Shown: piece by piece, positions 1-47,514 of the stretch
Layout of the letters: every line of letters starts with the position of its first letter
Numbering within the stretch: the first letter of the stretch is position 1
From: Acidimicrobiia bacterium
GTDB lineage: Bacteria; Actinomycetota; Acidimicrobiia; Spongiisociales; ZC4RG35
Direction of reading: 5' to 3'
DNA length: 47,514 nucleotides
Assembly: GCA_033720975.1 (NCBI GenBank)
Contig: JAWWBL010000002.1
Location: 1 to 47,514, forward strand
The notes under the pieces: generated by a model
What the model was told of the DNA's origin: nothing
Seen by the model: only the letters and a program-made list of their open reading frames with translations
The model's database searches: none
Made by a program: the position numbers and the translations under genes

Positions 1-113
1 ACGCTCTCTGCATTGGTGCCGTTGTGTACAGGTAGCGATGGGTGTTTCTCCTAGCTGGTATCCCAGGCGTGTAGCTTCCCAGGGTCTGGAGACTGACTCA
101 GGAGGCCCGTCCA

Positions 114-719
114 TTGCGTTCGGTCGGAATTCTTCTTTCTATTGGACTGACCCTCGGGCTCGCTGCAGCGTGGGTTCCCTCTTTGGGTCCGGTGTGGAAC
201 GAACGTCCACCCACCCAACTACTCCTCATCGCTGACCGAAAGGGGGCCTGGGTGACAGCGACAGCTCTCTTCGCCGGTGGCCTCGTAGTTGCTCTGTTTG
301 GCGTCCTCGCGCTGTGCGGTCTGTTGCAGGATTCGGGCGCCGAGACCACAGCATGGCTCGGCATCGGAGCTTTTGTGGTCGGAACAACCCTCTGGATGGT
401 TCATCTCGGCTACCGCATGACCGTCATGACCTCAGTCGCCGCAGAGATGAAGGCCGGAGCGTCGATGCCGGACTGGTTCCTGCTCAGTTGGAATCTAGGT
501 AACTACCTACTCGTTGCCTACGTCGCACTCGCCACTGTGGGTCTGATAGCAATCGCTTTAGGTCTACTTCAGACAGGACTGCTACCCGACTGGACGGCTT
601 GGACCACCATCGGTCTAGGAGCGCTCTTCATCGCGACTTTGATCATCTTCCGGAACACGATGCCGGTGCTCCCTCATCTCGCCACAGGGCTAATCGGAGT
701 GGTCGCTCTCTTCCAATAG
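114..719 (+). CDS. Multi-pass integral membrane protein, function unknown
   Basis: 201-aa ORF with TTG start at 114 preceded by GGAGG at 101-105. Hydrophobic segments run throughout; no catalytic motif recognised. Confidence 0.55.
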   Translation: MRSVGILLSIGLTLGLAAAWVPSLGPVWNERPPTQLLLIADRKGAWVTATALFAGGLVVALFGVLALCGLLQDSGAETTAWLGIGAFVVGTTLWMVHLGYRMTVMTSVAAEMKAGASMPDWFLLSWNLGNYLLVAYVALATVGLIAIALGLLQTGLLPDWTAWTTIGLGALFIATLIIFRNTMPVLPHLATGLIGVVALFQ

Positions 720-863
720 CAATCGAGCACACTTCAACAGTGAGTCGCCGATTCCACAGCAGCTCCATAACTGGCAGTGTGCACCGCCTGACTAGGACGA
801 ATCCGGGTGTTAGACGCCTCGTCTGTCGGACCCGGTCATGGGCCTTGAGACGCCCCAGCCCGG

Positions 864-1631
864 CTACTTTCGGAGGAGCCCGTCGAGTCGCCGGCTGGCG
901 ATCACAGCCCCGATCAGCCCCATCACGAGGAGGAACGCCGCGTGGCCCCACATCGTGACATCGGGCAAGCCGAGCGTGAAACCTCTGATCAATTCGGTGC
1001 CGTGGTACAGCGGCGAGATCCGGGCGACCTGTTGGATGGCCGGGGGGTAGACACTCAACGGGTAGAACGTGCCTGAGAACAGGAAAAGGGGCATGGTCAC
1101 CAGTGCGACCAGGTCGAAGTCCTGCCACGATCTCATGAAGGTGCAGGCGGCCAGCCCAACCGCTCCGAAGGCAAAGCCGACAAGAAAGGCGGCGGGGATG
1201 GCGAGGAGGGCCATGCCTGAGCTGGTCAAGCCCATGGCGAACATGACACCGACGAACGCCGTCGAGTAGAGGAGACCCCGAAGGAGCGCCCATCCAATCT
1301 CGCCGATGGCGATGTCCATGGGCTGCATCGGGGTCGTCAGGATCCCCTCGTACGTGTTCCCGAATCTGAGCTTGAAGAAGATGTTGAAGGTGGTCTCCGT
1401 GACGGCCCCGTTCATCGCAGAAGCTGCCATGAGGGCAGGCGCTACGAAAGCGGTGTACGAGACCGGCTCTCCTCCGGGCCCGGAAACCTCTCCGATCATC
1501 GCTCCCAGGCCGATCCCGATAGAGAAGAGATAGAAGACAGGCTCGAAGAAGCCAGAGAACACAACCTTCCAAAGACGGCGGTATACCCGGTAGTTCCGCT
1601 CCCAGATCCGATGGGCCCGGAAGTGGCTCAT
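864..1631 (-). CDS. ABC-2 type transporter permease
   Basis: C-terminal 255 aa of ORF 864..2192. Start moved to the ATG at 1629-1631 (MSHFRAHRIWERNYRVYRRLWK...), a typical ABC-2/NodJ-like N-terminus followed by six hydrophobic segments. The longer ORF would overlap the upstream permease gene. Confidence 0.75.
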   Translation of the reverse strand: MSHFRAHRIWERNYRVYRRLWKVVFSGFFEPVFYLFSIGIGLGAMIGEVSGPGGEPVSYTAFVAPALMAASAMNGAVTETTFNIFFKLRFGNTYEGILTTPMQPMDIAIGEIGWALLRGLLYSTAFVGVMFAMGLTSSGMALLAIPAAFLVGFAFGAVGLAACTFMRSWQDFDLVALVTMPLFLFSGTFYPLSVYPPAIQQVARISPLYHGTELIRGFTLGLPDVTMWGHAAFLLVMGLIGAVIASRRLDGLLRK

Positions 1632-1669
1632 CCTCCCCAGGGGCGTTATCCGGGTCGGGGCTGAAACGC

Positions 1670-2458
1670 TCACGGCCTGATTCTCTTGTCGAGGAGTCGG
1701 TTGAACAGATAGAGGCCGACCGCAGCCATCACGACGAGGTACGTGAGATGGAGCCAGAGCGGGAGGGAGGTGACTAGCGGGGCTTCGGCTCCAGGGATCG
1801 CGATCTTCCTGGCCAACTCGACCCCGTGGAACAAGGGCGTCGCCAGCGCGACCGGCTCCAGGAAGTCGGGGAGCTGGCTGATCGGGAAGAAGGTGCCGGA
1901 GAAGAGGAACAGCGGCACGATCCCAAATCGGAACAGGGTGGAGAAGCTCGTACCGTCTCTTCGGGTCGTGGTCCACGCCGACACGCAGGTGTTGAACGCC
2001 AACCCGCAGAGAACCGATGGTGGCACCGCCAGCAGAGCAGGCCCGAGCTCCATCGCACCGAACGCCACGCCTATCAGTGCGAACAGCGTGATGATGAAGG
2101 TGAGGCGAATCGTGGTCCACATGAAGCGCCCCACGACGATGTCTCGAGTCTGGATCGGGGTGGTGAGCATCCCCTGGAAGTGCTTTCGCCACAAGAAGCC
2201 AGCCATGACCGGGAACGACCCGTCACTGGCTCCGTTCTGCATACCAGAGGCAGCCATCAGACCCGTAGCTACGAAGGCGAGGTAGGGGATACCGAGGTCG
2301 GCGTCACCGCGATCGACTAGAGCGCCGAGGCTGGCTCCCATCGCTGCCAGAAAGAGGACGGGGTTGACGATCGAGCTGATGACGGTCCCCCGCCAAGTCC
2401 GCTTGTACCAGATCAGCTCTGACTCGACGATCCGCAGCGGGCTGGTGAACGTTGTCAT
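1670..2458 (-). CDS. ABC-2 type transporter permease (second permease subunit)
   Basis: 262-aa ORF, paralogous in layout to 864..1631 (ELIWYKRTWRG..., multiple TM segments). Its start overlaps the stop of the ATPase gene by 1 nt. Confidence 0.8.
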   Translation of the reverse strand: MTTFTSPLRIVESELIWYKRTWRGTVISSIVNPVLFLAAMGASLGALVDRGDADLGIPYLAFVATGLMAASGMQNGASDGSFPVMAGFLWRKHFQGMLTTPIQTRDIVVGRFMWTTIRLTFIITLFALIGVAFGAMELGPALLAVPPSVLCGLAFNTCVSAWTTTRRDGTSFSTLFRFGIVPLFLFSGTFFPISQLPDFLEPVALATPLFHGVELARKIAIPGAEAPLVTSLPLWLHLTYLVVMAAVGLYLFNRLLDKRIRP

Positions 2459-3384
2459 CAGTCGATCAGGCTCCGCCCGGTTAGGCGCAGGAACACATCT
2501 TCGAGGGAAGAGCGTCGCACCAGGATCTGCTCGGGGAACACCCCGCGCTCATGGAGAGCGATCTGGGTGTCGTCGGCGTTGTCCGTGTAGAGGAGCACCC
2601 GGTCCGCCAGCACCTCGGAGCGTGCCGCCACACCGTCGATCTTCATGACGGCTTGATCCTTGTCGTCGTCGGCGAACCTCAGCTCGAGGACTTCCCGGGG
2701 GGCGTACTGCTCGATGAGCCCCCGTGGTGAGCCCTCGGCGACGATCTTCCCCTTGTCCATGACCACCAGGCGGTCACAGAGCTGCTCTGCCTCGTCCATG
2801 TAATGGGTGGTGATGATCAAGGTGGCCCCTTCTTGCTTGAGGCGGTAGAGGCGATCCCAAAGCAGGTGGCGGGCCTGAGGGTCGAGACCTGTCGTCGGCT
2901 CGTCGAGTATCACCAGGTCCGGCTCGTTGATCAGCGATCGAGCGATGGTCAAGCGACGTTTCATACCACCGGACAGGGGCTCGACCCGCGAGTCCTTGCG
3001 GTCGGAGAGCTGCGCGAACTCGAGCAGCTCCTCGATCCTCGGGTTGATCTCCGAGCGACTCATGTCGTGATAGCGCCCGTACACGTAGAGGTTCTCGGAG
3101 ACGGTCAGCTCCTGATCGAGGTTGTCCTCCTGGGGCACGACGCCGATGCGCCGTCGGATGTCACGCCCTTGCGCCGCTGGGTCCAGGCCGAAAACGGTGA
3201 GTTTGCCGTCGGTGATGGGGCTGACCGTGGTGATCATCTTCATCGTCGATGTCTTGCCGGCGCCGTTGGGTCCGAGGAACCCGAACGCTTCGCCTTTGTG
3301 GATGTCGAAGTCGACGGCGTCGACCGCGGTGAAGTCACCGAACTTCTTGGTGAGGCCCCGAGCCTCTACGAGGGTTTCGGACAT
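2458..3384 (-). CDS. ABC transporter ATP-binding protein (DrrA/NodI-like exporter ATPase)
   Basis: Walker A GPNGAGKT, ABC signature LSGGMKRR, Walker B LVILDEPTTGLD and H-loop TTHYMDE. First gene of an ATPase-permease-permease operon. Confidence 0.9.
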   Translation of the reverse strand: MSETLVEARGLTKKFGDFTAVDAVDFDIHKGEAFGFLGPNGAGKTSTMKMITTVSPITDGKLTVFGLDPAAQGRDIRRRIGVVPQEDNLDQELTVSENLYVYGRYHDMSRSEINPRIEELLEFAQLSDRKDSRVEPLSGGMKRRLTIARSLINEPDLVILDEPTTGLDPQARHLLWDRLYRLKQEGATLIITTHYMDEAEQLCDRLVVMDKGKIVAEGSPRGLIEQYAPREVLELRFADDDKDQAVMKIDGVAARSEVLADRVLLYTDNADDTQIALHERGVFPEQILVRRSSLEDVFLRLTGRSLID

Positions 3385-3429
3385 GAGCCGGGTGAGGGTA
3401 CCTCCACGGCCGCGCCTATCGGCTGTTGC

Positions 3430-3924
3430 TCAGATCCGATCGTTCCGAATGACTTCCTCTCGCGACTTTCGCCCGCCGAATCGGGCCGGCTTGGCGCCCT
3501 CGGCCGGGTACCCGAGCGCCACGGCGTACCGCACACGCGCTCCGTCGACGGCACCCACGAATTCCTTGGCACCCTCCTCGCGGTGGAGGGTGATGGGGCA
3601 AGAGGCAACCCCAATCGCCTTGGCCGCCAGCATGATGTTCTGGGCGGCGCGTCCGATATCGAACATGTTGCCCCCTTCCTCCTGAACGAGTACGACCGTG
3701 GCCGCCGACCTGAGCACCGGACTGGTGAAATCGCCATGTTTGGCCAGCTCGCGGAGGCGGGACGGATCGTTCACGATGACGAAGGCCCAGTCCTGGCGGT
3801 TCTTCGAGCTGCCCGTCCATCGGGCGGCCTCGAGTATCGCGGAGAGGTCCTCGTCGGAGAGTGGTTCGGGCTTGTACTCGCGTATCGCCCTCAGCCCGAG
3901 GATGAAGTCGTAAACGGAACTCAT
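3430..3924 (-). CDS. Nitroreductase family protein
   Basis: 164 aa from internal ATG 3922-3924 (MSSVYDFILGLRAIREYKPEPLSDEDLSAILEAARWTGSSKNRQ...), the typical nitroreductase N-terminal signature. The longer ORF start at 3993 would overlap deoD. Confidence 0.75.
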   Translation of the reverse strand: MSSVYDFILGLRAIREYKPEPLSDEDLSAILEAARWTGSSKNRQDWAFVIVNDPSRLRELAKHGDFTSPVLRSAATVVLVQEEGGNMFDIGRAAQNIMLAAKAIGVASCPITLHREEGAKEFVGAVDGARVRYAVALGYPAEGAKPARFGGRKSREEVIRNDRI

Positions 3925-3978
3925 GGTGGCAAGGGTATGCCGCTGTCTATCTTGTGACTCCCCGATAGAGGGAGACAC

Positions 3979-4698
3979 ATGCCGACACCTCACATATCTT
4001 CAGACAAGGGGGCGTTTGCCCCTTCGATCCTCCTCCCGGGCGACCCGTTGCGGGCGAAGCACATCGCCGAGAATTTTCTCGACGATGTCACCGAGGTGAA
4101 TGCGGTGCGCAACATGCTCGGCTACACCGGGAGCCATCAGGGTGTTCCCATATCGGTGATGGGAACCGGTATGGGCATCCCATCGGCCTCCATTTACGCG
4201 GCCGAGCTCGTGACCGAATACGACGTGGAGAAGTTGATCCGGGTCGGCTCAGCCGGCGGGATTCTCGACTCTGTGAAGATCCGCGATGTGATACTCGCCA
4301 TCGGCGCTTGCACCGACTCGGGCGTGAATCGAGTGAGGTACGGCGGCTTGGACTTCGCAGCTGTGGCCGATTACTGGCTGCTCAAGGCGGCCGAGGAGGC
4401 CGCCACGGCGAGGGGCACCGATGTGACGATCGGCAACGTCCACTCGGCCGACCTGTTCTACACGCCTGATCCAGACGCATTTACACGGATGAGGGACATG
4501 GGGGTGTTGGCAGTCGAGATGGAAGCAGCCGGCCTCTACGGAGTCGCCGCGGAGAAGGGGGTTAGGGCCCTGACCATCTGCACCGTTTCTGATCATGTGT
4601 TCACCGGCGAGTCCACCAGTTCCGACGAACGCGAGCAGACCTTCAACGAGATGGTCGAGATCGCCCTGGCGGCCGTTCTGATCGATTCACAGCGCTGA
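3979..4698 (+). CDS. deoD: Purine nucleoside phosphorylase, DeoD type
   Basis: 239 aa with hexameric PNP signatures: [45 protein letters not shown]. Confidence 0.85.
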
Positions 4699-4705
4699 TC
4701 CTGGG

Positions 4706-5392
4706 ATGGCAGAGGTCGACCGGAGCATCGTCAGACGCGCCATCTTTGATTCCCTGCCGCTGTTCGCCCCTGCCATACCGTTTGCGTTCGTCATCGGCCT
4801 GACGATCGTCGAGACGGGATTCCCCAGGTTGCTGGGCTGGTCTACGGCCCCCATCATCTTTGGGGGCTCCGCACAACTGGTGCTCATTTCGCTTCTGGGA
4901 GGCGGTACCGCGGCTGTAGCAGCCATAACGGCAGGTCTTGTGGTCAATGCCCGGCACATCATGTACTCGGCCGCACTGGCACCCACATTCCAATCCCAAC
5001 CCCGCTGGATGAGATGGCTCGCACCGTATTTGCTCATCGACCAGATATTCGCTTTGGCGTCCCTCCGGTCTGACGACGACCCGGCCAGTTTCAGAACCTA
5101 TTACTTGGCCTGTGCTGCCACCTTCTGGCCGCTATGGCTGAGCTTCGTGGCAATCGGCCTGTTCATCGGACCCGTCGTACCGGTCGAGTGGAATCTCGGC
5201 TTTGCGGTCCCGATCCTGTTCCTCGGCTTGGTGGTCATGGGGATAGACAAGTACCCCAAGCTCGTCGCCGCGCTGGTCGGCGCTGGGGTGACATTCGTCG
5301 CAGCAGGGATGCCTCACCGGACCGGTCTGCTGGTGGGAGCATTGGCCGGAATCGCCGCCGGAACCGTTGCCGAGAAGCTGAGAGAGTCATGA
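4706..5392 (+). CDS. azlC: AzlC family branched-chain amino acid exporter subunit
   Basis: 228-aa multi-TM protein with AzlC-like layout, translationally coupled (ATGA) to a small AzlD-like gene. Confidence 0.65.
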   Translation: MAEVDRSIVRRAIFDSLPLFAPAIPFAFVIGLTIVETGFPRLLGWSTAPIIFGGSAQLVLISLLGGGTAAVAAITAGLVVNARHIMYSAALAPTFQSQPRWMRWLAPYLLIDQIFALASLRSDDDPASFRTYYLACAATFWPLWLSFVAIGLFIGPVVPVEWNLGFAVPILFLGLVVMGIDKYPKLVAALVGAGVTFVAAGMPHRTGLLVGALAGIAAGTVAEKLRES

Positions 5393-5703
5393 CCGAGTTG
5401 GCAGCGGTGCTCATCGTGGGAATTGGGACATACTTCAGCCGATCGGTGTTCATCGTCGCGTTGTCGAACAGAAGCATTCCCCAGTCGGTGATGACCGTGC
5501 TCCAGTTCGTTGCGCCGGCTGTGCTCGCTGCGTTGGTCGTAGCGTTGTTGACTGACGGTGAGACCGGACAGGTTGCTCTGGGAGTCCCCGAGGCATTCGG
5601 CCTAGTGGCGGGCGGCTTCATCTCATATCGGACCCGGAACCACGTCCTCACACTTGCCGTGGGCATGGCCGGTTACTGGCTGGTGCGAGCCGTCCTCGCA
5701 TAG
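5389..5703 (+). CDS. azlD: AzlD family small membrane protein
   Basis: 104 aa from ATG 5389 (MTELAAVLIVGIGTYFSRSVFIV...) overlapping the azlC stop. Four hydrophobic segments, the usual AzlC partner. Confidence 0.6.
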   Translation: MTELAAVLIVGIGTYFSRSVFIVALSNRSIPQSVMTVLQFVAPAVLAALVVALLTDGETGQVALGVPEAFGLVAGGFISYRTRNHVLTLAVGMAGYWLVRAVLA

Positions 5704-5715
5704 GCTTGTTGAATG

Positions 5716-5746
5716 GAGAAGGGGCCCACACTGGGGGCCCCTTCTC
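5716..5746. terminator. Bidirectional terminator-like hairpin between convergent azlD and permease genes
   Basis: Perfect 12-bp stem GAGAAGGGGCCC (5716-5727) / GGGCCCCTTCTC (5735-5746) with a 7-nt loop, in the 62-bp convergent gap. No strong T-tract. Confidence 0.55.
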
Positions 5747-5765
5747 GATTCGTGGATCGTGTCGT

Positions 5766-7160
5766 TTAACCGAACAGTTGGTCGATCCAGCCTGCTTCCA
5801 GGGCCACGATGAGTATCGACAGCACCCAAAGGACGGGATGGATCTCCCTTATCTTCCCGCTGATCGCCATCAGCACCGTGTGGGCGACGAGCGCCAGGCT
5901 GATGCCAAAGGTGATCGAGTAGGTGAAGGGCATGCCCACGATGGCGATGAAAGCCGGAATCGACTTGCGGTAGTCGCTCCAGTCGATCTTGCTCGCCCCC
6001 GTCATCATCATGGCGCCGATGATGATCAGCGCCGCTGATGTGGCCACGGTCGGTATGGACTGCGCCAGTGGCGAAGCCAGCATGCCGAGCAGGAACAGGA
6101 CCGCCACTACGAGCGATGTCAGCCCGGTCTTGCCACCCTCTTCGACACCGGCCGCCGACTCGATGTAGGTCGTGGTGCTCGATGTCCCGAGGAATGCACC
6201 GACGGCAGTCGCCGTCCCGTCTGTTGCGAAGGCCGCGCGTGGCGCCTCGATGTTTCCCTCTTCGTCGAGCATTCCGGCCTTTTCGGTCAGGCCGATCAAC
6301 GTTCCCGCCGTATCGAAGAAGTCGACGAACAGAAACGTGAATATCACGGCCACCACTCCGAGCCCCAGCGCTGCACCGAGGTCCATGGCACCAATCAGGT
6401 CGGTCGGCGAGGTGAACCCGACGATGCTGCCGGAGATACCGGCGAACTTCTCGAGGCTCTCCCCTCCATAGTTGTAGGCGTCGAGGCCGAGAACGATCAC
6501 CACCACGGTGATGGCGAGGATGCCGATCAAGATCGCACCCTTGACCCTCTTGGCCAGCAGCGCCCCGGTCACGACCAGTCCACCGAGGGCTACCCATGGA
6601 AGCGGTGAGGTGAAGTCACCGACCTGGACAAAGGTCGCCGCTGAGTCCTGGAGGAACCCCGCTCCAACGAAGCCGATGATCGCCAGGAATGCCCCGATCC
6701 CGGCGGTTATGGCGTGCTTGAGGTGAAGCGGTATCGAGTTGAGGATCCACTCCCGGAGCCCGGTCAATGCGATGATCGCAAAGAGGATGCCCGAGAAGAA
6801 GACCGCGCCAAGCGCAGTCTGCCACGGGATACCCAGCGTCAGGACGACGGTGAACGTGAAGTAGGCGTTAAGTCCCATTCCCGGTGCCAGAGCAAATGGC
6901 AGCTTTGCCCACAGCGCCATCAGCAGCGTCCCGAAGGCGGCGGCGAGAGCCGTGACCGTCAGGAGCTGAGGGAACGCCCCATCGAAGTCGATCGCATTCG
7001 AGAGGATCGCCGGGTTGACGAAGATGATGTAGGCCATCGCCAGGAATGTGGTGATGCCCGCCCTGATCTCCGTCCCGACGTCCGAGCCCCGCTCCGTGAT
7101 GTGGAAGTAGCGATCGAGCCCGCTTGTGCCGACCTGAGCGGTCGGCGTTTCAGTAGCCAT
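5766..7160 (-). CDS. NCS2 family nucleobase permease (AzgA/PbuG-type adenine/guanine/hypoxanthine transporter)
   Basis: 464 aa with N-terminal LDRYFHITERGSDVGTEIRAGITTFLAMAYIIFVNP, characteristic of AzgA-type purine permeases. Multi-TM; lies near deoD. Confidence 0.85.
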   Translation of the reverse strand: MATETPTAQVGTSGLDRYFHITERGSDVGTEIRAGITTFLAMAYIIFVNPAILSNAIDFDGAFPQLLTVTALAAAFGTLLMALWAKLPFALAPGMGLNAYFTFTVVLTLGIPWQTALGAVFFSGILFAIIALTGLREWILNSIPLHLKHAITAGIGAFLAIIGFVGAGFLQDSAATFVQVGDFTSPLPWVALGGLVVTGALLAKRVKGAILIGILAITVVVIVLGLDAYNYGGESLEKFAGISGSIVGFTSPTDLIGAMDLGAALGLGVVAVIFTFLFVDFFDTAGTLIGLTEKAGMLDEEGNIEAPRAAFATDGTATAVGAFLGTSSTTTYIESAAGVEEGGKTGLTSLVVAVLFLLGMLASPLAQSIPTVATSAALIIIGAMMMTGASKIDWSDYRKSIPAFIAIVGMPFTYSITFGISLALVAHTVLMAISGKIREIHPVLWVLSILIVALEAGWIDQLFG

Positions 7161-7284
7161 TCGAGATAACTCCTCCCTGTCGATGGCAACGGTGAAAATA
7201 TCCGCTCGGAATCAACGCTGTCGCCCGGAGCCGATGTTTCTCCGCGTTGTTGAGACTCGACTCCCGCTGATAGCGTTACCAACG

Positions 7285-7932
7285 ATGTCCGACTGTTGCG
7301 ATCCCGTCCCTTACCGACGCCTGTTCAACAGCAAAGAGGCGGACCGTGTTCTGAAGAGGTATCGCAAGAAGCCGCTCAAACCGATGACGTCAGGGTTGGT
7401 CGAATTTCTCGAGTCGGAGGGCATCCAGGGGCTGGAACTCTTGGAGGTTGGGGGTGGAATCGGTTGGTTCCAGATCGAGCTCCTCAAGAGGGGAGTGGCC
7501 AGCGCGGTCAATGTCGAGCTGTCGTCGGGATATGACGAGGTGGCGGCGGCGCTGGCGGCCGAAGAAGGGGTATCGGACCGGATCGAGCGCCGCGTCGGCG
7601 ACTTCGTCGAGATCCAGTCCGCCGTGTCCCCGGCAGACATCGTGCTGGCCAACGCGGTGATCTGCTGCTACCCGTTCATGGAGAGGATGATGTCCGCCTT
7701 GGTGTCAAAGACGGGAAGGTATTTGGTTCTTGTTTTTCCCCGTGAGAGATGGTGGGTCAAGGCGGCGCTGAGACTCGGCGAGCTATGGCTCCGGCTCAGG
7801 GGATGTGGATTTCGCGCGTTTGTTCATCCGGTCGAGGACATTGAGCGCATCGCCGACGAAGACGGCCTCCTCGCCCGACACCGCGACAACACCTTCAATT
7901 GGCAGGCAGTCATCTGGGAGCGAGCCGCTTAG
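7285..7932 (+). CDS. Class I SAM-dependent methyltransferase
   Basis: 215 aa from ATG 7285 (MSDCCDPVPY...) with SAM motif I LLEVGGGIGWF. The upstream part of ORF 7183..7932 lies in the divergent promoter region. Confidence 0.65.
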   Translation: MSDCCDPVPYRRLFNSKEADRVLKRYRKKPLKPMTSGLVEFLESEGIQGLELLEVGGGIGWFQIELLKRGVASAVNVELSSGYDEVAAALAAEEGVSDRIERRVGDFVEIQSAVSPADIVLANAVICCYPFMERMMSALVSKTGRYLVLVFPRERWWVKAALRLGELWLRLRGCGFRAFVHPVEDIERIADEDGLLARHRDNTFNWQAVIWERAA

Positions 7933-8010
7933 TCTGACCCTCCGAAGAGGGCGGGTGAGGCCGGACACATTCGAAATGCCCGGCCCGTGGCCCAACCACG
8001 TCTCTTGCGT

Positions 8011-9408
8011 CTACTCCTCGACGATCCAGGCGGTGACCATGCCGAACATGCCGTCATGGCTCTCGACATGCGTGAGGATGTGGCAGTGCCATACCCAGAC
8101 ACCGGGATCGGTGAGCTGGAAGAGAACCGAGTACCGCTCTCCGGGGGCCACGTTGACAGTGTCGGCGAAGTACGGGTAGTCGAGGGGTATCCCGTCCTTG
8201 GCAAACACGAGCTGGGGGAACTGATGCTGATGCATCGGGTGGATCTGGAGGCCCTCGTTGTAGTAATGGACCACCACCCAGTCCCCAACGTTGCCGACGT
8301 AGGGCTCCGTCGCCGGGAAGGACTTGCCGTTGAGGCTGAGCCCGATCACTCCGGCGTCGTTGAGCACCATCGGGATCTCATGGTCGATTTCGAGATCCTC
8401 CGGGATCTCGATTCCTGAGATCACCTGGCCGCGGGGCAGGGGAGTGTCACCGATGATGAAAGAGCCGAACATGCCGTTGGGCACCTGCATTTGGGCGTGG
8501 TGATGGGCGTGGTACATGCCAATGGCCGGTCGTGTAGCCGTGAACTCGTAGACGAATGTCTCCCCGGACCGGATCAGGTCCTGGGTGATAGGCGCGACTC
8601 CATCCATGCTGTTGGGCGTGGCGATGCCATGCCAGTGAACGTCGGTTCCCATTGGTAGCTCGTTGTGGACGATCACTCTCACGTGGTCGCCAACGTCGAT
8701 TCGGATCTGCGGTCCCGGCACCATTCCGTTGTAGCTCCAGGCGTCAACGATCTTGCCGGGCTCCACCTCCCACGGTGTGATCGCAGCCGTGAGCTCAAAC
8801 TCGAGAGTCCCGTCCTCCAGGACAGCGGGCTCCAGGGGCTGGTTGCCCTTACCCTCCGTGGCCGCTGGGAACTCCAGCATCGACTCCATCATCACGGCAT
8901 CGAGCTCCTCGTAGTCGATCTCGTGGTCGTCTCCGTGATCGCCTCCCGTCTCACCGGCATCCTCCGAAACGACCAAGCGAGCTTCCATCCCGGCCTCCCG
9001 ATGGCCGGCGATGTTGCAGATGATCGTGTACGTCCCCGGTGCCAGGGCGCCGACGTCGAAGACGGCGGACTCGCCGGTGGTCAGGTCGGGAGACACCGAG
9101 CCGCCAACCAACTCGAGGTTGTGAATCACAGCTCCGGCGTTGTGGACCTCGAACCGAGTCTCGCCGGGCCTGATGTCCAGGTCACCTGTGATGGCGAACT
9201 CCGACAGCTCGAAATGGGCGGTTTGGATTTGATCGGGTGGCGGTGAAGCAACTGGATCTCCCGAGTCGCCCGGTCCGGACGGTTCATCCGAGCCTCCCGC
9301 GGCCACTGCGATGACGGCGAGAATCATCGCCCCGGCCGCCATCACTCCAACGAGAAGAAGGAATTTGTCGAACACGCTGCCGCGAGCGTCATTAGTCGGT
9401 TGAGTCAT
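8011..9408 (-). CDS. Membrane-anchored cupredoxin fused to a two-domain multicopper oxidase
   Basis: N-terminal TM helix, then a type-1 copper domain (HNLE...CNIAGHREAGM), then MCO copper motifs HWHG, HAHHH, HPMHQH and HCHILTHVESHDGM. Confidence 0.8.
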   Translation of the reverse strand: MTQPTNDARGSVFDKFLLLVGVMAAGAMILAVIAVAAGGSDEPSGPGDSGDPVASPPPDQIQTAHFELSEFAITGDLDIRPGETRFEVHNAGAVIHNLELVGGSVSPDLTTGESAVFDVGALAPGTYTIICNIAGHREAGMEARLVVSEDAGETGGDHGDDHEIDYEELDAVMMESMLEFPAATEGKGNQPLEPAVLEDGTLEFELTAAITPWEVEPGKIVDAWSYNGMVPGPQIRIDVGDHVRVIVHNELPMGTDVHWHGIATPNSMDGVAPITQDLIRSGETFVYEFTATRPAIGMYHAHHHAQMQVPNGMFGSFIIGDTPLPRGQVISGIEIPEDLEIDHEIPMVLNDAGVIGLSLNGKSFPATEPYVGNVGDWVVVHYYNEGLQIHPMHQHQFPQLVFAKDGIPLDYPYFADTVNVAPGERYSVLFQLTDPGVWVWHCHILTHVESHDGMFGMVTAWIVEE

Positions 9409-9540
9409 GGACTCGACGGTAGGTAGGGCCTGGCAGCCGGTATTAGGGGCTTAAGGCCTTAAGAACGCGGCACAACTGCCGCTCCCCGGGGGTGGAGGAT
9501 GGCGGCGGGTCAAACCGCCACCCTCATGCGACCAACTGGT

Positions 9541-12500
9541 CTAGCTACAGCCTGTCGTGTCCCCGCAGGTGAGGCAGACGTAGCAGCTGCCATTGCGAAT
9601 CGTCATGTGCCCACAGTTGGAGCAAACGGGCGCATCACCCATGTTCTCCCTCAAGGCAACGTCGGCGACGGCGCCTTCCCCGACAGCCGCGACGGCCATC
9701 ACCTTCTCCTCTACCGGGATAGGAACCGTTCCGTTCGGAGAGTCGGCGAATTCCGCGGCCCTCGCCACGACGTCCACGTCATCCTCTGCAACGGCGTCAC
9801 TCAGGTCGAGTTGGATTCCCGCGTCGATCGCGAGCCCCTTGGGTGGTGCTGCCAGGTCGCCTTCGCGGTCGGGCGGCACCTGGGCCAGCTCGTCTCGTTG
9901 GAGATATTCCACGCCCAGCGCCCTGAACACGTAGTCGATGATCGAGTTGGCCATCTTGATGTTGGCGTGGCCCTCGACCATTCCCCTCGGCTCGAACGTC
10001 TGGAACGTGAAGGTGTCGACGAACTCCTCGAGGGGGACGCCGAACTGGAGGCCCTTCGAGACCGCGATGGCAAAGCAGCTGAGGATCCCCTTCAGGGTGG
10101 CACCCTCCTTCGCCAGGTCGATGAAGATCTCTCCCAGTGTCCCGTCGTCGTACTCGCCGGTTCGGAGGTAGACCTTGTGCCCACCGACGCGCGCTTCTTG
10201 GAGATAGCCGGAGCGTCTTGCCGGCAGCATGAACCTCGGCGGCTTCATACCCCTGGCGTACGCCTGGGTCGGAGAGATCCCGGAGGGGAGGTTGCCCCAA
10301 TGGATTGCTTTCTCCTCCTCTACTGCTGCGGTTATCCCCGGTGCCTCGTCCTCGTTCTCCTCGCCTTCGTCGGCGGTCGAGTTGAGCGGCTGAGCGGCCT
10401 TGGACCCGTCGCGATAGATCGCCATTGCCTTCAACCCGAGCTCCCAGGACAGCTGGTAGGCCTCTTCGATGTCCTCGGCGGTCACTTCGTTCGGCATGTT
10501 GATCGTCTTCGATATCGCCCCCGATATGAACGGCTGGGCTGCGGCCATCATCTTGATGTGACCGTTGTGGTGGATGAACCGCTGTCCATAACGGCCGTTC
10601 CTGTTGGCGGTGTCGAAAACAGGCAGATGCTCATCCCTCAGGTGCGGGGCGCCTTCGATCGTCTGCCTTCCGCAGATGTGATCGTTCGCCTCGGCGATCT
10701 GGCTCCTGGTGAACCCGAGCGCCCTCAGGAGGTCGAATTCCCAGGAGGTGTACTCGTCAACGTCGAAGCCAAGCCGCTGCAGCGTCTCCTCCCCGAAGGT
10801 GAACACGTTGAAGGCGTGTTTCAGCTCGAAGACGGCCGGCAGTGTTGCGTCCAGCTTGGCGATGTCTTCCCGGTCGAATCCGAGCTCGGTCAGGCTCTCA
10901 ACATTGATGTGAGGTGCTCCATCGACCGAGCTCGTTCCGACGATGTAGCGCAACACGTCCTGGATCTGCTCTGCGCTGTAGCCAAGACGAGTCAGGGCCG
11001 GCGCCACAGACTGGTTGACGATTTTGAAGTAGCCGCCCCCTGCCAGCTTCTTGAACTTGACCAGGGCGAAATCCGGCTCGACGCCTGTGGTGTCACAGTC
11101 CATCAGCAAGCCGATGGTCCCTGTAGGAGCGAGAACACTGGCCTGCGCGTTCCTGTAGCCATGCTTCTCTCCGAGCTCGACGGCCAGGTCCCATGCCTGG
11201 CGCGCTGCATCGAGGAGTTCGGGTGGGGAGAGCTCGGAATCGATGCCCATCACCTTGGTTGATATGCCCTCATAGCGGTCGCCGTTGTACGCCGCCTCGC
11301 GGTGGTTGCGCATCACTCGGAGCATGGCCTCGCGGTTCTCGTAGAACTTCGGGAAGGGCCCCACCACTGAAGCCATCTCGGCCGATGTTGCGTACGAGTA
11401 CCCGGTGAGCACCGCGGTGAGGGCACCGGCGATGGCTCGGCCCTCATCGGAGTCGTAGGCGATTCCTTGCCTCATCAGCAAAGAGCCGAGGTTGGCGTAG
11501 CCCAGGCCCAGGGTCCGGTAGTCGTAGGAGCCCTGAGCGATGGACTCGGAGGGGAAGTGGGCCATCGCCACCGAGATCTCCAGAACGACGGTCCACAACC
11601 TCACGGCGTGTTTGTAGGCGTCGACGTCGAACACCCCCGTCTCGTCGTCATAGAACTTGACCAGGTTCAGGGAGGCGAGGTTGCAGGCGGTGTCATCGAG
11701 AAAGAGGTACTCACTACACGGGTTAGATGCCCTGATCCGACCGCCCGCCGGGCTGGTGTGCCATTCGTTGATGGTGGTATCGAACTGAAGCCCCGGGTCG
11801 GCGCACGCCCACGCCGCCTCGGCAATGCGGTTCCACAGATCGCGGGCTTTGACCGTCTTGCGGACCTCTCCGGTCGTCCGGTTGACGAGGTCCCACTCGC
11901 GGTCCTCTTCGACGGCCTTGATGAAGTCGTTGGTCACCCTGACCGAGTTGTTGGAGTTCTGGCCCGAGACCGTGGCGTATGCCTCACCGTTGAAGTCGGC
12001 GGGGAAGCCGCCATGAGCGATGAGAAGCTTGGCCTTCTCCTCTTCGGCCTTCTTCCAATCGATGAAGGCTTCGATGTCTGGGTGGTCGACGTCGAGGATC
12101 ACCATCTTCGCGGCGCGCCGTGTGGTGCCTCCCGACTTGATGGCGCCGGCAGCCCGGTCGCCGATCTTCAGGAACGACATGACCCCCGATGACTTCCCGC
12201 CGCCCGAGAGCTGTTCGTTCTCCGCTCGAATGGCCGAGAAGTTCGAGCCTGCTCCTGAACCGAACTTGAAGATTCTCGCCTCGCGTACCCACAGATCCAT
12301 GATCCCGCCCGGGTTGACGAGGTCGTCGGCGACGCTGAGGATGAAACAGGCGTGGGGTGCCGGCCGGCTGTATGAGTCGGGCGACTCCTTCATCTGGCCC
12401 GTTTCCCCGTCGACGTACCAGAAACCCTGAGCGGGGCCCGTGAGGCCGTAAGCCCAGTTCAAACCGGTGTTGAACCATTGCGGCGAGTTCGGCGCCGCCA

Positions 12501-12906
12501 TTTGGTTGGCCAGCATGTAACGCAGCTCGTCCTCGAAGGCTTCGGCATCGGACTCGGAGGCGAAGTAGCCCTCCTTCTCGCCCCAGTGCCGCCATGTGCC
12601 GGCGAGTCGGTCGAAGACCTGCTTTGCCGACCGCTCGGGACCGGTGACCGGTTCGCCGTTGTCGTCGACCAGCGGATTGCCCTCGCTGTCGTACTGGGGG
12701 ACACCGGCCTTGCGGAAGTACTTTGAGACCATGATGTCTGAGGCCACTTGGCTCCACTGCGACGGCACCTCGGCATCTTTCATCTCGAACACCACCGACC
12801 CATCGGGATTTGTGATCTTCGAGTCTCTGCGGGACCACTCGAACTGGGTGTAGGGGTCCTCTCCGGCCTTGGTGAAGCGACGGTTGATCCGCAGGCCATT
12901 GGTCAT
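9541..12906 (-). CDS. nrdJ: Adenosylcobalamin-dependent (class II) ribonucleoside-diphosphate reductase
   Basis: 1121 aa with NrdJ N-terminus (RRFTKAGEDPYTQFEWSRRDSKITNPDGS), active-site region NPCSEY, and a C-terminal Cys cluster CSNCGHMTIRNGSCYVCLTCG. Confidence 0.92.
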   Translation of the reverse strand: MTNGLRINRRFTKAGEDPYTQFEWSRRDSKITNPDGSVVFEMKDAEVPSQWSQVASDIMVSKYFRKAGVPQYDSEGNPLVDDNGEPVTGPERSAKQVFDRLAGTWRHWGEKEGYFASESDAEAFEDELRYMLANQMAAPNSPQWFNTGLNWAYGLTGPAQGFWYVDGETGQMKESPDSYSRPAPHACFILSVADDLVNPGGIMDLWVREARIFKFGSGAGSNFSAIRAENEQLSGGGKSSGVMSFLKIGDRAAGAIKSGGTTRRAAKMVILDVDHPDIEAFIDWKKAEEEKAKLLIAHGGFPADFNGEAYATVSGQNSNNSVRVTNDFIKAVEEDREWDLVNRTTGEVRKTVKARDLWNRIAEAAWACADPGLQFDTTINEWHTSPAGGRIRASNPCSEYLFLDDTACNLASLNLVKFYDDETGVFDVDAYKHAVRLWTVVLEISVAMAHFPSESIAQGSYDYRTLGLGYANLGSLLMRQGIAYDSDEGRAIAGALTAVLTGYSYATSAEMASVVGPFPKFYENREAMLRVMRNHREAAYNGDRYEGISTKVMGIDSELSPPELLDAARQAWDLAVELGEKHGYRNAQASVLAPTGTIGLLMDCDTTGVEPDFALVKFKKLAGGGYFKIVNQSVAPALTRLGYSAEQIQDVLRYIVGTSSVDGAPHINVESLTELGFDREDIAKLDATLPAVFELKHAFNVFTFGEETLQRLGFDVDEYTSWEFDLLRALGFTRSQIAEANDHICGRQTIEGAPHLRDEHLPVFDTANRNGRYGQRFIHHNGHIKMMAAAQPFISGAISKTINMPNEVTAEDIEEAYQLSWELGLKAMAIYRDGSKAAQPLNSTADEGEENEDEAPGITAAVEEEKAIHWGNLPSGISPTQAYARGMKPPRFMLPARRSGYLQEARVGGHKVYLRTGEYDDGTLGEIFIDLAKEGATLKGILSCFAIAVSKGLQFGVPLEEFVDTFTFQTFEPRGMVEGHANIKMANSIIDYVFRALGVEYLQRDELAQVPPDREGDLAAPPKGLAIDAGIQLDLSDAVAEDDVDVVARAAEFADSPNGTVPIPVEEKVMAVAAVGEGAVADVALRENMGDAPVCSNCGHMTIRNGSCYVCLTCGDTTGCS

Positions 12907-12989
12907 CTGTAGTGCCTCCTCCGCACTAGCTGGCCCCGGCCAGGGCCTGAGGCCGATAACCGGGGACCATGTCCATTATCAAGCTCCAA

Positions 12990-13036
12990 CCACAAGATGT
13001 TGTGGTGTGCGGGGAAGTGACCACCAAATCTTGTAT
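12990..13036 (-). promoter_or_regulatory. Tandem NrdR boxes upstream of nrdJ
   Basis: CCACAAGATGTTGTGG (12990-13005, near-palindromic) and CCACCAAATCTTGTAT (13021-13036), 31 bp start-to-start. They sit 84-130 bp upstream of the nrdJ ATG and resemble the acaCwAtATaTwGtgt NrdR box. Confidence 0.6.
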
Positions 13037-13046
13037 GGACTACAAC

Positions 13047-13075
13047 ACTGTAATTACAGGCGTGGAACCCGTCAA
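13047..13075 (-). promoter_or_regulatory. Putative housekeeping-sigma promoter of nrdJ
   Basis: On the minus strand: TTGACG (13075-13070), a 17-nt spacer, then TACAGT (13052-13047). The NrdR box starts about 10 nt downstream of the -10 element. Confidence 0.5.
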
Positions 13076-13220
13076 GCACTCTGGCTCGACAAACCGAACT
13101 CAGCGAGACGCCGGGGAAGTGAACGTCGCATTCGGGACGCCCGGGGGAAGTGCGGCTGACCATAGAGGCCGATCACCGCCGAGGCGAGGATGCAGGCTGC
13201 GAGGTTTTCGCGACCCCGCC

Positions 13221-13865
13221 TCAGCGGGCGGGGTGAGCCCAACTGTCCTCGACCCTGCCCGTGTCGATCGTCCACCGCGGCAGCGTGATGTGAACGATGG
13301 GCCCCATGCCCAGGGCGAAGGCGACGGTGCCTATGCCAAACGTCCCCCCCATCAGCCAGCCAACCAACAGCACGATGATCTCGATGCCCCAACGGGTGAC
13401 CCGAATCGACGGTCCCCTCCTCGCAATTGCGGTCATGAGCCCGTCCCTTGGTCCCGGGCCCAAGTTGGCCCCGATGTACATGCCCGTGGCCAGACCGATG
13501 ATCAACATGCCGCCTGCGACCATGAGCCAGGCCACGAGCCCCTCCCCAGCGGGAAGGATGGCAACCGAGACGTCGATGACGATTCCGATGATTATCGCGT
13601 TCAAGACTGTGCCGACCCCGAACCTCTCGCGGAGCGGGAGCCACAGGAGCAGAACCGCCACCGAGACGAAAATGGACATGATGCCTACTGTCGTGCCGAA
13701 CTGAACCGCCAGGCCTTGATGGAGGACATCCCAGGGTGGGACGCCTAGCCCGGACTCGAGCATGAGGCCGATTCCGAAGCCGAAGAGGATCAAGCCGACG
13801 GAAAGTTGAGTGAGGCGGCGACGGAGGTTGTTGCCGCGAATGGGAATGAACACGGGAGCCATCAC
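13221..13865 (-). CDS. YczE-like multi-pass membrane protein
   Basis: 214 aa with GLGVPPWDVLHQGL and GANLGPGPRDGLM motifs, as I recall them for the YczE/YitT-like membrane family. Confidence 0.5.
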   Translation of the reverse strand: MMAPVFIPIRGNNLRRRLTQLSVGLILFGFGIGLMLESGLGVPPWDVLHQGLAVQFGTTVGIMSIFVSVAVLLLWLPLRERFGVGTVLNAIIIGIVIDVSVAILPAGEGLVAWLMVAGGMLIIGLATGMYIGANLGPGPRDGLMTAIARRGPSIRVTRWGIEIIVLLVGWLMGGTFGIGTVAFALGMGPIVHITLPRWTIDTGRVEDSWAHPAR

Positions 13866-13903
13866 GCTAACAATGAAGCCTCGATGCCAATAGGAAGCTT
13901 CTG

Positions 13904-14578
13904 ATGTCTGTTGATTTCACGGTCAAAGATCCAGCGGGGATCCCCTGGACCCTCTCCGAGCATCTCGACGCCGCGGCGGTGATCACCTTTCACCGCGGTG
14001 ACTTCTGAACTTACTGTCACGGCCAGTTGGCCGTCTCGGCAGTGCGTCAGGAGGAATATCTCGCCGCCGGCGGCCGGGTTTACGGCCTATCGGCGGACAC
14101 CCCTGGTCAGAACTCAGCAGTCATGGCCAAGCTGGGGATCACGATCCCGATCTTCTCGGACGAGGACAAGGAGGCGGCTGTTCGACCACTCGGGTTCGAT
14201 GACGAGAAGGACCCCAGAAAGATCTCGCTCCCCGGGACCGTGATCATTTCCCCTCAGGGTGAGATCGCCTACAGGTTCGTGGGCCGCGATTACGCAGATC
14301 GCCCCGACGAAGACGACGTCTTGGAGCATCTGCGGGGATTGGAGCTACCGGCGACGACCCAGGAAGCCGTCACACCCGGGCCGGCTGCACCCGGGCCCAC
14401 CGCGATGCCGGCCGAGGGTCTTCCTCACTATTTCCGGGGGGCCAAGTTCGCCAACCTCGCGCTACGGAGGCGTCATCGCCACCTCGGCGAGGAATTCACC
14501 GACGACACGAAGGCCTACATAGCAATGGTCGATCGCTACCTGGATGCATTGTCGGACCTCGAGGAGCGCAGGGCGTAA
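13904..14578 (+). CDS. Peroxiredoxin-like (AhpC/TSA, CxxC-type) thiol oxidoreductase; candidate selenoprotein with in-frame UGA at 14006-14008
   Basis: ATG 13904 (AGGAAG upstream) opens MSVDFTVKDPAGIPWTLSEHLDAAAVITFHRGDF, then TGA, then in frame TYCHGQLAVSAVRQEEY...GLSADTP...IFSDED. The TGA is where the family motif F(Y/H)RGxxCxxC has its first Cys. A hairpin follows the TGA. Confidence 0.5.
14009..14042 (+). promoter_or_regulatory. bSECIS-like stem-loop downstream of the in-frame UGA
   Basis: Core stem ACGGCC (14019-14024) / GGCCGU (14029-14034) with apical loop AGUU containing G-U. The loop begins 16 nt after the UGA; imperfect lower-stem pairs extend to about 14012/14041. Confidence 0.4.
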
Positions 14579-14590
14579 CGTGAGGCCCTT

Positions 14591-15316
14591 ATGGAGGGGC
14601 CTCAGGTCCAACTCGTTGCAACTTGCCTGGTAGACGCCCTCGCCCCACACGTGGGGAGGGCAACCGTGTCCGTGTTGGAGACCGCCGGTTGTCAGGTCTC
14701 GTACCCGCAAGGTCAGACCTGTTGCGGGCAGCCCGCTCACAACGCCGGATACGCGGAGCAGGCCAGGGCGATGGCCGCCCACACCGTTGACCTCCTCGAT
14801 GCGACCGAGGGCCCGATAGTCCTTCCCTCCGGATCGTGCACCGACATGATCGTGCACCATTACCCGGAGATCTTCGAAGGGACAGAGCGCGAAGAGGCAG
14901 CGCGGCGCGTATCGACTCGGACCAGGGAGCTGACGCAGTTCCTGGTCGACGATCTCGGAGCCCTCGTAAAGGCTCGTTGCGACGGTTGTTCGGTGGCCTA
15001 CCACCATTCGTGCCACGGGCTGATGGGTTTGGGGCTCGGGTCACAAGCCGACGACATCCTCTCCGAGGTCGAACGGGTGGAGTTGGACGGCGACACGGAT
15101 TGCTGCGGGTTTGGGGGCCTCTTCTCGCTCGAGATGCCTTCGGTGTCAGCGGCGATCATGGACGAGAAGCTGGACCGCATCGAGGCCTCGGGTGCAGACG
15201 TGGTCGCCGGTGGCGACGTGGCCTGTTTGATTCACATGGAAGGCGGTCTCAGGCGCCGGGGGTCTGGAGTCAGGGTCAGGCACATAGCTGAGCTGATGGC
15301 AGGCCCGGAAGCGTGA
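14591..15316 (+). CDS. lutA: Lactate utilisation protein A (CCG-domain Fe-S oxidoreductase, YkgE/LutA)
   Basis: 241 aa with two CCG motifs (QTCCGQPAHNAG, TDCCGFGGLF). First gene of a lutABC-type trio. Confidence 0.85.
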   Translation: MEGPQVQLVATCLVDALAPHVGRATVSVLETAGCQVSYPQGQTCCGQPAHNAGYAEQARAMAAHTVDLLDATEGPIVLPSGSCTDMIVHHYPEIFEGTEREEAARRVSTRTRELTQFLVDDLGALVKARCDGCSVAYHHSCHGLMGLGLGSQADDILSEVERVELDGDTDCCGFGGLFSLEMPSVSAAIMDEKLDRIEASGADVVAGGDVACLIHMEGGLRRRGSGVRVRHIAELMAGPEA

Positions 15317-16713
15317 GTCAGCCGGTCACCTTCACCTCCCGCGCCGAACGGCTGTTGGGGACTGGAGAGGCGGCTGCCGTCGACCGCGGGATGCGCTACA
15401 TGGCGGATCGGCGCCAGATGAGGATCGACGAGCTCCCGATCTCCGATGGACTCCGCGATCGTGCCAGGGCGGTCCGCATACACGCCCTGAGTCACCTCGA
15501 TCGCCTGCTGGGGCATTTCGCCGATCGTGTGACCGCATTGGGAGGCGAAGTCCACTTCGCGTCCGACGCCGCCGAGGCGAACCAGATCATCGGTGACATC
15601 CTGCGAGCTGAGGCTGCGGAGCTGGTCGTGAAGGCCAAATCGATGGTCACCGAGGAGATCGAGCTCAACGAGCATTTAGAGCGCTCGGGTCATCGAGTCG
15701 TGGAAACCGACTTGGGAGAGTTCATCGCACAGCTCGCCGGTGAGCCACCCAGCCACATCATTGCTCCCGTCCTCCACAAGACGCGCCGGGATGTTGGCGA
15801 GCTGTTCGCGGAAAAGCTCGGTATCGAGCCCACCGACGATCCGGTGCGACTGAACGCCGCGGCACGCGAGCACCTCCGACCCGTGTTTCTCCAGGCGGAT
15901 GCGGGCATATCGGGGGTCAACATGGCCGTGGCTGAGTCCGGCTCTCTCGTGTTGGTGACCAACGAGGGCAACGGGCGAATGGTCACGTCCGCGCCGCCGG
16001 TGCACATTGCTGTCATGGGGATGGAGAGAATCGTGGCCCGATGGGAGGACGCCGGTGTGATTCTCGAGGTCCTCGCCAGATCTGCCACTGGCCAACGCAT
16101 GTCCGTCTATACCAACGTCGTAACAGGGCCGCGTCGAGACGGTGACCCCGACGGGCCGGACCGTCTCCATGTCGTGGTGGTTGACAATGGCAGGTCAGAG
16201 ATCCTGGCGGGGGAGAACGCCGAGATCCTCGCGTGCATCAGGTGCGGGGCCTGTCTCAACATATGCCCGGTCTTCAGGACAGTCGGGGGTCATGCCTACG
16301 GGACCGTCTACTCGGGCCCCGTGGGCTCGGTAGTGACTCCTGGCCTCCACGGGATGGATCCCTGGTGGGACCTTCCGTTTGCGTCCACGATGTGCGGAGC
16401 GTGCCAGGACGTGTGCCCCGTCCGTATCGAGATCCCACGAATGCTGCTCAACCTGCGCCGACAAGCAGTCGACGAGAGTCGACTCCCGGGATGGCTGGGA
16501 AGGGGCCTGTCTGCGTATGCGCGGGCAGCAACCCAGCCGGCCAGATGGGCCAGAGCAAAGAGGTGGGCCCATCGTCTCAGCGGCTTCTTCGCCGCGAGGG
16601 GCTGGCTTCGGCGTGTGCCCGGCCCGGCGCGGGGGTGGACGAGGTATAGGGACTTTCCTCGCCCGGCAAAGCAATCGTTCGCAGAATGGTGGGAGACGGA
16701 ACGTGAGACGTGA
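15313..16713 (+). CDS. lutB: Lactate utilisation protein B (4Fe-4S protein, YkgF/LutB)
   Basis: 466 aa with ferredoxin-type motifs CIRCGACLNICP and CGACQDVCP. GTG start overlaps the lutA stop. Confidence 0.85.
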   Translation: MSQPVTFTSRAERLLGTGEAAAVDRGMRYMADRRQMRIDELPISDGLRDRARAVRIHALSHLDRLLGHFADRVTALGGEVHFASDAAEANQIIGDILRAEAAELVVKAKSMVTEEIELNEHLERSGHRVVETDLGEFIAQLAGEPPSHIIAPVLHKTRRDVGELFAEKLGIEPTDDPVRLNAAAREHLRPVFLQADAGISGVNMAVAESGSLVLVTNEGNGRMVTSAPPVHIAVMGMERIVARWEDAGVILEVLARSATGQRMSVYTNVVTGPRRDGDPDGPDRLHVVVVDNGRSEILAGENAEILACIRCGACLNICPVFRTVGGHAYGTVYSGPVGSVVTPGLHGMDPWWDLPFASTMCGACQDVCPVRIEIPRMLLNLRRQAVDESRLPGWLGRGLSAYARAATQPARWARAKRWAHRLSGFFAARGWLRRVPGPARGWTRYRDFPRPAKQSFAEWWETERET

Positions 16714-17356
16714 AGACTTCCTGGCCAGGGTGGGTCGGTCCGTGATGAGTGCCACTCTCCCCGATATACCGGCGTTGGACTCGGAGATGCCGACGCTTCC
16801 CCCGACAGACCTCGTCGCCCTATTCCGCGAGCGAATTCGTGAGGTCGACGGGGTCGCTCACGGACCGGTCGGCCGAACGGCGGTACCGAAGGTGGTCTCG
16901 GGGATCGCCGCCGGTCACGCCTCCAGCCGGTATCTCGCCTGGGATGACCTCCCGGTTCCGGGTGTGACGTCCGGGCTCGACCGGGAAGGTCTGGAGCGGG
17001 TCGACCACGAGGTGCCGGAGCAAGATCGCAAGGCCCACCAGGTCACATATGAGTCCGTCGACCTTGGCGTCACGGGCGCCGAGGCGGGACTGGCTGAGAG
17101 TGGAAGTGTCGTTCTGTCGCACGGCCCGGGCCGGCCCCGAATGGCCAGCCTGATCCCCGATGTCCACGTAGTCCTGCTCCACGTGAACCGGATGGCCCGC
17201 ACCATCTCGGACTTGGCCCGGAGGCACCCCGAATGGGTGTCCGAGACTGCCAACCTCGTTTTCGTCACCGGGCCCAGCCGGACCGGCGACATCGAACTTC
17301 ATCTCAATCTGGGTGTCCACGGGCCGCGGCACGTTCACGTCGTGATGTACCAATGA
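16703..17356 (+). CDS. lutC: Lactate utilisation protein C (YkgG/LutC)
   Basis: GTG at 16703 overlaps the lutB 3' end (alternative ATG at 16745). LUD-domain-like sequence ...GVTGAEAGLAESGSVVL...FVTGPSRTGDIE. Confidence 0.75.
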   Translation: MRREDFLARVGRSVMSATLPDIPALDSEMPTLPPTDLVALFRERIREVDGVAHGPVGRTAVPKVVSGIAAGHASSRYLAWDDLPVPGVTSGLDREGLERVDHEVPEQDRKAHQVTYESVDLGVTGAEAGLAESGSVVLSHGPGRPRMASLIPDVHVVLLHVNRMARTISDLARRHPEWVSETANLVFVTGPSRTGDIELHLNLGVHGPRHVHVVMYQ

Positions 17357-18324
17357 CCGGCGTTAGAGAACCCCCCAAGCGCCACGGTCCCTCCAGGTCA
17401 CTCCGTCGTTTCGTGACTCTCGCCATTCTCGTCGCCATCGCCGGTCTGGTTCTCTTCGTGGTCGTGACCGATCAACGGATCGAGGCCGTTGAGTCCGTGG
17501 ATCACGCCACCATCGACTTGGAAGAACCTGCAACGGTGGGGAATCTCACGGTCAATGTCACCGTGTCCGGAGGGGGCCCGATCCCGGTTGTGTTCCTGCA
17601 CGATGTCGATGTTGCCGGTGGCGCAGTCTTCGAAGGAGCGATGGCAGAGTTGCCAAATAGGTTCCACGGTGTGGTCGTCGATCTGCCTGGTTTTGGCCTC
17701 AGCCAGAGAATCACCGGGCCGGATGACACATACGCGGTGGCCGGCATGGCAGACGTGGTCGCCGGCGTCCTCGAGGACCGGCTCTCGATCTCGGCGGTGA
17801 TCGTGGGTGTTGGATACGGGGGCGAGGTCGCTTCCGAGATTGCCGTGACGCGGCCCGATCTGGTTCGGGGCCTGGTGTTGGTGGACGTGGATTTCTGGGA
17901 GCAGCCGGACTGGCTCGAGATCGCCAAAGGACTCCCCATTCTCGGCCGCTCCATAACGTTCACATTCGATGCCGGCGGTCTGCTGGGCACAGATCGATGG
18001 TCGCCGAACTGCGATTCCGGCGGATGGTGCCCCTCGGATGCCCAGCTATCGGCCCGTTCCATCGCCGCCTCCATTGAAGGGTCCACTGATGCCCTCCTCG
18101 GTCATCTGGAGACGTTGCCGTCCTCACGTGTCCCGAGCGCGCTGTCAGAGATCGTGGTGCCAGTCTCCTATGTGTGGAGCGCAAAGGGCAGTGTGCCCCG
18201 AGAAACCATCGATCGTCTACGCGCTGCCATCGCGGAATTGTTACTCGTCGAGAGCGATTCCTGGATGGCTCACGTGGACGACCCAAGCGCCATTGCAGGG
18301 GCCGTCGATGCGGTCAGCCCTTGA
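17353..18324 (+). CDS. Membrane-anchored alpha/beta-hydrolase-fold protein (nucleophile Ser apparently absent)
   Basis: 323 aa from ATG 17353 (ATGA overlap with lutC). N-terminal TM, HG-like VVFLHD, and nucleophile elbow reading GVGYGG instead of GxSxG. Confidence 0.6.
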   Translation: MTGVREPPKRHGPSRSLRRFVTLAILVAIAGLVLFVVVTDQRIEAVESVDHATIDLEEPATVGNLTVNVTVSGGGPIPVVFLHDVDVAGGAVFEGAMAELPNRFHGVVVDLPGFGLSQRITGPDDTYAVAGMADVVAGVLEDRLSISAVIVGVGYGGEVASEIAVTRPDLVRGLVLVDVDFWEQPDWLEIAKGLPILGRSITFTFDAGGLLGTDRWSPNCDSGGWCPSDAQLSARSIAASIEGSTDALLGHLETLPSSRVPSALSEIVVPVSYVWSAKGSVPRETIDRLRAAIAELLLVESDSWMAHVDDPSAIAGAVDAVSP

Positions 18325-18330
18325 AAGGCG

Positions 18331-19299
18331 CTACGGAGTGAGAATCACCTTTCCGGCGGTCTGCCGCGCTTCCATGGAGCGATGGGCCATGGCCGCGTCC
18401 GCGAGGGCATACTCAGCCCCGATGTGGACTCGCAGGTCTCCCGTCGCCACCCCCTCCAAGACCTCGTTCGCACGCTCCTCCAGCTCCTCACGAGTTCTCG
18501 TGTAGTCGAAGAGTGTGGGTCTGGTCATGAAAAGCGATCCTTGTCTCATCAACTCCAGAGGAGGCACCGCCTCGACCGGGCCCGAGGCGTTTCCGAACGT
18601 CACCATCATCCCCCTGGGTCTCAGCAGGCGGAGCCCGGCCTCAAAAGTGGCGTTGCCTACGCCGTCGAAAACCACAGTGAGGGGCCGCTCCCCGTAGAGG
18701 CTGACGACTTCGCTCTCGAAGTCATCTTCGACGTAGTTGATGACCCGATCGGCTCCAGCCTCCCGACTCAGCTTTACCTTCTCTTCGGAGCCCACGGTTG
18801 TGATAGCTGTGGCCCCTCTTGCCTTGACCATTTGCGTGAGGAGGAGACCGACTCCGCCGGCCCCGGCGTGGATGAGACAGACATCGGCATCCGAGACCGG
18901 ATATGTGGAAGTGGCAAGGTATTGAGCGGTCAATCCCTGGAGGATCACTGCTGCTGCTTGGGTCGTTGTGGCACCTTCCGGCACGGCAATCGCCTTGTCG
19001 GCGGGCACGACGTGACGCTCGGCATAAGTGCCGATGACTGAGCTCCACACGACGCGGTCTCCTACCCGAAACCGAGCCACATCTTTTCCCACGTCCGCGA
19101 TGGAGCCTGCTCCCTCCAAGCCGGGAATGAACGGGGTCTGCATGGGGTACAGACCACCGCGGTGGTAGGTATCGATGAAGTTCAGCCCTATGGCCTCCAC
19201 ATCGACCAGCACATCGCTCGGACCCGGCACCGGTTCGGGGACCTCGCGAAGCTGGAGCGCGTCAGGGCCCCCGGTCTCCTCGACGACGATGGCCCTCAT
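18331..19299 (-). CDS. qor: NADPH:quinone oxidoreductase (zeta-crystallin/MDR family)
   Basis: MRAIVVEETGGPDALQLREVP..., cofactor motif HAGAGGVGLLL. ATG 19299 is preferred (GGAGG upstream, ATGA overlap with the upstream gene). Confidence 0.85.
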   Translation of the reverse strand: MRAIVVEETGGPDALQLREVPEPVPGPSDVLVDVEAIGLNFIDTYHRGGLYPMQTPFIPGLEGAGSIADVGKDVARFRVGDRVVWSSVIGTYAERHVVPADKAIAVPEGATTTQAAAVILQGLTAQYLATSTYPVSDADVCLIHAGAGGVGLLLTQMVKARGATAITTVGSEEKVKLSREAGADRVINYVEDDFESEVVSLYGERPLTVVFDGVGNATFEAGLRLLRPRGMMVTFGNASGPVEAVPPLELMRQGSLFMTRPTLFDYTRTREELEERANEVLEGVATGDLRVHIGAEYALADAAMAHRSMEARQTAGKVILTP

Positions 19300-19715
19300 G
19301 TCCTTTCCACCCTCCACCCGCGGGCGCGAAGCTCCTTAGCGAGCGTCTCGTCCATAACGCGAGACAGGTCTATCCGTTCCCGCTCTTCTCCGAGGAGCCG
19401 CTCGATGGGATCGCGCAACGTCCTTGCCCACGCCCTTCCTTTGGCTTCGGCCTCGAGGCTGAGGGTGGCATCCGAATTCACGCTGTAGACACGCGCCGTG
19501 ATCTGCGGGGTGGCCCTGGCGCCCTTCTCCCCGTAGACGAGGAGTACCGAACCTGCCGGCAGGTCCTGTACGCCACCAGTGGCAACGAAGGCCCCTTCGT
19601 ATGCCCATCCAGACGTCTTGGATGTGTCGACAGCGTCGACGACCTTGGCCCAGTTCTTGTGCCGCACATCCCCCGCCAGAGGGACGTCCACAGCGACGAG
19701 CACCGCCTCTTCCAT
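19296..19715 (-). CDS. Hypothetical protein
   Basis: 139-aa ORF translationally coupled to qor (ATGA). No recognisable motif. Confidence 0.45.
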   Translation of the reverse strand: MEEAVLVAVDVPLAGDVRHKNWAKVVDAVDTSKTSGWAYEGAFVATGGVQDLPAGSVLLVYGEKGARATPQITARVYSVNSDATLSLEAEAKGRAWARTLRDPIERLLGEERERIDLSRVMDETLAKELRARGWRVERT

Positions 19716-19771
19716 GATTCGAGCCTAAGCGCATCCGGCATGGTCGTCTCAAAAAGCTTTACCCTTCGCTC

Positions 19772-20767
19772 GTGGCAACCGTTCGCCTTTTCGCCAACCT
19801 TCGAGAGATCGCCGGTACTTCGCGGGTCGACATACCTGCGGAAACGGTCGGCGATCTGATCCTGGCTGCCAACGAGAAGTTTGGCTCGGACTTCGCCAGC
19901 GGGGTCAAGGTGGCCCGAGTGTGGGTAAATGGAGAGGCCGCCGGGCCTGAGGCCGAGGTCATGGAGTCCGACGAGGTTGTGCTTCTGCCGCCGGTGTCCG
20001 GCGGTGGCCAGCCGGCAACGCTCGCACCCGCCGATCTGCTCGGCTTTACACCGATCGTGATCGCTCTTGTGGCGATATTCGCCAACATCCAGGGGCAGGC
20101 GGCATGGGCTGCCGCGGTCGTGGCCATCGCAGCCGTGTGGGCGGTGGACTTGAGCATCGCCTTTGCAAACAGAGGCAAACGTTTCGCGGTCCTCGTCCCT
20201 GTGGCGGCCGGAGCGGGCGGGGCACTGCTTGCCCACGTTCTCGGCAGTGTCGGCTACGGGTTGAGTGCCGGCGTGGGTGTGGCCGTTGCCCTGATCTGGG
20301 CGGTGTCGTTCCGCTTCTATCGGGAAGTGGACGTCCTGGCGCCCGTGGCACTGGTCGCGCTGCTCGGCGGCATGGGCACGGCGTCGATGGTCTTGGCGCG
20401 ATCTGCGTCCGCACCCGATCCACAGGCGGTTGACGTCTTCTTGGTGGCATCGGTCGTGGCCATCGTCTTGGGATCCCTCGTCGCTCGGCTTCCTGCCATG
20501 CCACTGGCGGATCCGTTCTCAGTGACCGCGGTCGGTGCCGTGCTCGCGGCCGTGGCTGCTGCGGCTATCTGGGACCTGGACGTCGTCGCCTACCTGCTGG
20601 CGGGCCTTGGGATTGCCGTCGCACTCGTCGCAGGTCTCGGGCTCTCATCGATGCTCCGGACAGGGCGGATCTCTTTATCAGAGAGGTCGCCTGGCCTCCT
20701 GGCGTCGCTCGACGGTGTCGTACTCGCGGCTGCGGTTTACTTCCCGCTCATCCGCCTGGTCCTCTGA
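19772..20767 (+). CDS. MoaD/ThiS-type beta-grasp domain fused to a multi-pass membrane domain
   Basis: GTG start. Residues 1-78 ([17 protein letters not shown]...[12 protein letters not shown]) are a complete MoaD-like sulfur carrier ending in GG, followed without a stop by about 250 aa of Ala/Val/Leu-rich TM segments. Confidence 0.65.
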
Positions 20768-20819
20768 GCGGCATCGCCAACTCCGTCAAATGCCGGCACC
20801 GGGCTACCCTCTTGCCTCG

Positions 20820-21911
20820 ATGACTGCCATATCGGCCGGGCGACGAGCAGTCCTGTTTCTCACCCTCATCGCCTTGGCGGCCACCTCTTTTCCAATGACG
20901 TCCAATGGCGTCACCAGGGACCAGGTCGACGAGGCCTGCGCCGACTCGCGCGAGCAGCTGGCTGAGTACCGGGCCGCCCGCGCGGAGTTCGTTGAAGCCG
21001 ACGAAGCCTTCGACCATGCCCTTCACGAGGTGGAAGAGGTGGTGGCCAAGCAAGCCCGGCTGAAGAGCTCGGCCGAAGGCCACGCCGAGGAGCTCGCCGA
21101 GGTGCAGGCACTGATCGAGGAGCAGGCGGTGCAGCTGTACATGATGGGTGGCCTTTCGAATCAGGGCGTGATCCTCAGCGCCTCATCCGTCGACGAGTTC
21201 CTCACCACGACCGAGTTCCTAACCGCGGCCGCGGAGGGCGGCAAGCGGTCGATGGACGACTTGATTGCCATACGCAACGAGCTTGGTCGCTTCCAGGTGG
21301 AGCTGGCCAAGGTCCAGCAAGAACTGGAGGTCGCCCAGGCAGAAGCCCAAACGGTTCGAGATCGCCAGCAGGCGGCGATGGAGGCCGAGCAGGAGGCGTA
21401 TGCGAAACTCCAGGGAAGGTGCAGGGAGCTGCAGCGTCAGTACGAGGTGCAGCTTGCCGAAGAAGCAGCGAGACAAGCCCAGCGCGCCGCAGGTTCGGTC
21501 CAGGTGGGCTCGTTCATCTGCCCCTTCACGCCGGGACGGACGTCGTTCCGGGACACCTGGGGAGCTCCCCGGTCCGGTGGCCGTACGCACAAGGGAACAG
21601 ACCTGTTTGCCGCGTGGAACGAGCCGATGTACGCCGTTGCCAATGGACGTGTGTTCACCCGAAACTATGGGTTGGGAGGTTTGGCCATCTGGCTGACCGC
21701 TGACAACGGAGTCGCCTACTACTACGCCCACCTCAACAGCTTCACTGTGAGCAACGGGCAACGCGTGACCCAGGGCCAGACGATCGGGCTCAACGGGGAC
21801 TCGGGTAACGCCAAGGGCGGCGCCCCTCATCTCCACTTCGAGATCCATCCCGGAGGTCGTGGCAGCGCCGCCGTGAATCCCTATCCCACCCTGGTAGGGG
21901 CTTGCAGGTAA
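20820..21911 (+). CDS. Secreted M23 family metallopeptidase with N-terminal coiled coil
   Basis: Signal-like [21 protein letters not shown], long coiled-coil region, and M23 motifs HKGTDL and HLHFEIH. Alternative ATG at 20790. Confidence 0.8.
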
Positions 21912-21920
21912 CCTGAGCCT

Positions 21921-22451
21921 GTGACGGAACAGCGCCGGCGCATCGACATAGTCCTCCAACCCGAGTACCGGGAGGGACTCTCCGACCTCGATCTCGACGA
22001 GCTGCGCCAGCGAAGGACGACCGCCGCAGATGTCGAGGCGCAAGTGTCCTACTACCGGCGAATGATTCACGGGCGGATGGATCTGCTCAACTTCGAGCTG
22101 CGCCGCCGCGATGGGCAAGAAGAGAGGACTCTCCTCGAAGCCCTCCCGGAGATCCTGGCGAGCGGCATGATCCTCGGGAATGAGCCCAATCTCAAGCACA
22201 TCGAGGTCATGCCCCCTATCCCGTCAAAGACCGGCCGACGTCTGATCGACAAGATCATGGACGAGGGAGTGCTGATCCGACTCCCCGACATGCCGGCTGT
22301 CGAGATCAACGAAGCGCTCGATCGGCTCCGCGAGGTCGAGACCGAACTCTCCAACCAGCGCAGGGAGCTTCACGCAGTGATCGACACACTCCAGGACGAG
22401 ATCGTCGGCCGGTATCGGAACCAGCAGGACGAGGCGGCTGTCAGCGGCTGA
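21921..22451 (+). CDS. RsiG-like helical protein (possible c-di-GMP-binding anti-sigma factor)
   Basis: 176 aa, GTG start. Two copies of E-x3-S-x2-R-x3-H-x3-D (E39..D54 EAQVSYYRRMIHGRMD; E140..D155 ETELSNQRRELHAVID) resemble the RsiG E(X)3S(X)2R(X)3Q(X)3D signature. Confidence 0.45.
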   Translation: MTEQRRRIDIVLQPEYREGLSDLDLDELRQRRTTAADVEAQVSYYRRMIHGRMDLLNFELRRRDGQEERTLLEALPEILASGMILGNEPNLKHIEVMPPIPSKTGRRLIDKIMDEGVLIRLPDMPAVEINEALDRLREVETELSNQRRELHAVIDTLQDEIVGRYRNQQDEAAVSG

Positions 22452-22453
22452 TC

Positions 22454-23395
22454 TTGCTTGCGGCGAGAGTCAGATCGGGTCTCGTCGAGACTTTCCATGA
22501 CGGCGCGGTTGCCGTTTGCGACTCAGATGGCGCACTGATCGCGTCGCATGGAGACATCGACCGGCCCTTCTTCATCCGCTCCGCCGCCAAGCCCTTCCAG
22601 GCCCATGTCTCGCAATCGGAGGGTGCCGGTCTTTCGAATCTGGAGCTTGCAGTTGCCTCAGCCTCACAGCGGGGCCACCCGATCCAGGTGGCAATCGTGG
22701 AGGCGATGTTGGCCGACTCGGGTCTCGGCCCCGAGAACCTGGGCTGCCCACCCGATTGGCCTCTCGCCCGGGATGCCGCGCTCGGACTGGCGCGAACCGG
22801 GGTGAGTCGGCCCGAGCGGGTCTTCCACAACTGCTCGGGAAAGCACGCTGCGTTTCTGCGTGCCTGTTTGGCTCAGAGTTGGCCGACACAGTCATATCTG
22901 AGCGCTGACCATCCGCTGCAGATCCGGGTCAGAGACCTGTTGTCCGCACTCGGTCGACACGACCCGGAGCCCATCGGCGTCGACGGCTGCGGGGCCCCGG
23001 TGTATCGCACCACCGCGCGTGCGCTCGGGCTCATGTATGCCCGAGTGCCCCGTGACCTGGGTGATGTGTTCGCTGCGATGCACCAATATCCAGCTCTCGT
23101 CGGCGAGAACGGTGCGGGGGACACGACCATTGCCACCGCCTTGAACGCCGTTGCCAAGATTGGTGCGGAGGGATGCCTCGGAGTCGGGCTAGCCGACCAG
23201 ATCGGAATCGGGGCGAAGAGCTGGGACGGCAGATCGGATGTAGCAGTGGTTGCCGTGATCGAGGCCCTGGACCAGCTGGGACGACTGGAGCAATCGCAGC
23301 GGCAGTCACTGTCAGCTCTGGCTTCGCCGGTCGTCTTCGGAGGCGATCAGGTTGTCGGGGCCCTCGAGCCTCGGCTCTCACTCAACAAGACCTGA
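22454..23395 (+). CDS. Asparaginase II family protein
   Basis: 313 aa, TTG start. Motifs FIRSAAKPFQA and HNCSGKHAAFL as I recall them for the thermolabile asparaginase-II family. Confidence 0.6.
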   Translation: MLAARVRSGLVETFHDGAVAVCDSDGALIASHGDIDRPFFIRSAAKPFQAHVSQSEGAGLSNLELAVASASQRGHPIQVAIVEAMLADSGLGPENLGCPPDWPLARDAALGLARTGVSRPERVFHNCSGKHAAFLRACLAQSWPTQSYLSADHPLQIRVRDLLSALGRHDPEPIGVDGCGAPVYRTTARALGLMYARVPRDLGDVFAAMHQYPALVGENGAGDTTIATALNAVAKIGAEGCLGVGLADQIGIGAKSWDGRSDVAVVAVIEALDQLGRLEQSQRQSLSALASPVVFGGDQVVGALEPRLSLNKT

Positions 23396-23709
23396 TCCTC
23401 GCGAAAAATCTAGTTAGAAACTTGTGAACATTCCCATGTGGACAAACCCTGTGGAAAACCTCGAATTCTGTTGGTATCCCGAGTCGAACGGCTCGATCAC
23501 TGGTTAGGGGACACCACTTTACGTTGGGCAGCGATGAGTGGCATTCCGAGGAGGGTCATTGAACACAGATTTGCTTTGACGTACATTCGGCTCTGCAAAC
23601 GCCCCAGAGGCAAACCGGAGAAGCGTCCGTTCGGGGAAGTGCGGAGGAGGCTCCGGAAGGTCACTGGGGCGTTTTGCCGTCCCGGGGGGGCTCGGTCAAA
23701 GCGAGTTCG

Positions 23710-24396
23710 CTAGTCGTGACACATCCACCAGAACCGTGTCGCGGTCAGGCACGACTCACCAGGGGTGACGGGGTGATCGGGCCCGACGTCGAGAGTCGTG
23801 GTGGTGGTGGGTGGCAGTGTGGCTGTGGTCGTGGAAGTCGTCGCCTTGGGTGCCGTTGTCGTCGTCTTCTGGGCGGTGGTCGTGGTGGCTGGGGGAGACG
23901 TGGTCGTGGTGGCCGGGGGTGACGTGGTGGTAGTCGTGGATCCTGGCAGCGCCATGAACACAACCGTCACGTACATCACGTCGTCGTTATCGAACGCGGT
24001 TCCCACTCCCACGTAGTTGAAGTCGGGGTCGAGGATGTTGGCTCGGTGTGTAGGGGACTTCATGAAGGCGTCGTGGTGGAGGGATGAGGGCGTCCCTCCC
24101 CGTCCCACGTTCTCACCCAACTTGGTCCATCCTGGACTTCCCGCCGATGCCAGCTGACTCCCCGTCGAGTGGAAGATCTCACCCTCCGCGATCATGCGGG
24201 CGGTGTGCGTATCGGCGTATGAGGCGAGTTTCCCGTCAACAGCAAGAGGAGGCAGGCCGTTAGCCGCGCGGGACCCGTTGATCTCCGCGACGAATTGGGA
24301 CTCGGTGGCGGGCTCGGCCGAAACCGAGACCCCGAGTCCAGTCGTGGCCACTGCGGCCACCAATGTCAGCGACAGCCATCGCCTCTTCCCCAGCAT
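23710..24396 (-). CDS. Secreted CAP/SCP domain protein with Thr/Pro-rich linker and C-terminal Cys pair
   Basis: Signal peptide, CAP-like core (NGSRAANGLPPL..., HRANILDPDFNYVGVG), Thr-rich linker, and C-terminal ...ESCLTATRFWWMCHD. Confidence 0.7.
   Translation of the reverse strand: MLGKRRWLSLTLVAAVATTGLGVSVSAEPATESQFVAEINGSRAANGLPPLAVDGKLASYADTHTARMIAEGEIFHSTGSQLASAGSPGWTKLGENVGRGGTPSSLHHDAFMKSPTHRANILDPDFNYVGVGTAFDNDDVMYVTVVFMALPGSTTTTTSPPATTTTSPPATTTTAQKTTTTAPKATTSTTTATLPPTTTTTLDVGPDHPVTPGESCLTATRFWWMCHD
23794..23940 (-). repeat. Low-complexity Thr/Pro-rich coding repeat
   Basis: Residues 153-201 of the CAP protein: STTTTTSPPATTTTSPPATTTTAQKTTTTAPKATTSTTTATLPPTTTTT, including a tandem TTTTSPPA x2. 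Confidence 0.7.
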
Positions 24397-24458
24397 GTCG
24401 GGTGTATCGGCGTGAGTCGCCTATCTCTTGAGACCCCCAGGGCGCCAGGGAAGGATGG

Positions 24459-25361
24459 TCAGATCCCGAAGATGACCTCACGGAGGCTTATGAAACTTGC
24501 CTGCATCGTGTCGACGTCCAATCGCATCGAACCCAGTCTCAACCCGGTCATTCCCTCCCCGACGTTCGTCATCACGCGTAGGGAGTCGCCCTCGTAGTCG
24601 AGGACACCGATGCCAAGACATCCGCCCTTCGAGTCCTGGACGCCTACGAGGACCCCCTGGAGACGATCGAGATCAAGGCCCATGGGAAGGGTGGGGGCGA
24701 ACACGGTAGGCCTGACACGCCAGGTCTCGAGCGGCGACCGCAGCGCCGCGGCAAACCCCTCCGACCGACGGTGCGCCCTTGCTTCGGGTGAGACTGGGAC
24801 CACACTTGGATCGGTCGGTGCCGTGATCACCTTGGCGCCCAGAAACCTTCGCAGCATCCCGACGACCGGTTCCATCTCTCCGCCCCGTTGCAGCGCCACG
24901 ATGATCTCAGGACGACAAAGCTCGGCCTTGTGATATTTCAGGGTCTCGCCGGCCACACCGGACACCACGGCTGACGTGTCGACGATTATCAGATCTCCTA
25001 GTTCTCTCGCCCGATCCACCATTGCCGCAGTCGCCACGACCTGCTGCAGGACGAGCCGGCTGGGGGTGATCGTTCCCACGAAGTGGAGACCATCCGGCCG
25101 ATCGAGGGCTTCGAAGTCGGCCTCCGAGCGGAAGGCCTTCATCCCTACGCATGCCGGTGGGCCAACGGTCGAGTTGCCGACGTCGGCGTCGACTAAAACC
25201 GGAGTCCGCCCCGAGGCGAGGGCGCTGCGCGCGGCGGAAAGCGCGACGGTTGTCTTTCCTGTGTCGAGTCCCCCAATGAGCATGGCAATCCCAACTTCGG
25301 AGATGCGATTTGCCAGCTCGTCAAAGGTGTGATCAGCCACCGGCGCAATATAGGTCTGCAT
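24459..25361 (-). CDS. Clp1/Grc3-like P-loop protein (putative polynucleotide 5'-kinase family)
   Basis: 300 aa with Walker A GGLDTGKTT, Clp1-type VLVDADVGNSTVGPP (DxDxGQ-like) and Walker B LIIVDTS. Confidence 0.55.
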   Translation of the reverse strand: MQTYIAPVADHTFDELANRISEVGIAMLIGGLDTGKTTVALSAARSALASGRTPVLVDADVGNSTVGPPACVGMKAFRSEADFEALDRPDGLHFVGTITPSRLVLQQVVATAAMVDRARELGDLIIVDTSAVVSGVAGETLKYHKAELCRPEIIVALQRGGEMEPVVGMLRRFLGAKVITAPTDPSVVPVSPEARAHRRSEGFAAALRSPLETWRVRPTVFAPTLPMGLDLDRLQGVLVGVQDSKGGCLGIGVLDYEGDSLRVMTNVGEGMTGLRLGSMRLDVDTMQASFISLREVIFGI

Positions 25362-25404
25362 GCCGCTTGCCTATTCGCGACTCGACCCGTCTAAGTTCGC
25401 TGCG

Positions 25405-26229
25405 ATGTCTCTGCCGATCAGCTTTCTGTCGGACTTCGGGCTTGAAGACGAGTTCGTAGGCGTCGTTCATGGTGTCATTGCCAAGCTCGCGCCAGAGTCT
25501 CGGGTGATCGACGTGGGGCACAACACGGAGCGAGGAGCGATTCGCCCGGCGGCTCTTTCCCTGATGCGGGCGATCCAATACCTACCTGAAGGAGTCGCCT
25601 TGGTCGTTGTCGACCCGGGCGTGGGCTCGGATCGGCGAGCGATCGCCGCCCGAACCGAGTGGGGCTATTTCGTCGGTCCCGACAATGGCGTGTTGTCTCC
25701 GGCGGTGACCATGGTGGGGGGCGCCGACGACGTCGTGTCGATCGAGAACCCGGAGGTGATGATCCCATCGCCGGGCGCGACGTTCCATGGCCGCGACATC
25801 TTTGCGCCGGCCGCGGCGCTGTTGGCATCAGGCGAGGCCTCGCTCGGCGACCTCGGGCCGCAAGTGCCGGGAGACGAGTTGGTCCCGTTGCTCCTTCCGC
25901 TTACGGAGACCGACGGCAACATGGTTGTTGGAGAGGCCTGGTGGGTCGATGTCTTCGGAAACGTCCAGACGAACATTGCTCCGGACGATGCCGCCCTCGT
26001 CGGGTTGTCACCAGGTGATCCGCTCACGGTCAAGATCGGATCGAGCCTTCATGCCCTCAAGTGGGGTATCACCTACAGCGATGTCGAGGAGGGAGAAGCT
26101 CTCGTCCACGTGGACTCGGCGGGCATGCTGGCAATCGCGGTGCGTGGCGGCCGGGCCGACGAATCCTTTGCACTCGGCGAGGGGACAGCGGTCACGCTGT
26201 CTGGGAGAGGATCAGCCACAGCTGAATGA
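25405..26229 (+). CDS. SAM hydrolase/SAM-dependent halogenase family protein (DUF62, S-adenosyl-L-methionine hydroxide adenosyltransferase-like)
   Basis: From ATG 25405: ISFLSDFGLEDEFVGVVHGVI, VVDPGVGSDRR, FVGPDNGVLS, FHGRDIFAPAAA. Alternative ATG at 25360. Confidence 0.75.
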   Translation: MSLPISFLSDFGLEDEFVGVVHGVIAKLAPESRVIDVGHNTERGAIRPAALSLMRAIQYLPEGVALVVVDPGVGSDRRAIAARTEWGYFVGPDNGVLSPAVTMVGGADDVVSIENPEVMIPSPGATFHGRDIFAPAAALLASGEASLGDLGPQVPGDELVPLLLPLTETDGNMVVGEAWWVDVFGNVQTNIAPDDAALVGLSPGDPLTVKIGSSLHALKWGITYSDVEEGEALVHVDSAGMLAIAVRGGRADESFALGEGTAVTLSGRGSATAE

Positions 26230-26311
26230 GCCCGGCTATGGCGATGGCCGCGAGCAGGATCAGGATGATGATGGTCGTTGCCGGGCGCACGCGTGCTGAT
26301 GGTATCAACGC

Positions 26312-26341
26312 GTCGAGGCCCCCAAGAAAGGGGGCCTCGAC
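26312..26341. terminator. Strong terminator-like hairpin downstream of the DUF62 gene
   Basis: Perfect 12-bp stem GTCGAGGCCCCC (26312-26323) / GGGGGCCTCGAC (26330-26341) with loop AAGAAA. No clear T-tract. Confidence 0.5.
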
Positions 26342-26476
26342 TTGTGAAGGAGGGCTCCGTCACCGTGGGGCGGGCTGGGAGGCTATCCGTTCACACCTGG
26401 GACGAACGTGCCCTAGGCATGAGGGAAACGGAATACCCTCCTTCCTTCGTGTTTATCGACCACGGAGAGTGGTCTC

Positions 26477-26737
26477 TTGAATGATTTTCCGTTCCTGTTT
26501 CTCACCCGGGCTGGTTGTCATCTGTGTGAGGATGCGTGGCCGGTGGTGAGGGCTGCGGCCAAACGAGCCAGAGTGCGGATAGAAGCAGTCGACATCGAGC
26601 AGCGCGATGACCTGCTCTCGAGGTTCGTTTTGAGGATTCCGGTGGTGCTGGCGCCTACAGGCCGCGTTCTGGCAGAAGGTCGTATCGATGACCGACGGTC
26701 TCTGGCCAGGGCGATGAAGGACTCAAGCCCGGGTTAG
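26477..26737 (+). CDS. Glutaredoxin-like (thioredoxin-fold, DUF836-type) small protein
   Basis: 86 aa, TTG start. LFLTRAGCHLCEDA CxxC motif and later RIPVV, as in glutaredoxin-2-like proteins. The 3' end overlaps the convergent cytochrome c gene by 4 nt. Confidence 0.6.
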   Translation: MNDFPFLFLTRAGCHLCEDAWPVVRAAAKRARVRIEAVDIEQRDDLLSRFVLRIPVVLAPTGRVLAEGRIDDRRSLARAMKDSSPG

Positions 26738-27756
26738 CCGACTGGTGGCGGGGAGACCTTGGCCTCCTCGTCACCTTCGACCGGCATCTCGTCGGTTCCC
26801 CCGTCACCGGCGGTGTCGTCAGCGGGCGCTTCGACCAGGCCGCAGTCGACAACGGCTGTCTCAGGGTCTTCTCCACCGAACCGCACCCGTTCGAATGCTG
26901 CAACAGCGGCTATCTGCTCCTCCGTGAGGCTGGCAGCGAAGGCTGGCATTCCACCCCGGACCGTCTTGTTGGTGTCTCCGTAGGTTCCTCCTGCAAAGCC
27001 TGGAGAACCGAGTGTCACCCATTCGATGTGGTCGGTGCATGCTCCAAACGTGGTCAAGACCCCGGTCAGCGCCGGGAAGTTCCCGGCACCCTGACCGCTA
27101 CCCCCGTGGCAACCCGCGCAGTTGACACCGGCGACGGCTCCGCCTCCATATATCTCCTGACCGAGGGCTATGAAGTCCTGCCCTCCGCCTCCTACCGCCT
27201 GACCGGTGAATGCCGATCCGTCGCAGTTCACGATGTCACCCGTGACCACGTCGGCTCGCAACTCGGTTCCCTCGCCGCACGCTCCGGTGGTCGAGCCGCC
27301 CAAGGCGAACAAGGCGAACAAGGGAGCTATGAACAGGACGGAGGCGAGCCACCGCGGCATGCGGAAGTTGGTGCGCTCTCTGATGCCCGCTGTGGGGACC
27401 GTGATCACGTCCGGGAGGTTGACTGCTTCTGCTGCCGTCACCTCCGGAGGCACCGGGGCCCTTCCCACGGCCGCGGGTGTCGGGTCGGAAACGGCGGGAG
27501 TTGGCGCTGGTGCCGGTGCGGCGGATGGTGTGGGCATCTCCACTGTCTCTTCATGATCCGGTGATTCGGCCTCGGCCGGGGCGGGCTGTACTTGGCTCGC
27601 TGGCGACGGAGTGTCGAGAGGTGCTCCGCCGGCCCAGGCGGAGAGGATGTCCTCGACGCTTGCCCCCGTCTCGGCGGCTCGAGCCTCAGCCGAGCGTTGT
27701 GTGAGCGACTCGGGAATTCCAAGAGCTGCGGCGGCGGCGCTGAGGACATCGCTCAT
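26734..27756 (-). CDS. Membrane-anchored class I monohaem cytochrome c with conserved cytoplasmic N-terminal module
   Basis: From ATG 27756 (MSDVLSAAAAALGIPESL...): Pro/Ala-rich linker, TM helix, CAGCHGG haem motif, GGMPAF Met ligand, acidic tail. Confidence 0.8.
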   Translation of the reverse strand: MSDVLSAAAAALGIPESLTQRSAEARAAETGASVEDILSAWAGGAPLDTPSPASQVQPAPAEAESPDHEETVEMPTPSAAPAPAPTPAVSDPTPAAVGRAPVPPEVTAAEAVNLPDVITVPTAGIRERTNFRMPRWLASVLFIAPLFALFALGGSTTGACGEGTELRADVVTGDIVNCDGSAFTGQAVGGGGQDFIALGQEIYGGGAVAGVNCAGCHGGSGQGAGNFPALTGVLTTFGACTDHIEWVTLGSPGFAGGTYGDTNKTVRGGMPAFAASLTEEQIAAVAAFERVRFGGEDPETAVVDCGLVEAPADDTAGDGGTDEMPVEGDEEAKVSPPPVG

Positions 27757-27757
27757 G

Positions 27758-28507
27758 TCAGTTCCCATCGCTCTGGGATCGTGATAGATACTCGACGAGA
27801 GCCGACAAATCCTGGGGTGACAGAGAATGGGCCGGGTGGGTGCCGAGGCCGCCGACGATCGCCTCCAACTGGCCCGAGGTCAGCCTTGCCCCAACGTTCG
27901 CCAGATCGGGGCCAAACCTTCGTGTGCCCAACACCTGGTTCGAGTCGTTGAGCGTGACGTCTCCCAGGCCCACATCCGCGACGACAGGTCTCACCATCTG
28001 GGTGTGACATGCGGCACATCCAAGGCTCAGGTAGATGTCTCTGCCCTCGAGCGCCGTCTCGGAGTACGAGATCGCGCTCGTCCGGGCGCCTGGCTCGTCA
28101 GCGAGCGATGCCGGCCCGACGAGGCCTATCAAGGCGATGACTGCGAAGAGCCCGATCGCGCCCACCAGCACACCGACCGGATTGTCTTTTACCCCCACAA
28201 GGACAGGCGGCTTGTACCGGCCGACGGGGATCGGTGCCTCAGGCTGGGGGGTGTCCGGGACGGGGATGTCGATCACGGGAGCCGTGGTGACAGGTTCGGG
28301 ATCCGCAGCAGCCTCGTCCTCTTCGGGAGCCGTGGCTGCCGGTGAAGGCTCCTGTGTTGTCGCCGGCGGCGGCGCCCCGCCAGCCCAGGCGGAGAGGATT
28401 TCGTCGAGGCTCGCCCCGGTTTCGGCGGCGCGAGCTTCGGCAGATCGTTGGGTCAAGGACTCTGGTATGCCAAGGGCGGCGGCAGCGGCGCTGACCAGAT
28501 CACTCAT
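27758..28507 (-). CDS. CcoO-like monohaem cytochrome c (cbb3 oxidase subunit II homologue) with the same N-terminal module
   Basis: From ATG 28507 (MSDLVSAAAAALGIPESL...): TM helix, LEGRDIYLSLGCAACHTQMVRP and GTRRFGPDLANVG as in CcoO. Overlaps the upstream gene by 8 nt. Confidence 0.75.
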   Translation of the reverse strand: MSDLVSAAAAALGIPESLTQRSAEARAAETGASLDEILSAWAGGAPPPATTQEPSPAATAPEEDEAAADPEPVTTAPVIDIPVPDTPQPEAPIPVGRYKPPVLVGVKDNPVGVLVGAIGLFAVIALIGLVGPASLADEPGARTSAISYSETALEGRDIYLSLGCAACHTQMVRPVVADVGLGDVTLNDSNQVLGTRRFGPDLANVGARLTSGQLEAIVGGLGTHPAHSLSPQDLSALVEYLSRSQSDGN

Positions 28508-29975
28508 CGTCGACCCCCTTGGAGACGAGCAGTTCCTGTGTCGTGGCCTTCCCGCTGGTGATGGTGCCGAGGACGACGGACGCGTAGGCGAGGTGACCGA
28601 GAAGAGTGACGATTGCAAACAACGCACCGAGAAGCAGAAGGGTGTCCGCGGTAGCGCCCACGCCCGCGCCCCATCCTTCGCCAAAGTCGGCGTAGGCCGC
28701 GGAGTTACTGCCGGCCGTCCACGAATAACCCGTCACCGCACCTGCGGTCGCGAGTGTCACCAAAGTGCCCACAGAACCGACGAGTGTGTACCTGACAAAG
28801 GACCGGACCCGATCACCGGAGTGAATCTCCCGGCCGACAAGCCGAGGAAGAGCCGACAGTGACGTGGCGGCTACGAGCAGGGCCCCAACCCCTGCCATCC
28901 AGGCGATTTCGATTCCCTCCCAGAATGACGTGAGAGCGGTCACAGCCGCTGCGGACCGGAAACCGGCGACAGCTGCAAGGGCCGCAACGATCGCGGCCAA
29001 GTAGAGACCGATGACGCCGGCACGTACCCCGTGGTTAGTCCCAAGATCGCCCCACGACCCCTCGAGGGTCAAAGAGACATTGGCGGCGTTTGCAAGTGCG
29101 GCCACGGGAAGCGCGAGTCCCAGTGCCGCAACGACCCCGGATATCCAATCTGGCCCCGGGCCGAATGTCAGTTGAGCCAGGCCCCACCACACGGAGGCGA
29201 AGCCCAGAGACCAAAGACCGACAAGGGCGAGCTGTCGGCTCGCAAGCGGAGCATCGAGCTCCTTGACCACCGCGTAGTAGAGAAGCCCAGTTCCCAGCGT
29301 GAGCAGCACCATCGTGACCATTCCGCCCGACACGAACATGTCGACGTATGCGACCTGGACCGCCTCGAGAAGGGGCAGATGGCCCACCAGGTTGGCCAGG
29401 AAGAGAAGAGGCATCCAGACCGTCCCGGCGATGACGAACCAGACTGTGACATAGCTGCGTGGCTCAGTCCTGACAGCGATCGTTCGAAGGGCTGTCAGCG
29501 CGGGAATGGACAATGTGCCCAGCATGGGGATGTCGAGCCACCACGGAAGACCAAAGGGCTGCCGGCCGGAGCCAAAGCCAAAACCTATCGCCACGACGCC
29601 GGCCGTCACTATGCCAGCCATGCCCAACAAGCCCAGACGGGCCAGGCCGGTGGAGGAAAGTCGGGCCCCGGTGAGCCGAGGGAGCACGTAGTAGACGCCA
29701 CCGACTAGTGAGATCACACCAAAGCCGATCACCAGGGAGAGGTTGGCCATCGGTTCCACGCGGCCGAAGGAGACGGGGATCAGGTCCCCGAACCTCAGCG
29801 CCACCAGTGACAAAACCGAGAGGAGGCTGCCCAATATGAGAAAGACTGCACCAACCACGAAGTGGCTGACGGCTAACCGATCTTCGCCGGCTCCTCCGCC
29901 GAGCAGCGTTCGGATGTCAGTTGTCTCGGTCTCGGCCAACGGTCTCCCCGCGGATGATGGGACGGCGGGGAGCAT
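28500..29975 (-). CDS. CcoN-fold (haem-copper oxidase subunit I-like) membrane protein lacking the canonical His ligands
   Basis: 491 aa, multi-TM. Segments SFGRVEPMANLSLVIGFG, GLLYYAVVKE and FGPGPDW parallel CcoN signatures, but only 5 His are present and none is in an HH or HxH arrangement. Confidence 0.65.
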   Translation of the reverse strand: MLPAVPSSAGRPLAETETTDIRTLLGGGAGEDRLAVSHFVVGAVFLILGSLLSVLSLVALRFGDLIPVSFGRVEPMANLSLVIGFGVISLVGGVYYVLPRLTGARLSSTGLARLGLLGMAGIVTAGVVAIGFGFGSGRQPFGLPWWLDIPMLGTLSIPALTALRTIAVRTEPRSYVTVWFVIAGTVWMPLLFLANLVGHLPLLEAVQVAYVDMFVSGGMVTMVLLTLGTGLLYYAVVKELDAPLASRQLALVGLWSLGFASVWWGLAQLTFGPGPDWISGVVAALGLALPVAALANAANVSLTLEGSWGDLGTNHGVRAGVIGLYLAAIVAALAAVAGFRSAAAVTALTSFWEGIEIAWMAGVGALLVAATSLSALPRLVGREIHSGDRVRSFVRYTLVGSVGTLVTLATAGAVTGYSWTAGSNSAAYADFGEGWGAGVGATADTLLLLGALFAIVTLLGHLAYASVVLGTITSGKATTQELLVSKGVDDE

Positions 29976-30110
29976 AACTTGTCGGTGGATCGAACCTCAT
30001 TACGACCAGACCGCAAGCGCATCCGGGCAGCGACGGGTTGCCGCCGCGAGTCGTTCGTGTGGTAGAAACGCTCCTACAAGCAAACCGACCCGGGCCACTA
30101 CCAAGGAAAC

Positions 30111-30740
30111 ATGTACCGCCTCGCGGAACTCACCGACAGCCGACGAAAGCTCATTGGTGCGACCCTGCTCGTTTTGGGGCTCGTTGGGCTGGCTCTTGCA
30201 GTGTTTTGGATCCATTGGTCTTCGTACCCCGAGACAGAGCTCGTTGACGGGGTAGCGGTGCCGTACGTGGTGGATCACTTCAACTGGTTCCCTCGCGGAG
30301 CTTTGTGGAAGGGGATCGGCTACTTGATCGCGGGTGGCGCCGCGACCTTCGCAATGATCGGAGCTGCATTCCTATGGGTCCTGAATCAGAAGATGACATG
30401 GGCCCGCGCCACGATCGCCGCGATGATCGCCTGGTTTGCTCTCGTTTTCTTCTTTGGCATTGTCCCGTCAGAATGGCTCAACTTCGCACAGACGGACCTC
30501 GAATGGGGCAACGATCCGGCCATCACGATTCCTCCGTTCCTCGTGCTTGGCAACGAAGTCTCCCTCAGTTGGGCGGCGATCAAGGACTCGATCTCGATGG
30601 GATATCACCTGGTCATGCTCGGAGTGGCAGGGGCCCTCGCCATCGGGATCCAGAAGATGAAGGACGGACGGCCTGCCCACAAACAGCCTGACGCGCTCAC
30701 TTCTCCCTACGGCAGGCCTTTGGTGAAGGGCGAGCGCTGA
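30111..30740 (+). CDS. Multi-pass membrane protein, first gene of the Rieske/cytochrome b operon
   Basis: 209 aa, AAGGAA upstream of the ATG, 4-5 hydrophobic segments. Its stop overlaps the start of the ferredoxin-type gene. Confidence 0.6.
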   Translation: MYRLAELTDSRRKLIGATLLVLGLVGLALAVFWIHWSSYPETELVDGVAVPYVVDHFNWFPRGALWKGIGYLIAGGAATFAMIGAAFLWVLNQKMTWARATIAAMIAWFALVFFFGIVPSEWLNFAQTDLEWGNDPAITIPPFLVLGNEVSLSWAAIKDSISMGYHLVMLGVAGALAIGIQKMKDGRPAHKQPDALTSPYGRPLVKGER

Positions 30741-31189
30741 TGCCTAAGGGAGTCGTCGATGAGACGCCGCCGATCCGCGATGACTATCAGCTCGCCCTCG
30801 TGGAGGGTGACTACTTCAAGGACAAGCTCAGGCCAAAGCAGTTCCTCCACATCGACCAATCGGAGTGCATCCTTTGCGAAGGGTGTGTGGACATTTGTCC
30901 TTGGAAGTGCATTCACTACCTGTCGCTTGACGCCATAGACGAAGCAGTCAACGTCGACCATCCGGCCGAGGACGGTCAGAACCTCGGGTTCTTCATCGTT
31001 GACGAAGACGAGTGCACACGCTGTGCGCTCTGCATCGACCGGTGCCCGACCAATGTCATCACGCTGGGCAAGTTCGAGGGCTCTCTCGCGGATCAAGCCG
31101 GACAATTGGGTCTTGACCGCCGGCCGTGGGACTTCGACACAGGACAGCGTGACTTCAAGAACGGTTACTCGTACGGTATGCGGTGGTAG
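30740..31189 (+). CDS. 2x[4Fe-4S] ferredoxin-type protein
   Basis: 149 aa with two CxxCxxCxxxCP motifs (CILCEGCVDICP, CTRCALCIDRCP) and no TM segment. Confidence 0.8.
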   Translation: MPKGVVDETPPIRDDYQLALVEGDYFKDKLRPKQFLHIDQSECILCEGCVDICPWKCIHYLSLDAIDEAVNVDHPAEDGQNLGFFIVDEDECTRCALCIDRCPTNVITLGKFEGSLADQAGQLGLDRRPWDFDTGQRDFKNGYSYGMRW

Positions 31190-31201
31190 GGCGAGGTAGG
31201 A

Positions 31202-31990
31202 ATGGCTAACGGAAACGACAAGACCTCTCTCCGCGAGAGGATCGGCGAGAAGGTCGGAGAGACGACCGAGAAATTGTGGAAGTCTCAACTCGCCGAAGCG
31301 ATTCTGCGTCCCGGCTCACCGTTCAAGCAGGGCTATTCGGACAGCCCGCGCAACCGCTCATATGTCGTCATGAACAACGTGCTCTATCACCTCCACCCGG
31401 TCAAGGTGAAGCGTCACGGCGTCAAGCTCTCCTACACCCTCTGCCTCGGCGGGCTGAGTTTCTTCTTGTTCATCCTCTTGACGATCACGGGCATCTTCCT
31501 GATGTTCTATTACACACCTACCGCCGAGTTGGCCTATGCCGACATCGAACGGCTCTCGACGGATGTTGCCTTCGGGTCGCTGGTCAGGAACCTCCACCGC
31601 TGGGGCGCCCATCTCATGGTCCTGTCGGTCTTCCTGCACATGAGCCGGGTCTTCTACCACGGCGCCTACAAACCACCTCGAGAGTTCAACTGGGTCATTG
31701 GCGTGATCCTTCTCTTCCTCACGCTGCTGCTGTCATTCTCGGGCTACCTACTCCCCTGGGACCAGCTGGCCTTGTGGGCCGTGACAGTCGGAACCAACAT
31801 GGCCGGGTTCGTCCCTGTCGTCGGGTCCCAGGTGAAGTTCTGGTTCCTGGCAGGCGTGGAGGTGAGCGGCGCGACGCTGCTTCGCTTCTATGTGCTCCAC
31901 GTTCTCGCGTTCCCCTTCATCATCGTGATATTCATGGCAGTCCACTTCTGGCGTGTCCGCAAGGACGGCGGGATATCCGGGCCTCTTTAA
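31202..31990 (+). CDS. Cytochrome b6-type protein (N-terminal four-helix half of cytochrome b)
   Basis: 262 aa. Haem ligand pairs in [11 protein letters not shown] and VLHV...[17 protein letters not shown] (LPWGQ-like), and TLCLGG matching the YCLGG haem-ci Cys context. Confidence 0.85.
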
Positions 31991-32000
31991 GGAACATCGA

Positions 32001-32951
32001 ATGGTTGAGATTCCAGAAGACCTGTTGAGGAGATCGGCCGAGGCCAAGGCCAAGGCCCTTGGCGTCCCGGTTGAAGACGTCTTGGCCGAGATGAAAGGGG
32101 AGGGCCCGCCGGTCGAGGTCCCACAACCCGAGCCGGTTGCAAAGCCGGCGGCCGGTGAGTCGACGGACGAAGAGATGCCGGTCGAAGAGGCCGGGACGGT
32201 CTCGTCACTTGAAGAGCCGGAGTCAAAGGGCGCCGGCTCCGAGCCTGACATGACCCCTGAGCCTGCTGATCCTGGGGATGTCGAAGCCTCCGAGACGGAG
32301 CCCGCATCCTCTGTAGCGACGATGGAGGCCCCGCCCCCGGCCGGCGACGGCAATGGCTCTGGAAACGGCAAGGTGGCGACTTCGGTCACGCCGCGACCGA
32401 CCGCCAGCCCCGCAGGCCTGCCCGAAGGGGTCAGGACCCAGCGGCTGCTGACCGTCGTCAAAGCTCGGGCGATTCAGGACGTCAAGACCGAGCCGCAGGA
32501 CAAGGTCAACACTTGGCCTCACCTGATGCTGATGGAGTTCGGCGCGCTGCTTCTCATAACGGGGCTCTTGATCATCATGTCGGTCGTCATCCACTCGCCC
32601 CTCCTCGACCCGGCCAATGTCAACGCGACCCCGAACCCGTCCAAAGCGCCCTGGTACTTCCTGGGGCTCCAGGAGCTTCTGTCGTACTTCGATCCGCAGA
32701 TCGCGGGGGTGACGATCCCGACCATCACTGGGATGATCGGCTTCATGATGGTCCCCTTCGTCGACAAGAACCCGTCCAACCGCCCATCGGATCGGAAATT
32801 CGCCATCGTGTTGTACACGATCTTCCTGGCCGGCTCGGCGACGCTCACGATCTTCGGGGTTTTGTTCCGGGGCAAGGGTTTCAACTTCTCTTATCCGTGG
32901 AAGGACGGGATCTTCTTCGATGACTTGAAAGACTGGGTGCACTTCGAGTGA
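32001..32951 (+). CDS. Subunit IV-type protein (C-terminal half of cytochrome b) with N-terminal module and acidic linker
   Basis: From ATG 32001 (MVEIPEDLLRRSAEAKAKALGVPVEDVLAEM...): about 150-aa acidic/Pro-rich linker, then three TM helices with SKAPWYFLGLQELL (PEWY-type motif). Confidence 0.8.
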   Translation: MVEIPEDLLRRSAEAKAKALGVPVEDVLAEMKGEGPPVEVPQPEPVAKPAAGESTDEEMPVEEAGTVSSLEEPESKGAGSEPDMTPEPADPGDVEASETEPASSVATMEAPPPAGDGNGSGNGKVATSVTPRPTASPAGLPEGVRTQRLLTVVKARAIQDVKTEPQDKVNTWPHLMLMEFGALLLITGLLIIMSVVIHSPLLDPANVNATPNPSKAPWYFLGLQELLSYFDPQIAGVTIPTITGMIGFMMVPFVDKNPSNRPSDRKFAIVLYTIFLAGSATLTIFGVLFRGKGFNFSYPWKDGIFFDDLKDWVHFE

Positions 32952-33826
32952 CGTTCACAAACACGATCCTGATCGCCGTCGCCCTTTTTGCCATCCTCGC
33001 CGCGGCTGGTGCCTTCACGATTGCCTTCCGCCGCGCCAGGAGCGAGCGGCCCTCCGATCCGACCGACGGGGTTTCTGCCGAGACCATTAAGGCAGACCGG
33101 TCGATGGAGGGGGTCGAGGTCGTCGCCGTGGAGCCCGAGCCCGAGGCTGACGTCGTCCAGTCGGTCGAGGAGGGCGACGAGGAGCCGCAGCTGGAGCCGG
33201 CGGGCGTCGGCGTTGCCGTCATCGAGGAACAGCGGATTGTCGAAGTGACCCCTGAAGAGGGCGGCGTGACCCGCAGACAGTTCTTCAACAGGGCGATCAC
33301 CGCAACTTTCGGATCGTTCATGGGGCTGATGGGCCTGTATTCACTCGTCTTCACCTGGCCGAAGCTCTCGGGCGGGTTCGGGACTGACGTCGACGCAGGT
33401 GAGCTCGGCGAGGTTCAGGGCTCGGTGTTCGCTGCCGACGGGTCGATCCTGCCGCTGTTCGTCCCGGAGGCGAGGGCATACGTGGTTCCCTCCCCGACGA
33501 ACCTCTCGAAGCAGTTCGAGGGTCGGAGGGTGGAGGCCGGAGGGCTCATGGCGCTGTTCCAAAGATGCGTTCACCTGGGTTGCCGTGTCCCGTGGTGCGG
33601 GCCGTCCCAGGGATTCGAATGCCCGTGCCACGGTTCGAAGTACAACTCGATTGGCGAGTACTTCGCCGGGCCCGCTCCCAGAAACCTCGACCGTTTCGAG
33701 GTCGAAGTCGTCGGTGGCCGATTCATCATCAAGACCGGCTCGATCGTCGAGACTCCGCGGGCTTCGGCGCTCTCATCGGCGTATCCGAGGGGGCCGAGTT
33801 GTATTGGCGCGACCGCTGAGGCTTAG
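32948..33826 (+). CDS. Rieske [2Fe-2S] protein
   Basis: 292 aa, GTG start overlapping the previous stop. CVHLGC and CPCHGS cluster motifs, plus an internal twin-arginine motif TRRQFFNRAI after an N-terminal TM helix and acidic linker. Confidence 0.85.
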   Translation: MTFTNTILIAVALFAILAAAGAFTIAFRRARSERPSDPTDGVSAETIKADRSMEGVEVVAVEPEPEADVVQSVEEGDEEPQLEPAGVGVAVIEEQRIVEVTPEEGGVTRRQFFNRAITATFGSFMGLMGLYSLVFTWPKLSGGFGTDVDAGELGEVQGSVFAADGSILPLFVPEARAYVVPSPTNLSKQFEGRRVEAGGLMALFQRCVHLGCRVPWCGPSQGFECPCHGSKYNSIGEYFAGPAPRNLDRFEVEVVGGRFIIKTGSIVETPRASALSSAYPRGPSCIGATAEA

Positions 33827-33829
33827 AGC

Positions 33830-35518
33830 GTGACCTCGAACATCATCACAGTTCTGGCCATCGTCGCCGGGATCACCTGGCTTGGGGTTCTCCTGGTGGC
33901 GGCGATCCGGAACCGCGGGAGCGAAGAGGTCCCTTCCAACATTCGCCCAGGTATCGATGACCAGCAGCTTGAGACACGGCGCCTGGAGTCCGGCCAGAAG
34001 GCGGCCATCGCCGCGTCGGCTTTCCTGGCCGTCTCTCTCCCTCTCTATTTCCTCAGCGAGCCGAGCCGGCAAGAAGGGTTTGTCGAGGAGTTTGCACATG
34101 CCTCTGAGGAGCGCGGAGAGCATCTGGTCGAGGAGTTCGCCTGCTTCTCGTGCCACGGCCCTCTCGGAGCTGGCGGCTCTGCCTCGTTCGTCGAGAAGCG
34201 GTCCGGTGTCACCGTGTCCTGGGAGGCGCCCGCTCTCAACGACGTCCTCTACCGATACGACGAGGACGAGCTCAACTTCTGGATCACCTTCGGCCGTGGG
34301 AACACCCCCATGCCCGCTTGGGGGCTCGCCGGCGGTGGCCCCCTCAATGAGGCTCAGGTCGTTGACATCGTCAACTACCTGAAGACGATCCAGATCCCGC
34401 AACAGGAAGCTGCCGCCAAGGCAGCCTCCCAGGTCGATATTCAGATCTCGCGCTTGAACAACGCCGAAGCGACGGTCGAAGAGGCGATCCTCAACCAGCG
34501 CCAGGTTCTCGCCGAGATAGCCCAGGCGCCGGCCGACGCACTGTTCGTTGGGCCCCTGGCTGTTCGCGCCCGGGATCTTCTCGACGCTGCCGCCACCGGA
34601 ATCGACACCGACGACGACGGCCTCTCGGATGCGGTCGAGGCCGAGCTGTCGTTGATATCCGCTGAGGCCTATGACTACTTCCAGGGGATCGAGCCGGTCA
34701 CCCTCGATCCCGAGATTGCCGACAACGACCTGCTCGTATCGGCAATGGCACAGCTCGAGGAGGGGGCGGATCAGGACCCGATCTTGGGTCAGTACCTAGC
34801 TGCCGTCGAAGCCATTCTCGAAGGCCAGGACCTGACGAGCGATAGCGATGGTGACGGGATCTCCGATGAGGCAGAGGCGGCCATTTCGGGCCAGTTGGCC
34901 GAGGCTTCCCGTGCGACGATCCCGGCCGGGATAGCGGTGGTGAGTCTGAGCCCGACCAGCACGGAGTCAGTGCCCGACGTGTCCGACAGGGCCACTGCCA
35001 CCCGTCTCGTCGGCGGGCTCGAGTCAGTTGCCATAAACACATCCGTTGCCGCGGAGAACTTCGACAAGCTCTTCAACCAAGAATCTGCCGGGCTCACTTT
35101 CCTGCTCGACGCCCAGCGGGCCAGGGCGTGGCATGTCGACATCGCAGGGGTGGCTGATTCGATGGGAGTCGGTGAGGAGGAGGCCGAGAGGGCAGTGGCG
35201 CTCTTCAACGCAAACTGCGCCCGCTGCCACACGGCCGGTTTCAGCGCAGGCGTGCCTTACACCCAGGAGATCGGATCGGGTGGGTTCGGCCCGGCGCTGT
35301 GGGATGGCCGGCCCGTCGTCCAGTTCGGGGAAGCCGCCGATCCCGAGGAGGACCTCCTCATCCAATTCCTGATAAGAGGCTCGGAGGCACAGAAGCCTTA
35401 CGGCCTCAATGGGTTCGGCTCGGGGCGGATGCCCGCATTCGGGGCGGTCCTTTCCCAGGAGGACATCGCGCTGCTTGCCCTGTACCTTCGTAGTGGCAAC
35501 TTGAGCGGAGTTGAGTAG
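33830..35518 (+). CDS. Membrane-anchored dihaem cytochrome c with large inter-domain insertion
   Basis: 562 aa, GTG start, N-terminal TM. CFSCH (aa 105-109) with TPMPAW, and CARCH (aa 463-467) with GRMPAF. About 260 aa separate the two haem domains. Confidence 0.8.
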   Translation: MTSNIITVLAIVAGITWLGVLLVAAIRNRGSEEVPSNIRPGIDDQQLETRRLESGQKAAIAASAFLAVSLPLYFLSEPSRQEGFVEEFAHASEERGEHLVEEFACFSCHGPLGAGGSASFVEKRSGVTVSWEAPALNDVLYRYDEDELNFWITFGRGNTPMPAWGLAGGGPLNEAQVVDIVNYLKTIQIPQQEAAAKAASQVDIQISRLNNAEATVEEAILNQRQVLAEIAQAPADALFVGPLAVRARDLLDAAATGIDTDDDGLSDAVEAELSLISAEAYDYFQGIEPVTLDPEIADNDLLVSAMAQLEEGADQDPILGQYLAAVEAILEGQDLTSDSDGDGISDEAEAAISGQLAEASRATIPAGIAVVSLSPTSTESVPDVSDRATATRLVGGLESVAINTSVAAENFDKLFNQESAGLTFLLDAQRARAWHVDIAGVADSMGVGEEEAERAVALFNANCARCHTAGFSAGVPYTQEIGSGGFGPALWDGRPVVQFGEAADPEEDLLIQFLIRGSEAQKPYGLNGFGSGRMPAFGAVLSQEDIALLALYLRSGNLSGVE

Positions 35519-35520
35519 GG

Positions 35521-35877
35521 ATGTTCAGAGAGTTCTTCAGATCGCTGCTCTCAGCGAACCTGTTCGTCACCGGTATCGTGCTGACGCTCGCCGCCGTGCT
35601 TCTGTTCTACGGATCGATCTACCTGTTCAACCACACGAATCTGGGCCGTCGACTGGCCCTCCTGGTCACCGGCGCCTCCATCTTCGGGTGGATGACCATC
35701 ACATCGCTGCTGTTCGTCATCTACGCGCCCCGTGGCCCGAAGCCCGACAACATCGAAGGTCTCAACGCCTTCGAAATCCGCGTGATCCCGTTGACCTTCC
35801 TCCTGGTCTCTTTGGTCCTCTTTCTCGTTTTCGTCGTCGCACTCCACCAATACGAGTCGACGCGAGAACCCGACTAG
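35521..35877 (+). CDS. Small three-TM membrane protein, last gene of the Rieske/cytochrome b operon
   Basis: 118-aa ORF starting 2 nt after the cytochrome c stop, with three hydrophobic segments. Confidence 0.55.
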   Translation: MFREFFRSLLSANLFVTGIVLTLAAVLLFYGSIYLFNHTNLGRRLALLVTGASIFGWMTITSLLFVIYAPRGPKPDNIEGLNAFEIRVIPLTFLLVSLVLFLVFVVALHQYESTREPD

Positions 35878-35887
35878 TCGGCTCGAA

Positions 35888-38800
35888 TCAGGTCCTGGCG
35901 CGCAGGTCGAGGACCCGCCGACGCATCTCACAATCTCCCAGTACGTGGATCTGTTCGAGCACCGAGTCGAGGATCTCTCGCGCTTCGTCGGTCTCGCCGC
36001 CGTGAATCAACACCTTGGCCAGCTCGACTTTGCCAGGGATCACGGCACCGTTGAAGTTGTGTTTGGTGGCTCTGTCGATGATTGCCCGTAGTGCGTTGTC
36101 CGGGTCCCGGCGCGCCTTGAGCACGTAGGGCAGAAATCGCGGGTTGGAAGCCAGGTCCTTAAGGCTTGCGTTCGCCTCCCCGGTGGCGATTCGGCCCAGC
36201 ACGCCTGCGTAATTGAGCTCGGCGTACAACATCTCCCAGAGTCGCCCATTGCGTTCTGCCATCTCTCGCGTCGCGACGATCCGGTCCATTCCCTCGCTGA
36301 GGTTGCCTTCAAGGAGGTCCGTCATTCCTCGAGCGACCGACAGAACCAGCGGCGTGGGCAACTCGGTGCCGGTCTGCTCTGCATCCATCAAGAATGAGAC
36401 CGCTTCGGACGCTGCATCGAGGTGTCCACCCAAAGTGGCCGCCGCGGCAGCGTTGATGATGGCAGTGTCCCGATAGATGGGGTCCTTGGCGATAGAGCTG
36501 CTCCGTCTGCCCATCTCAATCGCCTCTTCGTAGTTGCCGTATACCGCCGCGATGAATGCCAGGCCCTGGTAGCCGAAAGCAACGCACCGGTTGTTTCCCT
36601 CAGCCTCACCGAATGCGATGACCTCTCGGCACAACTCAGCGGTTTCTTCCGGCATGCCCGCCGAGGCCAGTGCAAATACGAGAGTGATCGTCGACTTGAA
36701 GTAGGGATATGGATCAATCGCCCGGTTGGCCCGAGCCCATGCCTGAATCGACCGTCCAGTTTCGATCGCGCCCAAAGGATCTCCCGTGACGAATCGGGCC
36801 CATGTCAGCCACGTCCGGGCATACGCAAGACCGGTCTCGTCGCCTGTCCTCTCGGCTATCGCTTCCGCCTCGTCCAGGAAACCGGTGTTATTCGTCTGGT
36901 CTATCCGGAACCCCGCAGCATGTCCGCGCCACACGAGCCACCACATGCGGAGCCTTTCGTCCTCGAGCCGGTCGACGATTTGCTGATGTTCCACGAGGAT
37001 GTCATCTAGGCGAAGCAGATGGGCCCGGTAATAGAAGACGATGGCCCAGTCGAGTATGAGCTCGATCAGTTGGCGGTCGCGATCAGTGGTCGACTCCGCT
37101 TCGGTCAGCATCTGGTAGCCGTTGTCGAAGTGGGCCTCGGCTTCGACTAGCGCGTACCGGTCCATTGCCTTCCGACCGGCGGCCCGCAGGTAGTGCACAG
37201 CCTTGTCCAGAACCTGCCCTTGGCGGTAGTGGTAGGCGAGAGTCTCTGTGACTTCTTCGAGCCTCTCGGCAAACTGAACTTCGATCGCCCGGGCAGCCCG
37301 CGCGTGTAGTGAGACCCGTTCGGCTTTGAGCAGCCCCTCATAGGCCACGTCCTGAGTCAGGGCATGTTTGAAGAAGTACTCCAGGTCGGCGTCGTGTCTC
37401 CGCTCCCGGATCAGATCGGCCACCTCCAGGTCGGCGAGGCTGGGATCGAGAACCTCGGTCCGCGTGGCGACGCGCTTGATCACGTCGTAGAGAAACTCTC
37501 TACCGACCACAGACGCCTCTCTGAGTATTTGGCGACGGTCGGTATCGAGCCGGTCGATCCGCGCTGCGATCACGCCGCGAATCGAAGTGGGAAGGTCTGC
37601 TTCGGTGAGCGACCCTGTCACACGCCATCCGTCGCCTTCTCGCTGAACAGTCCCTGTTTCGATGAGCGAGTTGACGATCTCCTCGACGTAGAAGGGGTTT
37701 CCGTCGGTCCGTTCCACGATGAATTCGAGGAGCTCGGGCGGGGGGTCGTTCACCCCGAGCAGAGAGGCGACCATTTCCCCGGTCTGCCGCGGGGAGAGAG
37801 GGGCCAGCTCGATCTCCCTGAGCAAGGGGAGTCGGTTTGTGAACGACGGGCGGTAGTTGGCGATGATCACCACCGGGGCGCTCAGAGCCTCGAGGAGGTC
37901 CCGGACGATCGCCACGGTCGAGGGGTCGGCCCAGTGGAGGTCCTGGAGCACTAGCACCGTTGGCGCCCTCCGGCACAACCCACCTACCACCGCAAGGAGG
38001 CTTTCGAGTAGTCGATCCTGGAAAGAGTCTTTCTCGAGGGCTGCGTCGGGCCGCTCAGGCAGTCCGTATAGCCTGACGAACGGGTCCAGAACCCTGTCAA
38101 CGTCTTCGACCAGGACCCCGATTTCGGAGCGGAGCTTGCTCGAGATCGAGCTCTGGGTATCGCGTTCGCCTACACCGATCGCGTTTGAGATGAGATCGAC
38201 CAGAGCCGCATACGGGATGTTCTCACCGTATGGGTAGGCGCGACCCTCCAGCCATTGCACGTTTCCTTCGACGCGGGACTGGAACTCGGCGAGCAAACGG
38301 GTCTTGCCCGCCCCGGCCTCGGCCCTGATCCCAATGACGCTTCCTTTGCCGTCCCGGACGTTCTCGACGGCGCCAAGAAGAATCCCGAGTTCCTCATGGC
38401 GGCCGACGAATCCGGCTTGTCGCCTGGAAGGGGTGGCGCGAGTCTCGAGTGGCCCCACGACCTTTTTCACCAGGGTTGGGCCCGCCTTGCCCCTCAGCGC
38501 GTGCTCTCCATGGTCCTCCAGCTCGAAAACCCCGCCAACCGCCGCCGCAGTCTCCGGGCCGATCAGGATCTCACCCGCCTTCGACAGGTCCTCCAACCTC
38601 GCTGCAACATTGATCGTGTCGCCGAGAGGGCCGGTGTCGGCCGCGTCGAGTGCTCCCGCGCTTGTGATCACCACCCCGGTGTTGATCCCTGAATGCATCT
38701 CGAGCGGCCGCCCGATGTCCTTTTCGTAGCGAGGGCTGATCTCGTCCACCAGCGCGTGGATCTCGAGCGTGGCACGAACCGCCCTTTCAGCATCGTCCTC

Positions 38801-39118
38801 GTGGGCTACCGGGTCCCCAAAGACCGACATGACTGCGTCCCCGAGGAGCTTGTCCACCCTTCCCCCGAAGCGTTCGATGACTTCGGTCGCTTTGGAGAAG
38901 ATCTCCCTCATGACACCACGGAGGTCTTCTGGATCCATGTGCTCCGACAGGGCCGTGAACCCGGAGAGATCCGAGAAGGCGACAGTTATCTGCTTCCGCT
39001 CACCCTGCGGCGCGAATGCCCGCAGGTCCGAGCCGCACTGACTGCAAAAGCGTGCCTCATCCGGGTTGTCAAAGCTGCAGTTGTCGCACTTCGCCAAATC
39101 AACCTCTCCGAGCACCAT
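35888..39118 (-). CDS. Zinc-ribbon / class III adenylate-guanylate cyclase / AAA(STAND) ATPase / TPR multidomain protein
   Basis: 1076 aa. CDNCSFDN...FCSQCG zinc ribbon; cyclase motifs FSDLSGFT, LLGDAVM, GDTINVAARLE; P-loop AEAGAGKT; helical-repeat C-terminus with no HTH recognised. Confidence 0.8.
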   Translation of the reverse strand: MVLGEVDLAKCDNCSFDNPDEARFCSQCGSDLRAFAPQGERKQITVAFSDLSGFTALSEHMDPEDLRGVMREIFSKATEVIERFGGRVDKLLGDAVMSVFGDPVAHEDDAERAVRATLEIHALVDEISPRYEKDIGRPLEMHSGINTGVVITSAGALDAADTGPLGDTINVAARLEDLSKAGEILIGPETAAAVGGVFELEDHGEHALRGKAGPTLVKKVVGPLETRATPSRRQAGFVGRHEELGILLGAVENVRDGKGSVIGIRAEAGAGKTRLLAEFQSRVEGNVQWLEGRAYPYGENIPYAALVDLISNAIGVGERDTQSSISSKLRSEIGVLVEDVDRVLDPFVRLYGLPERPDAALEKDSFQDRLLESLLAVVGGLCRRAPTVLVLQDLHWADPSTVAIVRDLLEALSAPVVIIANYRPSFTNRLPLLREIELAPLSPRQTGEMVASLLGVNDPPPELLEFIVERTDGNPFYVEEIVNSLIETGTVQREGDGWRVTGSLTEADLPTSIRGVIAARIDRLDTDRRQILREASVVGREFLYDVIKRVATRTEVLDPSLADLEVADLIRERRHDADLEYFFKHALTQDVAYEGLLKAERVSLHARAARAIEVQFAERLEEVTETLAYHYRQGQVLDKAVHYLRAAGRKAMDRYALVEAEAHFDNGYQMLTEAESTTDRDRQLIELILDWAIVFYYRAHLLRLDDILVEHQQIVDRLEDERLRMWWLVWRGHAAGFRIDQTNNTGFLDEAEAIAERTGDETGLAYARTWLTWARFVTGDPLGAIETGRSIQAWARANRAIDPYPYFKSTITLVFALASAGMPEETAELCREVIAFGEAEGNNRCVAFGYQGLAFIAAVYGNYEEAIEMGRRSSSIAKDPIYRDTAIINAAAAATLGGHLDAASEAVSFLMDAEQTGTELPTPLVLSVARGMTDLLEGNLSEGMDRIVATREMAERNGRLWEMLYAELNYAGVLGRIATGEANASLKDLASNPRFLPYVLKARRDPDNALRAIIDRATKHNFNGAVIPGKVELAKVLIHGGETDEAREILDSVLEQIHVLGDCEMRRRVLDLRART

Positions 39119-39190
39119 GTTTACACAGTGGTTGATGGTTGCCCCAGGATCGCTGGCACTAGTTTCGGTGCATCCGAACCAGGGAGATAG

Positions 39191-39493
39191 ATGATGGCCG
39201 CTGCTTTTCTGTTGGCAGATGTCAGGCCTGACGACATGGAGGCGTATCGCGCCAGTGGTTACCTCGAGGCAGCATTCGAGTCAGCGACGCGTCACGGCGG
39301 GGTATACCGCGCTCGAGGTGGCAATACGATCGTCCTCGAGGGGGAGTGGGATCCCGGCCGGATGGTCGTCATCGAATTCCCTTCAATGGACGATCTTCTG
39401 GCCTGGTACGAGAGCCCCGAGTACCAGGAGTCGGCGCCAGTCCGGAGGCGTCTCGTGCCGAACTCGATGTTGGTGGCTCTGGAAGGGAGTTGA
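39191..39493 (+). CDS. DUF1330 domain protein
   Basis: 100 aa; ...RMVVIEFPSMDDLLAWYESPEYQ... is typical of DUF1330. Confidence 0.65.
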   Translation: MMAAAFLLADVRPDDMEAYRASGYLEAAFESATRHGGVYRARGGNTIVLEGEWDPGRMVVIEFPSMDDLLAWYESPEYQESAPVRRRLVPNSMLVALEGS

Positions 39494-39505
39494 GCCGGGC
39501 TTTGG

Positions 39506-40114
39506 CTATCCGTAATAGCTGAGGATCTGAAGCTCGGTTGAGAGGTCGACCTGCCGCACTGCGACCCCGTCGGGCACGGTGACGCGAGCAGGCGCGAAAT
39601 TGAGAATCGAAGCGATGCCGGCCGATATCAGCGACTCGGTGACGGACTGCGCGGCCGTGGCCGGCACGGCCAGGATGGCCATGTCGAACCGATGCTTCCC
39701 CGCATCGGAAGTCATGGCACTCACATCTGAGACCCTCACACTTCCGACGGTTTCTCCGATCCGGTCCGGGTCGATGTCATACAGGGCGACGACGTCGAAG
39801 CCTCTCTTGGCCAGCCCCGAGTAGCGGGCGAGCGCGGTTCCGAGGTTGCCGGCGCCGACGATCGCCACCCTCCTTCGATGTTCGATCCCGAGCTCGCGCC
39901 GTATCCGGTCCCGCAGCGCCGGCACCGAGTAACCCACACCGCGGGTTCCCTGGAACCCCAGGTCGGACAGGTCTCGCCGTACGTTGGCCGCGTTCACGCC
40001 TGCTGAGTCGGCTAGAGCATCAGACGAAACCGTTTCGCTTTGCCCCTCGACCTCTTCGAGCAGTCGCAGGTATCGAGGCAAGCGTGAAACCGTGGCTCGT
40101 GACAGGTCGCTCAT
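39506..40114 (-). CDS. rex: Redox-sensing transcriptional repressor Rex
   Basis: 202 aa. N-terminal winged helix TVSRLPRYLRLL, GFQGTRGVGY, Rossmann VAIVGAGNLG, C-terminal LNFAP. Confidence 0.9.
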   Translation of the reverse strand: MSDLSRATVSRLPRYLRLLEEVEGQSETVSSDALADSAGVNAANVRRDLSDLGFQGTRGVGYSVPALRDRIRRELGIEHRRRVAIVGAGNLGTALARYSGLAKRGFDVVALYDIDPDRIGETVGSVRVSDVSAMTSDAGKHRFDMAILAVPATAAQSVTESLISAGIASILNFAPARVTVPDGVAVRQVDLSTELQILSYYG

Positions 40115-40131
40115 TGTGAAATACTGTACAA
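40114..40131. promoter_or_regulatory. Rex operator (ROP)-like site at the rex start
   Basis: TTGTGAAATACTGTACAA vs ROP consensus TTGTGAAnnnnTTCACAA (2 mismatches in the right half). It abuts the rex ATG in the divergent rex / geranylgeranyl reductase region. Confidence 0.5.
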
Positions 40132-40174
40132 GCGCTTTCTCGCATCGCTGTTACGCCACATACCATCGGAAAAG

Positions 40175-41407
40175 ATGACCTCTCCTTCAGTCCTCATCGT
40201 CGGGGGCGGGCCCGCCGGCTCCGCCGCCGCCTACTGGCTGGCCAGGGCCGGCCACGACGTCACGCTTGTCGAGAAGAAGGAGTATCCCCGCGAGAAGACA
40301 TGTGGCGACGGGCTCACCCCACGCGCGATCCTCCAGCTGCAGGAGATGGGGTTCGATTTCGAAGTCGCCGAGTTTCACCGCATCACGGGCCTCCGCTCCT
40401 ACGCGGGCGACGACTTGATGATCGAGATGCCTTGGCCCGAGCACAGCAAGTTTCCCAACTGGGGAGGTGTCATCCGCCGCAGTGACCTCGATGCTCAGGT
40501 CGCCAGGCTTGCAGAAAAGGAAGGGGCGACGATCAGGGAGAAGACCAGCGCTATTCCCGTGATCGAAGGCGGGGAACTGAAGGCGGTCGAACTGGAGAGC
40601 GCTGGTGAGTCTGAGGTCGTGAAACCCCTCTACACCGTTGTTGCCGATGGCTCGATGAACCGGTTCGGGCGTGCCTTGGGAACTGAGCGTCGGAGGGATT
40701 ACCCGCTCGGAATGGCAGCTCGCGGGTATTGGACCTCGCCGCGTTCGGACGACAGGTTTCTCGAGAGCCAGTTGGACATGCGCGACTCGTCGGGGGCGAC
40801 GATGCCTGGTTACGGGTGGGTGTTCCCCCTTGGCGACGGGACCGTAAACGTCGGCGTCGGCCTTCTCTCCACCTTCAAGCGCTGGAAACAGGTGAACACG
40901 TCGACCATGCTCGACGACTACGTCGCTCGCGCTCCTGATTATTGGCAGCTGTCCGGTCCCACGGGCAAGCCGATGGGTGGCAAGCTTGCAATGTCGTTCT
41001 CCAAGACCCCCCTAATGGGCTCTAATTGGCTCACCATTGGTGATGCGGCCGGAGCGATCAACCCGTGGAACGGGGAGGGGATCTCCTACGCCTACGAGAC
41101 TGGCCGCATCGCAGCCGAACACATCGGCGATGCTCTGGCGACGAGCGATCCGACCGTGCTCGGGCGCTACCAGCAACGGCTCGACGAGGAGTACGGCCTC
41201 TATTACAAGATGGCCAGGATCTTTGTCAGGCTGATTGGCAACCCGACCGTGATGCGAACTCTGGCCCACACCGGACTGCGGAACCGGACTCTCATGGAGT
41301 GGACGCTCAAGGTCATGGCCAATCTCTTGGATGAGGACGACAAGGAGATGGGAGAGAGGGTTTACTCCGCACTTGCCGCCATCGTCCGTCGACTTCCCAC
41401 GTCGTGA
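40175..41407 (+). CDS. Geranylgeranyl reductase family FAD-dependent oxidoreductase (MenJ-like)
   Basis: 410 aa; VLIVGGGPAGSAAAYWLA dinucleotide fold and KTCGDGLTP motif. Confidence 0.8.
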   Translation: MTSPSVLIVGGGPAGSAAAYWLARAGHDVTLVEKKEYPREKTCGDGLTPRAILQLQEMGFDFEVAEFHRITGLRSYAGDDLMIEMPWPEHSKFPNWGGVIRRSDLDAQVARLAEKEGATIREKTSAIPVIEGGELKAVELESAGESEVVKPLYTVVADGSMNRFGRALGTERRRDYPLGMAARGYWTSPRSDDRFLESQLDMRDSSGATMPGYGWVFPLGDGTVNVGVGLLSTFKRWKQVNTSTMLDDYVARAPDYWQLSGPTGKPMGGKLAMSFSKTPLMGSNWLTIGDAAGAINPWNGEGISYAYETGRIAAEHIGDALATSDPTVLGRYQQRLDEEYGLYYKMARIFVRLIGNPTVMRTLAHTGLRNRTLMEWTLKVMANLLDEDDKEMGERVYSALAAIVRRLPTS

Positions 41408-41408
41408 C

Positions 41409-41885
41409 CTACTGCTGGCGACGCCGGTATTGGATCGTCCACAGCTCGTCCCAGGTTTCACCATCGTCACCGCTCCGCTGCCAGTGCCACGTGAGCGAGT
41501 TCTCCTCGATGTCGGTGAACACCATCCGCTGAACGATCTGTTCGCCTTCCTCGGCGACGGCGGGCGTCCTCAACTCCATCACGCCGTCACGCATGCCTCC
41601 CTCGAAGAGCAGATAACCACCGCTGCTGTCAACCCATGTCTGGCGCCACGAGGACGCCTTCTCGTCGTAAACCGACACACTGTGACCGAGAAAGCTCCCG
41701 TCACCGGTGGCGAAGTTCTCTTCGACGACGCACTTCCCGAATCGGTGAGCGATCACGTTGCTGCCGGTGGCGAGCTCGCCTGGCTCGCCGCCTGTCTGCT
41801 CCGCCGGCCAGCTCAGCTCCCATACCCCGACCCAGAAGTCGAACTGTGACGCCTCGGGAGTCGAGCAGGGCGATGTCTCGGTCAT
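41409..41885 (-). CDS. DUF1579-like small protein
   Basis: 158 aa from ATG 41885 (MTETSPCSTPEASQFDFWVGVWELSW...). The upstream part of ORF 41409..42089 would overlap the HAD gene. Confidence 0.5.
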   Translation of the reverse strand: MTETSPCSTPEASQFDFWVGVWELSWPAEQTGGEPGELATGSNVIAHRFGKCVVEENFATGDGSFLGHSVSVYDEKASSWRQTWVDSSGGYLLFEGGMRDGVMELRTPAVAEEGEQIVQRMVFTDIEENSLTWHWQRSGDDGETWDELWTIQYRRRQQ

Positions 41886-41940
41886 CGGATGAGGATAGGA
41901 ACCGAGGAGGTGACCTCGGTGGCGCGGATAACCTGACGAC

Positions 41941-42609
41941 GTGCAGAAACCCGTACTGCTTGCCTTTGACGTCAACGAGACCCTTCTCTCCCTGCGGCCG
42001 GTCAAGGAACAGCTAGCCGAATTGTTCGGCGAGGATCCGCCAGTGGGCGAATGGTTCGCTCGGATGCTCCACGGCTCGCTCGTCGCCAATGAAATCGATG
42101 CCTATCGCTCCTTTGGCGTGATCGGGGCCGAGGCTCTGATCACTGTTGCCTTCAGGAGGTCCGTTCCACTTGCTAGGGAGGCCGCAGAGGAGATCGTCAC
42201 CACGATGAGATCCCTTCCTCCGCATCCGGAAGTTCCTGAGGCGATCGAACGGCTCTCCGAGCTGGGCTTCACCATGGTGACGCTCACCAACGGAAGCACT
42301 GAGACAGCCAACGCGCAGGTAGATGCGGCCGGGCTCCGGCCCTTTCTCGAGCGGGTCATATCCGTGGAGGAGGTGGGCAGGTTCAAACCTGCGGCCGCCG
42401 TGTACTCCTACGCGGCGGAGGTCATGGGCGTTGCCGTGTCGGAGATGATGCTCGTGGCGGCGCACGACTGGGATTGCGCCGGAGCACTCCATGCTGGTGC
42501 GAGGTCTGCCTTTGTCTCACGGCCCGGTGTGTTCTGGAACCAAGCTATGCCGCAACCCGAGCTGGTCGTGAGCGACATCGCCCAGTTGGCAGACGCCCTG
42601 GTCACCTGA
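41941..42609 (+). CDS. Haloacid dehalogenase type II / HAD family hydrolase
   Basis: 222 aa, GTG start. LLAFDVNETL motif I, TLTNGS motif II, KP...AAHDWD motifs III/IV. Confidence 0.75.
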   Translation: MQKPVLLAFDVNETLLSLRPVKEQLAELFGEDPPVGEWFARMLHGSLVANEIDAYRSFGVIGAEALITVAFRRSVPLAREAAEEIVTTMRSLPPHPEVPEAIERLSELGFTMVTLTNGSTETANAQVDAAGLRPFLERVISVEEVGRFKPAAAVYSYAAEVMGVAVSEMMLVAAHDWDCAGALHAGARSAFVSRPGVFWNQAMPQPELVVSDIAQLADALVT

Positions 42610-42657
42610 CTGCCGCCAACCTCATTTTTGCCCAAACCTTGCGAAGGAAATGGCCGC

Positions 42658-42675
42658 TTGCGAATTAGTTCACAA
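42658..42675. promoter_or_regulatory. Rex operator (ROP) upstream of nuoA
   Basis: TTGCGAATTAGTTCACAA, one mismatch to TTGTGAAnnnnTTCACAA, ending 27 nt upstream of the nuoA GTG. An extra TTGCGAA half-site lies at 42639-42645. Confidence 0.6.
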
Positions 42676-42701
42676 GCTCGCCGCCTTCTAAGCTCGGAAT
42701 C

Positions 42702-43108
42702 GTGACTCTTGCCGATTATCTCCCCATCGGCCTCATGCTCGTCCTCGCCGCAGGCTTCGTCGCGGTTTCGCTCCTGGTGTCCAGGATCTTCAGCCCAAAC
42801 CGCCCGACGCCGGAGAAGCTCGACCCCTACGAGTGCGGGATCGTCCCCGTAGTCGAGCCCAATCAGCGTTTCCCGGTGAAGTTCTATCTCGTGGCGATGC
42901 TCTTCGTGATCTTCGACGTCGAGATCATCTTTCTATTCGCCTGGGGGTCGATCTGGACCGAGCTCGGTTGGTTCGGCATCGGGGCGGTCGTGCTCTTCAC
43001 GCTGTTCGTCGCTGAGACCCTCGCCTACGTATGGAAACGCGGGGCCATCGACTGGAACCTGAAACGGCGTGCCCGGTACATCCCGGAGGAGATGAGGGAA
43101 GCGGCCTA

Positions 43109-43109
<1 letters not shown>
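42702..43109 (+). CDS. nuoA: NADH-quinone oxidoreductase subunit A
   Basis: 135 aa, GTG start, three TM helices, KLDPYECG motif. Confidence 0.9.
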
Positions 43110-43572
<463 letters not shown>

Positions 43573-43576
<4 letters not shown>

Positions 43577-44046
43577 CGCCGTTGCTCGAGCAACTCGCAT
43601 CCTCGTTCGAAGCGGTTGTCTGGGAGGAGTCCCATGGTCAGGACGTTGCCATCGTCCCCGGAGATGAGTGGCTCCCGTTCGCCGAGGCAGCACAGGACGC
43701 GGGGTTCGTGCTCCTCGCCGATATCACCGCTGTCGACTGGATGCGTAAGCGGGCGGAGAGGTTCGAGGTCGTCGCCAATCTCGTGTCCATGGATCCGCCC
43801 GCACGGCTGCGGATGAGGACGGGAGTGGGCCGGGAAGATCCGGTGGTTGACTCGCTGACCTCGCTGTGGCCCGGAGCCTCGTTCGCCGAGCGGGAGGTCT
43901 ACGACATGTTCGGCATCCAATTCAAAGGTCATCCCGACCTGACCCGAATTCTCATGCCTGACGATTGGGAGGGTCATCCCCTGCGCAAGGACTTCGGGGT
44001 CGGCTCGGTGCCCGTTCAGTTCAAGGAATCACACCAGGCAACCTGA
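43573..44046 (+). CDS. nuoC: NADH-quinone oxidoreductase subunit C
   Basis: 157 aa from ATG 43573 (ATGA overlap with nuoB); [18 protein letters not shown] signature. Confidence 0.9.
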
Positions 44047-45392
44047 TGACTGAAGAGAAGAACAAGGAGATGCTCGACGTCTGGATCGCCGGGACCGAAG
44101 AGCCGGGCTTCCAGCCAACGTCGGAGGGTGCTCAGGAGGTGAGTGAGCACGAGTCCGGGGAGCGTCTCGCCACTCAGTACGGCAAGGTGATCGACGACGA
44201 CTACGTCTTCGACGACGAGGTCGACGAGGACGAGCGCACCATCATCAACATGGGTCCTCAACACCCCTCCACCCATGGCGTGTTGCGACTTCAGATCGAG
44301 CTCGAAGGCGAGATCGTCAGGAGGACCAAGCCGATAATCGGGTACCTCCACACAGGCATGGAGAAGACCGCCGAGCAGCTCACTTTCGCCCAAGGCCCAA
44401 CCAACGTGACCCGGATGGATTACCTGGCCCCGCTCCACAACGAGTTGGTTTTCTCGCTCGCAGTAGAGCGGCTGCTCGACGTTGAAGTGCCTCCCCGGGC
44501 AGCGGCGATTCGTGTGTTGATGACAGAGCTCAACAGGATCGCTTCACACCTGGTGGCCCTGGCCACCAACGGCCTTGATCTTGGGGCGCTGTCCATGATG
44601 ATCTACGGCTTCCGGGAGCGCGAGCTGATTCTCTCCTTCTTCGAGAAAACCACCGGCCTGCGCATGAACCACAACTACATCCGCCCGGGCGGAGTCGCCG
44701 CCGATCTCCCTTCGGGATGGAAGGACGACGTGGCGGGGATCCTGGCAGCAATCCCGGGCCGCTTGGAGCAGTACGACGATCTCCTCAGGGAGAATCCGAT
44801 CTGGCTCAGCCGCACCCGAGGTGTCGGTGTCATCACCAAAGAGGAAGCGCTGGCTCTGTCCGTCACCGGTCCGATCCTGAGGGCGACCGGAGTCTCCTGG
44901 GACCTTCGGAAGGCGTTCCCGTATTCGGGGTTCGAGCAGTACGAGTTCGACGTCATCACAGGGGAGAACGGCGACGTCTACGACCGTTATCGGGTGCGCG
45001 TCGACGAGATAGCCGAATCGCTGAAGATCGTCTCCCAGGTGATGGACACCATGCCCAAGGGCGACTACCGCGTGCGTGACCGAAAGGTGACCCCTCCGCC
45101 CCGCGCCCGTCTCGACGAGAGCATGGAGGCTCTGATCCACCACTTCAAGCTCTTCACCGAGGGTTTCAAGGTTCCGCCTGGAGAGACCTACCTGGCCGTC
45201 GAATCCCCCCGGGGGGAGCTCGGGTGCTACCTGGTCTCCGACGGAGAGGGCAAGCCGTACCGGATGCACACCCGCGCCCCGTCGTTCTACAACATCCAGG
45301 CCCTGCCCACGACCATGGCCGACTCCCTGGTCGCCGACACCATCGCCACGATCGCCTCGCTGGACCCGGTCATGGGAGATGTGGATAGATGA
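44046..45392 (+). CDS. nuoD: NADH-quinone oxidoreductase subunit D (with acidic N-terminal extension)
   Basis: 448 aa from ATG 44046 (TGATG overlap). NMGPQHPSTHGVLRL signature and C-terminal ...SLDPVMGDVDR. Confidence 0.92.
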   Translation: MTEEKNKEMLDVWIAGTEEPGFQPTSEGAQEVSEHESGERLATQYGKVIDDDYVFDDEVDEDERTIINMGPQHPSTHGVLRLQIELEGEIVRRTKPIIGYLHTGMEKTAEQLTFAQGPTNVTRMDYLAPLHNELVFSLAVERLLDVEVPPRAAAIRVLMTELNRIASHLVALATNGLDLGALSMMIYGFRERELILSFFEKTTGLRMNHNYIRPGGVAADLPSGWKDDVAGILAAIPGRLEQYDDLLRENPIWLSRTRGVGVITKEEALALSVTGPILRATGVSWDLRKAFPYSGFEQYEFDVITGENGDVYDRYRVRVDEIAESLKIVSQVMDTMPKGDYRVRDRKVTPPPRARLDESMEALIHHFKLFTEGFKVPPGETYLAVESPRGELGCYLVSDGEGKPYRMHTRAPSFYNIQALPTTMADSLVADTIATIASLDPVMGDVDR

Positions 45393-45448
45393 TGCGGGTC
45401 CGCCCCCTCCGACTCCGCCTAAGCCCGATGGCGGCGGGAGGAAACCCC

Positions 45449-45557
45449 TTTCTCCCCCCGCCTTCGGGGGGAGTACCGGGCGTAGCCCGGGGAGGGGGGC
45501 GTTCTTTCTCCCCCTGCGGAGCGGGGGGAGTACCGGGCGTAGCCCGGGGAGGGGGGC
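45449..45557. repeat. Tandem pair of REP-like G+C-rich hairpin elements between nuoD and the conserved nuoE core
   Basis: Copy A 45449-45500 and copy B 45503-45557. An identical 35-mer GGGGGGAGTACCGGGCGTAGCCCGGGGAGGGGGGC occurs at 45466-45500 and 45523-45557 (57-nt period). Each copy has CTCCCCC(C)/GGGGGGAG and CCGGGC/GCCCGG inverted repeats. Confidence 0.7.
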
Positions 45558-45564
45558 AGCTCCG

Positions 45565-46185
45565 GTGAGCTGGTCGCTTCCAACCCAGGACCGCGCTCGG
45601 GAGATCATCTCCAGGTACCCGGAGAAGCGGTCGGCGGTGATGCCCCTCCTCTACCTCGCCATGGCCGAGGACGGCCACCTCACCGACGAGGGCATGGAGG
45701 AGGTGGCCCGCTGGACCGGGATGACTCCCGCCCAGGTCCAGGCGGTGGCCAGCTTCTACACGATGTACAAGCGGGAGAAGACCGGCCGCTACCTGATTTC
45801 CTGCTGCACGTCCATCTCCTGCATGCTGCTTGGCGGCGACGACGTCCTGCACGCCGTCGAGGACCAGTCGGGGGTGCCACACGGGGAGACCGACGACGAG
45901 GGGTTTCTCTCTGTGGAGCACGTTGAGTGCATTGGCGCATGCGGCGGTGCCCCCGCGGTGCAGGTGAACTACGAGTTGATCGAGGGTGTGACGCCCGAGA
46001 AAGCTCGTGAGCTCGTCGACTGGTTGAAGCGGGCGCGGCCCGAAGTGGTCAACACCGATGAGATTCAGCAGTTGTTCGGCGGTGGCAGGAGCTTCGACTG
46101 GGCGATTCCCGAGGACCTGGGTGCTGTCGGGCCGTATCCGGCATTCCAGCCCCTGGGCACGGCCGCCAAAGAGGGCGGTGAATGA
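45565..46185 (+). CDS. nuoE: NADH-quinone oxidoreductase subunit E
   Basis: Conserved core starts at GTG 45565 (VSWSLPTQDRAREIISRYPEKRSAVMPLLYLA...). [2Fe-2S] Cys in CCTSISC and ECIGACGGAP. The ORF is also open from ATG 45379 through the repeat pair, so the start is uncertain. Confidence 0.8.
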   Translation: MSWSLPTQDRAREIISRYPEKRSAVMPLLYLAMAEDGHLTDEGMEEVARWTGMTPAQVQAVASFYTMYKREKTGRYLISCCTSISCMLLGGDDVLHAVEDQSGVPHGETDDEGFLSVEHVECIGACGGAPAVQVNYELIEGVTPEKARELVDWLKRARPEVVNTDEIQQLFGGGRSFDWAIPEDLGAVGPYPAFQPLGTAAKEGGE

Positions 46186-47514
46186 GCACTCTTCTCGTCA
46201 CCAAGCGGATGACCGATCATCCGTCCGACTCACACACCCTCGAGAGGTACGAGTCGACCGGCGGCTATGCCCAGGCGAAACGCTCCTTGGGGATGAGCCG
46301 GGAGGAGCTCGTGGAAGAGGTAAAGGCATCGGGACTTCTCGGTCGGGGCGGCGCCGGGTTCTCCGCCGGCCTCAAATGGAGCTTTCTCGCTCCTGCCCGC
46401 CCGGCCTACCTGGTGGTGAACGCTGACGAATCCGAGCCGGGCACTTTCAAGGACCGCCAACTGCTGGAGCGCGATCCCCATCAGATGATCGATGGGATCA
46501 TCATCGCCTCGGTGGCAAACGAGGTGCACCACGCCTTCATCTACATACGAGGCGAGTACTCCAAGCCGGCCCGCCGGGTCCAGGCTGCACTCGATGAGGC
46601 TTACGAGAAGGGATACCTGGGCAAAGGCATTTTCGGCTCCGATTACGACCTGGATGTGACTGTCCATCTCGGTGCCGGCGCCTACATATGCGGGGAGGAG
46701 ACGGCCCTCATCAACTCACTTGAGGGCTCGCGTGGCGAGCCAAGGCTGAAGCCTCCTTACTTTCCGGCGGCGAAGGGGCTCTACATGCTCCCAACGATCG
46801 TCAACAACGTCGAGACTCTCTCCAACCTGCCGCACATCCTCGCCATGGGCGCGGGTGACTACTCCACTCTCACCGGCTCGGACGACTCTGGGACTTTCCT
46901 GATGTCTCTGTCGGGCCATGTCAACAAGCCCGGCAACTACGAGCTCCCCCACGGCCCCACCTGGCGGGAACTGATCTACGACATCGGTGGCGGGATTCGT
47001 GACGGAAACGAATTGAAGGCCTGGATCCCGGGTGGTGCGTCGGCCCCGTGGTTCGTCCCGGACAAGCACCTCGACCTCGCCATCACGGCAGCCGACACCG
47101 CTGCAGCCGGCTCGATGCTGGGCTCGGGCGCAGTGATCGTCATGGACGACACAACATGCATGGTGAGGGCCGCTGAGCGCATCATCCGGTTCTTTTCCCA
47201 CGAGTCTTGCGGCCAGTGCACACCTTGCCGAGAGGGGACGACGTGGCTGGAGATGATCCTGCGCCGAATCGAAGAGGGCCAAGGCCGACCCGTTGACCTC
47301 GAGTTGGCGATCGACGTCTCCGACGGCATCTCGGTGGGTCTGGCCTGGCCACCGCGAATGACGACGATTTGCCCGCTGGGGCCATCCGCGGTCTCGCCGA
47401 TCATTGCCCTCCGTGACTACTTCAGCGACGAGGTCGAGGCGCATGTGACGGCGGGCGGCTGCCCCTTTTCTCCCCCCGCGGGGCGGGGGGAGTCCCGGGC
47501 GCAGCCCGGGGAGG
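46182..47514 (+). CDS. nuoF: NADH-quinone oxidoreductase subunit F (3' end not reached in this window)
   Basis: ATG 46182 (ATGA overlap with nuoE). GRGGAGF, GAGAYICGEETALINSLEG and ESCGQCTPCREG motifs. The frame stays open to the window end. Confidence 0.9.
   Translation, partial: MSTLLVTKRMTDHPSDSHTLERYESTGGYAQAKRSLGMSREELVEEVKASGLLGRGGAGFSAGLKWSFLAPARPAYLVVNADESEPGTFKDRQLLERDPHQMIDGIIIASVANEVHHAFIYIRGEYSKPARRVQAALDEAYEKGYLGKGIFGSDYDLDVTVHLGAGAYICGEETALINSLEGSRGEPRLKPPYFPAAKGLYMLPTIVNNVETLSNLPHILAMGAGDYSTLTGSDDSGTFLMSLSGHVNKPGNYELPHGPTWRELIYDIGGGIRDGNELKAWIPGGASAPWFVPDKHLDLAITAADTAAAGSMLGSGAVIVMDDTTCMVRAAERIIRFFSHESCGQCTPCREGTTWLEMILRRIEEGQGRPVDLELAIDVSDGISVGLAWPPRMTTICPLGPSAVSPIIALRDYFSDEVEAHVTAGGCPFSPPAGRGESRAQPGE
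47466..47514. repeat. Third copy of the REP-like hairpin element (truncated by window end)
   Basis: TTTTCTCCCCCCGCGGGGCGGGGGGAGTCCCGGGCGCAGCCCGGGGAGG has the same architecture as the 45449-45557 copies (CTCCCCCC/GGGGGGAG hairpin, then CCCGGGC/GCCCGGG hairpin). It lies right after the conserved NuoF C-terminus (...HVTAGGCP). Confidence 0.65.

Follow-up and report, generated by a model that had tools for sequence, protein, structure and literature searches.

The question raised by this locus is whether the TGA at positions 14006–14008 of the window (the whole 47,514-nt stretch of DNA analyzed here) ends a gene or is read as an amino acid within one. Judged from the sequence, it almost certainly specifies selenocysteine within a redox protein of the peroxiredoxin-like type. 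It is highly probable that the region 13904–14578 on the forward strand encodes a single 224-residue selenoprotein, a UxxC protein with a peroxiredoxin (Prx)/thioredoxin fold whose UGA is recoded via a SECIS element.

The frame opens at ATG 13904, reads MSVDFTVKDPAGIPWTLSEHLDAAAVITFHRGDF up to the TGA, continues with TYCHGQLAV... and closes with a TAA stop (14576–14578), giving 224 codons with selenocysteine (Sec) as codon 35. A Shine-Dalgarno-like AGGAAG can be read at 13892–13897 on the forward strand, 6 nt before the ATG, and the equivalent position holds AGGAG in the related locus L001 and AGAGGAG in L003. The 224-codon architecture is also seen in these two and in other related loci. The TGA, on the forward strand, takes the first position of a UxxC motif (U35-T-Y-C38), and the TGT at 14015–14017 on the same strand encodes its second residue, Cys38. 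Both flanks of the TGA evolve as coding sequence in one frame, with pairwise differences at codon positions 1/2/3 of 0.18/0.12/0.49 upstream and 0.27/0.20/0.56 downstream. TGA is also the terminator of 25 of the 44 predicted genes in the window (own count). When the window was scanned for other TGAs flanked on either side by coding signal, no further convincing selenoprotein candidate emerged. The 183-aa ORF from 14027 to 14578 described in an earlier note on this DNA is present, with a TTG start. The same note held that without recoding this ORF would lack half of the fold, which overstates the loss: only 41 of ~145 fold residues would be missing, the whole UxxC motif included.

We compared the region across 130 sequences (129 loci and the window; 104 distinct) that fall into three clades, A, B1, and B2. 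The TGA lies at exactly the same codon in all 130 sequences holding the region, at identities down to 32%. Its carriers are Acidimicrobiia, Chloroflexota and Dormibacterota-type metagenome-assembled genomes, and nearly all of the sequences read among the 130 have the motif U-[TS]-Y-C or U-P-Y-C. The earlier note had named unrelated stops or frameshifts in orthologs as the mark of a pseudogene. The TGA is instead kept across at least three phylum-level lineages, and unrelated stops or frameshifts turned up in one assembly-gap artefact (L097) only. The evidence base consists of metagenome assemblies throughout.

Gene callers have consistently missed this protein and shorten it in every public record examined. 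All public protein calls of close relatives that were listed or read are shortened, either to 172–190 aa starting just past the TGA or to ~151–156 aa starting at a later Met. At least 120 public protein matches were found, all of 151–190 aa among the matches listed. The public call for the window's own gene (P0001) starts 73 residues late, and in three loci that were looked up (L001, L002, and L003) a spurious 34-aa mini-ORF is annotated just upstream. The public labels are a truncated "hypothetical protein" or an "AhpC/TSA family" fragment, with the active site missing.

RNA folding predicted a stem-loop of the bacterial SECIS type at 14012–14044 on the forward strand, made up of a lower stem, a 3-nt bulge, an upper stem and an AGUU loop. 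The upper hairpin (14019–14034, forward strand) pairs ACGGCC with GGCCGU (14019–14024/14029–14034) around the apical loop at 14025–14028, which contains G14026 and U14027. The well-supported part of the 5′ strand of the lower stem (14015–14018, forward strand) pairs with 14038–14041 across the bulge at 14035–14037, and in the window the lower stem extends to 14012–14018/14038–14044. The 45-nt fold of the window has a free energy of −20.4 kcal/mol (z = −3.64); the upper hairpin alone, with its 6-bp stem and a loop starting 16 nt past the UGA, has −10.0 kcal/mol. The bacterial SECIS criteria, as set out in PMC13188914, are an apical loop of 3–9 nt, an upper stem of 4–16 bp, a G in loop positions 1–2, a distance of 16–37 nt from the UGA and a minimum free energy of −7.5 kcal/mol or lower. 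The claim that the hairpin fits the published spacing and the G-in-loop rule was borne out, and all four bacterial SECIS criteria are passed. The 16-nt spacing of the window is the lower limit of the published model.

In this window, with its 63% G+C, ~8% of all TGA triplets are followed by a hairpin that satisfies loose SECIS rules (≥6 bp), so a hairpin in a single sequence is weak evidence when taken alone. The full fold of the window ranks in the top 2% when compared with other TGA triplets, and the comparative signal lies far beyond the chance level. In an automated scan the SECIS criteria were passed by all 61 clade-A sequences, one of them (L009) via a stronger alternative hairpin. With contiguous stems only, 78 of 104 sequences pass; the bulged hairpins of clade B pass only when bulged stems are counted.

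The hairpin is under RNA-level selection. Among the 61 distinct sequences of clade A, codons +4 to +8 after the TGA are fixed as CAC GGC CAG TTG GCC; the exceptions are a single GCT and, at +4, two residues other than His. Codons +4 to +7 have a synonymous entropy of 0 and codon +8 one of 0.12, against ~2 at the invariant Arg(−4) and Gly(−3), for which 4–6 codons each are used. Third-position diversity drops from ~0.5 to 0.046 within the hairpin codons, and Leu+7 is encoded by TTG throughout, CTG or CTC being the codons of the other Leu columns. The upper stem is paired in 99.1% of cells among 58 distinct clade-A sequences; the lower-stem pairs 11–35, 12–34, and 13–33 form in 52–57 of these 58 and pair 10–36 in 43, and the outer pairs are weak. 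In-register pairing of the hairpin reaches 99% in clade A, 92% in clade B1 (with one GC to CG swap) and 100% in clade B2, and sliding the partners lowers it. The loops AGUU, GGUC and AGUUG all have G-U at loop positions 2–3 and start 16–20 nt past the UGA, and the single deviating loop of clade B1 is CGUG; GGUC, the clade-B1 loop, we take to be identical to the loop of fdhF. Compensatory covariation was absent in clade A, the stems being near-invariant within clades apart from the swap in B1, and the claim of RNA-level selection therefore rests on the suppression of synonymous change and on the different hairpins of the three clades.

Like the E. coli fdhF-type SECIS, the element of the window folds inside the coding region, immediately 3′ of the UGA, as a stem-loop with a small apical G-U loop, and it fits the consensus model as outlined in PMC13188914. 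It differs from the fdhF-type element in its stem sequences, in a spacing at the model minimum and in having no Rfam match. No Rfam SECIS family was hit at the gathering threshold or at E-values up to 10, where only noise was returned; according to the Actinomarina preprint (bioRxiv 10.64898/2026.04.03.716425), Rfam covers bacterial SECIS elements poorly.

In searches for the Sec machinery, neither the 47.5-kb window nor the 691 kb flanking the first 50 related loci (flanks of ≤10 kb) yielded selA, selB, selD or tRNA-Sec. ARAGORN and Rfam gave no tRNA-Sec in the window, and ARAGORN on 49 loci returned ordinary tRNAs only, together with an odd 96-nt 'tRNA-???' in L026 that was not supported by Rfam. 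Pfam analysis of window genes 23–44 (20 of the 22 scanned) revealed respiratory-chain, Rex and cyclase genes, among others, and no sel genes, and tblastn with the E. coli SelA, SelB, and SelD proteins had no match in the 691 kb of loci. For Actinobacteria, Chloroflexi and Acidobacteria the Sec trait is on record (PMC1794560), and selA, selB, selC, and selD are reported in 84 of 84 complete genomes of Actinomarinales, an order of Acidimicrobiia (bioRxiv 10.64898/2026.04.03.716425). Support for the Sec trait in the genomes studied here comes from such lineage-level literature only.

Residues 1 to ~145 (13904–14338, forward strand) correspond to a peroxiredoxin-like (AhpC/TSA, thioredoxin-fold) domain. 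A profile search on the translation with U replaced by C showed that Pfam PF00578 (AhpC-TSA) covers residues 4–123, across the TGA (E = 7e-18, 65.1 bits vs. a cut-off of 26), and the BCP/PrxQ protein 2cx3 was matched by sequence with E = 1.5e-4. The proposal that the TGA sits at the first redox-active Cys agrees with the homologs: the column is Cys in 8 of 10 distant full-length homologs (e.g., FYRGDWCAYCNGQL) and Ser in the remaining two. Among the ten aligned, none of the Cys forms is more than 37% identical to the window protein. Invariant residues in the homolog alignment are Cys38, which matches the Cys of the SPVC motif in 2cx3, Arg31, Asp129, Asp132, Arg133, and Arg190.

Alignment to BCP structures places Sec35 at the Thr of the PxxxTxxC motif and Cys38 at the peroxidatic Cys, with Arg31 and Pro110 taking the places of the Pro and the Arg, respectively. 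A canonical peroxiredoxin, with PxxxTxxC and the conserved Arg, was thus rejected, as Cys38 is the only one of these residues retained. With Sec at the Thr position and Cys at the peroxidatic position, the site is predicted to be a thioredoxin-style UxxC site, and the protein appears to be a Prx-like oxidoreductase of the CxxC type rather than a Sec-peroxiredoxin. The structure was modeled for the full-length Cys homolog P0136 in place of the window protein (pLDDT 97.5, pTM 0.92), and this model matches AhpE, Bcp4, and ResA over ~150 residues. The core fold is common to the P0136 model and to M. tuberculosis AhpE (1xxu), Sulfolobus Bcp4 (3hjp), A. pernix BCP (2cx3), and B. subtilis ResA (1su9), with TM-scores of 0.83–0.89 when target-normalized over ~150 residues and ~0.6 when query-normalized. 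None of these four contains Sec, and AhpE and BCP use a PxxxTxxC peroxidase site that is not conserved in the window protein.

The domain is followed by a C-terminal two-helix module of residues ~168–224 (…GLPHYFRGAKFANLALRRRHRH…DRYLDALSDLEERRA; 14405–14575, forward strand), which holds the invariant Arg190. The earlier note had described this extension as helical, and the P0136 model indeed has helices at residues 170–190 and 192–216. No listed PDB match of the model reaches past the ~150-residue Prx domain, and the module belongs to no Pfam or NCBIfam family and is publicly named only as 'hypothetical protein'. Acidimicrobiia and Chloroflexota have it fused to the Prx-like domain, and Dormibacterota-type genomes encode it as a small gene of its own (an ORF of ~69 aa in clade B2). 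The module may be part of the functional unit and pack against the fold, as suggested by the single-body pTM of 0.92, and in Dormibacterota-type genomes it might be supplied as a translationally coupled separate small protein.

Could the TGA instead be a true stop? It might be a premature stop in a decaying peroxiredoxin-like gene, or a TGC or TGT miscalled through sequencing or assembly error; gene callers do treat it as a stop, and all public products are truncated. Yet all 130 independent assemblies, drawn from three lineages, have the identical TGA, any other in-frame stop or frameshift is confined to one contig with an N-filled assembly gap, and the N-terminal 34 codons are under protein-level selection, as seen from the third-position-biased substitution upstream of the TGA. 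A pseudogene or error is effectively refuted. It is also very improbable that the region holds two genes, i.e., a 34-codon ORF ending at the TGA and an N-terminally shortened Prx-like protein starting from Met45 or TTG 14027, with the hairpin serving regulation or coupling. Exactly such a pair, of 34 aa and 180 aa, was called in L001, L002, and L003, and 82% of the clade-A sequences have Met at position +10. The first 34 residues, however, are the beginning of the thioredoxin fold, this segment plus the UxxC motif aligns to full-length Cys homologs and to PF00578, and the downstream product would be left without both redox residues. Nor is the internal start conserved: the window has Ser at +10 and a public call that begins well after it, at 73 residues, and roughly half of the clade-B sequences have Cys at +10, with no Met evident in those read. 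Moreover, the Shine-Dalgarno motif precedes ATG 13904 and not an internal start.

The UGA might also be recoded but not as Sec, either by hairpin-stimulated near-cognate or suppressor read-through (Trp, Cys or Arg) or, under selenium shortage, by Cys inserted through tRNA-Sec. In general, read-through can be promoted by RNA structure lying 3′ of a stop codon, and neither sel genes nor tRNA-Sec turned up in the window and flanks searched. We nevertheless regard this as unlikely. The codon falls in the redox-active Cys column of a CxxC motif, and Sec/Cys pairs of this kind are the signature by which selenoproteins are defined (PMC13188914). The hairpins match what the model predicts for a SelB-type bacterial SECIS, down to the conserved G-U of the loop, and the Sec trait has precedents in these phyla. 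A motif with Trp or Arg in place of the nucleophile would be inactive, while a Cys product predicts an occasional TGC or TGT, which is seen in 0 of the 104 distinct sequences.

If the UGA encodes Sec, as we favor, the in-frame stem-loop at 14012–14044 would recruit SelB, and SelB would deliver Sec-tRNA(Sec) for the decoding of the UGA at 14006. The protein would then most likely be a thiol/selenol-disulfide oxidoreductase that cycles via a Sec35-Cys38 selenenylsulfide, as its motif and fold suggest, and a classical peroxidase mechanism seems less likely. As all close relatives sampled carry Sec and Cys forms are found only in distant homologs, Sec may give an advantage for which Cys has not been substituted in close relatives.

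UxxC Prx-like selenoproteins were said in the earlier note to be known in bacteria, and they do form an established predicted family, of a kind known since 2004. The Prx-like thiol:disulfide oxidoreductase selenoprotein (pfam00578; UxxC/UxxU) is the 'Prx-like 1' of the Global Ocean Sampling (GOS) survey, and WP_010940744.1 is given as its reference protein in the reviews. According to the rule of the field (PMC9312934), the same domain and the same Sec motif make the same family. The window protein has both the pfam00578 domain and the UxxC motif and is, by domain and motif, a new member, and a distinct subfamily, of this family. Both have Sec for the first Cys of a CxxC motif, Cys homologs and an in-frame SECIS directly downstream, and both are predicted from sequence and have no assigned function (PMC9312934, PMC13188914, and PMC2398784). 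The subfamily is set apart by its conserved two-helix module or ~69-aa partner gene, which the descriptions of the Prx-like UxxC family in these sources do not mention; the same descriptions report unidentified fused domains for the related Prx-like 2 and 3 groups. It also differs in that every close relative has Sec (130/130), with Cys forms only among distant homologs. Its hosts are Acidimicrobiia, Limnocylindria-type Chloroflexota and Dormibacterota-type genomes, whereas the Prx-like family was first reported in Deltaproteobacteria and marine plankton.

Two other Prx-like selenoprotein groups were considered. PrxU (NF040737; TxxU) shares the AhpC/TSA fold and is likewise a selenoprotein in which a bacterial SECIS follows a UGA lying in frame, but its Sec is the peroxidatic residue, whereas in the window protein Sec replaces the Thr and the peroxidatic position stays Cys; membership was rejected at 16.1 bits vs. 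a cut-off of 270. The best NCBIfam match was the SelL-related redox protein NF040769 (E = 6e-11), which was also rejected as a family assignment (42.3 bits vs. a cut-off of 120), and the SelL motif is UxxU as opposed to UxxC. SelL and cd02970 (PRX_like2) resemble the window protein in having a Prx-like fold and a CxxC-type motif whose second Cys is the peroxidatic equivalent, with the rest of the peroxidase site missing, which we presume to hold for cd02970 in all these points. The cd02970 selenoprotein is listed with UxxS, not UxxC, in a review.

Upstream of the selenoprotein gene lies a divergent gene for a yczE-type membrane protein (13221–13865, reverse strand; NCBIfam NF052291, 220 bits vs. 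a cut-off of 205), which is always adjacent in clade A. Downstream on the forward strand follow lutA (14591–15316), starting 12 nt past the selenoprotein stop, lutB (15313–16713; TIGR00273, 491.7 bits vs. a cut-off of 444.8), and the co-directional lutC (16703–17356), with CCG and LUD domains found among lutABC. The selenoprotein gene and lutABC probably form an operon, in Acidimicrobiia only: the linkage is seen in nearly all clade-A loci and in none of the clade-B loci. A functional link to lutABC as a family-wide property was ruled out, clades B1 and B2 having no conserved neighbors. In most Acidimicrobiia loci lutA starts 9–12 nt after the selenoprotein stop, with its AUG inside a putative G+C-rich hairpin; 61% of the counted pairs of this hairpin are formed, no better than in slid registers. 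A bolder and rather doubtful idea is that the Prx-like UxxC domain, together with a two-helix partner that can be detached from it, makes up an uncatalogued, always-Sec redox module that in Acidimicrobiia also gates the expression of lutABC (lactate oxidation). If so, translation of LutA would depend on ribosomes finishing the selenoprotein ORF, and hence on Sec insertion and selenium supply.

The finding does not alter what is known about the encoding of Sec. The module, split or fused, offers a handle on the partner or substrate of a class of Prx-like selenoproteins that has no assigned function. Acidimicrobiia of sediments and, in soil, Chloroflexota and Dormibacterota-type genomes commonly carry the family, and a corrected annotation would add a selenoprotein, and with it an implied selenium requirement, to these abundant uncultured lineages.

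The gene at 13904–14578 on the forward strand has the layout proposed in the earlier note: ATG 13904 is followed by 34 sense codons, an in-frame TGA (14006–14008), 189 further sense codons and TAA (14576–14578). The 183-aa open reading frame at 14027–14578 that had been named there is also found in the mechanical ORF list. A Shine-Dalgarno-like AGGAAG can be read in the sequence 6 nt 5' of the ATG. Pfam analysis with the TGA translated as Cys gave a Redoxin match (E 1.5e-10) and showed that PF00578 (AhpC-TSA) covers residues 4–123 (E 7e-18), so the domain is continuous through the stop codon. TGA is otherwise a stop in the window, where by our own count it terminates 25 of the 44 predicted genes. 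We regard TGA 14006–14008 as very probably a genuine Sec codon.

A search of 5.8 billion proteins gave 174 matches. The best 120, which are those listed, are all called as proteins of 151–190 aa, compared with 224 aa for the query. Of the 13 public sequences examined, some begin right behind the TGA (MAxRQxEF…) and others at a Met further on; the C-terminal extension is kept in all 13. For two of the public matches, corresponding to three loci (L001–L003), a 34-aa mini-ORF is annotated immediately upstream, and translation of these loci gave 34 codons, TGA and 189 codons, with 58–66% identity. Further loci were collected by scanning GTDB species genomes (47 loci) and JGI metagenomes (80 loci) with peptide patterns, which were placed far from the TGA so that the scans were neutral between Sec and Cys. 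The region is present in 130 sequences (129 loci and the window; 104 distinct 94-codon segments). Every one of them has TGA at this codon; neither TGC, TGT nor any other was seen.

The TGA-bearing relatives fall into three clades. Clade A, which includes the window, comprises 61 distinct sequences from MAGs mostly labelled Acidimicrobiia, with the motif RGDF-U-[TS]YCHGQLAV. Clade B1 (31 sequences, Chloroflexota/Limnocylindria) has RGDW-U-PYCNGQLVS, while clade B2 (12 sequences, Dormibacterota- and Acidobacteriota-labelled genomes) has …GQLAS; these two clades share just 32–37% identity with the window protein. Five clade-A contigs (L008, L012, L013, L020, and L022) come from bins labelled, in several cases, Boseongicola, Acidobacteria, Gemmatimonadetes or Gammaproteobacteria. 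As they share the Acidimicrobiia gene order (RNR, yczE, Sec gene, lutABC), they are probably mis-binned. Pairwise differences within clade A at codon positions 1/2/3 were 0.18/0.12/0.49 on the 5' side of the TGA and 0.27/0.20/0.56 on the 3' side, which indicates protein-level selection on both sides in one frame. Unrelated stops in orthologues had been named as grounds for rejecting the selenoprotein reading; another stop was found in one sequence only, a contig with Ns.

The proposed hairpin, ACGGCC[AGUU]GGCCGU, is present at 14019–14034, and a lower stem (14012–14018/14038–14044) is stacked under it, separated by a 3-nt bulge. Folding of the 45 nt gives -20.4 kcal/mol (z = -3.64 compared with shuffles). 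Among the 1,412 TGA triplets in the window, at 63% G+C, about 8% precede a hairpin of ≥6 bp under loose SECIS rules, and the full fold ranks in the top 2%. As a single sequence the hairpin thus exceeds chance only weakly, and the decisive evidence is comparative. Counted from the TGA, codons +4 to +8 read CAC GGC CAG TTG GCC throughout the 61 distinct clade-A sequences; the exceptions are one GCT and, at +4, two residues other than His. Arg-4 and Gly-3 are just as invariant and draw on four to six codons each. Leu+7 is TTG in every case; at the other Leu columns the codon is CTG or CTC. Third-position divergence in the hairpin codons of clade A is ten-fold lower (0.046). The upper stem is 99.1% paired in this clade; in the lower stem the three pairs beside the bulge form in 90–98% of sequences and the fourth in 74%, and the outer pairs are weak. 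Pair counts gave no compensatory changes in the clade-A hairpin because the stem is invariant.

The peptide encoded here by clades B1 and B2 is almost the same, and the hairpins are different. That of B1, GCAGCU[GGUC]AGCUGC, has its loop 20 nt 3' of the UGA, its pairing is 92% and it shows one GC to CG swap, and that of B2, ACGGGC[AGUUG]GCC(U)CGU, is 100% paired. G-U is found at apical loop positions 2–3 across the clades, with one exception in clade B1 (CGUG). [quoted passage not shown] The window hairpin, for which a SECIS fit in spacing and loop G had been claimed, agrees on four of four counts (4-nt loop, 6-bp stem, 16-nt spacing, -10.0 kcal/mol), and the model also accommodates 61/61 clade-A sequences and, with contiguous stems only, 78/104 overall. 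No Rfam family matching the hairpin was found; bacterial SECIS elements are reported to be poorly covered by Rfam (Actinomarina preprint, bioRxiv 10.64898/2026.04.03.716425).

When 1.84 billion cluster representatives were searched exhaustively with a profile, 733 relatives were obtained, 121 of them with E ≤ 1e-10. These include more distant full-length homologues that share the two-module architecture and carry Cys at the column of the TGA, e.g., FNRGDWCPYCNGQL and FYRGDWCAYCNGQL. The Cys-containing relatives expected at this column were borne out by the alignment, with Cys in eight of the ten aligned sequences and Ser in two. Arg31, Cys38, Asp129, Asp132, Arg133, and Arg190 are invariant in the alignment with the distant homologues. 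At the sequence level, the window gene and its Cys homologues show the classical Sec/Cys pair, the signature by which selenoproteins are defined according to PMC13188914.

In the alignment to solved BCP/PrxQ structures (PxxxTxxC), Arg31 takes the place of Pro, Sec35 that of Thr/Ser, Cys38 that of the peroxidatic Cys and Pro110 that of the catalytic Arg. Judged from sequence, the active site is a thioredoxin-style UxxC on a peroxiredoxin scaffold, unlike the TxxU of Sec-peroxiredoxin. NCBIfam gave only sub-threshold matches (SelL-related redox protein, 42 bits where the cut-off is 120; PrxU, 16 where it is 270). A structure model of the full-length Cys homologue P0136 (37% identity to the window protein; pLDDT 97.5, pTM 0.92) has a Prx fold at residues 1–145, followed by an extended linker and, at residues 170–216, two helices that form a hairpin, so the helical C-terminal extension noted previously is predicted to be a two-helix hairpin. 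The PDB matches to the model (AhpE, Bcp4, BcpB, and ResA) cover the ~150-residue core, and none of those listed reaches past it. We lean, with moderate confidence, towards an oxidoreductase rather than a peroxidase. In the most likely mechanism, SelB with Sec-tRNA(Sec) would bind the loop of the 14012–14044 hairpin when the ribosome arrives at UGA 14006, where Sec35 would be inserted. The product would then alternate between a selenol/thiol state and a Sec35–Cys38 selenenylsulfide, and this cycling would reduce or exchange disulfides, or act on another oxidised substrate. The helical module would supply the invariant Arg190 and may aid partner or substrate binding.

The C-terminal module is independent of the Prx-like domain. 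In clade B2 the Prx-like ORF stops and a separate ~69-aa ORF, starting MARGDRPLPFEQLEPYMRGAKFAALALSRRH…, overlaps or abuts its stop at the junction GGAGG…TGAnATG (10433–10650 in L041; equivalent positions in L030, L034, L042–L049, L127, and L131, all Dormibacterota-type). At least 240 public clusters contain this small protein; its sole name there is "hypothetical protein", and no Pfam domain is recorded.

In clade A the Sec gene always has a divergent gene for a yczE-type membrane protein on one side and co-directional lutA-lutB-lutC on the other, the lut set beginning 9–12 nt past its stop; the LutB score exceeds the TIGR00273 cut-off. A small sub-branch (L087, L088, L090, L091, and L098) has a ~1.5 kb insert between the Sec gene and lutA, with LutA at +2083 compared with about +585, and its Sec gene ends in TGA, not TAA. 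Neither lut linkage nor any conserved neighbour is seen in clades B1 and B2, so the lut association is lineage-specific, and in clade A it may be inherited gene order and nothing more. The window also has a 10-bp hairpin (14579–14611), GUGAGGCCCUU[AUGG]AGGGGCCUCA, which is made up of the 12-nt spacer and the opening codons of lutA and has the lutA AUG (14591) in its apical loop. Most clade-A loci have a similar CCCC…AUGG…GGGG hairpin; pairing, at 61%, does not rise above that of slid registers, and covariation does not exceed that of shuffles. Translation of lutABC could be coupled to that of the complete selenoprotein ORF. The lutA-like CCG protein (14591–15316) also gave a weak match, far below cut-off, to NCBIfam NF045663, "diclust_near_Sec" (E 1e-7). 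The model name suggests a family defined by proximity to selenoprotein genes, and as a lead only, CCG-domain proteins may act as partners of thiol-type selenoproteins. Elsewhere the window carries respiratory-chain genes (cytochrome c, COX1-like oxidase, Rieske/cytochrome b complex, NuoB/D/E-like; 26734–35518 and 43031–46185), together with a 1076-aa adenylate cyclase/AAA protein (35888–39118) and a Rex-type regulator (39506–40114), a gene content that fits an aerobic or facultative actinobacterium.

Neither the window nor 691 kb of sequence flanking the first 50 related loci (49 loci for ARAGORN) yielded selA, selB, selD or a tRNA-Sec. A 96-nt ARAGORN "tRNA-???" with a 4-base anticodon (cctc) at 17906–18001 of the related locus L026 is probably a false positive and no tRNA-Sec, Rfam giving no match there at E up to 1. 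At lineage level, full selA, selB, selC, and selD sets are reported for 84/84 complete genomes of Actinomarinales, an order in the class Acidimicrobiia (bioRxiv 10.64898/2026.04.03.716425), and selenoproteins are reported from Actinobacteria, Chloroflexi, and Acidobacteria (PMC1794560).

UxxC Prx-like selenoproteins are, as the earlier note said, already known: "Prx-like 1 (pfam00578, UxxC)" is described with 225 members in GOS data (PMC9312934, PMC13188914, PMC2398784). The field's rule, as worded in PMC9312934, is that a shared domain and a shared Sec motif make one family, and by this rule alone the window protein would belong here. Compared with Prx-like 1, its subfamily appears particular in the C-terminal two-helix module, fused or split, in having Sec in 130/130 close relatives found, and in its hosts, namely Acidimicrobiia, Limnocylindria, and Dormibacterota-type genomes, in all of which public annotation consistently truncates the protein.

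Follow-up and report, generated by a model that had tools for sequence, protein, structure and literature searches.

A conserved gene island of Acidimicrobiia pairs a split cytochrome b/Rieske operon with a ligand-free CcoN-like protein, probably a scaffold for cytochromes c

What is encoded where a Rieske/cytochrome b operon faces a second operon whose oxidase-like protein has no metal ligands left? The question is raised by an island of ten genes in a stretch of 47,514 nucleotides from an Acidimicrobiia bacterium (assembly GCA_033720975.1, contig JAWWBL010000002.1), hereafter the window. An open reading frame check, together with profile matches, bore out the two divergent operons of an initial annotation in their ten genes, strands, domains and spacing. 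The plus-strand operon (30111..35877) encodes, from 5′ to 3′, a membrane protein of 209 aa (TM209), a ferredoxin, a cytochrome b6-type half, a subunit IV-type half (SUIV), a Rieske protein, a dihaem cytochrome c and a membrane protein of 118 aa (TM118), with tight junctions that include overlaps of 1 and 4 nt and gaps of 12, 3 and 2 nt. The minus-strand operon (from 29939 down to 26734) encodes a CcoN-like protein, a CcoO-like protein and a class I cytochrome c. The region from which both operons diverge had been given as 135 bp, a length that holds only with an upstream ATG; since homologues and gene calls favour a CcoN-like start at 29939 (479 aa) over 29975 (491 aa), the spacer measures 171 bp (29940..30110). 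Neither a sigma-70-like site nor a Rex box, allowing up to 3 mismatches, was found within it.

Whether the two operons are conserved together was a test proposed with the initial annotation, and they are paired at all related loci with enough flanking DNA. The plus operon is present, up to the contig limit, at the 12 of 14 GTDB species loci that have upstream sequence (12/12), the remaining two having just 205 bp of sequence ahead of the CcoN-like gene. Both operons are also paired at the loci L015, L017/L018 and L022-L025, where the CcoN-like identity is only 26-36%. Given this recurrence, the ten-gene arrangement is far beyond chance and, judging from gene order, the island has been kept throughout the Acidimicrobiia and its two operons inherited together. 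Its surroundings are conserved as well: the redox-sensing repressor Rex (39506..40114, minus strand), already recognized in the window and matched by the NCBIfam Rex model with 263 bits, precedes a menaquinone reductase resembling MenJ (40175-41407), which scores 306 bits with MenJ, under the cut-off, and passes a GG-reductase subfamily model, and then a nuo operon (from about 43031) with nuoB, nuoC, nuoD and nuoE identified. These neighbours recur at L015, L017 and L022-L025. Neither COX1 nor COX2 occurs in the window, nor in the 10 kb on either side of the islands; coxAB genes and their expression have been reported in Acidimicrobiia (PMC11697166, PMC12008989).

The core of the plus operon amounts to an intact Rieske/cytochrome b complex of the split type. 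The cytochrome b6-type N-terminal half (31202..31990) has four helices, matches Pfam Cytochrome_B (169 bits) and NCBIfam ExtP (298 bits, cut-off 290), and carries the four b-haem His ligands in pairs 14 and 15 residues apart, a b6-like spacing, as well as a haem-ci CxGG motif, read as LCLGG at C81. SUIV (32001..32951; Cytochrom_B_C, with weak ExtQ and cytb6f_IV matches), which most likely starts at ATG 32001 rather than at the disfavoured GTG 31953, has a cytoplasmic module at its N-terminus, joined by an acidic linker to three TM helices, and carries the Qo motif APWY at residue 216. The Rieske [2Fe-2S] protein (32948..33826; Pfam Rieske) runs from an N-terminal TM helix through an acidic linker and a Tat motif (TRRQFF) to a second TM helix, and its boxes read CVHLGC and CPCHGSKY. 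The dihaem cytochrome c (33830..35518; Cytochrome_CBB3, Cytochrom_C and TSP3_bac matches) is anchored by two N-terminal TM helices, and a long Asp-rich, TSP3 repeat-like linker separates its haem domains (CFSCH at residue 105, CARCH at residue 463). All cofactor motifs of the core are thus intact in the predicted proteins. A split cytochrome b had appeared to be at odds with an actinobacterial host. However, this layout was listed in 2014 for deep-branching Actinobacteria, among them Ilumatobacter coccineum of the Acidimicrobiia (Kao & Hunte 2014, PMC4122944), so it is not anomalous here and is the normal complex III for Acidimicrobiia. The island cytochrome b belongs to the APWY/CxGG clade defined in that same work.

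Around this core, the plus operon encodes three further proteins. The ferredoxin-type subunit (30740..31189, 149 aa) carries the motif CxxCxxCxxxCP twice, at residues 43 and 92, for 2x[4Fe-4S], matches several Fer4 families, and finds its best PDB relatives in FwdF, polyferredoxin, RnfB and NuoI. With neither a TM helix nor a signal peptide, it is expected on the cytoplasmic (n) side. No other island protein is as well conserved (88-94% identity at close loci, 72-73% at distant ones, dN/dS 0.03-0.04), and it shares the top conservation with the N-terminal face of cytochrome b, where an n-side stretch of 23 residues keeps 87-100% identity across all loci and three His lie within 11 extremely conserved residues. 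TM209 (30111..30740), with four TM helices, gave no Pfam, NCBIfam or PDB sequence match, nor did its AF2 model (pLDDT 72) match any fold in the PDB; all of its 908 homologues are named “hypothetical protein”. It is found at 34-85% identity in each locus with enough flank, and L019 carries it as a 98-aa C-terminal version. TM118 (35521..35877), with three TM helices, had no family match in profile or sequence searches and is present, with 44-80% identity, wherever a locus has enough flank.

The minus operon opens with the CcoN-like protein (28500..29939, minus strand), with 12 helices, a COX1 match of 65.7 bits and a ccoN TIGR00780 score of 99 bits, below the model cut-off of 583. Its AF2 model (pLDDT 81.6, pTM 0.87) is predicted to have the fold of a C-family haem-copper oxidase subunit I, with Foldseek TM-scores of 0.83-0.85 to cbb3 CcoN versus 0.69-0.75 to A/B-type oxidases and NorB. 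As initially proposed, the protein is ligand-free: in an alignment to the PDB CcoN 9g6b_A (491-aa numbering), the six His positions are occupied by A77, G217, A267, Q268, I355 and I357, and that of the cross-linked catalytic Tyr by S261; with these replacements, neither haem b, haem b3 nor CuB can be bound. The same state is found in 120/120 of the closest homologues, and among 100 full-length representatives at 50% clustering, about 75 lack the ligands and outscore canonical HHYHHHH CcoN. The operon had also been called “degenerate”, which is right for the loss of every metal ligand but must not mean decaying, since a dN/dS of 0.11-0.20, resembling those of the Rieske protein and dihaem c, indicates purifying selection. 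Neither ccoQ nor ccoGHIS assembly genes were found close to any island examined, whereas the canonical locus L021 has them nearby. Because all metal ligands are lost and conservation is nevertheless strong, the protein is probably a scaffold for cytochromes c.

Two candidate clients are encoded next to it. The CcoO/FixO-like monohaem cytochrome c (27758..28507, minus strand; FixO 45 bits, cut-off 29.6; CAACH at residue 164) starts at ATG 28507, in an 8-nt overlap with the CcoN-like stop, rather than at the disfavoured TTG 28684; in it, a Pro/Ala-rich linker and a single TM helix connect a cytoplasmic N-terminal module with a haem domain on the periplasmic side. The class I monohaem cytochrome c (26734..27768, minus strand; Cytochrom_C, Cytochrome_CBB3; CAGCH at residue 217) repeats the same module, followed by a linker and one TM helix, and its first 46 aa are 89% identical to the CcoO-like N-terminus. 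The counterpart in the other operon is the N-terminal module of SUIV (32001-32120), and such a module is common to subunits of both operons at every locus. Distant lineages carry the dead CcoN as a fusion with a CcoO that retains its CxxCH or, in other cases, with a cupredoxin (blue-copper domain) that retains the type-1 copper motif CDVHPNM; the cupredoxin-fused CcoN is placed between a ferredoxin/cytochrome b operon and genuine caa3 COX2/COX1. Such fusions support a scaffold of electron carriers.

With moderate confidence, we favour a reading of the island as an extended, unusual form of the Acidimicrobiia complex III (menaquinol:cytochrome c oxidoreductase), with a pseudo-oxidase anchoring periplasmic electron carriers and an FeS wire on the n side. 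A genuine CcoN holds CcoO in cbb3 oxidases; the dead CcoN would likewise grip the CcoO-like cytochrome c, together with the second anchored cytochrome c, and dock both onto the Rieske/cytochrome b dimer. Electrons would flow from menaquinol through Rieske and dihaem c to the CcoO-like and class I cytochromes c, and then to a terminal oxidase from another locus, for which the A-type cox/cta oxidase usual in Acidimicrobiia is the likeliest candidate. On the n side, the 2x[4Fe-4S] subunit, held by TM209, would rest on the conserved face of cytochrome b and may wire haem bH/ci to a cytoplasmic partner; the anammox Rieske/cytochrome b complexes, for which FeS chains on the n side have been modelled (PMC12954380), offer a precedent. 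The N-terminal modules on SUIV and both minus-operon cytochromes would be cytoplasmic tethers that link the sub-complexes, or bind a soluble partner. Synteny and the shared module support the coupling of the operons, though they do not prove a single complex. Against this reading stand the reverse operation proposed for APWY-clade complexes (PMC4122944), the cost of a 12-helix protein as an anchor, the invariant polar residues of the CcoN-like family (H38, R61, R100, E171, E239, Q268, N296, Q480, E481), which could have another role such as a proton path, and a separate ligand-free lineage (L020), whose CcoN-FixO-cytochrome c trio has no Rieske/cytochrome b neighbour.

Some of these points feed other explanations. 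The L020 trio, and the fact that divergent operons are often co-regulated, would suit two independent machines: a self-contained complex III, and a separate membrane cytochrome c module, for instance one that passes electrons to or from other periplasmic enzymes, or one that acts as an assembly or stability factor, both sharing a promoter region for redox-dependent co-expression. We consider this unlikely, given a pairing that persists at every Acidimicrobiia-type locus examined, down to 26% CcoN identity, and a module common to SUIV and the minus-operon cytochromes; a crude tree sets L020 apart in another ligand-free lineage, whose ligands were probably lost independently. Doubtful to a similar degree is a bifurcating or reverse-running complex, where the low-potential menaquinol electron would not be recycled at Qi but pass by way of haem bH/ci to the bound 2x[4Fe-4S] subunit and yield a low-potential reductant, or else ferredoxin-level electrons would enter at haem ci in a ferredoxin:menaquinone route, with the c-haem relay on the dead CcoN as the high-potential branch. 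The APWY Qo clade is uncharacterised and has been proposed to run backwards or with unusual energetics (PMC4122944), bifurcation has been proposed for the anammox complexes with n-side FeS chains (PMC12954380), and the extreme conservation of the ferredoxin and of the three-His face of cytochrome b would also fit. However, profile searches found no flavin or NAD(P) module in the island, Ser and Tyr in the Rieske box CPCHGSKY are tied to higher potentials, as in forward quinol oxidation (a rule from PMC12954380), and the adjoining complex I genes suggest an ordinary aerobic chain.

Two further explanations concern the CcoN-like protein itself. It is very improbable that it still works as an enzyme or transporter, either with a cofactor on unconventional ligands (the invariant H38 and Q268, or the Tyr that most homologues have at 357) or with an ion channel, coupled to the complex, along the old proton pathway. 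The 119 near-invariant positions among the 120 closest homologues include buried polar residues, and 112/120 have Tyr in place of the haem b ligand H347. The window's own protein, however, has Ile there, Ala, Ser or Thr stands at the partner position H60, the three CuB positions are taken by Ala/Ser/Gly, Ala and Gln, ligand positions vary freely across the wider ligand-free clade, and no haem or copper insertion genes lie close to the islands examined. As for a decaying, strain-specific pseudogene left over from a cbb3 operon, the alternative raised at the outset, its sole argument is the loss of all ligands; it is refuted by the intact reading frame, the 380 to 621 homologues, the retained fold, purifying selection and class-wide synteny, and we give it practically no chance.

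Full-text searches, in line with the initial annotation, turned up no described complex with this composition of ferredoxin-type subunit and ligand-free oxidase homologue. The split cytochrome b was already known; the dead oxidase, the ferredoxin subunit and the shared N-terminal module were not found described in these searches. The extended complex III proposed here, with its probable scaffold for cytochromes c, would also mean that the CcoN-like protein is wrongly annotated as an oxygen reductase.

The ten genes in two divergent operons reported in the initial annotation are borne out by the ORF list and by profile searches, and the observation of this ten-gene divergent island is real and robust. 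The plus operon (30111-35877) opens with TM209 (30111-30740), a 209-aa membrane protein with four predicted transmembrane (TM) helices and no family assignment, followed by a 149-aa ferredoxin-type protein with two CxxCxxCxxxCP motifs (30740-31189), a four-helix cytochrome b (31202-31990; Pfam Cytochrome_B, 169 bits), a subunit IV-type protein or SUIV (from 32001, the best start, to 32951), a Rieske protein (32948-33826), a 562-aa dihaem cytochrome c with two CxxCH motifs (33830-35518) and the 118-aa membrane protein TM118 (35521-35877). On the minus strand lie a CcoN-like protein (28500-29939, or up to 29975 with an upstream ATG), a FixO/CcoO-like monohaem cytochrome c (27758-28507; FixO, 45 bits) and a monohaem class I cytochrome c (26734-27768).

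In scans of motifs and hydropathy, all cofactor sites of the Rieske/cytochrome b core are present: the core is an intact b6-type one, and its chemistry is almost certainly quinol:cytochrome c oxidoreduction. Two separate genes encode cytochrome b, one for a four-helix b6 half and the other for a three-helix SUIV half, and reading of the sequence reveals both His pairs for haems bL and bH, spaced as in b6 (HRWGAH...FLH, 14 apart; HVLAF...AVH, 15 apart). Motif scans place a predicted haem-ci motif CxGG (as LCLGG) at cytochrome b residue 81, the Qo motif APWY (as KAPWYF) at SUIV residue 216 and, in the Rieske protein, a Tat motif (TRRQFF, residue 109) and the cluster boxes CVHLGC (residue 207) and CPCHGS(KY) (residue 225). 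The linker between the two haems of the dihaem cytochrome c (window 34560-34900, residues about 245-355) carries Asp-rich, TSP3-like (calcium-binding) repeats such as DTDDDGLSD and DSDGDGISD.

A phmmer search of the PDB aligns about 390 residues of the CcoN-like protein with CcoN chains of cbb3 oxidases, and the AlphaFold2 model of the protein (pLDDT 81.6, pTM 0.87) has 12 long helices, with Foldseek TM-scores of 0.83-0.85 against the CcoN of 3mk7, 9g6b, 6xkw, 8smr and 9g83, and of 0.69-0.75 against A- and B-family oxidases and NorB. The six metal-ligand His (two for haem b, one for haem b3 and three for CuB) are replaced by A77, G217, A267, Q268, I355 and I357 (491-aa numbering), and the position of the cross-linked Tyr by S261, so that binding of haem b, haem b3 and CuB, and with it O2 reduction, would be impossible. 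The protein scores 99 bits with the ccoN model TIGR00780 (cut-off 583), and its homologues are commonly named “cbb3-type cytochrome c oxidase subunit I” in databases. When the 120 best database homologues (59-83% identity, almost all of them from Acidimicrobiia MAGs) are aligned with MAFFT, not one has a His at any ligand column, and 119 columns are conserved at 97% or more. The dN/dS against four orthologues (Nei-Gojobori) is 0.11-0.20, values that behave as upper bounds because synonymous sites are saturated, and the Rieske protein and the dihaem cytochrome fall in the same range. The alternative that this gene is a decaying pseudogene found only in this strain, as had been considered at the outset, must therefore be dismissed: its fold is kept, its homologues are equally ligand-free and selection acts on it, which leaves that explanation with a practically negligible probability. 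What these data show is a CcoN fold without cofactors, maintained by selection.

Scanning one genome for each GTDB species yielded 14 loci, and tblastn with the ten window proteins recovered the complete divergent layout, to contig limits, in every one of them. Identities in the close loci reach 88-94% for the ferredoxin and 81-93% for cytochrome b, and 54-72% for the CcoN-like protein. Three of the records that contain the island (CAWBJJ010000002.1, CAWACX010000002.1 and CAVVMG010000001.1) are titled “uncultured Acidobacteriota bacterium”; their cytochrome b and ferredoxin are 85-86% and 91% identical to those of the window, respectively, and the label is probably wrong. An exhaustive HMMER search with the CcoN-like protein gave 621 matches among 1.84 billion representatives; about three quarters of 100 full-length matches lack the ligands, and these ranked above canonical “HHYHHHH” CcoN. 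A profile search seeded by distant ligand-free members found only 14 proteins. Distant loci in which the CcoN-like protein is just 26-36% identical (L015, L017/L018, L022, L023, L024 and L025) still contain the same island, with a plus operon in the order TM protein of about 200 aa, ferredoxin, cytochrome b, SUIV, Rieske, dihaem cytochrome c and small TM protein, and the CcoN-like protein plus a cytochrome c opposite. Their wider neighbourhood is also usually that of the window (Rex, a MenJ-like reductase, nuo, SAM_HAT and CLP1_P). The co-conservation of the two operons, which had been put forward as a check, is therefore upheld in the 14 loci, as far as their contigs reach, and in the distant relatives.

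The distant relatives also reveal gene fusions. The ligand-free, or dead, CcoN is fused to a CcoO domain that keeps its CxxCH in L017, L018 and L023-L025, and in another lineage (proteins P0168 and P0179) to a cupredoxin whose type-1 copper motif, CDVHPNM, is intact. The gene for P0168 (L019, 5020-7104) is flanked by an operon for a TM98 protein, a ferredoxin and cytochrome b, by resABC and by genuine caa3-type COX2/COX1. Neither FixQ nor FixG, FixH, FixI or FixS (ccoQ, ccoGHIS) was detected near any island examined; the only canonical ccoNOQP locus retrieved (L021) has all of ccoQ/ccoGHIS. In a crude NJ tree, the island-associated CcoN-like proteins form one large ligand-free clade, and a second, small ligand-free group is nested among canonical CcoN. 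This group includes L020, where a ligand-free CcoN-FixO-cytochrome c trio (1398-4266) occurs without a Rieske/cytochrome b neighbour. At least two independent losses of the ligands are suggested by this tree, that of L020 probably being one of them. The L020 contig also encodes an outer-membrane efflux protein, and the 317-aa and 124-aa proteins upstream of the trio have no Pfam or NCBIfam match, so that a reading of L020 as a different setting for complex III was dropped. Overall, the two operons are obligatorily co-inherited, and the dead CcoN is recurrently linked, either covalently or genetically, to a periplasmic one-electron carrier.

An independent link between the operons is provided by a cytoplasmic N-terminal module of about 35 aa (for example IPESLTQRSAEARAAETGASVEDILSAWAGG; consensus IPExLxxRSAEARAxxxGxSV[DE][DE][IV]LxxWxGG), which starts products of both of them: SUIV (32001-32120, plus strand), the CcoO-like cytochrome (28364-28507, minus strand) and the class I cytochrome c (27613-27768, minus strand). 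It is followed by a Pro/Ala/Glu-rich linker and then by the first TM helix. The module is present in all related loci, in some of them as tandem copies (three to four on the SUIV of L023, three on a cytochrome c of L025). A Pfam search gave no match for it, and our impression is that it resembles a helix-extended-helix motif.

The ferredoxin, composed of Fer4 domains only, has neither a TM helix nor a signal peptide and is therefore predicted to be cytoplasmic; its dN/dS is 0.03-0.04. On the cytoplasmic (n-side) face of cytochrome b, the stretch from RNRSYV[VI] to LCLGG (window 31340-31460, residues about 47-85), which contains three His, shows 87-100% identity throughout the loci, even where the CcoN-like protein has fallen to about 30%. 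Both being extremely constrained, the ferredoxin and this n-side face are the obvious candidates for surfaces that contact each other. All 908 homologues of TM209 are named “hypothetical protein”, and Foldseek matched its AlphaFold2 model to no solved fold. Neither TM209 nor TM118 has a family in Pfam or NCBIfam, even at E-values up to 1, and sequence searches of the PDB were likewise empty.

Rex control of the divergent promoter was rejected, since no Rex box occurs in the spacer (29940-30110) at up to 3 mismatches. The only good Rex boxes in the window, where the overall count is below chance, are palindromes at 40115-40130, before the rex/menJ-like genes, and at 42659-42674, before the nuo operon, with 2 and 1 mismatches to TGTGAAnnnnTTCACA, respectively. 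A promoter scan found no sigma-70-like site, and every terminator-like match is intragenic, their number being at chance level. Between TM118 and Rex lies a gene (35888-39118, minus strand) for a 1076-aa protein with zinc-ribbon, adenylate/guanylate cyclase, AAA_16 and TPR domains. Because Rex immediately follows the small TM gene in L015, L017, L022 and L023 (one small gene intervenes in L024 and L025), this gene looks like an insertion specific to the lineage of the window.

No A-type oxidase, cytochrome bd or qcrCAB was detected in the window or in the ±10 kb flanks of the loci. Elsewhere in the window, a two-domain multicopper oxidase with an extra N-terminal cupredoxin/sulfocyanin-like domain (8011-9408, minus strand) could serve as a periplasmic electron acceptor; its identification as NirK was discarded (71 bits, cut-off 296), and it is also under the CopA cut-off. 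Lactate-utilisation genes, LutA-like with CCG domains and LutB-like with LUD plus 4Fe-4S (14591-16713, plus strand), are found upstream of the island, and the window also encodes an NrdJ-type ribonucleotide reductase (9541-12906, minus strand).

A split cytochrome b was described by Kao & Hunte in 2014 for deep-branching Actinobacteria (Rubrobacteridae, Ilumatobacter coccineum) (PMC4122944), which removes the conflict that the initial annotation had seen between a split b6/SUIV and an actinobacterial host. The island resembles the APWY clade of that study in its split four-helix cytochrome b plus SUIV, its APWY and CxGG motifs and its Rieske partner. This clade, defined from sequence only and without a characterised member, carries the CxGG motif and ranges over Deltaproteobacteria, Chloroflexi, Nitrospirales, Planctomycetes, Actinobacteria and Symbiobacterium (PMC4122944); it includes Geobacter ExtOPQ and the Ilumatobacter coccineum homologue. 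Such membership accounts for a borderline pass of the NCBIfam ExtP model (298 bits, cut-off 290), ExtQ being missed (52 versus 150). The description of the clade, however, does not cover the ferredoxin, TM209, the dead CcoN or the N-terminal modules. The Geobacter Ext system differs in its multihaem cytochromes ExtKL/M/N/S and porin ExtI, and ExtM was set aside as a precedent for the ferredoxin, since it is a 12-haem cytochrome (PMC5877670). The ORF list and profile searches showed no multihaem cytochrome or porin in the window.

Within the same phylum, the QcrCAB-CtaCDEF supercomplex (CIII2CIV2) of Mycobacterium and Corynebacterium is obligate, with a hard-wired haem c relay. The island shares with it the likely use of menaquinol, a dihaem cytochrome c bound to the membrane and the lack of any sign that a soluble carrier is used. 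QcrB, by contrast, is an unsplit protein from a different cytochrome b clade, and the supercomplex lacks haem ci, a ferredoxin subunit and a CcoN-like protein. The NCBIfam actinobacterial models were missed widely (QcrB 112 versus 500, the three-helix QcrA 19 versus 275, the dihaem QcrC 17 versus 200). Another parallel comes from the mitochondrial bc1 complex, whose Core 1/2 are catalytically dead derivatives of the MPP peptidase kept as structural subunits: in both cases an enzyme fold remains under selection within a respiratory complex after catalysis was lost, although fold and origin differ. The minus operon and cbb3 CcoNOP have in common the 12-helix CcoN fold, a CcoO-type monohaem partner encoded directly after it and an additional cytochrome c anchored in the membrane. 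The minus operon differs in its third subunit, which is monohaem where CcoP is dihaem, and in lacking ccoQ/ccoGHIS and the His/Tyr ligands. Real cbb3 docks on bc1 in solved supercomplexes (PDB 6xkw, 8smr, 9g83), which makes a CcoN-shaped partner for a Rieske/cytochrome b dimer structurally plausible.

The closest precedent for an n-side iron-sulfur subunit is found in the anammox complexes of Kuenenia, where two Rieske/cytochrome b complexes bear FeS/FAD NAD(P) oxidoreductase subunits on the n side (PMC12954380). AlphaFold3 models trace a path there from haems bN/cN to [4Fe-4S] clusters; it passes through a predicted extra interfacial haem b, to which each cytochrome b contributes an N-terminal His as ligand (PMC12954380). 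Both systems have a b6-type core, with haem cN in Kuenenia, and an iron-sulfur protein on the cytoplasmic face proposed to take electrons from the n-side haems (PMC12954380), and the three His of the conserved cytochrome b stretch are reminiscent of that extra haem. The island differs in having a 149-aa two-cluster ferredoxin and a four-helix partner without any FAD/NAD(P) domain, and mono- and dihaem cytochromes in place of hexa- and octahaem ones.

Strict synteny, gene fusions and the shared module point, if indirectly, to one physical complex that the ten proteins may form. Going beyond sequence, fold and synteny, we infer a function in which the dead CcoN would be a scaffold setting the CcoO-like and class I cytochromes c beside the dihaem cytochrome c, creating a fixed haem c relay from complex III towards a terminal oxidase whose genes lie elsewhere. 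TM209 would hold the ferredoxin against the n-side face of cytochrome b, the ferredoxin would link haem bH/ci to the cytoplasm, and the N-terminal modules could tether parts of the assembly or a soluble partner. We consider this whole picture somewhat better than an even bet.

That the same architecture bifurcates electrons or runs in reverse is possible but unlikely; a reverse mode of operation has been suggested for the APWY clade (PMC4122944), and profile searches found no flavin or NAD domain in the ten genes of the island. Two separate machines that are co-regulated only, an equally doubtful reading, would be compatible with divergent transcription; the strict pairing of the operons and the module common to both speak against it. 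That the CcoN-like protein is still active is very improbable given the loss of every ligand. We also tentatively entertain, as an outside candidate, a joint reading in which a haem-ci Rieske/cytochrome b6 dimer is permanently wired to the n-side 2x[4Fe-4S] ferredoxin, possibly via an extra haem on the invariant YHLHP His. Through this wire, the quinone pool and low-potential carriers of the cytoplasm would exchange electrons, either by bifurcation or with ferredoxin electrons entering at haem ci on their way to quinone, and the dead cbb3 would lock the supercomplex and offer a platform for the cytochrome c relay; if true, this would be a new kind of complex III in Acidimicrobiia.

Full-text literature searches found no description of ligand-free CcoN homologues or of this gene set, and no earlier case of a dead, retained haem-copper oxidase subunit I. 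The split b6 layout is already known for Acidimicrobiia. Apparently new to the literature are the family of CcoN homologues without ligands, the strictness with which it accompanies the complex, the pairing of ferredoxin and TM209, and the N-terminal module shared by the two operons. Acidimicrobiia are globally abundant in soil, marine and freshwater environments and acid mine drainage. “cbb3” oxidases have been reported in Actinobacteriota MAGs (PMC8357290), and cox-type oxidases as terminal enzymes in Acidimicrobiia (PMC11697166, PMC12008989). Wherever cbb3 calls rest on the ligand-free CcoN family, the inferences of high-affinity, microaerobic respiration drawn from them would be wrong.

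The catalytic subunit of a haem-copper oxidase that has lost all its cofactors, and is still selected, diversified and fused to cytochrome c or blue-copper carriers, would be a clear-cut instance of a respiratory-chain enzyme that became a scaffold. A ferredoxin-dependent route is debated for b6f, bifurcation has been proposed for the anammox complexes, and electron exchange between n-side FeS proteins and haem ci/bH is an old question. An encoded ferredoxin beside a haem-ci-type cytochrome b makes a tractable bacterial system for n-side exchange between FeS clusters and haem ci/bH, and experiments would probably start from a cultured relative, with Ilumatobacter coccineus, which has a split cytochrome b, as a candidate carrier of the island. 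The APWY clade gains, with this island, a class-wide and probably housekeeping representative.

What the first reader, a model, noticed from the sequence alone, without database searches (positions are those of the whole stretch)
27758..29975. CcoN homologue with none of the six histidine metal ligands, paired with a CcoO-like cytochrome c lacking the canonical Met ligand
The 491-aa protein parallels CcoN segment by segment. The alignment is by eye against my recollection of Pseudomonas stutzeri CcoN:
- SFGRVEPMANLSLVIGFG vs SFGRLRPLHTNAVIFAFG
- YVTVWF..LLFLANLV vs YVGNWF..AILHVVNNL
- MFVSGGMV..GLLYYAVVKE vs WWYGHNAV..GIMYYFVPKQ
- WWGLAQLTFGPGPDW vs WAGPHHLHYTALPDW
- FWEGIEIAWMAG vs DWTIGHVHAGALG

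At each haem b, haem b3 or CuB histidine, and at the cross-linked Tyr, this protein has a non-ligand residue (A, F, S, A/Q, I, I). The whole protein has only five His (VSHF, VGHL, TNHG, EIHS, LGHL), and none is in an HH or HxH arrangement.

The partner protein overlaps it by 8 nt and keeps the CcoO hallmarks LEGRDIYLSLGCAACHTQMVRP and GTRRFGPDL. It has no Met after TQMVRP, so the MPSY-type axial Met is absent.

Both ORFs are intact and tightly coupled, which argues against pseudogenes. It suggests an oxidase scaffold kept for a non-oxidase role, such as an assembly platform, cytochrome c dock or ion pathway.
Basis: partly seen in the sequence, partly recalled or inferred. Interest (0 to 1): 0.85.

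Follow-up and report, generated by a model that had tools for sequence, protein, structure and literature searches.

The report
Cofactor-less cbb3 oxidase look-alike
An Acidimicrobiia genome carries a well-conserved copy of the catalytic subunit of a cbb3 oxygen reductase that has lost every haem and copper ligand, so it cannot be the oxidase that databases call it; it most likely works as a membrane scaffold for two cytochromes c attached to an unusual cytochrome b6-type complex.

Summary
The 491-aa protein (28500-29975, minus strand; here N*) is a real CcoN/COX1 homologue:
- Pfam COX1 E=5e-18 and TIGR00780 E=3e-28.
- AlphaFold pLDDT 90, with TM-score 0.82-0.89 to solved CcoN.

HMMER alignment to solved CcoN puts A, F, S, A, Q, I, I at the six His ligands and the cross-linked Tyr.

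The loss is old and maintained.
- 163 family members have no His at five ligand columns, and 52 further full-length copies carry one stray His among them.
- dN/dS is 0.06-0.08, the same as for the neighbouring Rieske and cytochrome c genes.

The CcoO-like partner (O*) keeps CxxCH and has no Met.

N*, O* and a one-haem CcoP-like protein (P*) lie back to back with a b6-type Rieske/cytochrome b cluster. That cluster also encodes a ferredoxin and two unknown membrane proteins. The pairing held in all 75 testable loci anchored on the neighbouring gene, and in relatives down to 33% identity.

O*, P* and subunit IV share a private N-terminal motif.

Best reading: a dead-oxidase scaffold and c-haem relay module of a b6c supercomplex. 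I found no prior description. Databases name it cbb3 oxidase.

The parts
28500..29975 (-). N*: CcoN/COX1-fold membrane protein with no haem b, haem b3 or CuB ligands and no cross-link Tyr. 491 aa from the ATG; probably 479 aa from the TTG at 29939.
   Evidence: Homology. Ligand columns. AlphaFold pLDDT 90.4 and pTM 0.90. Foldseek TM 0.82-0.89 to CcoN of 3mk7, 9g83, 8smr and 6xkw. dN/dS 0.06-0.19.
27758..28507 (-). O*: CcoO(FixO)-like mono-haem cytochrome c. It has a roughly 100-aa cytoplasmic N-terminal extension, one TM helix and CAACH. It has no Met ligand, but an invariant His in G-x-H-P. It overlaps N* by 8 nt.
   Evidence: Orthologue alignments.
26734..27768 (-). P*: CcoP-like membrane-anchored cytochrome c with a single CxxCH (CAGCH) and a GGMPAF Met motif. 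The likely start is the ATG at 27756.
   Evidence: Alignment.
28371..28507 (-). N-terminal shared motif of O* (MSDLVSAAAAALGIPESLTQRSAEARAAETGASLDEILSAWAGG). It is a DNA direct repeat of the P* copy.
   Evidence: Motif HMM E=4e-23. 137-nt repeat at 80% identity.
27620..27756 (-). N-terminal shared motif of P*.
32004..32108 (+). The same motif at the N-terminus of the cytochrome b C-terminal subunit (subunit IV): IPEDLLRRSAEAKAKALGVPVEDVLAEMKG.
   Evidence: An HMM built from P* copies alone hits it at E=1.3e-8. It is the only other hit among 438 six-frame segments of the window. The same three-protein pattern is seen in the other loci wherever all three genes lie on the contig.
29976..30110 (.). 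Divergent intergenic region between N* and the 209-aa membrane protein gene. It is presumably a shared promoter region.
   Evidence: No Rex-box-like site was found in it.
30111..30740 (+). M209: conserved 4-TM protein of unknown family, always divergent from N*.
   Evidence: No Pfam, NCBIfam or PDB match. 75 of 75 testable loci anchored on it carry N* upstream.
30740..31189 (+). 2x[4Fe-4S] ferredoxin-like protein, about 90% identical among loci.
31202..31990 (+). Cytochrome b6-type subunit. Its Cys81 aligns with the haem ci/cn Cys35 of b6.
31953..32951 (+). Subunit IV (cytochrome b C-terminal part) with the N-terminal motif and an acidic linker. The likely start is the ATG at 32001.
32948..33826 (+). 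Rieske iron-sulfur subunit.
33830..35518 (+). Membrane-anchored di-haem cytochrome c with TSP3 repeats between the haem domains.
35521..35877 (+). X118: conserved small membrane protein that closes the cluster.

Best explanation
N* is a pseudo-oxidase. It is a CcoN-fold, 12-or-more-helix membrane protein that descends from a cbb3-type haem-copper oxidase and binds no haem b, haem b3 or CuB. It therefore cannot reduce O2 or NO.

What it keeps is the CcoN framework. It is co-translated with two single-helix cytochromes c:
- O*, with one haem c, probably His/His in this clade.
- P*, with one haem c, His/Met.

The N*O*P* module is encoded back to back with an unusual b6-type Rieske/cytochrome b complex, whose genes are:
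- M209, an unknown membrane protein;
- a 2x[4Fe-4S] ferredoxin;
- cytochrome b6 carrying the haem-ci Cys;
- subunit IV;
- the Rieske protein;
- a di-haem cytochrome c;
- X118, a small membrane protein.

Most likely N*O*P* is a fixed part of that complex, or is docked to it. N* would act as the membrane scaffold that places two extra c haems on the outer face, next to the complex's own di-haem cytochrome c. Electrons leaving the Rieske/cytochrome c branch would then be relayed to the real terminal oxidase (aa3 type) or to other acceptors.

The cytoplasmic N-terminal motif shared by O*, P* and subunit IV would tie the two halves together or bind one common partner.

Shown:
- homology and fold;
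- absence of all ligands;
- purifying selection;
- strict synteny;
- the shared motif;
- haem-c motifs and the invariant His.

Inferred:
- absence of any cofactor in N*;
- His/His ligation;
- physical association with the b6c complex;
- direction and purpose of electron flow.
For: 1. HCO membership and C-family fold.

2. Every ligand is replaced. The loss is universal in the family.
- 163 members have 0 His at the H60, H257, H258, H345 and H347 columns and 0 Tyr at the Y251 column.
- 12 canonical CcoN have His at all five of those columns.
- 52 more full-length copies from metagenomes show the same, apart from one stray His.

3. Purifying selection. N* has dN/dS 0.06-0.08 at dS 0.43-0.61. The comparable pair gives Rieske 0.05 and cytochrome c 0.08.

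4. The scaffold is retained, with no sign of a new site.
- Conserved polar and aromatic residues of N* (R72, Y96, R100, T165, R169, E171, W179, Y233/234, S246, W255, W277, N299, T303, T349, R378, W419) are the same residues in canonical CcoN.
- No new conserved His, Cys, Met or acidic cluster exists.
- The residues that replace the ligands vary across the wider family.

5. Gene order is N-O-P with overlapping stop and start codons, as in ccoNOP.

6. Synteny with the b6c cluster.
- All 10 genes keep their order in 16 loci.
- Relatives at 41%, 36%, 35% and 33% identity have the same neighbours; the 33% one is an N-O fusion.
- Reciprocal test: of 80 loci anchored on M209, all 75 with more than about 300 bp upstream carry N* divergently.

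7. The shared N-terminal motif is found only in O*, P* and subunit IV, in the window and in every locus where those genes are on the contig.

8. O* has CxxCH plus an invariant His in 44 of 44 complete copies. Distant O* keep S-x-M-P-S-F.

9. Precedent: bc1-cbb3 supercomplexes exist in P. aeruginosa (PMC10556555) and R. capsulatus (PMC7876108).

10. A relative's locus has haem a synthesis genes (COX15/CtaA and UbiA/CtaB) just downstream. This is consistent with a separate aa3-type oxidase.
Against: - No biochemical or expression data exist.
- Physical association with the b6c complex rests only on gene linkage and a shared motif.
- In one complete-genome-sized contig, about 8 kb of unrelated genes separate the two halves. 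Adjacency is therefore not obligatory.
- The b6c cluster already has its own di-haem cytochrome c, so it is unclear why two more c haems are needed.
- I could not inspect model coordinates. Whether the former haem pockets are filled or open is unknown.
- A conserved Gln at the former Ca2+-ligand Glu position (117 of 163) and the highly conserved O* loop LNDSNQVLGTRRFGPDL hint that something is still bound at the N*/O* interface.
- No terminal oxidase lies in the window, so the proposed acceptor is not identified.
Confidence: 0.55

Rival explanations
1. N*O*P* is a free-standing membrane cytochrome c complex. It is co-regulated with the b6c complex but not bound to it, and works as a membrane-anchored electron shuttle between complex III and terminal reductases. 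N* serves only as its anchor.
For: - The two gene sets are separate, divergent operons.
- They can be about 8 kb apart.
- The haem-c motifs are intact.
Against: - O*, P* and subunit IV share a private cytoplasmic motif that is found in no other protein of the loci.
- Co-occurrence was complete in 75 of 75 testable loci.
Confidence: 0.2
2. N* has acquired a new activity in the old cofactor cavity. Examples would be a menaquinol-binding site feeding the low-potential His/His haem of O* (an ACIII-like quinol:cytochrome c route), or an ion or proton pathway.
For: - Met is replaced by His in O* in this clade, which would lower the haem potential (the effect on potential is general knowledge).
- Gln is conserved at the former Ca2+-Glu position.
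- The O* loop facing N* is strongly conserved.
- N*-specific conserved residues exist: H38, Y95, W146, R247, W352, W435 and E481.
Against: - The residues at the former ligand positions are not conserved across the wider ligand-less family.
- No new polar cluster appears inside the helices.
- Distant clades keep a Met-ligated O*, so a low-potential haem is not general to the family.
Confidence: 0.12
3. N* is an assembly or maturation factor, for example a chaperone or platform for c-type cytochromes or for the real oxidase, rather than a permanent subunit.
For: - One distant relative lies next to the ResB/CcsA cytochrome c maturation genes.
- Another lies next to CtaA/CtaB.
Against: - Those neighbours are not conserved across the family.
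- N* is translationally coupled to O* and P*, and is fused to O* in a whole clade. That argues for a stable 1:1 complex.
Confidence: 0.06
4. N* still binds haem and/or a metal through non-His ligands and is a divergent but active oxidase or NO reductase.
For: - The fold is fully retained.
- Tyr is common at the H207 and H347 columns.
Against: - All six His and the Tyr cross-link partner are lost at once.
- The replacements are mostly Ala, Ile, Val and Gln, and they vary between clades.
- To my knowledge no HCO works without these ligands.
Confidence: 0.04
5. The genes are decaying relics (pseudogenes), or the similarity is an alignment artefact.
For: None beyond the loss of ligands.
Against: - E-values of 1e-18 to 1e-28.
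- TM-score 0.82-0.89.
- dN/dS 0.06-0.19.
- More than 200 intact copies, at 28-83% identity to the window protein, are in the alignments.
Confidence: 0.01

Closest known systems
cbb3-type cytochrome c oxidase CcoNOP (C-family haem-copper oxidase; P. stutzeri 3MK7)
   Same: - Closest sequence family and closest fold for N*.
- Gene order N-O-P with overlapping genes.
- O* matches FixO/CcoO through the TM helix, CxxCH and the GxxRxGPDL loop.
- P* gives a weak CcoP match.
   Different: - N* has no haem b, haem b3 or CuB ligands, no cross-link Tyr, and Gln instead of the Ca2+-binding Glu.
- O* is shortened after the GPDL loop and has His where CcoO has Met.
- P* has one haem instead of two, and no FixP_N domain was detected.
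- O* and P* carry N-terminal cytoplasmic extensions of about 100 and about 150 aa.
- No ccoQ or ccoGHIS genes were recognised among the ORFs I looked at in the window.
- Scores are far below the equivalog cut-offs: 99 against 583 bits for ccoN, and 44 against 201 for ccoO.
bc1-cbb3 respiratory supercomplexes (P. aeruginosa 8SMR, PMC10556555; R. capsulatus 6XKW, PMC7876108)
   Same: A Rieske/cytochrome b complex is coupled to a CcoNOP-type module, with c-type haems bridging the two.
   Different: - There the cbb3 part is the working O2 reductase and the association has been shown by cryo-EM.
- Here the CcoN part is dead and the association is only inferred from gene linkage and a shared motif.
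- The partner is a b6-type split cytochrome b with a ferredoxin gene.
Actinobacterial bcc-aa3 supercomplex (QcrCAB-CtaCDEF; Mycobacterium, Corynebacterium)
   Same: It is from the same phylum. A built-in di-haem cytochrome c replaces soluble cytochrome c, so electron hand-over depends on fixed protein-protein contact.
   Different: - The cytochrome b here is closer to b6 (E=3e-47) than to QcrB (E about 1e-22).
- The associated HCO homologue is of the C family and has no cofactor ligands.
Catalytically dead homologues kept as structural subunits of respiratory complexes, such as the Core 1/Core 2 proteins of mitochondrial bc1, which are related to the matrix processing peptidase (general knowledge, not tested here)
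   Same: An enzyme fold is kept under selection after loss of its active site, inside an electron-transport assembly.
   Different: To my knowledge the dead subunit there is not the redox core of another respiratory enzyme.
cNOR (NorBC)
   Same: It is an HCO subunit I homologue paired with a CcoO-like mono-haem cytochrome c. Predicted-fold TM-score is 0.72-0.76.
   Different: NorB keeps all His ligands and binds FeB. N* is closer to CcoN than to NorB.

Membership tests
Haem-copper oxidase superfamily, subunit I (Pfam COX1) | Sequence match to the COX1 profile above the gathering score | tested here: met
   65.7 bits against a cut-off of 34.8, covering residues 34-433.
Haem-copper oxidase superfamily, subunit I (Pfam COX1) | 12-helix subunit I fold | tested here: met
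   AlphaFold pLDDT 90.4. TM-score 0.82-0.89 to CcoN and about 0.7 to ba3, aa3 and NOR subunit I.
cbb3 oxidase CcoN (TIGR00780 equivalog) | Score above the equivalog cut-off | tested here: not met
   99 bits against a cut-off of 583.
cbb3 oxidase CcoN | Two His ligands of low-spin haem b (H60, H347) | tested here: not met
   A77 and I357. 0 of 163 family members have His at either column.
cbb3 oxidase CcoN | His ligand of high-spin haem b3 (H345) | tested here: not met
   I355. The column is Ile or Val in 147 of 163 members.
cbb3 oxidase CcoN | Three His ligands of CuB (H207, H257, H258) | tested here: not met
   F192, A267 and Q268. A-Q is seen in more than 140 of 163 members. The H207 column was judged from the pairwise alignments only.
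cbb3 oxidase CcoN | His-Tyr cross-link Tyr in helix 7 (Y251) | tested here: not met
   S261. The column is Ser, Ala or Gly in 157 of 163 members.
cbb3 oxidase CcoN | Glu ligand of the Ca2+ that bridges the haem propionates (E122; role recalled from the 3MK7 paper) | tested here: not met
   Q139. The column is Gln in 117 of 163 members and Glu in 12 of 12 canonical CcoN.
cbb3 oxidase operon | ccoN-ccoO-ccoP gene order | tested here: met
   N*, O* and P* are consecutive and overlapping. The order is conserved in all loci.
cbb3 oxidase | O2 reduction activity and haem b / Cu content | not testable with these tools
   This needs purified protein.
CcoO / FixO | FixO profile match, N-terminal TM helix and CxxCH | tested here: met
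   45.9 bits against a cut-off of 29.6, but only profile positions 8-114 of 219. CAACH is present.
CcoO / FixO | Met sixth ligand (the S-K-M-P-S-Y region) | tested here: not met
   No Met lies after the CxxCH region. An invariant His in G-x-H-[PGAV] takes its place. Distant O* keep S-x-M-P-S-F.
CcoO (TIGR00781 equivalog) | Score above the equivalog cut-off | tested here: not met
   43.9 bits against a cut-off of 200.65.
CcoP | Two CxxCH haem-binding domains and the FixP_N segment | tested here: not met
   One CxxCH. TIGR00782 gives 31.7 bits against a cut-off of 180. No FixP_N hit.
Respiratory III-IV-type supercomplex (bc-cbb3) | Physical association of the two complexes | not testable with these tools
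   Only indirect evidence exists: strict synteny and the shared motif.

The most novel reading that the evidence does not exclude
Acidimicrobiia carry a previously unrecognised respiratory assembly. In it, a b6-type Rieske/cytochrome b complex, with a bound ferredoxin and a haem ci, is permanently joined to a cofactor-free descendant of a cbb3 oxidase.

The dead oxidase has been re-used as the membrane scaffold for a two-haem cytochrome c wire. A private cytoplasmic motif on three subunits holds the assembly together or recruits a common partner.

The ligand-less CcoN-like proteins would then be a large, old family of haem-copper oxidase pseudoenzymes. They made up 61 of 89 representatives in my sample, in several deep clades. 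Genome annotation and metabolic reconstructions count them wrongly as high-affinity oxidases.
Probability: 0.45. Interest if true: 0.85.

Novelty: new variant of a known kind. Interest (0 to 1): 0.75.

Why it matters
1. Every named database copy I saw is called 'cbb3-type cytochrome c oxidase subunit I' or 'subunit I/II'. Metagenome papers credit Actinobacteria MAGs with cbb3 oxidases from such annotation (for example PMC8357290). Whether those particular MAG genes belong to this family was not checked. If the proteins bind no haem or copper, inferences of high-affinity, microaerobic respiration in Acidimicrobiia need re-examination.

2. A haem-copper oxidase core kept under strong selection after losing all of its redox centres would be an unusual pseudoenzyme. 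It would also be a natural experiment on what the subunit I scaffold does apart from catalysis.

3. Its strict pairing with a b6-type complex that has its own ferredoxin gene points to an undescribed supercomplex architecture in a widespread soil, marine and freshwater lineage.

Tried and rejected
- Pseudogene or relaxed selection: rejected by dN/dS and intact ORFs.
- Alignment artefact: rejected by HMM E-values and fold search.
- Rex control of the divergent promoter: no Rex-box-like site lies in 29976-30110. The count of hits in the window was below chance expectation, with the best ones at 40115 and 42659.
- Exact look-up of the window's own protein in the contig index found nothing.
- Profile search with the 46-aa N-terminal motif returned only short, contig-end fragments from Acidimicrobiia. 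It could not tell me whether other respiratory subunits carry the motif. An earlier attempt failed because the query was too short.
- No Pfam family covers the motif, M209 or X118. M209 has no relative in the PDB.
- Ten full-text literature searches found no description of ligand-less CcoN homologues. The best candidate paper was unrelated. This library misses most subscription journals, so absence is weak evidence.
- I could not inspect the cofactor pockets, because the structure tool returns confidence and secondary structure but no coordinates.
- The H207 column did not align well in the multiple alignments, so I rely on the pairwise HMMER alignments for it.
- The neighbour-joining tree is rough. 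I do not use it to claim a single loss event.
Full report
**What is there.**
Three consecutive, overlapping genes lie on the minus strand.
- N* spans 28500-29975 and is 491 aa from the ATG. Most orthologues, and the database copy P0001 (479 aa), start at the TTG at 29939.
- O* spans 27758-28507 and is 249 aa. Its ATG overlaps the N* stop by 8 nt.
- P* spans 26734-27768. Orthologues start at the MSD... Met at 27756.

The window is about 63% G+C. All named relatives come from Acidimicrobiia metagenome-assembled genomes.

N* is a genuine haem-copper oxidase subunit I homologue of the cbb3 (C) family.
- Pfam COX1 gives E=4.8e-18, above the gathering score.
- TIGR00780 ccoN gives E=2.9e-28 over residues 39-481, but only 99 bits against an equivalog cut-off of 583.
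- Solved CcoN chains match at E=2e-20 to 2e-15.
- An AlphaFold model built on 51 sequences has pLDDT 90.4 and pTM 0.90.
- That model matches CcoN of 3mk7, 9g83, 8smr and 6xkw at TM 0.82-0.89. A- and B-family oxidases and NOR come next, at about 0.7.

The HMMER alignments place non-ligand residues at every cofactor position. The P. stutzeri numbering is recalled from the 3MK7 work.

| CcoN position | N* residue |
|---|---|
| H60 | A77 |
| H207 | F192 |
| Y251 | S261 |
| H257 | A267 |
| H258 | Q268 |
| H345 | I355 |
| H347 | I357 |

The Glu that helps bind the Ca2+ between the haem propionates is Q139 in N*.

**The loss is ancient, general and maintained.**
- The word-index search found 379 homologues at E<=1e-5. 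The 120 listed were 59-83% identical to N*.
- In an alignment of 163 family members and 12 canonical CcoN representatives, no family member has His at the H60, H257, H258, H345 or H347 columns, and none has Tyr at the Y251 column. All 12 canonical sequences have His at the five columns, and 11 of 12 have the Tyr.
- Another 52 full-length, single-ORF copies recovered from metagenome loci show the same residues. One isolated His appears at the H347 column in L037.
- Nei-Gojobori dN/dS for N* is 0.06-0.08 in pairs where dS is unsaturated (0.43-0.61). In the comparable pair L014/L016, the neighbouring Rieske gene gives 0.05, the di-haem cytochrome c gene 0.08 and cytochrome b 0.06.
- These are not pseudogenes.

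**A larger family.**
An exhaustive HMMER search of 1.84 billion cluster representatives gave 629 hits. I aligned 88 near-full-length ones with N*.
- 61 of the 89 sequences have no His at any of the seven columns.
- 14 are canonical.
- 14 keep one or a few of the ligands.

The ligand-less sequences rank above the canonical ones and fall into several deep groups. One group is a clade of 610-750-aa N-O fusions, and one member carries a cupredoxin fusion. The neighbour-joining tree is too rough to count loss events.

**The partners.**
O* matches FixO/CcoO (E=6e-12) through the TM helix, CAACH, TQMVRP and the GTRRFGPDL loop, which correspond to CcoO residues 12-117.

All orthologues examined have an invariant His in a G-x-H-[PGAV] motif about ten residues before the C-terminal helix. 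This includes all 44 complete copies in the metagenome loci. More distant O* proteins, which are partners of equally ligand-less N*, keep the canonical S-x-M-P-S-F. The simplest reading is a Met-to-His switch, giving a His/His haem c in this clade. This is inference from sequence.

P* has a TM helix, one CxxCH, conserved Cys pairs and a G-M-P-A/G Met motif. It is only weakly CcoP-like.

**Context.**
Divergently transcribed from N*, 135 bp away, are seven genes.
- M209, a 209-aa 4-TM protein with no family.
- A 2x[4Fe-4S] ferredoxin.
- A cytochrome b closest to b6 (1q90_B, E=3e-47). Its Cys81 aligns with the haem ci/cn Cys35.
- Subunit IV.
- The Rieske protein.
- A membrane-anchored di-haem cytochrome c with TSP3 repeats.
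- X118, a 118-aa membrane protein.

All ten genes keep this order in 16 related loci. Relatives of N* at 41%, 36%, 35% and 33% identity have the same neighbours.

The reciprocal test was clean. Of 80 metagenome loci fetched with M209 as the only query, all 75 with more than about 300 bp upstream carry N* in the divergent position. In one 4.2-Mb contig the two halves are about 8 kb apart, and the haem a synthesis genes CtaA/CtaB lie just downstream of P*.

**A shared motif.**
O* and P* begin with nearly the same roughly 45 residues, MSD..SAAAAALGIPESLTQRSAEARAAETGAS.(E/D)(E/D)ILSAWAGG. At the DNA level this is a 137-nt direct repeat of 80% identity.

An HMM built only from P* copies hits three of the window's 438 six-frame segments: P* (2.6e-24), O* (4e-23) and the N-terminus of subunit IV (1.3e-8). 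Across all the earlier loci the motif occurs only in these three proteins. It occurs twice in subunit IV in some loci.

The motif sits before the TM helix. By analogy with CcoO and CcoP topology it is therefore cytoplasmic. No Pfam family covers it. It is the strongest hint that the two gene sets make one assembly or share one cytoplasmic partner. The adjacent ferredoxin is a candidate for that partner, but this is speculation.

**How it most likely works.**
Nearly every polar or aromatic residue conserved in N* is the same residue in canonical CcoN. No new conserved His, Cys, Met or acidic cluster appears. The residues that replaced the ligands differ between clades.

This argues that selection acts on the scaffold and its contacts, not on a new active site. 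I therefore read N* as a cofactor-free membrane platform that holds O* and P*. I read N*O*P* as a two-haem cytochrome c module belonging to, or docked on, the b6-type complex. The module would pass electrons on to a separate terminal oxidase.

bc1-cbb3 supercomplexes are an established precedent (PMC10556555, PMC7876108). A plausible history is a bc-cbb3 supercomplex whose oxidase core died while its cytochrome c arms stayed useful.

I put 0.55 on this. The main rivals are:
- a free-standing cytochrome c shuttle (0.2);
- a new quinol-binding or ion function in the old cavity (0.12);
- an assembly factor (0.06);
- a still-active enzyme with exotic ligands (0.04);
- gene decay (0.01).

**Known or new.**
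NCBIfam has no model for this family. The PDB has no closer relative than true CcoN. Every named database entry I saw calls it cbb3 oxidase subunit I or subunit I/II. Ten full-text searches found no description. The library lacks most subscription journals, so prior mention cannot be excluded. Papers on Actinobacteria MAGs credit them with cbb3 oxidases from such annotations (PMC8357290). I did not check whether those MAG genes belong to this family.

I class it as a new variant of a known kind: a haem-copper oxidase pseudoenzyme in a conserved respiratory gene cluster.

**Limits.**
- There is no biochemistry and there are no expression data.
- I had no access to model coordinates.
- The H207 column relies on pairwise alignments.
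- Taxonomic breadth is known only from MAG labels.
- No terminal oxidase is present in the window.

Noticed in passing
window 27620-27756, 28371-28507, 32004-32108: A roughly 40-aa N-terminal motif (consensus LGxPExLVxRSAEARAxATGxSVExVLAAWAGG) is shared by O*, P* and cytochrome b subunit IV, and by no other protein in the window or the related loci. No Pfam family covers it. Some loci have two copies in subunit IV.
   Followed up: yes
window 30111-35877: An unusual b6-type Rieske/cytochrome b cluster. A 2x[4Fe-4S] ferredoxin gene lies directly upstream of a cytochrome b6 that keeps the haem ci/cn cysteine (C81 aligns with Cys35 of 1q90_B). Two conserved membrane proteins of unknown family (M209, X118) flank the cluster. 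A ferredoxin next to a haem-ci cytochrome b recalls the proposed ferredoxin-to-haem-cn route in b6f.
   Followed up: partly
window 33830-35518: The di-haem cytochrome c of the cluster has bacterial thrombospondin type 3 (TSP3, Ca2+-binding) repeats between its two haem domains (Pfam PF18884, E=5.6e-6).
   Followed up: no
L023 5020-7104 (protein P0168): A distant ligand-less COX1-like protein (28% identity to N*) is fused to a cupredoxin domain. It sits next to a COX2 plus cytochrome c gene, the ResB/CcsA cytochrome c maturation genes and a ferredoxin. This is a different architecture of the same dead-oxidase theme.
   Followed up: no
L026 8001-10055 (protein P0213): A 684-aa N-O fusion keeps the equivalents of H60, H207 and H347 but lacks the H257/H258 pair and H345. 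It could bind haem b without a binuclear centre. It lies in a different, sigma-54-regulator context.
   Followed up: no
window 39506-40130 and 42659-42674: By eye, the ORF at 39506-40114 looks like a Rex-type redox-sensing repressor; I did not search this window ORF. In two related loci a Put_DNA-bind_N/CoA_binding gene sits right beside the cluster. Rex-box-like sites lie at 40115-40130, just upstream of that ORF (2 mismatches), and at 42659-42674 (1 mismatch). None lies in the N*/M209 divergent promoter. The total number of hits in the window was below chance expectation.
   Followed up: partly
L027 14021-15888: In a 4.2-Mb contig, the haem a synthesis genes (COX15/CtaA and UbiA/CtaB) lie about 2 kb downstream of the P* homologue. 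About 8 kb of unrelated genes separate the N-O fusion from the b6c cluster.
   Followed up: no
window 29939-29975: The 12 codons between the upstream ATG and the TTG start used by most orthologues encode MLPAVPSSAGRP. Several homologues carry a similar MLPPSQLxRGxRL extension, so the start site of N* is uncertain.
   Followed up: no

Follow-up and report, generated by a model that had tools for sequence, protein, structure and literature searches.

A ferredoxin-like protein and an orphan membrane protein encoded with a b6-type cytochrome complex in Actinobacteria: candidate subunits of a cytoplasmic-side electron branch

The window analyzed here, a stretch of 47,514 nucleotides from an Acidimicrobiia genome, contains an operon of seven genes on the plus strand. 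They encode, in this order, an orphan four-transmembrane (4-TM) protein, a ferredoxin-like protein (Fdx), cytochrome b6, subunit IV, a Rieske protein, a dihaem cytochrome c, and a small membrane protein. Sequence reading placed an intergenic region (29976–30110, no strand assigned) between the operon and a divergent CcoN-like gene on the minus strand. This region is presumably the promoter of the operon; a promoter scan of it found no sigma-70 consensus. An AAGGAA ribosome-binding site, also read from the sequence, lies 5' of the ATG at 30111. The 4-TM gene (30111–30740, 209 amino acids) overlaps the Fdx gene (30740–31189, 149 amino acids) by 1 nt, with the TGA stop at 30738–30740 and the ATG at 30740–30742 forming TGATG. 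The Fdx gene ends with TAG and is followed by a 12-nt spacer containing GAGG and then by the ATG of cytochrome b6 (31202–31990, 262 amino acids). Further 3', the genes are spaced by overlaps or gaps of a few nucleotides: subunit IV (31953–32951), whose start is ambiguous between GTG 31953, which overlaps the cytochrome b6 gene, and ATG 32001; the Rieske protein (32948–33826); the dihaem cytochrome c (33830–35518, 562 amino acids); and, as the last gene, the small membrane protein (35521–35877, 118 amino acids). The ferredoxin-type gene, the TGATG overlap, the 209-residue membrane protein, and the cysteine motif of b6 were all found where the first-pass annotation had placed them.

The source genome is a metagenome-assembled genome (MAG) with a completeness of 82%. 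Cytochrome b6 of the window is the sole cytochrome b in this genome, which also contains an aa3-type oxidase, and the b6-type complex is the organism's only complex III. Profile searches detected MenA and MenB above their cut-offs, and the organism is a predicted menaquinone maker.

Cytochrome b is split in this operon into a four-helix b6 protein (PF00033, E = 1.4e-49) and a three-helix subunit IV (PF00032), encoded by separate genes. Cytochrome b6 has a b6-type C-terminus, and its histidine pairs show b6 spacing: the histidines of L-H-R-W and F-L-H-M (helix B) are 14 residues apart, and those of V-L-H-V and A-V-H-F (helix D) are 15 apart. It also contains the motif Y-T-L-C-L-G-G, whose CxGG element was found in 17/17 sequences from operons of the same type (type A, see below); this motif suggests that the protein probably carries haem ci. 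Its N-terminal cytoplasmic extension of approximately 55 residues is conserved, includes Y-H-L-H-P-V-K-V, and is basic, with a net charge of +6.8 in the window and +6 to +12 over type-A sequences. Subunit IV has a cytoplasmic N-terminal extension of about 180 residues and the Qo motif A-P-W-Y in place of PEWY or PDWY. The Rieske [2Fe-2S] protein (PF00355) contains both expected boxes (CxHxGC and CxCH) as CVHLGC and CPCHGSKY, and the Ser..Tyr pair of the latter is the signature of a high-potential Rieske protein according to an empirical rule (Fig. 3 legend, PMC3509893). The dihaem cytochrome c is membrane-anchored, matches PF13442 and PF00034 in two stretches each as well as TSP3_bac, and has a long acidic insertion between its two haem domains. 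Because the high-potential Rieske signature is combined here with menaquinone, the b chain would be pushed to very negative potentials, as has been argued for anammox bacteria.

Fdx is a cytoplasmic 2x[4Fe-4S] ferredoxin-like protein (Pfam Fer4, E = 3.6e-12, two stretches) with the cluster motifs CILCEGCVDICP and CTRCALCIDRCP; it has neither a hydrophobic segment nor a twin-arginine signal. Multiple alignments (A1 and A3) revealed that all eight cluster cysteines are invariant, together with a ninth cysteine (Cys57) within the motif C-P-W-x-C, and that long conserved N- and C-terminal extensions flank the ferredoxin core. The protein is acidic (median pI 4.5, net charge −11) and complementary in charge to the basic extension of cytochrome b6, a complementarity that would be expected for nearly any ferredoxin and any n-side loop. 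Only Fer4 families were detected in Fdx, which contains no FAD/NAD(P)-binding domain and no catalytic domain, and the operon contains no partner gene for it. A sequence search of solved structures returned only repeats of a generic kind (polyferredoxin, NuoI or HdrA) and no bc-complex relative, and the AF2 single-chain model was poor (pLDDT 42, from a 42-row alignment).

The 4-TM protein has no match in Pfam or NCBIfam. Its AF2 model shows four transmembrane helices (mean pLDDT 90, pTM 0.78), with both the N- and the C-terminus in the cytoplasm. Conserved motifs in alignment A2 include TWxxA, G-[IV]-[VI]-P-x-x-W-L, L-x-W, K/R-D, and W-Q-K, as well as S-x-Y-G-R-P-L-V-K in the C-terminal tail. 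A Foldseek search of the model against PDB gave nothing at E<=0.001, and a wide VIA-align search yielded only generic helical hairpins (best Z 7.6) and no fold match. Its family comprises only 83 representative clusters, all from Actinomycetota. The protein matched neither CCB1 (PF12046) nor CCB2/CCB4 (PF11152), the families of haem-ci maturation proteins, and no match to these two families was found anywhere in the 82%-complete genome; in a control run, Bacillus subtilis likewise showed no match to them. The 118-residue protein at the end of the operon also has no Pfam or NCBIfam family match. Of the 80 named Acidimicrobiia loci, 59 have a flank that reaches this far, and all of these carry the protein at the corresponding place; it is present in most distant loci as well (median identity 64%).

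Comparative analysis revealed 68 published genomes, spread over many GTDB families of Actinomycetota, in which Fdx lies directly upstream of cytochrome b6 and in the same orientation. In the 80 named Acidimicrobiia loci, the two genes adjoin in this way in 78 and the other two are truncated by contig ends, and Fdx is upstream of cytochrome b6 in 21 of the 23 type-A loci examined. The conservation next to cytochrome b in relatives, on which the first-pass annotation had made its proposal depend, is therefore borne out. Among the named hosts are Ilumatobacter, Ca. Actinomarina, IMCC26256, Egicoccus halophilus, and Euzebya pacifica. The 4-TM gene travels with this pair: in 78/80 named loci its tblastn match ends no more than 150 nt before that of Fdx, and all 80 contain a match somewhere, and a cognate small membrane protein was found upstream in every type-A locus inspected. 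The whole gene order is repeated in the 23 related type-A loci, two of which lack Fdx, and in the 80 named loci, and its recurrence is far beyond chance. Across these 80 loci, Fdx ranks second in conservation among the operon's proteins (median identity 77%), after cytochrome b6 (81%) and ahead of subunit IV (66%), the Rieske protein (56%), and the dihaem cytochrome c (44%). Two type-A loci (G164 and G229) have no Fdx gene and an apparently intact cytochrome b6 and membrane protein, indicating that Fdx is dispensable in at least one lineage. The membrane protein of these two loci lacks the C-terminal G-G-Y-K/R motif, which is retained in 10/12 Fdx-bearing loci outside Acidimicrobiia. In the literature accessible to the search, no description of the small Fdx gene or the 4-TM gene of these operons was found.

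We also considered whether the 4-TM protein and Fdx might be a split CcoG/FixG-like copper reductase serving the adjacent cbb3-like genes. This was rejected, as the pair accompanies cytochrome b6 where the CcoN-like neighbour is missing. A search for Rosetta-stone fusions found 28 longer proteins, most of which are frameshift read-throughs from error-prone MAGs. One clean-looking in-frame read-through from Fdx into cytochrome b6 (P0460) is a singleton, and it was therefore not counted as evidence.

Other operons of the same phylum (type B) have, directly before cytochrome b6, a gene for a protein of 600–700 amino acids, a GltD-like NAD(P)H flavoprotein composed of Fer4_20, Pyr_redox_2, and a C-terminal dicluster domain. 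The Fdx core is 34–49% identical to the dicluster domain of these actinobacterial type-B flavoproteins (34–48% in five loci and, at best, 49% over 76 residues), figures that apply to the actinobacterial proteins, the likeness to Kuenenia (see below) being one of described architecture. The odd extra cysteine of Fdx is also present in 4/5 type-B dicluster domains. In the phylogenetic tree, cytochrome b6 of types A and B is split from that of the Fdx-less type C (support 100/99), and type B is nested within or beside type A. Two further features follow this division. Rieske box II reads CPCHGSxY in 21/22 type-A loci, the exception being an Fdx-less locus (L018) with CPCHASAY; it has S..Y/F in 5/5 type-B loci and CPCHGGxY/F in 9/9 type-C loci. 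In addition, the N-terminal histidine of cytochrome b6 within [LY]-H-x-[HY]-P-x-K is conserved in types A and B and not in type C. The flavoprotein homology and the correlation of these Rieske and histidine features with the Fe-S-bearing types are new findings.

The 4-TM protein co-occurs with CxGG: both are present in type A and both are absent from type B. Type-B cytochrome b6 has no CxGG cysteine and is accompanied by the same Fe-S module, and thus the module is independent of haem ci. The earlier suggestion that the Fe-S protein acts specifically next to haem ci is not upheld by this comparison.

Taken together, the arrangement kept across many actinobacterial lineages points to an electron branch on the cytoplasmic side. 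The seven genes would encode one b6-type menaquinol:cytochrome c oxidoreductase made of cytochrome b6 (probably with haem ci), subunit IV, the Rieske protein, and the dihaem cytochrome c, to which Fdx and the 4-TM protein may have been added as lineage-specific extra subunits. We think that the chances are slightly in favour of these two proteins forming an n-side electron branch of the complex. From the gene content, synteny, homology, conservation, and sequence signatures observed above, we infer how Fdx might dock and how, and in which direction, electrons might flow. Acidic Fdx would sit on the cytoplasmic (n) face of the cytochrome b6 dimer, where it would meet the basic N-terminal extension of cytochrome b6 and probably also the cytoplasmic C-terminal tail of the 4-TM protein. 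It could then serve as an electron branch between the low-potential haems (bH/ci) and the cytoplasm, and an extra haem on a conserved His63 pair, a putative counterpart of the anammox His43/His62, may be part of the route. Fdx would thus resemble a reduced form of the Fe-S/flavin arm of anammox-type Rieske/cytochrome b complexes, one that retains the dicluster domain and has no NAD(P)H/FAD module. Since this module is missing, electrons would have to be exchanged with a dissociable cytoplasmic partner.

A bolder proposal, which we regard as doubtful, is that aerobic Actinobacteria that use menaquinone employ the complex for quinol-based electron bifurcation. The high-potential branch of Rieske protein, cytochrome c, and aa3-type oxidase would pull one electron from menaquinol, and the second would be driven through the b haems, perhaps including an inter-monomer His63 haem, into the bound [4Fe-4S] clusters, yielding a ferredoxin-level reductant for the cytoplasm. 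The first-pass annotation had drawn an analogy with proposed bifurcating bc-type complexes. This analogy gains from the dicluster homology, the same operon position, an architecture like that described in PMC12954380, and the high-potential Rieske signature in combination with menaquinone; its placement specifically next to haem ci does not gain support.

The same conservation data bear on other roles for Fdx. It might be a dedicated soluble redox partner which is co-expressed with the complex and docks only transiently on the n side, a built-in analogue of ferredoxin in cyclic flow that passes electrons to or from haem ci/Qi and forms no stable subunit. The lack of a membrane segment and the strongly acidic character, like that of soluble ferredoxins, agree with this possibility, as does the absence of Fdx from two otherwise intact type-A operons, and a bound and a transient partner are not separable by synteny alone. 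However, Fdx is conserved almost as well as cytochrome b6 and has long conserved N- and C-terminal extensions outside the ferredoxin core; moreover, the type-B module is part of a large subunit, whose anammox counterpart has been modelled on the n side and comigrates with the complex. We therefore consider a merely transient partner unlikely. A bound subunit with no electron through-route, such as a structural cap or a redox or oxygen sensor on the n side, stabilizing or regulating the complex and left over from an ancestral flavoprotein arm, appears to be the least probable of the roles considered. Such a remnant would suit a protein that has neither a catalytic domain nor a partner gene in the operon and that has been lost in one family, and the position of type B within or beside type A allows both gain and loss of the flavin module. 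It would hardly explain why eight cluster ligands and a ninth cysteine are invariant across very deep divergence, and the co-varying high-potential Rieske signature suggests an energetic role.

The 4-TM protein, with or without Fdx, might instead be an assembly factor and not a mature subunit, acting, for example, in covalent attachment of haem ci at the cytoplasmic face or in cofactor insertion into cytochrome b6 or the Rieske protein. That it tracks the CxGG cysteine between types A and B fits such a role, as does the negative search for CCB1 and CCB2/CCB4 homologues in the 82%-complete genome. Covalent haem has been reported for the b6-type cytochrome of Bacillus (Yu and Le Brun 1998, as cited in PMC4122944); if this holds for B. 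subtilis, which has no CCB match, another attachment route must exist there. On the other hand, the contrast between types A and B represents a single evolutionary event, a homologous Fe-S module also accompanies cytochrome b6 proteins that lack the cysteine and is not tied to haem ci, and it is unusual for an assembly factor to be so well conserved as to come second among the products of its operon. An assembly role thus seems quite improbable, if less so than that of a cap or sensor, and an n-side electron branch formed by Fdx and the 4-TM protein remains our preferred reading.

Two open questions are touched by this operon. One is whether ferredoxin-type carriers can give electrons to, or take them from, the n side of b6-type complexes (the "FQR" problem of cyclic flow); the other is whether quinol bifurcation in Rieske/cytochrome b complexes can yield low-potential reductant, which has been proposed for anammox. 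In minimal natural form, the operon presents a candidate for such a link, namely a dicluster protein inherited with cytochrome b6. As the hosts are aerobic, partly cultured Actinobacteria that have no other complex III, the question is directly testable. If bifurcation does occur, low-potential electrons would have a widespread, oxygen-linked source in marine and freshwater lineages of very high abundance (Ca. Actinomarina, acIV, and Ilumatobacter), and there would be a tractable aerobic model for a mechanism that has been proposed in anammox bacteria and never shown.

Comparison with known systems also corrects two database names. Fdx shares with NuoI/TYKY of complex I the 2x[4Fe-4S] fold and a similar size, and many databases name it "NuoI". 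This assignment was rejected: Fdx scores 42.2 bits against a cut-off of 113 (TIGR01971), its neighbours are bc-complex genes and not a nuo operon, and a better NuoI-like gene (83.8 bits) is located elsewhere in the genome (contig C110). Similarly, cytochrome b6 scores as "ExtP" (298 bits; NF040969 cut-off 290). The Geobacter selenite/tellurite (ext) cluster was ruled out; ExtQ reaches only 51.8 bits against a cut-off of 150, and the operon contains no multihaem or porin genes, whereas the ext cluster includes the porin ExtI, the rhodanese ExtH, and the multihaem ExtKL/M/N/S and no ferredoxin (PMC5877670).

With its A-P-W-Y motif, subunit IV of the window is a member of the APWY clade of cytochrome b defined by Kao and Hunte (2014), whose actinobacterial split cytochromes b include that of Ilumatobacter (PMC4122944). 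Reverse operation was proposed for this clade, and Fdx and the 4-TM gene were not mentioned (PMC4122944). The presence of the sole cytochrome b of the genome beside an aa3-type oxidase argues for forward quinol oxidation; hence the APWY clade cannot be purely reverse-running.

The complex has in common with b6f of cyanobacteria and chloroplasts and with b6c of Bacillus and Heliobacteria the split cytochrome b, the 14/15 histidine spacing, CxGG, the three-helix subunit IV, and the C-terminal R-K-x-G-I-S-G-P-L of b6, and it has a dihaem cytochrome c as in Heliobacteria. It differs in its Qo motif (APWY, not PEWY/PDWY), its gene order (b6-IV-Rieske), and the b6 N-terminal extension of ~55 residues, and it has no PetG/L/M/N or CCB homologues. 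To our knowledge, no b6f or b6c operon encodes such an Fe-S protein, and ferredoxin is a free carrier there. The access of ferredoxin/FNR to haem ci that has been proposed in cyclic flow is a functional analogy.

The closest architectural parallel described is with the anammox Rieske/cytochrome b complexes of Kuenenia stuttgartiensis (Kuste4569-4574 and Kustd1480-1485), which have an NAD(P) oxidoreductase subunit (PMC12954380). This subunit (Kuste4570/Kustd1483) has the same architecture as the type-B flavoprotein and is placed on the n side by AlphaFold3 (PMC12954380), and all Kuste4569-4574 subunits comigrate in complexome data from work cited there. Both systems combine a split b6-type cytochrome b and subunit IV with an Fe-S protein gene in the operon and menaquinone. 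Actinobacterial type B shows the same Fer4_20, FAD/NAD(P), and dicluster layout directly before cytochrome b6. The high potential of the Rieske protein was measured in anammox bacteria (+303/+335 mV, PMC12954380), whereas here it is suggested by the S..Y signature. In the window, only the 149-residue dicluster module is present, with no FAD/NAD(P) domain; the cytochrome c is dihaem instead of hexa- or octahaem; subunit IV has three helices instead of five; and the orphan 4-TM protein has been added. Finally, the hosts of the present complex are aerobic heterotrophs, in which it serves as the only complex III.

The operon in the window (referred to here as type A) begins with a gene for a 209-aa protein with four transmembrane segments (30111–30740), the 4-TM protein, which has no Pfam or NCBIfam match. 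The gene arrangement proposed in the first-pass annotation was confirmed: the 4-TM gene shares one base, in a TGATG overlap, with that of an acidic ferredoxin-like protein carrying two CxxCxxCxxxCP motifs (Fdx, 149 aa, 30740–31189; Pfam Fer4, E = 3.6e-12), and this is followed, after a 12-nt spacer containing GAGG, by the gene for a cytochrome b6 (262 aa, 31202–31990; PF00033, E = 1.4e-49) whose T-L-C-L-G-G motif supplies the haem-ci cysteine context (CxGG). Tightly packed behind it are genes for subunit IV, a Rieske protein, a dihaem cytochrome c and, at the end of the operon, a 118-aa membrane protein without a family match (35521–35877). The latter also stands last in most type-A operons, in Acidimicrobiia as well as in distant classes, and is probably a further subunit. 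In the dihaem cytochrome c (33830–35518), an acidic insertion of ~260 residues with a bacterial TSP3-repeat match separates the two haem domains; the c subunits of more distant type-A loci are much shorter.

To examine the linkage of Fdx and cytochrome b, 301 genomes of the phylum were searched with the membrane protein, Fdx and PF00033. Among the matches listed, 68 published genomes have a type-A Fdx a few hundred nucleotides 5' of cytochrome b on the same contig and strand, and no counter-example to this pairing was found. The earlier reading was to be given up if the Fdx gene proved not to be conserved beside cytochrome b in relatives; it is conserved, and the reading survives in this respect. 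Ten unpublished genomes are part of the overall search tallies but contribute to none of the loci, names or counts given. We then compared 23 type-A loci from about 18 GTDB families, which share the order [small membrane protein]-Fdx-cytochrome b6-subunit IV-Rieske-cytochrome c-[small membrane protein], except that two loci of one family (G164 and G229) are without Fdx. In 78 of 80 named Acidimicrobiia loci, Fdx precedes a CxGG-bearing cytochrome b6; the other two are interrupted by contig ends, and all 80 have a homologue of the 4-TM protein. Exact look-up identified Egicoccus halophilus, Euzebya pacifica, Ilumatobacter and strain IMCC26256 as carriers, and operon loci are also present in Ca. 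Actinomarina. Median identity to the window protein over the 80 loci was 81% for cytochrome b6, 77% for Fdx, 66% for subunit IV, 64% for the 118-aa protein, 56% for Rieske, 45% for the 4-TM protein and 44% for the dihaem cytochrome c, the first two values showing that the constraint on Fdx nearly equals that on cytochrome b6.

Two further types of cytochrome b operon occur in the phylum. Five genomes, including one from the order of the window, were found to contain type B. In it, the genes for cytochrome b6, subunit IV, Rieske and a cytochrome c are preceded by one for a protein of 600–700 aa, in which Fer4_20 and Pyr_redox_2 (a FAD/NAD(P)H module like that of GltD/NfnB) are joined to a dicluster domain at the C-terminus. 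This domain is 34–49% identical to the Fdx core. This flavoprotein abuts cytochrome b6 in four of the five loci; in L105, the dicluster match lies about 1.8 kb 5' of the cytochrome b6 match. Type-B cytochrome b6 is about 50% identical to that of type A but has no CxGG cysteine. Type C shows the classical order of Rieske and then cytochrome b, with no Fe-S gene. In a maximum-likelihood tree of the b6 domain, A and B together were separated from C (support 100/99), type B forming one long-branched clade beside or inside A. Two sequence signatures divide along the same line. Types A and B, but not C, conserve a His in [LY]-H-x-[HY]-P-x-K-[VI], 18 residues N-terminal of the CxGG position. Rieske box II reads CPCHGSxY in 21 of 22 type-A sequences (the remaining one, from the Fdx-less locus L018, has CPCHASAY), has S..Y/F in 5/5 type-B sequences and reads CPCHGGxY/F in 9/9 of type C; S..Y is associated with potentials of about +300–350 mV and G..Y/F with about +120–160 mV (PMC3509893). 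The type-B operons of other Actinomycetota (L102:2316–8539, L103:2654–6468 and L104–L106) encode a GltD-like Fe-S flavoprotein, cytochrome b6 without the ci cysteine, subunit IV, Rieske and a monohaem cytochrome c; in L102, these are followed by a 741-aa protein bearing a sulfocyanin-like cupredoxin domain. Several genomes contain both type A and type B.

Invariant residues of the Fdx family are the eight cluster Cys, a ninth Cys in C-P-W-x-C, F85, D88 and R101. The protein is acidic (net charge -11, median pI 4.5) and should be cytoplasmic because it has neither a membrane segment nor a Tat signal. The ninth Cys (Cys57, 30908–30910), right behind the first cluster motif, is common to four of the five type-B flavoprotein domains and absent from NuoI-type proteins; possible roles are those of a third cofactor ligand, a ligand between subunits or a redox switch. 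The database names 'NuoI' and 'PreA' are not justified for Fdx, which scores 42 bits against a NuoI cut-off of 113. Apparent fusions of the membrane protein, Fdx and cytochrome b6 are mostly sequencing artefacts: P0457, P0458 and P0464–P0469, from public MAG collections, are frameshift read-throughs in which Arg/Pro-rich, out-of-frame sequence stands in place of the conserved tails, and are not to be read as natural fusions.

The 4-TM family is small, an exhaustive HMMER search giving 83 representative clusters, and appears to be confined to Actinomycetota; this phylum is also the source of every one of the nearest Atlas clusters, each labelled 'hypothetical protein'. An AF2 model shows four confident helices (pLDDT 90), and a search with it returned no meaningful structural neighbour. 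The positive-inside rule predicts cytoplasmic N- and C-termini. Conservation is highest in V-P-x-x-W-L...L-x-W on the periplasmic side and in the extreme C-terminal tail, where Acidimicrobiia have S-x-Y-G-R-P-L-V-K and most other lineages G-G-Y-K/R. This tail motif is missing in both Fdx-less loci, and sister genomes of the same family retain both motif and Fdx; such joint loss, in only one or two events, hints that the tail may serve Fdx. The 4-TM protein was found only with CxGG-bearing type A and may therefore have to do with haem ci, whether by helping to attach it or as a subunit close to the Qi pocket. No homologues of CCB1 or CCB2/4 were detected in the 82% complete genome, but this is not diagnostic because a Bacillus subtilis control also gave no match.

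The assembly is a 2.0-Mb MAG (82% complete), and close homologues bear Acidimicrobiia names. Elsewhere it contains an A-family COX1 (521 bits), a separate NuoI-like gene, and MenA and MenB, both above their cut-offs. The cytochrome b of the operon is the only one in the MAG. The host therefore has the appearance of an aerobe that uses menaquinone, with this operon providing its sole complex III. A divergently transcribed trio adjoins the operon on the minus strand: a CcoN-like gene (28500–29975; 99 bits, far below the ccoN cut-off of 583), a CcoO-like gene (27758–28684) and a cytochrome c gene (26734–27768). The CcoN-like match, and its divergent pairing with the operon, was found in 74 of the 80 named Acidimicrobiia loci; the pairing is not kept in other classes. 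A short module, I-P-E-x-L-x-x-R-S-A-E-A..., at the N-terminus of subunit IV (31953–32135), on the cytoplasmic side as for Fdx, recurs at the N-termini of both neighbouring cytochromes c (genes at 27768 and 28684, minus strand), and tblastn gave cross-matches between them.

In the best-supported reading, the operon product would be one menaquinol:cytochrome c oxidoreductase, running forward since its cytochrome b is the sole one beside an aa3 oxidase, and Fdx would be an Fe-S arm on the cytoplasmic (n) side. Fdx may dock on the basic N-terminal extension of cytochrome b6 (net charge +6 to +12 across type-A sequences), with the 4-TM tail helping to hold it in place. The first-pass interpretation, electron entry or exit at the n side next to haem ci, is partly borne out: the linkage of Fdx and cytochrome b6 is conserved, but the Fe-S module does not depend on haem ci, as type B lacks the CxGG cysteine. 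As to direction, menaquinone combined with a high-potential Rieske centre would put a strongly reducing electron into the b chain, from which it could reach the [4Fe-4S] clusters, making exit through Fdx (bifurcation) thermodynamically conceivable. Electron entry to haem ci/Qi, as in ferredoxin-dependent cyclic flow, appears equally compatible with the sequences. Beyond gene content, homology and signatures, these steps are ones that we infer.

On this reading, the operon belongs with Rieske/cytochrome b complexes bearing an n-side Fe-S arm; it is widespread in Actinomycetota and uncharacterised. No description of the Fdx-bearing operon was found in the literature searched; added here are the dissection into three types, the correlations with the Rieske signature and the His, the co-loss of the tail motif and the conservation ranking. 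Ilumatobacter is among the members of the 'APWY clade' of cytochrome b that Kao and Hunte described; at that time no member was characterised, and they suggested that the clade operates in reverse (PMC4122944); subunit IV of the window also carries APWY. Cytochrome b6 exceeds the NCBIfam ExtP cut-off (298 vs 290 bits), yet this reflects only membership of one cytochrome b clade: in Geobacter, the ext cluster lacks a ferredoxin and sits in quite different surroundings, none of which is present at the window operon. Because of this score, misannotation as ExtP is likely throughout the actinobacterial clade. In Kuenenia, Rieske potentials of +303 and +335 mV were measured, and AlphaFold3 models place an NAD(P) oxidoreductase subunit on the cytoplasmic face, with four Fe-S clusters leading to FAD, and show an unexpected haem b that one His of each cytochrome b monomer holds between the two (PMC12954380). 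Compared by published description, type B fits these complexes in architecture, and type A corresponds to the same Fe-S module minus the flavin part.
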